A DNA stretch of 36,448 nucleotides from Nemertoderma westbladi (lineage: Eukaryota; Animalia; Xenacoelomorpha): contig JAUCBJ010006491.1 in NCBI GenBank assembly GCA_032718475.1, forward strand, positions 1 to 36,448. Reading direction: 5' to 3'. Under the pieces are notes generated by a model. It ran no database searches and was not told where the DNA came from. It worked only from the letters and a program-made list of their open reading frames with translations. This document shows positions 1 to 36,448 of the stretch, in pieces (position 1 is the stretch's first letter; every line of letters starts with the position of its first letter). The translations under genes and the position numbers were made by a program.

Positions 1-3000
1 CCATTAACCCATGTCGTGGAACCATTAACCCATGTCGTGGAACCATTAACCCATGTCGTGGAACCATTAACCCATGTCGTAGAACCATTAACCAATGTTG
101 TGGAACCATTAACCCATGTCGTGGAACCATTAACCCATGTCGTAGAACCATTAACCCATGTCATGGAACCATTAACCTAAGTCGTAGAACCATTAACCCA
201 TGTCGTGGAACCATTAACCCATGTCGTGGAACCATTAACCCATGTCGTGGAACCATTAACCCATGTCGTAGAACCATTAACCAATGTCGTGGAACCATTA
301 ACCCATGTCGTGGAACCATTAACCCATGTCGTAGAACCATTAACCCATGTCATGGAACCATTAACCCATGTCGTGGAACCATTAACCTAAGTCGTGGAAC
401 CATTAACCCATGTCGTAGAACCATTAACCAATGTCGTGGAACCATTAACCCATGTCGTGGAACTATTAACCCATGTCGTAGAACCATTAACCCATGTCAT
501 GGAACCATTAACCCATGTCGTGGAACCATTAACCCATGTCGTGGAACCATTAACCCATGTCGTGGAACCATTAACACATGTCGTGGAACCATTAACCCAT
601 GTCGTGGAACCATTAACCCATGTCGTGGAACCATTAACCCATGTCATGGAACCATTAACCCATGTCGTGGAACCATTAACCCATGTCGTGGAACCATTAA
701 CCCATGTCATGGAAGCATTAACCCATGTCGTTGAACCATTAACCCATGTCGTGGAACCATTAACCCATGTCATGGAACCATTAACCCATGTCGTGGAACC
801 ATTAACCCATGTCGTGGAACCATTAACCCATGTCATGGAAGCATTAACCCATGTCGTGGAACCATTAACCCATGTCGTGGAACCATTAACCCATGTCGTG
901 GAACCATTAACCCATGTCGTGGAACCACTAACCCATGTCGTGGAACCATTAACCCATGTCGTGGAACCATTAACCCATGTCGTGGAACCATTAACCCACG
1001 TCGTGGAATCATTAACCCATGTCGTGGAACTATTAACCCATGTCGTGGAACCATTAACCCATGTCGTTGAACAATTAACCCATGTCGTGGAACCATTAAC
1101 CCATGTCGTGGAACCATTAACCCATGTCGTGGAACCATTAGCCCATGTCGTGGAACCATTAACCCATGTCGTGGAACCATTAACCCATGTCGTGGAACCA
1201 TTAACCCACGTCGTGGAACCATTAACCCATGTCGTGGAACTATTAACCCATGTCGTGGAACCATTAACCCATGTCGTGGAACAATTAACCCATGTCGTGG
1301 AACCATTAACCCATGTCGTAGAACCATTAACCAATGTCGTGGAACCATTAACACATGTCGTAGAACCATTAACCCATGTCGTGGAACCATTAACCCATGT
1401 CGTGAAACCATTAACCCATGTCGTGGATCCATTTACCCATGTCGTAGAACCATTAACCCATGTCGTGGAACCATTAACCCATGTCGTGGAACCATTAACC
1501 CATGTCGTAGAACCATTAACCTAAGTCGTGGAACCATTAACCCATGTCGTGGAACCATTAACCCATGTCGTGGAACCATTAACCCATGTCGTGGAACCAT
1601 TAACCCATGTCGTAGAACCATTAACCAATGTTGTGGAACCATTAACCCATGTCGTGGAACCATTAACCCATGTCGTAGAACCATTAACCCATGTCATGGA
1701 ACCATTAACCTAAGTCGTAGAACCATTAACCCATGTCGTGGAACCATTAACCCATGTCGTGGAACCATTAACCCATGTCGTGGAACCATTAACCCATGTC
1801 GTAGAACCATTAACCAATGTCGTGGAACCATTAACCCATGTCGTGGAACCATTAACCCATGTCGTAGAACCATTAACCCATGTCATGGAACCATTAACCC
1901 ATGTCGTGGAACCATTAACCTAAGTCGTGGAACCATTAACCCATGTCGTAGAACCATTAACCAATGTCGTGGAACCATTAACCCATGTCGTGGAACTATT
2001 AACCCATGTCGTAGAACCATTAACCCATGTCATGGAACCATTAACCCATGTCGTGGAACCATTAACCCATGTCGTGGAACCATTAACCCATGTCGTGGAA
2101 CCATTAACACATGTCGTGGAACCATTAACCCATGTCGTGGAACCATTAACCCATGTCGTGGAACCATTAACCCCTGTCGTAGAACCATTAACCCATGTCA
2201 TGGAACCATTAACCCATGTCGTGGAACCATTAACCCATGTCGTGGAACCATTAACCCATGTCGTGGAACCATTAACACATGTCGTGGAACCATTAACCCA
2301 TGTCGTGGAACCATTAACCCATGTCGTGGAACCATTAACCCATGTCGTGGAACCATTAACCCACGTCGTGGAACCATTAACCCATGTCGTGGAACTATTA
2401 ACCCATGTCGTGGAACCATTAACCCATGTCGTGGAACCATTAACCCATGTCGTGGAACCATTAACCCATGTCGTGGAACCATTAACCCATGTCGTGGAAC
2501 CATTAACCCATGTCGTGGAACCATTAACCCATGTCGTGGAACCATTAACCCATGTCGTGGAACCATTAACCCATGTCGTGGAACCATTAACCCATGTCGT
2601 GGAACCATTAACCCACGTCGTAGAACCATTAACCCATGTCGTGGAACTATTAACCCATGTCGTGGAACCATTAACCCATGTCTTGGAACAATTAACCCAT
2701 GTCGTGGAACCATTAACCCATGTCGTGGAACCATTAACCCATGTCGTGGAACCATTAGCCCATGTCGTGGAACCATTAACCCATGTCGTGGAACCATTAA
2801 CCCATGTCATGGAACCATTAACCCATGTCGTGGAACCATTAACCCATGTCGTGGAACCATTAACCCATGTCATGGAAGCATTAACCCATGTCGTGGAACC
2901 ATTAACCCATGTCGTGGAACCATTAACCCATGTCATGGAACCATTAACCCATGTCGTGGAACCATTAACCCATGTCGTGGACCCATTAACCCATGTCATG

Positions 3001-4140
3001 GAAGCATTAACCCATGTCGTGGAACCATTAACCCACGTCGTGGAACCATTAACCCATGTCGTGGAACTATTAACCCATGTCGTGGAACCATTAAACCATG
3101 TCGTGGAACAATTAACCCATGTCGTGGAACCATTAACCCATGTCGTGGAACCATTAACCCATGTCGTGGAACCATTAGCCCATGTCGTGGAACCATTAAC
3201 CCATGTCGTGGAACCATTAACCCATGTCATGGAACCATTAACCCTGTCGTGGAACCATTAACCCATGTCGTGGAACCATTAACCCATGTCATGGAAGCCT
3301 TAACCCATGTCGTTGAACCATTAACCCATGTCGTGGAACCATTAACCCATGTCATGGAACCATTAACCCATGTCGTGGAACCATTAACCCATGTCGTGGA
3401 ACCATTAACCCATGTCATGGAAGCATTAACCCATGTCGTGGAACCATTAACCCATGTCGTGGAACCATTAACCCATGTCGTGGAACCATTAACCCATGTC
3501 GTGGAACCATTAACCCATGTCGTGGAACCATTAACCCATGTCGTGGGACCATTAACCCATGTCGTGGAACCATTAACCCACGTCGTGGAACCATTAACCC
3601 ATGTCGTGGAACTATTAACCCATGTCGTGGAACCATTAACCCATGTCGTGGAACAATTAACCCATGTCGTGGAACCATTAACCCATGTCGTGGAACCATT
3701 AACCCATGTCGTGGAACCATTAGCCCATGTCGTGGAACCATTAACCCATGTCGTGGAACCATTAACCCATGTCGTGGAACCATTAACCCACGTCGTGGAA
3801 CCATTAACCCATGTCGTGGAACTATTAACCCATGTCGTGGAACCATTAACCCATGTCGTGGAACAATTAACCCATGTCGTGGAACCATTAACCCATGTCG
3901 TGGAAGCATTAACCCATGTCGTGGAACCATTAACCCATGTCGTGGAACCATTAACCCATGTCATGGAACCATTAACCCATGTCGTGGAACCATTAACCCA
4001 TGTCGTCGAACCATTAACCCATGTCGTGGAACCATTAACCCATGTCGTGGAACCATTAACCCATGTCATGGAACCATTAACCCATGTCGTGGAACCATTA
4101 ACCCATGTCGTGGAACCATTAACCCATGTCGTGGAACCTT
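1..4140. repeat. 21-bp minisatellite, consensus CCATTAACCCATGTCGTGGAA, about 197 units, running off the left edge of the window
   Basis: The unit is directly visible. Variants are mostly single substitutions, with one 1-nt deletion near 3244. The VVEPLTH, NGSTTWV and MVPRHGL ORFs are translations of this unit. Confidence 0.98.
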
Positions 4141-4719
4141 TGACCGTAATCGATCCAATGATGAGGAGCCACCACGCCACCACTGTCTGGTTCGGTCCCT
4201 TTGTAACTCATGTATTCTTTGATTCTAATAAAAAAACGCTTGATAAATAATAATAATAATGATTACATTATTTACTTTGTATGTTCTCTGTGCCGTTATC
4301 GCGCAAGACCTTTGTTAAATATTAGCAATAAATTGCGCAGTTAATCGGGCCATTCTCATATTCTGTCTAGACCTATATAATCGTGGTCTAGACACTTTAT
4401 ACTACTTTAAGTTCACTACTATCTCTGGTTCGCTGATAACTAAACAAATAAGTTCCTTATTTATAAAGACACGCAAATTGTATTATTGATATACCAAATT
4501 GCACAATGTGTAATATTTAATTTAAGATTATAATAACAATATATAATAGTATTCATTATAATATAATAACCATAACCAACCGAGCAGTTCAAATCTACAT
4601 CGTAGAGTGTCGCGAATTTAGGTCTAATGGTAACCAATTTAGTTCCAATGTAAATTTTTTAAAGAGAACTTAGTTCCAATCGAAGCGACATTAATTCCAA
4701 TCCTCCATGTCAAAACGCG

Positions 4720-5390
4720 AATTAAGTTCCAATGCATGCAAATTTCATCCCAATGCATTCGAATTTTGTTCCAATGCATGCATTCGAATTTAGTTCCAAT
4801 GCATTCGAATTTAGTTCCAATGCATGCGAATTTAGTTCCAATGCATGCGAATTTAGTTCCAATGCATGCGAATTTAGTTCCAATGAATTCGAATTTAGTT
4901 CCAATGCATGCGAATTTAGTTCCAATTCTTTCGAATTTTGTTCCAATGCGTTCGAATTTGGTTCCAATGCATTCGAATTTAGTTCCAATGCATGCGAATT
5001 TAGTTCCAATGCATTCGAATTTAGTTCCAATGCATTCGAATTTAGTTCCAATGCATGCGAATTTAGTTCCAATGCATGCGAATTTATTTCCAATGCGTTC
5101 GAATTTGGTTCCAATGCATTCGAATTTAGTTCCAATGCATTATAATTTAGTTCCAATGCATGTGAATTTATTTCCAATGCATTCGAATTTAGTTTCAATG
5201 CATGCGAATTTAGTTCCAATGCATGCGAATTTAGTTCCAATGCATGCGAATTTAGTTCCAATGCATGCGAATTTAGTTCCAATGCATTCGAATTTAGTTC
5301 CAATGAATTCGAATTTAGTTCCAATGCATGATAATGTAGTTCCAATGCATACGAATTTAGTTCCAATGGGTACGAACTTTGTTCCAATGT
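4720..5390. repeat. 21-bp minisatellite, consensus GAATTTAGTTCCAATGCAT(G/T)C, about 31 units, with degenerate units back to about 4615
   Basis: Directly visible tandem unit; it produces the LELNSHA and NLVPMHA repeat ORFs. Confidence 0.97.
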
Positions 5391-7396
5391 ATTTAAGCCA
5401 ATACAAAAAATTACATCTCAAAATGAATTCTTCAGATAGAGCAAGTGAAATAAACATTTTAGTTTTGAAAATTAAACCGCAATTATCGAGGTACTGTACA
5501 AAGGTAGTCTGGCATAGTGAGTTAGTCGTCCTAACATTATGTTTTAAGGCAATGAGTGCAGAAACAAAAACTAAATATATAATGTAGATAACCTTAGAAA
5601 AACTAAGGAAAGGCCTTCACAACAAATAAGAAAAATAGAAAATAAAATTGCGTTTGCTTAAGTACTATCCGAAGATATGCGGCCATGCTAATCCTGGCCT
5701 CCATACCGGGGTCGAACCCAATGCACCCAAGAGAAGTGAATGCAAGGTAAATGATTTAACCAATAAGAGGGGGGTTATGAATTATCACAATCGCTAAATA
5801 AAAGTGAATATTATGCGTGTGGTATTAGAACACAATTCTTTAACGATGGCTTTAAAAGCATACACTACAGGCTTTACTGTATAACTACCAATATGCTGAA
5901 ATTAACAATAAACACAAGCTTGCAATGTGCACTTCTGTCTAATACTTAAACAAATTAACCTATCATAATTACCTCGGCCGCTGGTACGGCAACAGTGATT
6001 ATTCAGTTTAATTCGCTTCAGGTTATTATTTCCGTATATTAACTCTAGAACCTTGCAATAGTGTGAAGTATGTATAATACATATATTTATAACATGTATT
6101 TACATACATTATATACATATATTTATCTATTTATTTGTTTCCCCTTTTTTACTTAAACATTTTAATATATCATTTTATTGCATTATTGTGTGATATAATA
6201 ATAAAGAATTTAATAAATAATAATACATATATTTATATTGAGATTAGTGATATATCCTAATTATTTATTACCTTACCAGAACCCAAGGATTACTGGCCAC
6301 TAAATGGTACTGACCCACCCACTAATAGTGGCATTAGGAAGGGAATTCGGCTACAATATGGCTCGCCCCACTCTTTGAAACATTGGAACCCCCCCCCCCC
6401 CCCCATTCACATTTACTACTGTACTATTGAAACCTCAGTCAGTGTTGGATTTAGAAGGATTCGTCTTTAGTCCCTAAAATATCTACTCGCTTCACTCGCT
6501 GCTGTGTAATGAAATTGATGAAATTGTAGTCGTTTTGTAGTCGCTTTGATGAAATTGTAGACAATAATGGTGAATAGAGATGATTTTCTAGAAACGAAAA
6601 TTGGGTACTTTGTGCTCTTTTACATAAAAAATAGCCTATAATTTTCACCTAAAAACAATTTCGCATCTTCCTTCAAGAAACTATAGAGAATAACAGAGCG
6701 AAAATTTCTTAAAGAAAAAAACTGGCAAATAAAAAGTAATAATTTAAAAATGCCGCCAAATTTCCAAGGTTGAATCCAAAAATAAATCGGATTTGATCAT
6801 TTGATTCGCATCGAAATTAACTACAAACGTTTTTTGGGCAAAATCTTTCGAAATTCATTTTTCTTTGTCTTTCTTTGTCTACGGTACCGGCTTGATTATT
6901 TATTTTCTACAAAATAACTTGTTTCTTAAATAATATGCAAATTGGTCCCAAGAAGATATTAGGCAAAATGTAAAATGCAGATTTGCTCTTCGAATTAAAC
7001 TGTTAACCCCACCCCATCCCTACCCTACTTGTTACTTCGTTCCAATATCGATCAATATCAAGGAACAATCACACTAACTGCCCAATGAAGTGATTGTTGG
7101 CCATCTTAACCCTTTTTAAACTCTTTATTAAATTAGTTCATCTTTATTATAAATAAATGATATATATATCTTATTTCTTTTATTCTATAAACTATAATTA
7201 GTTTTTTGTATTCTTTGCCTTAGTGTGTATCTCATATATATTAATAGTACACTAGAAACCTCAACCCATTGTGGTACAATAAAAGCCCTTAAGGTAGAGC
7301 AACATATATTAGTTGTTGATGTACTAAAGTTTATTATAAAAACAACAATTAATTATATTGTACCGAAGCGTTAAAGAAGTATCTAACTCAAGAATA

Positions 7397-7631
7397 ATGG
7401 CGTTGAAAACATTGTATATATTTTGTTTCATCTTAATCTGCTTATCAAACTACGGCAGTTGCGACTCCCCCCACAATAAAGTTGTGATGTACATCGGGAT
7501 TGGTAGCGGCGTTGGGTTCATCCTACTTATCCTCAGCTGCGTTCTCTGTTGCTATTGTTGTAAATGTTGTTGTTGGGCAAGTAGAGGTTACGTCGGAGGT
7601 GGAATCAATCAGAGCGTCCAAATAGTTGCCC
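7397..7631 (+). CDS. Coding exon 1 of a small type I membrane protein: signal peptide, very short ectodomain, TM helix, juxtamembrane Cys cluster
   Basis: ATG at 7397 begins a signal-peptide-like MALKTLYIFCFILICLSNYGSC, followed by a TM segment (VVMYIGIGSGVGFILLILSCVL) and CCYCCKCCC. The exon ends at a canonical donor C|GTAAGT (7632), phase 1. Confidence 0.85.
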
Positions 7632-7948
7632 GTAAGTAATTCGCTGACGACAAAAATTAGAGAAAAAAAAAATAAAAAAATGATGAATATAATTTTGGTT
7701 GTTGGTTTGGGGCACTGTTGTCACCATATTGAATTACAGTATATTTTCAGCCAATAATGTGTAGACACACGTATTTTTCAGCTATAACGCATTACAACTC
7801 ACACGGAAGTGGAATGAGCATGACATTGCAGCCTCTTCAAGCACGGATATGACGTCACATCAAGGAAGTGTTATATGCGCAATACGTCAAGCAGTCCGGC
7901 TTCGCTTATGAAAATTTAGTATATCATGCAAGGAGTACTAAATAACAG

Positions 7949-9018
7949 GTCATGCAGCGAGCGGATTGTTGAAATTAGCGTTGGCCTATCTTTTACCTAT
8001 TTATGGCACTATTTTCATAATATTTCCTTAGAAACCTCTTATCTGCTACTTTTGTCATGAGGATATGACTAAAGGTTCATATGACTCAGGTAAAATGTCT
8101 TTCTGTAATTTTAATAATGTTGTTATATAAGGAAACCGGGTGCTAAGTTAAAACTTTGAGCGCCTCTAATTCAAGACGACATGGGGCTACTATATTTACT
8201 ATTTTATATTATATGCGACTGACATGCCTGGGTCCTGTCCTTTTCTCTAATAATAATTGTTAACCGAAATTTAATATTCTGGAATGTCAAAATCATGCTA
8301 TCACAAGACTTGCTCTCTGATTGGACAGTTGTGTCACAAATCTTGCTTTCTGATTGGCCAGTTGTGTTTATTGGCACTTATTGAGCTTTGTAAATTAGAT
8401 TCACAATTGACGATGAAATAAAACGTATAACGCCAACGTAAATAAAACGTTGGCAAATTTAACTTATTATAATATTTAAACAGACAAACGGAAAAAAATG
8501 TTGTTTTACAGAATTGGTAGACAATTATTTAAATTTTTCATTATGAATGGGAGAATCTTTTAGGCTCGTTAAGCCGAGGAGTGCCTGTTCACCACCATGG
8601 GTGATCTTCCACAGTAAACACTTCCGCTCCTTCATTCAAATTTTTCATTATTCTTATTACCATGGCGACGGGAATGTAAAAAAATTCAAATGTAGAATAT
8701 TTTGATAGTCTTTTATTCCCTTTAATCACCTACCAAATCTCAAGAAGAAAATCCCTTGTCGTCTTGAATTACAGACGCTCAATTTTTTAACTTTGCACCC
8801 GGTTGCTTTGGCAACAAACAACAAGATAAAAATTTCAGAAAGATATTTCATCAATTTCTATGAACCCTAGTCATCATATCAACCTAACAAAAGTTGGACA
8901 TAAGAAGTTTGTTACAGAAGAGGTTTTTCAGTTTAAGAAGGAAACATTATGAAAATAATATCATAAATAGGGAAACAATCGGCCTCCGCTAATTTCAACA
9001 ATCCGCTCGCTGCATGAC
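7949..9018. mobile_element. Foldback/MITE-like non-autonomous element with long degenerate inverted arms (about 7949-8181 and 8757-9018)
   Basis: GTCATGCAGCGAGCGGATTGTTGAAATTAGCG (7949) is the exact reverse complement of 8987-9018. 8134-8181 matches the reverse complement of 8757-8804 at 43/48. There is no coding capacity. An internal 33-bp tandem duplication containing CTGATTGG lies at about 8300-8368. Confidence 0.75.
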
Positions 9019-9456
9019 TTTTGACTCATGAGTCGATCATGATTTTTTCTTCTGTTGTTTAGTAGGCCTACAGAAGGATCTGTAGTACCATCTGAGTTGG
9101 AGTTATCGGTCCAAGAGTTTGGCACTAGGCTATCTTCTGTGAAAATTTTAGCTCAATTATTTTTTTTTGAAAAATTTGTGGGGGTTTTAGTATGTTCGGG
9201 CTATATTTCGGGCATCATATATTTTGAGATAGACAAAGAGAAGCAGTTACATAATGGATCATAGAACATCGAAATGGACATGTTTTACAAAACCAATACT
9301 CACGATTGTGGCCCTATAGAAGCTGAACATTTTGGTATATGTTTGATAAAAGAGGGAAAAATAAAAAAGTAGTAGGGAATTTGCGGGAAATTTAAAACTT
9401 TCAGTTATATGTTCTGCTCAGTTCTTTTAACGGTTATATATTGTATTTATTCTATT

Positions 9457-9492
9457 TGCCTGAAGAAGGACTATATAGTGAGAAAGCTAGCA
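9457..9492 (+). ncRNA. Degenerate minimal type I hammerhead ribozyme motif, probably a Penelope-like element pLTR remnant
   Basis: TGC-CTGAAGA-AGGACTATATAGTGA-GAAAGCTA-GCA gives a CUGANGA core, GAAA, a palindromic AGCU stem III and a 3-bp stem I (TGC/GCA). Stem II would be perfect as GGACTATATAGTCC, but its last two bases are GA. Confidence 0.5.
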
Positions 9493-11412
9493 TTTATACC
9501 ACAACTTAATATTGCTTGCGGGTTTTGACCTTCTTTGCACATTTAATTTATGAACTTGCAACATACAAGAAAAATATAAAAGTTGTAGGGAACTGAGTGA
9601 TTAAAAGTGTCAAACTGAGGAAAATGAGGTTATATATAGAGTCATGAATATCAGCCATGAATACTGTTGCGGAAAATTACAGGTTTGTGGTCAAAAATCA
9701 ATCAATCGTGAAAACCGATGTCAGCACATGAAAGCCCTTCTATCAAACCAGAAAATTAGAAGAAAAAAAAAAATTTTAATTTTCAAAAATTTTAGATGGG
9801 TGATTTTCCTCTTAATTGTTACACAGTTACCAATGTAAGAGGCGTTACAATTAGTCTACAGTATAGTAACGGGTTTGATTGGCCAAAAAAATGTTAGCTA
9901 GAAGTAGTTCAATCAGGGGTAAAAAAATAAATCGAAAAAATAAATAAAAAATAAAAAAAAATCGAGATGCGGGGTGTTGTATTAATTAAAACGTAGAGGA
10001 ATAGCTATTTAGATAATAGTAGTAGAGATATCTATCAGCTCTAACAATTCAGGTGGCAGTTCAGTTAAAAGGTGGACGGCTAAGTAATTTGATTTTTGAT
10101 CCGAAATAATCACTGTTGCCATGTTGATCGCATAAAAAATGAAACACAAAGGAATTTATATTTAATATGAAAACAAATAATAAGACAAATAATAGGACAG
10201 AACATAATAATGCCGATAGTTGTAGTTTATTTGAGAAGGAGGCTTTTAATTATCCAACGGATATGTTGTTAAAAATAAATAAAATAAATAAATAACTTGA
10301 AATTAATTGATTAATAAAATTGTAATTTAAAAGTTTGTAAAACTTTTTTTTGTGATTGTAATACCCTATTTTTTTAATATTGTACTTAATAATAATAAAC
10401 AACATTGTATTTGATGGCTAAATACACCAACCACAAAACAAGCACGATGGGTAAAAAGTTATTAAATAATAATAAAAACACTGATTGTATTATATTACAT
10501 AATTTGAATATTTGTTTCGAGTTAATAAAAAAGTACAGAATAGGGTGAAGGAAATTAAAATAATGGAGGGAGGGAGAAGATACGATTAAGGTGCCATGTT
10601 GGTCTTCCGGTAGCAGCGGTACTCGGTGAGGTTGAATGATTCCTTTATGCTGGAGGCATTCCCAGCTTGGATTGCCATCCTAAGGCGTTGACGCAGGAAT
10701 TGCGTAGACCTCTTGTTGCCGCTGACCTTCTCCAAGCGGTGGCATAACTGGCGAAGGAATGGCTAGGATGAAGGGCCTATGCCACCAAATATGCCACCAC
10801 AGCGAGGAGAGGCTGGACTAAGTAGTCTTTGGCAAAGTTCGAATACTTCAACTTCAAGCTTTCGTCCTTCTGCCAATTTAGCGACTGATGACCCATATAA
10901 GCATGCGGCATTGAGTATGAGGGGCAAGGCGATGGGTGCAGGTAAAGTGCCACACGAGGACTTTACCGTTTGACCAGGGGAGCATAGTGGCTCCATCGGG
11001 GCGCTTTATGTTGTTGTCGTTGCTGAGCCCGACTGGTTCAAGGGTTGCTGATACCTCAGCGGATTGGAGAGCACGGTAGGTGGTGTCATTGCACAGGAGG
11101 ACAAGACGGAGAGCAACAGCCACACCAAACTGTTCATCGGCAATGCGGAGGCCAAGGGTAGCAGAAGGGATGGCATTCAACCAAGAACCAGGTGCTTGGC
11201 AGCCCTTGAGGCGGGGTACAGAGCTACAGTGTAATCACTAGATGAAATTAGTGATGCCAGTTGGGATTTGTATACTGGGTCCTACCAAGATCTTTGGTAG
11301 CTTGGTGTCTCAGAAATATCAAAGGAAGGTGAGTACCATTCCCATAACTCGACGGCAGCTCGAAGGAACAAAGGTTCATCCAAGTTTCCAGTGATAGCAG
11401 AGGTTAGTTCCT

Positions 11413-12844
11413 ACTACTACTACTAGGATCGGCATGCTGCATTGCAGCTGCATTTTTAAGAATGCGGTGCCGGCTTTTCAACAAAATTGCACCGCCACAA
11501 CTCCCTATCACCCATGACATTTGCTAGATCATCCGCATCTTTAAGGCCAGTGTCCTTTAAGATGCGTCTCAAAAAAGTCATGGGCTGTCCACCATGCTTA
11601 TTCACTCCATGAGGCTGCCAAAGTACAAGATTATGCACTGGCTGGTCCTCACGGCGAAAGCAATGTCCTGCAAAGCGGAGGCAATTTTGTTCTAGTGTCA
11701 AGCTTGGGGGAACCAATGAGACACCTCCAATGTTATATAGTGTCTGGTTGGAGATGTGTGCATTGTACTTGACACAATGAACCCGGCGTAGCATTCTTGT
11801 GAATGTGCCATCCAGAGATTTGGTGTCCTCAGCAGTTAGAGCCCAGCATGGACTCCCGTAGAGGAGTACTGAAACTACTGCTGCTCTAAATAATCGGACC
11901 TTAAGTTTCCGATTAATTCTCGGTGACTTCCAAATCCTGGAAAGCCTATTCAAGGCTGCCCATGCCTTTCCCTTACGTATTCGAAGGTCCTCACCTGACT
12001 TCCGGATCCATGATCCCAGGTAACAGAAGTCGTCCACATGCTCAAGCATACCATCCTTTGAGCTTATGCTCATCCGATCAGAGACTTGCTGAGGACTTTC
12101 AAAGTTAACTGTCAGAATTTTGGTCTTTCTGGAGTTAATAAAAAGACCAACACTAGAAGCAGCATGTTCTAATGAGCTGAGGAGCCGTTGGGCTCCCTCT
12201 AATGATTCTGAGAGTACTCCTAAGTCATCAGCAAAGTCTAGATCAGTTAGGTACTTGGCAGGATTTCCTCGACTTCTGGAGCCAGTAGGTGGAGTTATCA
12301 TCACCCCATCATCATTATAATGATCTAAGGACATGCGTAGAACATAGTCAACCACAATAATGAACAAGAATGGTGCAAGTGTGTCTCCTTGGAGGACGAC
12401 CCATAACACTTCAAATGGTTCTGTGTCACCATCAACAGTAGACACAAATGTTGTCGAACCATCGTATACTGATCTGATTGCTGCAATAATTTCATCGGGA
12501 ATCCCATATAATGAAAGTATGGTGAACATACGTGAGCGAGAGACTGAATCAAAGGCCTTGAAGAAGTCAACAAAGATAACAGCCAGATGCCTGTCTTTCT
12601 TTTTTGATAACTCTTCAATTATCCTTCTAAGTGCCAAAATGGGCTCCATGGTCCCACGACCTTTACGGAACCCATTCTGATTTCCACGGAGCAGTCTCTC
12701 AATGGGATCCCTGATGCGATTTAATAGAATCCTATTGTATAGCTTTGCAGCAATCGAGATCAATGAGATTCCCCGAAAAGAACCATAGAGTGTTAGGTTG
12801 CCCTTCTTGGGAACTGGCACCAACTTATTTGTTTTCATTTCTCC
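11413..12844 (-). mobile_element. 5'-truncated RTE/RTEX-group LINE with a (TAG)n 3' tail and a 12-bp target-site duplication
   Basis: AGGTTAGTTCCT flanks it at 11401-11412 and 12845-12856. A CTACTACTACTACTA tail lies at 11411-11425. It contains the RT ORF. Confidence 0.88.
11456..12838 (-). CDS. Non-LTR reverse transcriptase ORF (N-terminally truncated, no endonuclease), RTE/RTEX-like
   Basis: Motifs LVPVPKKG, FRGISL, QNGFRKGR, FVDFFKAFDSV, QGDTLAPFLF, DFADD, YLGS and the C-terminal LRFAGHCFR are all present in one open frame of 460 aa. Confidence 0.92.
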   Translation of the reverse strand: MKTNKLVPVPKKGNLTLYGSFRGISLISIAAKLYNRILLNRIRDPIERLLRGNQNGFRKGRGTMEPILALRRIIEELSKKKDRHLAVIFVDFFKAFDSVSRSRMFTILSLYGIPDEIIAAIRSVYDGSTTFVSTVDGDTEPFEVLWVVLQGDTLAPFLFIIVVDYVLRMSLDHYNDDGVMITPPTGSRSRGNPAKYLTDLDFADDLGVLSESLEGAQRLLSSLEHAASSVGLFINSRKTKILTVNFESPQQVSDRMSISSKDGMLEHVDDFCYLGSWIRKSGEDLRIRKGKAWAALNRLSRIWKSPRINRKLKVRLFRAAVVSVLLYGSPCWALTAEDTKSLDGTFTRMLRRVHCVKYNAHISNQTLYNIGGVSLVPPSLTLEQNCLRFAGHCFRREDQPVHNLVLWQPHGVNKHGGQPMTFLRRILKDTGLKDADDLANVMGDRELWRCNFVEKPAPHS

Positions 12845-13079
12845 AGGTTAGTTCCTGGTTACGGGGTGTACTGAGGCGAGGTAAGCACCTGGGGCTGTCA
12901 GCCTAACAAATGGTACACCGAGGCCCCCGAACCGACAAGGGAGGCAAGCCTGCGTCCAGCAGTCAGGGGCCAAGGACGTGTTGGTCACATCTTGAAGTGT
13001 CTACATAATGCAGTTGTCGATGCGACCAATCAGGTCGGAAAAGTAAAGGCTGGATACGTCCTGAGGGTACTATACATTA

Positions 13080-13597
13080 GACTACACGAAGTGGGGACTT
13101 CGCGCAGCACGAAGTTGGCAGAGCCTTAGCGAATTGACACTGTTAGGGGGTAGGTCAATTTATGCAAATAGTCACGTTGGCCCTCTAGCGGCAGACTGGA
13201 GAACTGCAGATGGATTCGCCTCCTTTGAAAGTCACAGCTAATGGTCTAATACATATCTGCCAAGTTTCAGCTTAAACGGATTAAAAGCAAAGAAATGGGA
13301 GGGCATTTAATGTTTAGACATGTGGCCCTCTAGCGGGAGACCATTGCACTGATGGTGTCTGAAAGTCTCTCAAAAATCTCAACTTTTGCTCATATTGATA
13401 CCTACAAATTTTCTACTTGGCAGCTTTAAATCCGACAAAGTTATTAGCATGTCAAAATCGTAACGACGACGACAACGACGACGACGACGACGACAACGAC
13501 GACGACGACGACGACGACAACTATTTGCATAAATTGACCCACCCCCTAACAGTGTCAATTCGCTAAGGCTCCGCCAACTTCGTGGCTCGCCCCACAA
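13080..13597. mobile_element. HINE/DINE-1-like or MITE-like non-autonomous element with 64-bp subterminal inverted repeats and a (GAC)n microsatellite
   Basis: 13108-13171 is the reverse complement of 13521-13584 with 2 mismatches. (ACG)n at 13463-13519 lies directly inside the right arm. GGCCCTCTAGCGG is repeated internally. Confidence 0.7.
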
Positions 13598-13735
13598 CAT
13601 TAGTGAACATCAATGTTTATTGTTTATTTAAAATAATTTGTAAAATACATCGTTTGCCAGTTGGGCCTAGTTTATTTAATACTGTGTTAATTTTTCGTTT
13701 GAGTTTTTATATTGTATTTCTTTCTATTTCTGCAG

Positions 13736-13962
13736 CCGGTGGCGGTGGTGGTGGTGCGGCTGCACCGGCAGCTCCTGCGTCCAACACCATGATGAATTTT
13801 GTAATGCCGGGAGCTGGGGGTGGTGGACAACAACCCCAGCAATACCCACCCCAGCAGCAATACCCACCGCCTCAACAATCGTACCCGCAACAATACCCCC
13901 CGCCCGTGAACGCATCAGCATCCCAACCCCCTGCGTACCATGAGAAGGATTCTGGATGTTGA
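13736..13962 (+). CDS. Coding exon 2 of the same gene: Gly/Pro/Gln/Tyr-rich cytoplasmic tail with a PPAY (PPxY) motif; spliced product 153 aa, Shisa/WBP1/CYYR1-like architecture
   Basis: Polypyrimidine tract and acceptor TTTCTGCAG| end at 13735. The phase matches exon 1 (C+CC = Pro). Encodes QQYPPQQQYPPP repeats and QPPAYHEK before TGA at 13960-13962. Confidence 0.82.
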
Positions 13963-14014
13963 AATGCGTTACAAATTCAAGTACCGGTACACTCTGGGGC
14001 GACAAAGTCAGCGA

Positions 14015-14248
14015 ACTTTAGCATACGGGTCCCGCTCTTTCAACATTTGTCTGTCTGTCCATAACTGTCGGTCAGTCTAACCTATCTGTCAACAAATCTT
14101 TGAAGGCTAATAACTCAAGTCAATTTTTGATCAAATTAAACCAAACTGGTTAGGCCTATAGAATATTGTAGTCTCTCGAAAGTTTGAAATATAACTTGCG
14201 TGGGATGACTCAGCAGTTCTCCAGTCACCCGCTTGAGGGCGACTAGTT
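14015..14248 (+). mobile_element. Short Helitron/Helentron-type non-autonomous element
   Basis: TGTC-type microsatellite at about 14048-14090; the element ends in an imperfect hairpin AGTCACCC-GCTTGA-GGGCGACT overlapping CTAGTT. Confidence 0.5.
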
Positions 14249-14494
14249 AACGATTGAAATAGTGGCACCCGTATGAAACGGCTCCCACTAAGGTGTACTG
14301 TACATCACAGGCTATTGTTACAGTAGTTGTTGCATATTTTTATCGGATACTGTAGGCATAACTTGCCTGCAGTAAGTTGTTATTTTAATATTAATGATTG
14401 ATAATAATTAATAATTGTATTAATAATTTAATAGTCTAATAATTTAGAATTTATTATGGAAACTGAAGCAGAGTGGCTGAACCTATTAAATAAT

Positions 14495-15140
14495 AAGGTT
14501 TTCGAGGTCGCTGATCACGATAAAACTTGTTAAAAATATTTTCTGGAAAAGCAACCATCATTTTTGGTGCTACTTTGTTCCCCTAGTATGAAAATTACAG
14601 TACAAGTAAAAAAATATCAAACTAAATTGTGTTTGGTTTGATAATTCTGAACGTACGTGTTTTCGAGGTCTCTGATTACGATGAAATTAGTTATAAATAT
14701 TTCTGGTAATGCAAACCCAATTTTAGTGCCATTCTAGTGCCCCAGAACGAAAATTACAAGTAGCACAAACATATAAACTATTAAATTTTGCCTTTGGTTT
14801 TGTAATTCTGATGCTATACTGGTTTTACACATTACAAACACATTACAAATCATTCGTGGTAACGCAACTGTAAATTTTGGTGCTTGTCTGGTGGGACGAA
14901 AATTACAAGTAGCAAACATTTCATATTGGAAAAAGCGAATTTGGTTGGATAATACGATATTTTTGAGTGTCATATTCGTGATCAGCGTCCCAGAAAATCC
15001 ATAATGTCTAAAAATCAGGTTGATTTGGTAATGATTTTTGGTTATCAAACTTTTGCTACCGGTACATGTATTTTTCGTGCCGCACATTGACACATATCAA
15101 AAAAAATGTTTTATTCGTGTTCAGCATTCCAAAAAAACCA
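14495..15140. repeat. Degenerate ~150-160-bp direct and inverted repeats, probably the interior of a non-autonomous DNA element
   Basis: GTTTTCGAGGTC(G/T)CTGAT(C/T)ACGA at about 14499 and 14660; GAAAATTACA recurs; inverted TCGTG(A/T)TCAGC copies at about 14977 and 15115. Confidence 0.55.
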
Positions 15141-15422
15141 TATGGTCATAAAATCAATTTAATTTTGTGGTGATTTTTCATTATCATATTTACACTACGA
15201 TTTTTTTTCGTGACCCAGAGGGCACATTCAAAATTACCAACAATTTTTTAGAATGTTGTATTTGAGTTCAATATTTGTGACAAATATCAGTGTACAAAAA
15301 AAAACAGCTATATATAGCGCAAAAAAATTAATTTTAGTGAATTATAAAAACATTTGAAAATTTTAGCACGAAAAATACCTGAGATGGACCAGAGAAAGGG
15401 ACCACATCAAAAAACTAACATT

Positions 15423-15597
15423 GGCTGCGAGAAAAGGGACCTGTGTTTTTAATTTTTTGTTTTTATTTAAACACTCATAACTTTTTAACGAAAAACGATA
15501 TGAAAAAACTGGCTCGATATTCGGAAAGCCCAGAAAATTATGTATCTAAGAGGCCTAAAAACGCAAAATCGACCCCCAGGTCCCTTTTCTCGCAACC
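15423..15597. mobile_element. Small MITE-like element with a 21-bp inverted repeat
   Basis: GGCTGCGAGAAAAGGGACCTG (15423-15443) versus CAGGTCCCTTTTCTCGCAACC (15577-15597), 20/21 complementary. Confidence 0.55.
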
Positions 15598-16069
15598 AGC
15601 CATCATCACCATCAGTGTCACAAAACTTCTATGATCACGGTAGATGGTCTGGTAAGCAATTATTGTTCGTGACTGGGATTTGCGTGGGTATTAAATTTTA
15701 CTCAGAACCAACCAAACACTGTAGACTGTAGGCATATTGTAGTTTCACAACAATTATTGTAAGTAGAAGGTAATTAAAGTATTATTTCGGTCTGCTGAAT
15801 ACTGTAACAGGAAGTCGGGGTATTATATTCACTCGGTTGTGGTATTATATCTTATATTCAGTCCGCTGAGACCCAATACTGTACAGGTTCCGGCTGTGGG
15901 AATTATAATTAAACAATACAGGCAACTGCTGCATGGTCTATTGAACAAAAGTATTACACAGTAGCATCAAGGTTGGTGTCAAGGCTTGAGCGCCAACGTT
16001 GGAGGCCGGTGGCGTCAACATGAAGTTTAGTTTGAACTGATATATTACCTTAATTGAAAATAACAATAA

Positions 16070-16290
16070 CACTAAACTGTAGTGGGGCCTTTGTGCAGCA
16101 AAAGCTGCAAGATATCTTAGCGAACAATTATAAATTTACTATGGCTAGTTATATCTCTGGATTTCGACAATTATGACTTCCGACACACACACTGACACAC
16201 ACACCCGACCCCAGAGACTTTTAGAAAACGGCCATAATATAATTATAACATTTCGCTGATGGCTCGCAGTTTTGACTCGCCCCTCAAATT
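16070..16290. mobile_element. Degenerate HINE-like element related to the 13080-13597 element
   Basis: Both begin AGTGGGG..GCAGCA..CTTAGCGAA and end TTCGCT..(G/A)CTCGCCCC. A CA-type microsatellite at 16182-16205 precedes the right end. Confidence 0.45.
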
Positions 16291-16736
16291 TGATATAGTT
16301 TCACTGCTTAGGTTTGGTTAGATTTAAATATACGTGCACTGCCCTGCAATCTGTGATGTTCTCATTGTAGTTTTAGGAACGAATTACCGGAAAGAATAGG
16401 TGGACGGCTTTGAAATTTTTAAATCGAAAATTAAGAGTTGAAAATAAGTTTCAGCACCACAGGGTGTTTTCATGTAAATTTGGCGCTATAGAAATATACA
16501 AATTATAATAATACATAAAATTAGTACTTAGTTACTGTAGACTGTATAGTTAATCAGTGTAGCCGTGATGGTTCGTGGTTAATATACACTACCCCTTCAT
16601 TTGCGGTTGTGAAGGTTGTGATTGGAAGTGGTTAAAGACGGCTAAGTACCTACAGTAGGGTTGAGTCCATGGAGAGGTACAGTAAATTGCGGACATACAA
16701 GGTATCAGGTAGTATTTCCAGGTCTATCTTTTACCT

Positions 16737-16808
16737 GAGCCGCTAGCTGAATGGTTAGAGCGTCAGACTTCCAACCGCGGTGGTCACCAGTTCGATCCCA
16801 CCTGGACG
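16737..16808 (+). mobile_element. tRNA-derived SINE head or tRNA pseudogene
   Basis: A box TAGCTGAATGG and B box GTTCGATCC at tRNA spacing. The acceptor and anticodon stems do not pair properly. Confidence 0.6.
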
Positions 16809-16986
16809 TTATTGCCGACTTTGCAAAGCTGTGCTCAACAAAAAGTTGTAATAATTATGAACAATGGCGAATCGATATAATTATATTTATTTGTGGGGAA
16901 TTATTTGCAATTATGCACTTAAACTTTCTAGAACAACATAATAATGACGCGGTGACATTTCTACCCAGTGTAGCAACGGAATCTTG

Positions 16987-17284
16987 GCCCATGTGAAGAA
17001 TACCAGACTTTCTACCGTTATATTTCACTTTGCAGTTACCCCCCCCCCCCCCCCCCCCTTGTGAAGAATACCAGGTTTTCACTAAAAACACAGGTTACAG
17101 AAGGTTAACCAAAAAATTAACGAATTTGTATATGTACAGACAGGTTATACAGTAAGACAGAAATAAGTGCTACTGTATAAAACACTTAATAATGATAAAT
17201 TTAAAAAAATAAAAAATCTTCATATATACAATTCTAATAAAAGGTCGACCGAAAAATGGAATTCCTGGTATTCTTCACATGTGC
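16987..17284. mobile_element. MITE-like element with 20-bp inverted termini
   Basis: GCCCATGTGAAGAATACCAG (16987-17006) versus CTGGTATTCTTCACATGTGC (17265-17284), 19/20. A third direct copy of TGTGAAGAATACCAG lies at about 17060. Confidence 0.55.
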
Positions 17285-17599
17285 ACCTATTCTTGCTTGA
17301 ACATAATATATTTTAGTTTGTAAAGTCTTTCTTCAGTATATTTCTTAAAAAGCTTATAGCGCCTACTATACTAACTGCAGTTTGTAGCACAAAAAAAACT
17401 GATGTTGAATATTGGTATTCTAGAACACATTAAAAAAAAATAATCAATTTTTTAAACTAGCTATTTTTTGCTACTTGTTAAAGTCCTAGAACATGTTAGC
17501 TATCAATTAAGGTTCTAGAACACTTTTTTGGGGCTAGAGTTCAGTATAGAACTGCATTTTTAAAACACATGTCATTGTTATTACGGCAACATTGAAGAG

Positions 17600-18003
17600 T
17601 TCTAGAACAATAGAAAATTATTATATACTATTCTAGAACATAAATAAAATAAAAAATATAATGTTCTAGAACATATAGCTAGTTTTTTTTTTAAATTTTG
17701 AAATAGATAGTAAATTTAAAAAAATATCCAATTTGGTAGATAAAATTTTTAATAAATAAATAGTATAAATAATAAATTTTTTTGTATTACTAGCTATTCT
17801 AAATTTGAAAAATAACTAACTATATGTTCTAGAACATTATATCATTTGTATTATTTATGCTCTAGAATAGTGTATAATACTATAATATTAAATAAATAAA
17901 ATAAAAAATAATAATGTTCTAAAACATATAGCTAGTTTTTTTTTAATTTGAAAATACTGTAGCTAGTAAATTTAACAAATAATACAATTTGGTACCGGTA
18001 GAA
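17600..18003. repeat. AT-rich foldback repeat with alternating ~95-bp arms rich in TTCTAGAA (copy A)
   Basis: About 17620-17715 is the reverse complement of about 17786-17878, and the arm recurs at about 17890-17970. Confidence 0.75.
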
Positions 18004-18039
18004 GTTTTTGGTATTAGTATGGCCTGTGACCATATATGT

Positions 18040-19903
18040 GATATAACCCATGGGTTACCCGTTGGGTCTACGGATTGGATGTAACCCACGGGTTACCCGT
18101 TGAGTTTACGGGTTGGATATAACCCATGGGTTACCCGTTGGGTCTACGGATTGGATGTAACCCATGGGTTACCCGTTGAGTTTACGAGTTGGATATAACC
18201 CATGGGTTACCCGTTGGGTCTACGGGTTGGATGTATCCCATGGGTTACCCGTTGAGTTTACGGGTTGGATATAACCCATGGGTTACCCGTTGGGTCTACG
18301 GGTTGGATGTAACCCATGGGTTACCCGTTGGGTCTACGGATTGGATGTAACCCACGGGTTACCCGTTGAGTTTACGGGTTGGATATAACCCATGGGTTAC
18401 CCGTTGGGTCTACGGATTGGATGTAACCCATGGGTTACCCGTTGAGTTTACGAGTTGGATATAACCCATGGGTTACCCGTTGGGTCTACTGGTTGGATGT
18501 AACTCACGGGTTACCCGTTGAGTTTACGGGTTGGATATAACCCATGGGTTACCCGTTGGGTCTACGGATTGGATGTAACCCACGGGTTACCCGTTGAGTT
18601 TACGGGTTGGATATAACCCATGGGTTACCCGTTGGGTCTACGGATTGGATGTAACCCATGGGTTACCCGTTGAGTTTACGAGTTGGATATAACCCATGGG
18701 TTACCCGTTGGGTCTACGGGTTGGATGTATCCCATGGGTTACCCGTTGAGTTTACGGGTTGGATATAACCCATGGGTTACCCGTTGGGTCTACGGGTTGG
18801 ATGTAACCCATGGGTTACCCGTTGGGTCTACGGGTTGGATGTAACCCATGGGTTACCCATTGGGTCTACGGGTTGGATGTATCCCATGGGTTACCCGTTG
18901 AGTTTACGGGTTGGATATAACCCATGGGTTACCCGTTGGGTCTACGGGTTGGATGTAACCCATGGGTTACCCGTTGGGTCTACGGGTTGGATGTAACCCA
19001 TGGGTTACCCATTGGGTCTACGGGTTGGATGTAACCCATGGGTTACCCGTTGGGTCTACGGATTGGATGTAATGTAACCCATGGGTTACCCGTTGAGTTT
19101 ACGGGTTGGATATAACCCATGGGTTACCCGTTGGGTCTACGGGTTGGATGTAACCCACGGGTTACCCGTTGGGTATACTGCTGTACTGGTTGGATGTAAC
19201 CCATGGGTTACCCGTTGGGTATACTGCTGTACTGGTTGGATGTAACCCATGGGTTACCCGTTGGGTATATGGGTTGGATGTAACCCATGGGTTACCCGTT
19301 GGGTCTACGAGTTGGATGTAACCCATGGGTTACCCGTTGGGTCTACGGGTTGGATGTAACCCATGGGTTACCCTTTGGGTCTACGGGTTGGATGTAACCC
19401 ATGGGTTACCCGTTGGGTCTACGGGTTGGATGTAACCCATGGGTTACCCGTTGGGTCTACGGATTGGATGTAATGTAACCCATGGGTTACCCGTTGAGTT
19501 TACGGGTTGGAATTAACCCATGGGTTACCCGTTGGGTCTACGGGTTGGATGTAACCCACGGGTTACCCGTTGGGTATACTGCTGTACTGGTTGGATGTAA
19601 CCCATGGGTTACCCGTTGGGTATACTGCTGTACTGGTTGGATGTAACCCATGGGTTACCCGTTGGGTATATGGGTTGGATGTAACCCATGGGTTACCCGT
19701 TGGGTCTACGAGTTGGATGTAACCCATGGGTTACCCGTTGGGTCTACGGGTTGGATGTAACCCATGGGTTACCCTTTGGGTCTACGGGTTGGATGTAACC
19801 CATGGGTTACCCGTTGGGTCTACGGGTTGGATATAACCCATGGGTTACCCGTTGGGTCTACGGGTTGGATGTAACCCACGGGTTACCCGTTGGGTCTACG
19901 GGT
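18040..19903. repeat. 38-bp satellite, consensus TAACCCATGGGTTACCCGTTGGGTCTACGGGTTGGATG, about 49 units
   Basis: 38-bp periodicity is directly visible. Consensus units contain the perfect 16-bp palindrome GTAACCCATGGGTTAC. Confidence 0.97.
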
Positions 19904-20170
19904 TCCATCTATCCTTTATGGGATTTCTACCGCGGTTCCTGGAACCGACGTTCGCCAACGGAGGCCACACGACCTACGGCAGTGCCGTTCATTTGTTTAT
20001 TGTAACTCAAAGGATATTATTAAAACATGTTGGTCGAACTATTTCTGTTTCTATTATTGTTGCTTATTATTTGAGAATATTATATTGGTTTGTTACAGAA
20101 ACACCTACTGCTACGGGCTACAGTACAGTTTGTTTATTTCTGGAACTTGAACTTGAACTCTTTAGGTTCG

Positions 20171-21097
20171 TTACGGCTTGCATTTAAGTTTCATCTCTAA
20201 GGTTTTACTCAGCAGTTCCCATTCATTGGGGTGAGTTCCACCAATCCACCATCCATTACTGTCGTTAAACTTCTTGTTATCCAGGACCGTTAGATCGTAT
20301 GTTTCATTATCCAATACACCGGTAGCAGCGGTCCCAGCAGTACCTGAATGGGTGTAACTAGAAATCTTTAGCAAATTATCAGGATAATTACCCACAGTAA
20401 AGTCGCTGTAGACTCTCGTCGAGTTACCCAAGTCGACCTTTACGTAACAATCCTTCCCGTATGTCAGCTGATAGATATTTTGCACTCCTAGGAAGTACGA
20501 TCCGTTGGGATCTCCGAATCCGTAGTAGTAATCAGAACTAATTCCATCCCAGAAGTTGTTGATGCGACTGTAGAATATAATCCAGCCTCCGTCGCATCTG
20601 AGTTGATTATTGATTATTTCATCTCCCTTGGAGGTGTATAGAATATATATGGGATCAGCTTTATCGACGGTATATTGGGTCTCGGATTGTGTAGCTTTAT
20701 AGCATATATTGGAATGAGCGTAGGAATCACAATCTACCTCATTGCATTCAATAAACGAGTGATAAAACTTGTCCTCAATGGAGATTGTTGTTGAAGTGAT
20801 TGTGGAGATTGTCGTTGAAGTAATTGTAGTCATGGTGATTAATCCAGCTTCTCCTATTGAGCTGATTGTGGTCGTCACGTCTGCTCCCGATGGTAACAGC
20901 ATCAGTATTATTACTGTTACTAGAGCAACTAGAAGAATTCCTATTGCCGCGGCTAAAAGTTTCATTAGATTATCGCAATCATCCAGCAGCATTCGGCACA
21001 GCCAGTTCGATTGGTTGGCGTTGTTGTTCGGCTGAGGGGCGATCGGCAGCTGAACTTCGTCCACTTCGATTTCTTCAACAGCTGGTAGACCTGACAT
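20171..21097 (-). CDS. Type II membrane fibrinogen-related-domain (FReD) protein, paralog A, 308 aa, uninterrupted CDS
   Basis: First ATG at 21097. Acidic N-tail, TM segment LLAAAIGILLVALVTVIILMLL, Thr/Ser stalk, then FReD-type motifs CDGGWIIFYSR, YYYGFGDPNGSYFLGVQNIYQLT, VKVDL, YSDFTV, LKI..Y..GTAG, GWW and EMKL. AATAAA lies about 35 nt after the stop. Confidence 0.85.
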   Translation of the reverse strand: MSGLPAVEEIEVDEVQLPIAPQPNNNANQSNWLCRMLLDDCDNLMKLLAAAIGILLVALVTVIILMLLPSGADVTTTISSIGEAGLITMTTITSTTISTITSTTISIEDKFYHSFIECNEVDCDSYAHSNICYKATQSETQYTVDKADPIYILYTSKGDEIINNQLRCDGGWIIFYSRINNFWDGISSDYYYGFGDPNGSYFLGVQNIYQLTYGKDCYVKVDLGNSTRVYSDFTVGNYPDNLLKISSYTHSGTAGTAATGVLDNETYDLTVLDNKKFNDSNGWWIGGTHPNEWELLSKTLEMKLKCKP

Positions 21098-22382
21098 TGT
21101 TCGAATGTGAAGCAAGACTTGTACAAAATAATTATTTAATAAATTGTATTCGTAACGGTAAGAATTCCTGACTTCTGATATTTTTCGTCTTTTGCAAATT
21201 TGCAATCAATATATTTATCACTATAATATATTTACACCAAAATTTGAAAATTTCATAAGCCCTTATGTAATGCCAGAGTTTTTTTAAACAAAAAGTTGTC
21301 CTTCTAACAGTTGGATTGTAGTAAGAAGTAGATGGTATTTTAAATTTTGAGTCAGCTACTACTTTTTACGAGCTACAGGTAGGAAAAAAATTAATTGAAA
21401 AAATACATATTTTAATCCTAATCAAATATAAAATAAATTTTCCAGGAAAACTTACCGAGTCATGGTAGATAAAATATATGTAATAATTGTTTACTAGCTA
21501 TAGTTTATTTTATTTATAAAGTAGAAAACTAAACATTCAACAATAAAAAACATTCTAAAATATCTTGATTGTATGGAACATGTCAAAATAAATGTACAAT
21601 AATATAATAAAAGCCAGGAAAAACAATTTAACTTAAATTAATTTATGTTCCGTAACAAAACACTGGCATTATTTTCCTAAATTGGGTGTAAACATACGGT
21701 AGTGAAACCATAAATATAAAAATAAAAATGCAAACCTGTATTATTTTACAACGGAACTGCAACTAATAAAAGATTCTAGAACAGGGAATTATTATGGTAA
21801 CAAATAAATTTATCATGAATAGGTAGACCAAAAGGATTGTAGCGGAATTTTTAAGTATTTTGTTAAACGGCTAGGAATTGGAATTGGAATTATTTTATTG
21901 ACATCAAAATATGAAAACAATACGAAAGTAAATGTGGTATGGAGTATAGACAAACACCGCTCCAGAGTTCTCCAGTGTTCTAGAATATCGAAAAAAAATG
22001 AAGAGAGCTGCTGAGTTAACGCTGGTTAAAGTAAGCAATAATAACTAACGCACGTAGGCCTTTGTCTTGATTGAGATATGACAACAGACACGTCATTGTA
22101 ATTTGAAATCCTGGCCTCTCATTGGCTAGTAACTGGCTGAGCTATAATAATTAAATTGATGAATGTGAATGAAAATGAAATTAAGATTGGTTCGCTTATG
22201 AAGTTATCGGTATTATTAATAGTTAATATTGTTAATTGTTAATAACGGAAATATTGTTGTAAATTCGTTAAAGTGCATTGGTAGTAGGTATCCATAATTG
22301 GTATTCATATTACGTGTTATTCATACTTGGTATTCATATTACGTGTTATTCATAATTGCACAGAATTCGACGGCTTTTGACA

Positions 22383-22490
22383 ATAATTCCAATTTCAGAT
22401 AATTCAACAGAATCAATTGTAAAGGCATTCTTCTTCAATTGGGTTGGTCGTTTTGGAGTTCCTAAAATAATTGTTTCTGATAGGGGAGCA
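22383..22490 (+). pseudogene. 36-codon fragment of a Gypsy-type integrase core
   Basis: Translates as IIPISDNSTESIVKAFFFNWVGRFGVPKIIVSDRGA, matching the W..RFG.P..IVSD.G motif around the second catalytic Asp of rve integrases. Confidence 0.7.
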
Positions 22491-22497
22491 TAGTTAA

Positions 22498-23065
22498 TGT
22501 GACGGGATCCAGATGGGATCCCGGTTTATCCGGTTGTCAGTTCACGCGTCCCCGCCGTGTGTGAAGAGTAAAAGAGTTTCGGATGTTCGACGTGTATAAT
22601 GTTTGGGTATATGGATGTAGATACGGTATAATGGTGGACAAAGTTATTGCATATGGAAGGCGGGAGACGGTAATTGAAATCCCGGTACTTCCCTAACTAA
22701 ACTATTGTAAGCTACAGTAACACCAGTAACTAGCACTGAGATAACTGAACTGATATGATTACAGGTTACTGGTTATATTGCACGGTGGCCTTATTGCTAC
22801 TCAATCGATGCCTTTCCCCCCTCTGATTGGCTAATACCCCTGTTGGCACCCTTTGCCCCCCTCTGAAGTGCTTCCCTTCGCCCTTGCTGTTCTCTCTCTG
22901 TTAGGGGGTTTGGCCCCTGACCCTTATTGTGTGTGTCTCCTTTGGGGCCTATTGTCCCCGTTTACTGGGCTGACACGAGGTTGATTGGTAATCAACCTCG
23001 TGCTCCCAATATTGCTTTATGGCTCACTTTATGGGGTTTGGTGAGGCGGAATTGATTCGCTAACA
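22498..23065 (-). repeat. 3' LTR (568 bp)
   Basis: Matches 29438-30005 except for two substitutions found by eye (22661 C/T and 23029 T/C). Confidence 0.96.
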
Positions 23066-23074
23066 CTCCCCCCC
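23066..23074 (-). other. Polypurine tract GGGGGGGAG
   Basis: Immediately precedes the 3' LTR on the minus strand. Confidence 0.85.
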
Positions 23075-23499
23075 ATGCTATCTTCCCGGTGAGAAGATAG
23101 CATCAACCACTAAGTGCGCTTCAATTCCGCTGGAACTCGATCTATTATCGGGTGTGGGGTGGAGTTATTTTCTTGGAGTCGGCTTTCCAGGCCGCTCCCT
23201 ATGGGTATGATCTCACTACCCTCTGGCGTCTCGTGTCGGGCCGATCGTGCGCTTCTCTCACACAATTTTTGTTTCCCCGACACTCTCACCGCTCTAACTC
23301 CGCTCTCTGACTCAACTCGCTCTTGCCCTCTCCCCACACCTGAATCGCACACCTCTCTCTCGCCAACAGCTCCTTTCACTATCTCCTCTCTACTCCCTGC
23401 CACTCTTTAAGGCCCTGACCTCTAATGCTACCCCTGTGCTATCATACTATCTACCTACTATTCACTTGCTAACTATCTAACTCTCTTACTAACTTTAAC

Positions 23500-24130
23500 T
23501 ATCTCTCTAAGCCTACTAACTTTAACTCTAACTCTTCTACTACGTGGTGCTTAGGGTGCCCACAACCCTCTGCTACTACCTCCATCTACGTGGCGCTTGC
23601 GGTGCCCACAACCACTCTACTACTAACTCTAACTAAAACCCTCTATCTACGTGGCGCTTGTGGTGCCCACAACCACTCTACTATCTACCCTCTACTACTC
23701 TACTACCTGGCACCCTATGTGCCCTCTCTACTACTCTACTCTGTGGCACCATATGTGCCCGTCTCTACTACTCTAACACTCTAACTCTACTACCTGGCAC
23801 CCTATGTGCCCTCTCTACTACTCTACTCTCTGGCACCCTATGTGCCCTCTCTACTACTCTACTCTATCTACTTCAACTCTTCTACTACGTGGCGCTTGCG
23901 GTGCCCACAACCACTCTCTGCTACTACTTTCTACGTGGCGCTTCCGGTGCCCACAACCACTCTCTCCTACTACTTGTGGCATGACAATATGCCACACTCC
24001 CTTACCCCGCCGCCTTCTAACTTAACTCCCGGTACTACGTACCCTCTACTCCCGTGGTATGTTTATACCACACTCCCTATACTCCGCCGCCTTCTAACTT
24101 CTCTACTTACTATCCTTTACTACTTCTAAC
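23500..24130. repeat. Interspersed short repeats in the 3' non-coding region of the LTR element
   Basis: Five copies of CTACGTGGCGCTT..GGTGCCCACAACC and four of TGGCACC(C/A)TATGTGCCC plus one variant, separated by CTA/CTCT-rich linkers. Confidence 0.85.
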
Positions 24131-24264
24131 TTCTACTAACTGTTACTTTCTTATTTTATTATTTAATTATTTTATTTAATTAATTAAATAATTATTTGTG
24201 TGGGAAGGGCGTCTCGCCCTCATTCCCACCCCCCTCAGTCCAAAATATTGGACGACTAAACCTC

Positions 24265-27156
24265 CTAACTAGGGCGATTCTTCCAACAGGCACTCTCCCA
24301 CTGCTGCTCTTGTAGGTCCTGTAGGATTCGCCGCACTCTCTTCGCCAATTCCATCTCACCAGGAATTGGTTCTCCCTCTTCTGCCACCCTGAAATCGGGT
24401 CTCTCCGCCGCCTTCTTAACTAGCTCATCTCCTGGCATCAAAATGCCACCTCCCTCCTTGTTGTCTCCCGCCGGCAGAATGAATAGAAAGTGAAAGAACA
24501 GGCAGAACAGTCGGTACAATAGTAGTCCTATCCCTTTCCGTCCTGCCTTCCTTCTCGACTCCCCCCTTGTTGGTATGCCTCCAACCCGGACCTGCGTCTC
24601 TTCCGGACACTCCTCTGGACACTCCTCTAGACACTCCTTCCGACACTCCTCCGGGCACTCCCCCGGAGTGTTGTCCTCCGGACACCTCGCTGTCCGCTCC
24701 GCTCCATCTCCATACCGATGCTTGCTGGGAAACCTACTCTCCTCTGCCCACTTTCTTACCGTCACCTCCCTATCTGGCTCTACTATCTCCTGTTTCTCCT
24801 CTTCGTCCTCTGCGCCTGTGGTGCCTGGTAACATGCACCCTGATGTCTCTGTCACACTGCATGGGATCTTAGTTTTAACTGGGCCGCTAAGCATCCACCC
24901 GAACGGCGTGAGGATCGCCGTCGGATCCCGCTGCCTGTCTTCGCCGAAGACCGTCTTCGTTCTCTCGTGGGCCGTCGGGCAGTCCATCCCTACTATAATG
25001 GACACCTTCCTAACGTCCACCTTTGGTATTGAGAAATCGATACTACTATCGATACTATATTGTTCGACCTCAATGTTGGTTGGTCGCCTGGCATTGATGT
25101 TTATCGATTCTATGACGTGGATGGGGTCGATCGTCGCCCCATAGTCGTATCCCGGTGCAATCGCTGCTATCCTGCACCGCCCCGCCCTCGTCTCCAGGAC
25201 CTCATCTTTACTCGAGACGGTAGTCACCGCCATTCTATTTGGCCTTGTCTTTAGCCCTATCTCTTCGGCCACCCAGTTCTCCACCAGCGTGAAGGCTGCT
25301 CCGCTGTCAACCAGCATTAATGTCGTTACTGATCGACCGCCCTCTCCTGATATCTTTACTGGTACTACCCCGAGTAGTACTTTTCTCTTCTTCTTCTCTT
25401 CTGTCGTGCTTGTGGCCATTGCCTGGCCTCCAGTCTCGGACTCTCTAACTGCTGTTTCTCTACACTCTCCGGATCTGTGTCCTTCTACCACACATCGATG
25501 ACATAGTCCGTTCGCGTCTGTGTAGGCTATATGATCTTGTTTGGGCAACGCTTGCCAGTGCTTACAACTCCTGGTCTTATGTGTTCCATCCCGATGTAAT
25601 TGACATTCGAATCCTGGATCATAGCGTTCCCTGTATAGTCCCTCACGTATCGCGCCTAGGTTTATATGTACCGATTTAGTGTTTTGGTTGTCTGTATTCG
25701 GCCTACTGGGTACATTGGGATTATGTTTATTTATGGTGTTATTTTCTTTCTGTCCCCGCCACGGTGTGGCCCTACTACCAGCTAACTGTGGACTGGTAGT
25801 CCCCTGTGTGGCCGCATGTGGTAGTGACTGTCCCACTCCCGAGAATGGGTCTATCGGATTATATTCGGGTTCAGGCCAGTTGTATTCGGTCTTAGGTGCC
25901 TTCCCCAAACTATCCTCGCTATAGACTGGGTCTGTTATTAATTCGGCTTCATAGTTGAGGAAGCTCGACATCTCTTCTAAGCCCGGTTCCGCACCCTTCT
26001 TCTCCCGTGTGGAGAAGGCTATCTTCCTCCACTTCCTTCGTAACCAGATCGGCAGTGCCTGCGCTATCGTGGTGATGTTGTTAGACGCGTTGAGTTCGTA
26101 TGGTGCGTCTAGCGTCTTTAACACGATTAACGCCTTCTCGACCTTGTTTGCAAAGGTCCTTATGCTAACGGGATTCTCCTGTAGGCCATCCGATGTTATG
26201 CCTCTCAGGGTTTGCCGGATGATCTTGGCCGGGTGCCCGTATTCCCTATCTAGCGCCCGCCATGCTGTCGTGAAGCCGCCCTCGATGCCCTGGTATTGCC
26301 TCACGATGTCGTATGCTGGGCCTCCTGTATATACTTGCAGATATTTTAGGCACTCCGCCTGCGTCAAGTTCTTACTTAATATTTCGTTACTATACATACG
26401 CCGAAACTGTAGGTATTCTTCCGGCCTACTCCCATCGAATTTAAATGGTTCCACGGGTGGTAACTCGATCCTAGTTTTTAACGCATCGATCAATGTGGCC
26501 ATTCCCATCGCTTGCGCTTCTAATGGGTTCGATGGATGTTGTATAGTTTCTCCTGTTGGGTGCGGTCCGTCCGTCCTATCTGTTGTTGTCCTTTGCGTCG
26601 GATATATCATTGGGGGTAACGGCCCCCTCCATATTTCCGTGTCGCATGATCTGTTCTCGTCCAAGGGGTTCGATGTTCTCGCTCCTATTGGGGTATATTG
26701 TTGATATTGTGATGGGGGAATGTCACCCTGTCCCCCTCCCATCGGTATGTTTGGTACTGGGGTTGATGTTAATATATTGGGGCCCATACATCTATCTGCA
26801 ATAATTCCCCCCTCCCCTGGATATATGTTGTGTCCCTGGAAATTATAGTCATGCTGCTGTACCGGTACCGATATAGGCCTATTCACTTCTTGCCTACCTA
26901 CCGGTATGTACTCCGCGACTTCCGGGTTTAATCCCGTCGTCCGCGCTACCCTATCTCTCCCAGCATGGCCTATAATAGTATGTGCAGTAAGGCCTACAGT
27001 ATGTCCTGCAGTCTGCATGTGCCCTTCCGAATCGAAGTTTATTCTTCTCGAATCTCGAATCTCCCCGCGACTACCGTACTCTCGATCGGCAGCTATATCA
27101 CGTCGGGAAGTTTCTCTTCGATCCCCACTCCTGTTCTCTTCTTCGTATCGGTACAT
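24265..27156 (-). CDS. BEL/Pao Gag core (DUF1759-like capsid, Cys-His knuckles) plus aspartic protease, ending in a non-pol tail
   Basis: FDGSRPEEYLQF..LKYLQVYTGGPAYDIV..AWRALDREYG; knuckles CQLHRDGTHKTRSC and CHRCVVEGHRSGEC; protease LVDSGA; BEL-typical IIVGMD..TPFGWMLSGP. Confidence 0.9.
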   Translation of the reverse strand: MYRYEEENRSGDRRETSRRDIAADREYGSRGEIRDSRRINFDSEGHMQTAGHTVGLTAHTIIGHAGRDRVARTTGLNPEVAEYIPVGRQEVNRPISVPVQQHDYNFQGHNIYPGEGGIIADRCMGPNILTSTPVPNIPMGGGQGDIPPSQYQQYTPIGARTSNPLDENRSCDTEIWRGPLPPMIYPTQRTTTDRTDGPHPTGETIQHPSNPLEAQAMGMATLIDALKTRIELPPVEPFKFDGSRPEEYLQFRRMYSNEILSKNLTQAECLKYLQVYTGGPAYDIVRQYQGIEGGFTTAWRALDREYGHPAKIIRQTLRGITSDGLQENPVSIRTFANKVEKALIVLKTLDAPYELNASNNITTIAQALPIWLRRKWRKIAFSTREKKGAEPGLEEMSSFLNYEAELITDPVYSEDSLGKAPKTEYNWPEPEYNPIDPFSGVGQSLPHAATQGTTSPQLAGSRATPWRGQKENNTINKHNPNVPSRPNTDNQNTKSVHINLGAIREGLYRERYDPGFECQLHRDGTHKTRSCKHWQALPKQDHIAYTDANGLCHRCVVEGHRSGECRETAVRESETGGQAMATSTTEEKKKRKVLLGVVPVKISGEGGRSVTTLMLVDSGAAFTLVENWVAEEIGLKTRPNRMAVTTVSSKDEVLETRAGRCRIAAIAPGYDYGATIDPIHVIESININARRPTNIEVEQYSIDSSIDFSIPKVDVRKVSIIVGMDCPTAHERTKTVFGEDRQRDPTAILTPFGWMLSGPVKTKIPCSVTETSGCMLPGTTGAEDEEEKQEIVEPDREVTVRKWAEESRFPSKHRYGDGAERTARCPEDNTPGECPEECRKECLEECPEECPEETQVRVGGIPTRGESRRKAGRKGIGLLLYRLFCLFFHFLFILPAGDNKEGGGILMPGDELVKKAAERPDFRVAEEGEPIPGEMELAKRVRRILQDLQEQQWESACWKNRPS

Positions 27157-27321
27157 CCTGTACCCCTCTCGTGGCCTGCGGTGTGTTTCTCCGGGGCGAC
27201 GGCAATCTCCCGAAGTTCGACCCCACTGACTCTCCGTCTCAATCTCTACTACTGACGGCTCGCTATCCGTCCTTGCTCTCCTGTTGCTCCTAGCAACGAT
27301 TCTTCTACTCTCTCCACTTCT

Positions 27322-29362
27322 TCAATCTTCGACCTCTCTATTAAACTCTACTAATCTACTTCTATCTTCGACCTCTCTATTAAACTCTACTAATCTACTT
27401 CTATCTTTGACCTCTCTATTAAACTCTACTAATCTTCTCTCTTCTGACTGGGCTCGACGTTCCGTCGCCCGCCCTCTCGCGACGTCAACCTGTCTCTCTC
27501 TGCTCGATCGCACGCCGCTGGGGATACTCGCAATCCCCCTATTATTCTCCGTCGCCGGGTGTTGCGGTTTACCTAATTCGGCCCGCGCATTATCCGCCGA
27601 CGCCTGTGGGACACTCCCTGCCCCCCCTCTCTCGCTACTAATCTCTCGTGGTGGGGCGCCCGTAGCCCCCCCCCACCCGCCACTTCTAACTTCACTATCT
27701 CTCACTACACTTCTGCGTCCCTCTTGTCGGACATTTTCTACCCCCCTTCTCTCGCCACTGATCCTCCGTGGTGGGGCGCCCGTAGCCCCCCCCCCCCCAC
27801 TCGCCACATCTAACTTCACTATCTCTTACTACCCTTCTATACCCCTCTCTAGTCGACACACTATCTCTACTACGGCTGGGTCTATTCACCCCCGCCTCTC
27901 TCTCTACTACTGCGAGGCCTACCAGGCCCACCTCGGGTTGGCTCAACCCCGCTACCTCCTGCCTACCAACTACGTGGCCTACCAGGCCACCGTCGGGTTG
28001 GCTCAACCCCGCCACTTCCTGCCTACTAACTACGTGGTCTACCAGGCCGCCGTCTGCCGGGCTATACACGTCTGACACGCTCATATTAATAGCACCATTC
28101 CCAATATTATTTGTTAAATCAATTAAATTATTAGAATTTGAAACGGGATTATTATTTAAATTATTTAAGTTAGAATTATTATTATTTTCAAAATTTAAAT
28201 TGCTATTCGAATTATTTGAATTATTTTGATTATCCTGAATATTTGAATTAATATTATTATTTGAATTTAAACTTAAATTATTACTACCGGGTAAAATATT
28301 TCCTGTAATAAAGGGATTAGGGTTATTTACTACGGTACTAGTAATACCAATATTTCCTAACGCACTACTACTACTCCCCTCACCCGTACGGTTACTGTAC
28401 ATACTGTACGTGTACCGCACGCTCTGTTCTCTTGCCTCACGCTCTTCGCGTTCACTCTCTTGCTCCTTCCTTCCCCTCAGTCGCCACTCTAATTCTTCCA
28501 TTTTTAATTTATATGCCATGCGTTCACTCTCTCGCACCCGTCTTTCTTTTGCGGAGGATGTAGCAGACTTATCGGTTGCGACGGACTCCCGCCGCCCCTC
28601 CGTCCTACTAACTTTCCCCCGCTTTCCGGGGTTCTCGCTGACCGACGAGGCCGAATCCTCGGAGCTAACCTCGGATTCGCCCTCGTGCGGTCCCGCCCAA
28701 CCCACTAACTTAACTTCCCTGGCATCGACTAAGTATGGCCCTATGTACACTACACCAGGCCCCATACCCCTACGTTCCCATAGCCCAAACAGTTCGAAGG
28801 CAACCCCTCTCGCTCTCTCCTCGGCCAGTTCTCCCTGCCCAGAACGCACTAGGTAATCAAAGTATCTGTTCGACTCACCTAGTCGTCTCCTCAACTTCAC
28901 CTGGTCTATCTCAGCCCCTCCTCTAGCTTCCTTCAGTTGTTCCCGGGTCGCGGCGTAGGCTCGTCGGAGCCGGACGACCCCGACGTCCTCGTCGTCGACA
29001 TCTCCTCTCTCCCTCCGGGTTCGGCGTCGTACCGTCGGCTCCACTGTTGCCGTTCCGGTGGGCCGTCCGTCGCCCTCGGCCTCTCGCTGGCCGGCGACAT
29101 CGGCACATCGACCGCCGTCGTGTGTCGACTCGTCTTCCTCTCCTCCCGACTCGTCTCCTCTACTCGACTCGCTCTCTCGCTGTAGACGACCCCCCACATC
29201 TTGGTTCGCCGGGTTGCTCGTTGGCGTGGCGTCAACCTGCGTCGACGTGGTCGGCGTAGCATCGACCGGCGTCGTGGGTTCGTATCGTCTCGCCGTGGCC
29301 TCGCGGATCGTTAGATCGTCGTCCGGGGTCCGCGGCGGTGTCGTTCCTCTCTCTCGACTCAT
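27322..29362 (-). pseudogene. N-terminal low-complexity part of the same Gag ORF, separated from the core by a homopolymer frameshift (about 27786-27798) and one TGA (27322-27324)
   Basis: Track ORFs 27695-29395 and 27322-27819 join if G13 is read as G12. After the TGA, 55 stop-free codons lead in frame to the ATG at 27156. Confidence 0.75.
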
Positions 29363-29437
29363 CTTCGTCTTTAGTGATTGGTGGCTGGTAGTCACTGAGT
29401 TTTAGTTAGCTAGGGCGGCAGCTCTGAGTTCAATTAC

Positions 29438-30005
29438 TGTGACGGGATCCAGATGGGATCCCGGTTTATCCGGTTGTCAGTTCACGCGTCCCCGCCGTGT
29501 GTGAAGAGTAAAAGAGTTTCGGATGTTCGACGTGTATAATGTTTGGGTATATGGATGTAGATACGGTATAATGGTGGACAAAGTTATTGCATATGGAAGG
29601 TGGGAGACGGTAATTGAAATCCCGGTACTTCCCTAACTAAACTATTGTAAGCTACAGTAACACCAGTAACTAGCACTGAGATAACTGAACTGATATGATT
29701 ACAGGTTACTGGTTATATTGCACGGTGGCCTTATTGCTACTCAATCGATGCCTTTCCCCCCTCTGATTGGCTAATACCCCTGTTGGCACCCTTTGCCCCC
29801 CTCTGAAGTGCTTCCCTTCGCCCTTGCTGTTCTCTCTCTGTTAGGGGGTTTGGCCCCTGACCCTTATTGTGTGTGTCTCCTTTGGGGCCTATTGTCCCCG
29901 TTTACTGGGCTGACACGAGGTTGATTGGTAATCAACCTCGTGCTCCCAATATTGCTTTATGGCTCACTCTATGGGGTTTGGTGAGGCGGAATTGATTCGC
30001 TAACA
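29438..30005 (-). repeat. 5' LTR (568 bp)
   Basis: Reads TGTTAGCG...CCGTCACA on the minus strand, upstream of the gag ORF. Confidence 0.96.
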
Positions 30006-30269
30006 GTTAATCATTGTAGCCGTGATGGTTCATGTTTAATATACAATACCCCTTCATTTGCGGTTGTGAAGGTTGTGATTGGAAGTGGTTAAAGACGGCT
30101 AAGTACCCACAGTAGGGTTGAGTCCATGAAGAGGTACAGTAAATTGCGGATATACAAGGTATCAGGTAGTATTTCCAGGTCTATCTTTTACCTGAGGTGA
30201 TGATTTAAAAATCTGAAATCTGAAAAGCTGATGTTTAAAAATAGTCACTCGAAAATTTCAAATTCTCTT

Positions 30270-30342
30270 GGTCACATAGTCTAGTGGTTATCAATCACGT
30301 CAACGATACCTAAGTTCGCGGGTACGAAATCCAATATTGACC
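30270..30342 (+). other. Highly degenerate tRNA-like/SINE-head sequence
   Basis: GGTCA...TGACC ends 73 nt apart, A-box-like TAGTCTAGTGG, degenerate B box GGTACGAAATCC. Confidence 0.35.
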
Positions 30343-30729
30343 TGACCGTTCTTAATTTTTTTGCAAAAAAAATTATTTTTATTTTTTCACTAAAATCGCT
30401 CTAACTTCGGTTCTGGTTTTCCAAATTCAATAAAATTGGAATATTCTTTGCCGTAATTTTTTTGTATCTTTTGAGAGAGGGTCATTTTTGGCGCCAAAAA
30501 ACATGAAAAATAAGGGCCAAAATAACGCGATGCTTTTTGACCCTTAGAATTCGTAATTTTAATTATAAATTAACCCAAGGTATTGTTCGTGGTAATTTCC
30601 TGCACATTTAAGGCCCGGGTTCTTACCTTGAATAAATCCTCGCGCCCATGCTATTATTTTCAGTATAGTATGTTCAGTATAGAACTGCATTTTTAAAACA
30701 TATGTCATTGTTACAATGGCAACATTGAA

Positions 30730-31280
30730 GAGTTCTAGAACAATAGAAATGTATTAAATACTATTCTAGAACATAAATAAAATAAAAAATATAATGTTCT
30801 AGAACATATAGCTAGTTTTTTTTAATTTTAAAATAGCTAGTAAATTTAAAAAAATATCCAATTTGGTAGATAAAATTTTTAATAAATAAATAGTATAAAT
30901 AATATTTTTTTTTGTATTACTAGCTATTCTAAATTTGAAACATAACTAGCTATATGTTCTAGAACATTATATTATTTGTATTATTTATGCTCTAGAATAG
31001 TGTATAATACATATAATATTAAATAAATAAAATAAAAAATAATAATGTTCTAAAACATATAGCTAGTTTTTTTTTAATTTGAAAATAGCTAGTAAATTTA
31101 ACAAATAATACAATATGGTACCGGTAGAAATTTTTTTAATAATAATATAAATAAATACATTTTTTTTACTAGCTATTTTAAATTTAAAAATTTACTAGCT
31201 ATATGTTCTAGAACAATAATTATTTTATTTTATTTTTGTTCTAGAATAGTGTATATTATATATTTTTTATTCTAGAATGG
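30730..31280. repeat. AT-rich TTCTAGAA foldback repeat (copy B, four alternating arms)
   Basis: Paralogous to 17600-18003, with an extra inverted arm at about 31166-31258. Confidence 0.75.
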
Positions 31281-32431
31281 AGATGGTGCAGACTATTTAC
31301 AATATATAAAATTTCACTTTATTTTACAATACAATACAATTTCAAAGCATTTTATACTTGGATTGTTTGGCGCGGACGTGAATCTAGGTGTTCTAGAATA
31401 TCGAAAAAAAATTAAGAGAGCTGCTGAGCTGAAGGTTTAAGAAGTTATATGATGCAATACTGACAGACGCGAAAAACTCGGTTTAAATTCTGCAAAAACA
31501 ATTTATCTACACCACAGATACTTACTACTATCTTCATTGCGATCTGAAAGCAGAAACCAAATGCAACTCAGAAATGACAATAATATAATACGTTAACGCA
31601 AATAGCTAAAACTGAAAGATATAGAAATTCAACAATCCCATATATGGTCAGACAAATGAATAGTGCACCATCACATTAATGTACGTCCACAACAGCTCCA
31701 CCCACTAGCATGACTCGCCCCGCAGCAACACGCCGGCCTGGTAATATACGTATGTGCTGCGGTCCACTATTTGCCACATTATTGCTGTTTAACTTTGTAG
31801 TATACTATTTCATGTAACTATATTTTTTACTTAATTTTAACTTAATAATTAATTTTATTCTTGCTTAATTAATAAATAAACCTTATCAATTTAATTAATT
31901 CTCCATTCTGTTATCGGGTTAGGCTAGGCCTTGGTTTAGGTAACCACTTCCATAATTCTACCGGTACTATTTACTTTCAGTTTCTCCACTCCGGTTCTGT
32001 GCCTACACCAGTGTACCAAACTATTATTACTATTACTGCTGCAGTTCTGTAGTTCTAGTATCAAATAGTTCGATACTGTTGATAGGCCTACATACAGTTA
32101 CAGTTGAATCTCCTACATATTATATTGTATTGTCGATGTCAGATTAAATTAAAGAATCACGATATTCTGTGAAACCAAAGTGCAGTCGCTGCTGCCTGCT
32201 GGGAACGACACAAACGATTATCTACGATCTGTTTCCTATTGAGTTCAAGATAAGATACTAAATATAATAACCAATAATGGTAAGTACCATAATATTAATA
32301 TCAATTAGCTGAATTATATTATTCTTACTGAAACAATAATAAACTCTTAATTTATTTATAAACTACATTATTTGTTTCTTCCCTTTAGGTTTAACAGCCG
32401 GAGGGCGTCTCGTTGAATGGAAACCATTGTT

Positions 32432-34503
32432 TTACCCGTTGGGTCTACTGGTTGGATGTAACCCACGGGTTACCCGTTGGGTCTACTGGTTGGATGTAAC
32501 CCATGGGTTACCCGTTGGGTCTACGGGTTGGATGTAAAACATGGGTTACCCGTTGGGTCTACGGGTTGGATCTGGATATAACCCATATGGGTTACCCGTT
32601 ATGTCTACGGGTTGGATGTAAAACATGGGTTACCCGTTGGGTCTACGGGTTGGATGTAACCCATATGGGTTACCCGTTATGTCTACGGGTTGGATATAAC
32701 CCACGGGTTACCCGTTGGGTCTACTGGTTGGATGTAACCCACGGGTTACCCGTTGGGTCTACTGGTTGGATGTAACCCATGGGTTACCCGTTGGGTCTAC
32801 GGGTTGTATGTAACCCACGGGTTACCCGTTGGGTCTACTGGTTGGATGTAACCCACGGGTTACCCGTTGGGTCTACTGGTTGGATGTAACCCATGGGTTA
32901 CCCGTTGGGTCTACGGGTTGGATATAAAACATGGGTTACCCGTTGGGTCTACTGGTTGGATGTAACCCACGGGTTACCCGTTGGGTCTACTGGTTGGATG
33001 TAACCCATGGGTTACCCGTTGGGTCTACTGGTTGGATGTAACCCATGGGTTACCCGTTGGGTCTACGGATTGGATGTAAAACATGGGTTACCCTTTGGGT
33101 CTACTGGTTGGATGTAACCCACGGGTTACCCGTTGGGTCTACTGGTTGGATGTAACCCATGGGTTACCCGTTGGGTCTACTGGTTGGATGTAACCCACGG
33201 GTTACCCGTTGGGTCTACGGATTGGATGTAAAACATGGGTTACCCGTTGAGTCTGGGTTGGATGTAACCCATGGGTTACCCGTTGGGTCTACGGGTTGGA
33301 TGTAACCCACGGGTTACCCGTTGGGTCTACGGGTTGGATGTAACCCATGGGTTACCCGTTGGGTCTACGGGTTGGATGTAACCCACGGGTTACCCGTTGG
33401 GTCTACGGGTTGGATGTAACCCATGGGTTACCCGTTGGGTCTACTGGTTGGATGTAACCCATGGGTTACCCGTTGGGTCTACTGGTTGGATGTAACCCAC
33501 GGGTTACCCGTTGGGTCTACGGATTGGATGTAAAACATGGGTTTCCCGTTGAGTCTGGGTTGGATGTAACCCATGGGTTACCCGTTGGGTCTACTGGTTG
33601 GATGTAACCCACGGGTTACCCGTTGGGTCTACTGGTTGGATGTAACCCACGGGTTACCCGTTGGGTCTACGGATTGGATGTAAAACATGGGTTACCCGTT
33701 GAGTCTGGGTTGGATGTAACCCACGGGTTACCCGTTGGGTCTACTGGTTGGATGTAACCCATGGGTTACCCGTTGGGTCTACTGGTTGGATGTAACCCAT
33801 GGGTTACCCGTTGGGTCTACTGGTTGGATGTAACCCATGGGTTACCCGTTGGGTCTACTGGTTGGATGTAACCCACGGGTTACCCGTTGGGTCTACGGAT
33901 TGGATGTAAAACATGGGTTACCCGTTGAGTCTGGGTTGGATGTAAAACATGGGTTACCCGTTTGGTCTACTGGTTGGATGTAACCCACGGGTTACCCGTT
34001 GGGTCTACTGGTTGGATGTAACCCACGGGTTACCCGTTGGGTCTACTGATTGGATGTAAAACATGGGTTACCCGTTGGGTCTACTGGTTGGATGTAACCC
34101 ACGGGTTACCCGTTGGGTCTACTGGTTGGATGTAACCCATGGGTTACCCGTTGGGTCTACTGGTTGGATGTAACCCACGGGTTACCCGTTGAGTCTACGG
34201 ATTGGATGTAAAACATGGGTTACCCGTTGGGTCTACTGGTTGGATGTAACCCACGGGTTACCCGTTGGGTCTACGGATTGGATGTAAAACATGGGTTACC
34301 CGTTGGGTCTACTGGTTGGATGTAACCCACGGGTTACCCGTTGGGTCTACGGGTTGGATGTAACCACGGGTTACCCGTTGGGTCTGGGTTGGATGTATCC
34401 CATGGGTTACCCGTTGGGTCTACTAGTTGGATGTAACCCACGGGTTACCCGTTGGGTCTACGGGTTGGATGTAACCCATGGGTTACCCATTGGGTCTACG
34501 GGT
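32432..34503. repeat. 38-bp palindromic satellite, copy B, about 54 units
   Basis: Same consensus as 18040-19903, with its own common variants (CTACTGG, TAAAACATGG, 2-nt deletions). Confidence 0.97.
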
Positions 34504-34762
34504 TCCATCTATCCTTTATGGGATTCCTACCGTGGTTCCTGGAACCGACTTCCCAACGGAGGCCACACGACCTACGGCAGTGCCGTTCATTTGTTTATTG
34601 TAACTCAGAGGATATTATTAAAACATGTTGGTCGAACTATTTCTGTTTCTATTATTGTTGCTTACTATTAGAGAATATTATATTGGTTTGTTACAGAAAC
34701 ACCTACTGCTACGGGCTACGGTACAGTTTGTTTATTTCTGGAACTTGAACTCTTTAGGTTCG

Positions 34763-35680
34763 TTACGGCTTGCATTTTAGTTTCATCTCTAATGTTTTCC
34801 CCTGCAGTTTCCAATCCTTTGGATGAGTTCCACCATTCCACCATCCATTACTGTTGTTATACTCCATGTTATCCAGGACCGTTAGATCGTATTCCCTATT
34901 ATCCAATACACCGGTAGAAGCGGTCCCAGCAGTACGTGGATTGGTATAATTTGCTATCTTTAGATTAAAACGAGGATACCCCAAAGTAAAGTCGCTGTAA
35001 ATTCTCGTCCAGTTACCCAAGTCGACCTTTACGTAACAATCCTTCCCCTTTGTCAGCAGAAAGATATTTTGCACTCCTAGGAAGTAAGATCCGTTGGGAT
35101 CTCCGAATCCGTTGTAGTAATAATAACTACCTGTACCTCCATCCCAGCCGTTAATGTCGTTGTTGATGCGACTGTAGAATATAATCCAGCCGCCGTCGCA
35201 TCTGAGTTGATTGTTGGAGGTGGATAGAACCCCAATGGGAGCAGCTCCACCGACGGTATATTGGGTCTCGGATTGTGTAGCTTTATAGCATATATCAGAA
35301 TGAGCGTAGGAATCACAATCTACCTCATTGCATTCAATAAACGAGTGATAAAACTTGTCCTCTATGGAGGTTGTTGTTGAAGTGATTGTGGAGATTGTCG
35401 TTGAAGTAATTGTAGTCATGGTGATTAATCCAGCTTCCCCTATTGAGCTGATTGTGGTCGTCACGTCTGCTCCCGATGGTAACAGCATCAGTATTATTAC
35501 TGTTACTAGAGCAAGAAGAATTCCTATTGCCGCGGCTAAAAGTTTCATTAGATTATCGCAATCATCCAGCAGCATTCGGCACAGCCAGTTCGATTGGTTG
35601 GCGTTGTTGTTCGGCTGAGAGGCGATCGGCAGCTGAACTTCGTCCACTTCGATTTCTTCAACAGCTGGTAGACCTGGCAT
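34763..35680 (-). CDS. Type II membrane FReD protein, paralog B, 305 aa, uninterrupted CDS
   Basis: ATG at 35680. Same architecture and motifs as 20171-21097, and all indels relative to paralog A preserve the frame. Confidence 0.85.
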   Translation of the reverse strand: MPGLPAVEEIEVDEVQLPIASQPNNNANQSNWLCRMLLDDCDNLMKLLAAAIGILLALVTVIILMLLPSGADVTTTISSIGEAGLITMTTITSTTISTITSTTTSIEDKFYHSFIECNEVDCDSYAHSDICYKATQSETQYTVGGAAPIGVLSTSNNQLRCDGGWIIFYSRINNDINGWDGGTGSYYYYNGFGDPNGSYFLGVQNIFLLTKGKDCYVKVDLGNWTRIYSDFTLGYPRFNLKIANYTNPRTAGTASTGVLDNREYDLTVLDNMEYNNSNGWWNGGTHPKDWKLQGKTLEMKLKCKP

Positions 35681-36448
35681 TGTTCGAATGTGAAGCAAGA
35701 CTTGTACAAATAATTATTTAATAAATTGTATTCGTAACGGTAAGAATTCCTGACTTCTGAGATCTTTCGTCTTTTGCAAATTTGCAATCAATATTTTTAT
35801 CACTATAATATATTTACACCAAAATTTGACAATTTCATAAGCCCTTATGTAATGCCAGAGTTTTTTTTAAACAAAATGTTGTCCTTCTAACAGTTGGATT
35901 GTAGTAAGAAGTAGATGGTATTTTAAATTTTGAGTCAGCTACTAATTTTTACGAGCTAGGAAAAAAATTATAGTTGAAAAATAAATATTTTAATCGTAAT
36001 CAAATATAAAATAAATTTTCCAGGAAAACTTACCGAGTCATGGTAGATAAAATATATGTAATAATTGTTTACTAGCTATAGTTTATTTTATTTATAAAGT
36101 AGAAAACTAAACATTCAATAATAAAAAACATTCCAAAATGTCTTTATTGTATGGAACATGTCAAAATAAATGTACAATAATATAATAAAAGCCAGGAAAA
36201 ACAATTTAACTTAAATTAATTTATGTTCCGTAGCAAAACACTGGCATTATTTTCCTAAATTTGGTGTAAACATACGGTAGTGATACCATAAATATAAAAA
36301 TAAAAATGATAACCTGTATTATTTTACAACGGGACTGCAACTAATAAAAGATTCTAGAACAGGGAATTATTATGGTAACAAATAAATTTATCATGAATAG
36401 GTAAACCAAAAGGATTGTAGCGGAATTTTTAAGTATTTTGTTAAAAAG

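Follow-up and report, generated by a model that had tools for sequence, protein, structure and literature searches.

A pol-less BEL/Pao retrotransposon whose primer-binding site covaries with a site in its own LTR and which is likely to be primed by its own RNA

Structure and classification of the element

The window, i.e. the whole stretch of 36,448 nucleotides of Nemertoderma westbladi DNA that was analysed, contains a 7.5-kb LTR element on its minus strand (30005–22498; Table 1). Both LTRs are 568 bp long with TG...CA ends, and the 5' and 3' copies differ at two positions. Together with the 5-bp target-site duplication and the purine run at the 3' LTR, these features mark a recent insertion made by an integrase. 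The insertion target is a host repeat (30005–30196), a 96% identical and insertion-free copy of which is located at 16548–16739.

The product of ORF2 matches the Pfam domains DUF1759 (1e-10) and Asp_protease_2 (6e-6). A search against 1.84 billion proteins gave 2431 matches at E ≤0.001, those listed being 22–36% identical, and six long matches (among 8 scanned of the 150 listed) are complete BEL/Pao polyproteins with Peptidase_A17, DUF5641 and integrase zinc domains. The gag and protease support the assignment of the element to BEL/Pao, and the initial annotation, which had called it BEL/Pao-type, agrees with the DUF1759 domain, the aspartyl protease and the polyprotein homologs. In ORF1, the N-terminal 180 residues are kept across the family (39–69% identity), and an Asn-rich tract is present. 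Short tandem repeats of 36–124 bp occur at 23300–24100, in the pol-less region, and at 27320–28054, between ORF1 and ORF2.

A domain search detected no reverse transcriptase (RT), RNase H or integrase in the window copy, which hence lacks the gypsy-order pol (RT, RNase H, integrase) expected of Belpaoviridae, and its ORF2 diverges from RT-bearing relatives soon past the protease. Protease relatives in the same-species assembly show 64–80% identity. In seven out of ten such loci that were fetched, a frame extends past the protease in the direction of a BEL-type RT, with stops or shifts in some, and the proteases of the RT-bearing relatives are 69–80% identical to that of the window copy. The absence of pol from the window copy and its presence in relatives from the same species identify the element as a non-autonomous deletion derivative, which would borrow its RT. 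It should be noted that in this fragmented assembly the LTR-leader junction loci described below are physically unlinked to RT genes. In a quick tree spanning the protease to the RT N-terminus, which holds only BEL rows, has no outgroup and does not clearly cluster the label, the family occupies a long branch (1.92). A genome index searched with the LTR returned no other species, apart from one 26-nt match at chance level, and the same search with the RT start likewise returned none, a blank in this index not being equal to absence.

The surroundings of the element are rich in repeats. Arrays of a 21-bp tandem repeat at 1–4145 (197 copies) and 4717–5389 (32 copies) have long open frames on both strands. 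A 38-bp tandem array is present in two copies (18040–19904, 48 units; 32432–34504, 55 units), each adjoining a frame with a fibrinogen-C domain (20171–21205 and 34763–35713); these combined units look like a local duplication, and the LTR element sits between them. A separate RT frame with DUF6451 (11456–12847, minus strand) probably belongs to a non-LTR element, and A/T-rich inverted-repeat elements were observed at 17600–17956 and 30733–31277.

Table 1. Features of the element and of its predicted RNA (window coordinates)
Feature	Position	Strand	Remarks
Target-site duplication, upstream copy	30006..30010	-	5 bp (TTAAC)
5' LTR	29438..30005	-	568 bp, TG...CA
TATA-like box	29713..29719	-	homologous place in 8/8 junction loci
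Two overlapping initiator-like motifs	29683..29693	-	26 and 31 nt from TATA; predicted transcription start 29691 or 29686
Outer helix, 5' strand	29631..29664	-	predicted to pair with leader
Candidate self-primer site (site A)	29610..29618	-	PBS complement, covaries in 8/8
Stem right after primer site, 5' arm	29599..29609	-	predicted fold; similar arms in relatives
Stem right after primer site, 3' arm	29487..29496	-	predicted fold
Site C, in U5	29477..29485	-	weak alternative partner of site A
Hairpin 6 nt before LTR end	29444..29462	-	stem kept, loop varies in family
Non-tRNA primer-binding site (PBS)	29429..29437	-	from +1 after LTR
Outer helix, leader strand	29387..29415	-	
ORF1	27695..29362	-	555 aa from first ATG; no Pfam match
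ORF2	24265..27321	-	stop to stop, 1018 aa; BEL/Pao gag (DUF1759), Cys/His knuckles, aspartyl protease
Polypurine tract	23066..23074	-	adjoins 3' LTR
3' LTR	22498..23065	-	568 bp
Target-site duplication, downstream copy	22493..22497	-	5 bp (TTAAC)

Covariation between the primer-binding site and the LTR

The sequence GTAATTGAA (29437–29429) directly abuts the end of the 5' LTR, and its exact complement begins at LTR position 388 (29618–29610). As read from the sequence, of the next three positions in the direction of the LTR end two pair and one does not, i.e. 11 of 12. The initial annotation had reported both the 9-nt and the extended match and had placed the site 387 nt into the LTR, and these observations hold. 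For the window copy alone, the chance of such a match in 5000 dinucleotide shuffles is 0.004 for the 9-mer and 0.015 for any 9-mer beginning near the junction, which is suggestive but short of decisive. No tRNA genes were found within the window.

A search of the same-species assembly with the leader and the ORF1 N-terminus yielded 14 loci. These comprise seven distinct 5' LTR–leader–ORF1 junctions that are long enough upstream, three repeats of those that were left out (L016 = L014, L017 = L012, L019 = L015), two junctions too short upstream, one locus without an LTR end and one rearranged copy. With the window copy, the set consists of eight junctions, all from one species and 45–71% alike over the region. 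L024 and L025 have junctions with a GT start, and their DNA (113 and 82 nt) ends before site A. L013 was rejected as a 5' junction (run of 6), its LTR being located downstream of the ORF1 start. Parts of L013 (1–478) and L023 (727–810, both in element orientation) are small derivatives in which the ORF1 start is directly followed by a partial LTR.

In all eight junctions, the longest Watson-Crick run from +1 falls at one and the same LTR position, with lengths of 9, 9, 10, 9, 7, 7, 10 and 10 nt (only 7 nt in L020 and L021) against 4–6 nt for the second-best runs. Site A is located 172–245 nt before the LTR end, just ahead of a conserved stem. The letters of the PBS vary, for example GTAATAAAG in L012, GTGATAGAAG in L014 and GTGAATAATT in L023, each complemented by its own LTR, and there are seven different PBS sequences among the eight junctions. 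Positions 1, 2 and 4 alone are invariant, whereas six positions (3 and 5–9) vary on both sides. In total, 72 out of 80 positions pair, a score equalled by 2 of the 40,320 PBS-to-site permutations (mean 48); the members are related, and this ratio should not be read as a probability for independent samples. Control LTR ends, 12 distinct ones from the family that run into host DNA (some with little LTR sequence), gave runs of 2–6 nt. We conclude that the pairing between the PBS and site A is a real feature that is under constraint. The initial annotation had named covariation in related elements as a check and had allowed that the 9-mer match could be due to chance; the covarying relatives exclude the latter. 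DNA contigs of runs X1 and X2 carry other PBS letters at 29433 and 29431, of a type expected to match site A variants in solo LTRs; these PBS letters are unlinked and were left out of the covariation count.

A TGG trinucleotide is absent from the first 15 nt after the LTR in all eight junctions, in line with the earlier observation that none abuts the LTR in the window copy. The PBS, being variable and without a nearby TGG, differs from the 18-nt PBS for tRNA-Arg or tRNA-Gly that characterizes Belpaoviridae. Since seven different PBS sequences cannot all be matched by one unchanging host RNA, tRNA priming is very unlikely for this family.

Promoter motifs and predicted RNA folds

A TATA-like box is located 58–98 nt upstream of site A in all eight LTRs, and in each of them an initiator-like A follows 26–32 nt after it (background of 0.046 per 8-nt window). 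TATA-initiator spacing of this size is usual for animal core promoters. In the window copy, site A is preceded by the TATA (29719) at a distance of about 100 nt and by the initiator-like motif (29693) at about 75 nt, and no poly(A) signal was found before site A. From these motifs we infer that transcription starts near 29691 (or 29686). The primer site is then probably internal, 39–82 nt from the RNA 5' end and unlike that of Tf1, and the 5' fragment of the RNA ending at site A would have a predicted length of 39–82 nt. The initial annotation had proposed a start at 29618–29620, with the first RNA nucleotides as the primer. This part of it is probably wrong, given the position of the TATA and initiator motifs and the pairing of the leader with sequence upstream of site A. 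With the promoter motifs placing the start near 29691, a start site far from 29618 would not refute self-priming as such. Counting from the initiator (29691), the first 11 nt pair with the PBS, two G:U pairs included; they were considered as a primer and rejected, as relatives show no covariation at this place.

The sequence between the initiator and site A is predicted to pair with the leader past the PBS, forming an outer helix. In the window copy, this duplex has an energy of -34.1 kcal/mol, and one of 300 shuffles is as low. The pairing is better than in shuffles in four of the eight junctions (1, 2, 0 and 7 of 300) but not in the other four (L012, 54; L020, 257; L022, 111; L023, 41 of 300), and cognate strands pair better than swapped ones (593 of 40,320 permutations). 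We regard the predicted leader pairing as moderate support for a transcript that includes the stretch from the initiator to site A. The helix between site A and the PBS is short and A/T-rich. When the RNA is folded from the predicted start, this helix reaches a probability of 0.7–1.0 in only three of the eight members; the window copy has about 0.1 and four members are near 0. Its cost amounts to 1.7–9.2 kcal/mol; chaperoning by Gag could offset a cost of 2–9 kcal/mol. Site C is weaker than the PBS as a partner of site A in 8/8 (cognate matching, 1593 of 40,320 permutations). DNA contigs of runs X2, X3 and X4 join 29501–29505 to 29595–29606, which points to high-depth subfamilies with a shorter or different loop between the arms of the stem that follows site A.

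Intron-split primer sites in other BEL/Pao loci

Metagenome contigs were scanned with 21 BEL polyproteins, resulting in 78 loci, of which 59 were analysed for the sequence upstream of the coding region and 19 were excluded for being too short or tandem. In 20 of the 59 loci, which are unrelated BEL/Pao elements, the sequence after ACA pairs over at least 10 nt with a GT-AG splice junction, compared with 0–6 loci in eight null runs; at least 11 nt pair in 17 of the 59 (0–3 in eight null runs). Some of the 20 loci are near-copies (L059/L060, L067/L070), and the LTR ends of the metagenome loci are set by a direct repeat in a few only. In L067/L070, the top splice-junction match is possibly spurious, and a 10-nt match sits at their LTR end. 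L042 and L068 have a contiguous 11-nt match, and L039 and L101 have a TGG-type site. Among loci L036–L104, GT-AG introns of 75–259 nt lie inside BEL/Pao LTRs, and their junction matches the PBS. ATTAAA follows the intron-built primer site in seven out of ten inspected loci.

The intron-bearing loci resemble the window family in having a non-tRNA PBS that is matched by LTR-derived RNA; it lies 0–4 nt from the LTR end, and the match spans 10–15 nt. However, the match arises only once the GT-AG intron of 75–259 nt is removed, whereas it is contiguous in the window family. A splice-built primer was rejected for the latter: in none of the eight members does a GT/GC-AG junction beat the contiguous run, with two ties. 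Our opinion is evenly balanced on a wider proposal, namely that a large part of BEL/Pao is tRNA-free and uses a cap-proximal primer from its own RNA with an internal 3' end; many lineages would splice an LTR intron to build it, and the window family would be intron-less, with primer and PBS drifting freely together, one being a copy of the other in every round.

Proposed priming mechanism and alternative explanations

We consider it highly probable that the family is self-primed in some form. Its most plausible version, which we regard as likely, is that this recent, RT-less BEL/Pao element, with a PBS that pairs with a covarying site of its own LTR, would prime with a piece of its own RNA released by cleavage, the primer site being internal. 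In all readable members, the 7–10 nt after the 5' LTR complement one fixed LTR site. The initiator near 29691, about 75 nt before site A, would be the transcription start, and the RNA is predicted to fold back in its 5' part, with site A on the PBS and the preceding sequence on the leader. On the model of Tf1, a complete relative would provide an RT whose RNase H might then cut just after site A (29610/29609), which would leave a 3' end facing PBS +1. RT would extend this end through U5 and the rest of R. Pairing from exactly +1 supports priming, because the 3' end of a primer must sit there for the LTR end to be copied. The primer end may later be copied into the plus strand, and this would keep the PBS and site A matched while they drift. 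A primer of 39–82 nt would demand that plus-strand copying end at the matched part or that its product be trimmed back to it.

The covariation fits equally well, in 8/8, with a strict Tf1 geometry, in which the RNA begins at 29618 or slightly upstream and its first 9–11 nt serve as the primer. When the window copy is folded from site A, the helix predominates (0.9), and the matched 7–10 nt, bounded by a bulge of 1–2 nt, suit a short primer. Yet in such a fold the helix is favoured in only 4/8, the TATA and initiator (26–32 nt apart) precede site A by tens of nucleotides in every member, and the partner sequence of the leader lies upstream of site A, so that we find this geometry unlikely. The initial annotation, which had argued for Tf1-like self-priming, is accordingly supported by the covariation and the missing TGG in preferring self-priming to tRNA priming, but not, in view of the promoter motifs and the leader pairing, in its Tf1 geometry. 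Covariation demonstrates pairing rather than priming, and the helix might instead be structural or regulatory (packaging, a dimer contact or a translation switch), something else being the primer. Helices of comparable kind occur in retroviral leaders, a precedent for this explanation, and the weak alternative partner at site C is suggestive of a switch. We nevertheless hold it to be doubtful: there is no sign of another primer site, the helix starts exactly at +1 in all eight junctions, and the PBS match is perfect while the other helices are loose.

Site A is present in both LTRs, and it would be geometrically possible for an RNA 3' end at site A of the 3' LTR to anneal uncut to the PBS, or for a second RNA molecule to be the primer. 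This appears quite improbable, as there is no poly(A) signal before site A, the outer helix requires no second molecule, and the ATTAAA downstream of the primer site in seven out of ten inspected intron-bearing loci suggests that the RNA runs past it. Priming by a tRNA or tRNA fragment, with an incidental LTR match, would conform to the ICTV description of Belpaoviridae as tRNA-primed (PMC8742986) and has a parallel in the TGG-type sites of L039 and L101. We assign it only a very slight chance, given the seven PBS variants in eight junctions, each fitting its own LTR, and the absence of TGG near the LTR end.

If priming with own RNA is true for BEL/Pao, tRNA-free initiation extends to a third LTR superfamily, and with the primer site inside the RNA the geometry would differ from that of Tf1, raising the question of how the site of an RNA-RNA cut would be chosen by a BEL RNase H. 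Such elements would be missed, or given wrong boundaries, by annotation tools built to require a tRNA PBS, and the natural variants with matched letters are ready cognate and non-cognate pairs for testing. Self-priming in BEL/Pao, if true, would also speak to the order in which self-priming and tRNA priming arose, a question raised in the available text of PMC3601003.

Comparison with known systems

Our literature search, with most subscription journals, Repbase reports and supplements outside its coverage, found no report of self-priming in BEL/Pao, and to our knowledge textbook descriptions do not include priming of BEL/Pao with its own RNA. The terms PBS, primer, tRNA and intron are absent from PMC3118150, and the available part of PMC8220671 has generic mentions only. 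The ICTV profile of Belpaoviridae (genus Semotivirus) describes host-tRNA priming with an 18-nt PBS for tRNA-Arg or tRNA-Gly and terms the replication of this family "poorly understood" (PMC8742986). The window element shares with Belpaoviridae the Gag, the protease, TG...CA LTRs inside the 0.2–1.2 kb range, the polypurine tract and the animal host, and its relatives continue into a BEL-type RT. In contrast, an 18-nt tRNA PBS is absent from the window family, and the window copy is without RT, RNase H or integrase.

For the plant TAR lineage of Ty1/copia (Houba, Osr-1) and for the Tcn1 clade, self-priming has been predicted from LTR-PBS complementarity in the self-priming passages of PMC6317226, suggesting that it arose or persisted in more than one superfamily. 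The elements treated in those passages are copia or gypsy elements of plants, and no BEL/Pao element is named there (PMC6317226).

As in the Tf1/sushi group, the PBS of the window family abuts the 5' LTR and complements its own LTR-derived RNA without a tRNA, and extra helices are predicted beside the primer duplex. This group of Ty3/gypsy chromoviruses includes Tf1 and Tf2 of Schizosaccharomyces pombe, Tj1, Tosmo and Tcn1, whereas the window family has a BEL/Pao gag and protease. Its PBS match of 7–10 nt, freely varying in sequence, is also unlike Tf1/sushi. According to the available text of PMC7175516, Tf1 RNA's initial 11 bases anneal to the PBS, and RNase H cleaves between bases 11 and 12. 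The primer site of Tf1 is the RNA 5' end, while that of the window family is predicted to lie 39–82 nt inside the RNA. Tf1 RNA adopts a three-duplex "pretzel" fold, both flanking duplexes of which use LTR sequence downstream of the primer, as described in the available part of 10.1101/2022.12.06.519325. The predicted fold of the window family has a hairpin before the PBS, but its leader pairs upstream of the primer site, and with the Tf1 duplexes lying downstream the two folds would differ. In these terms the window element would work like Tf1 but stands outside the Tf1/sushi group, as a BEL/Pao element that lacks the tRNA character of its family.
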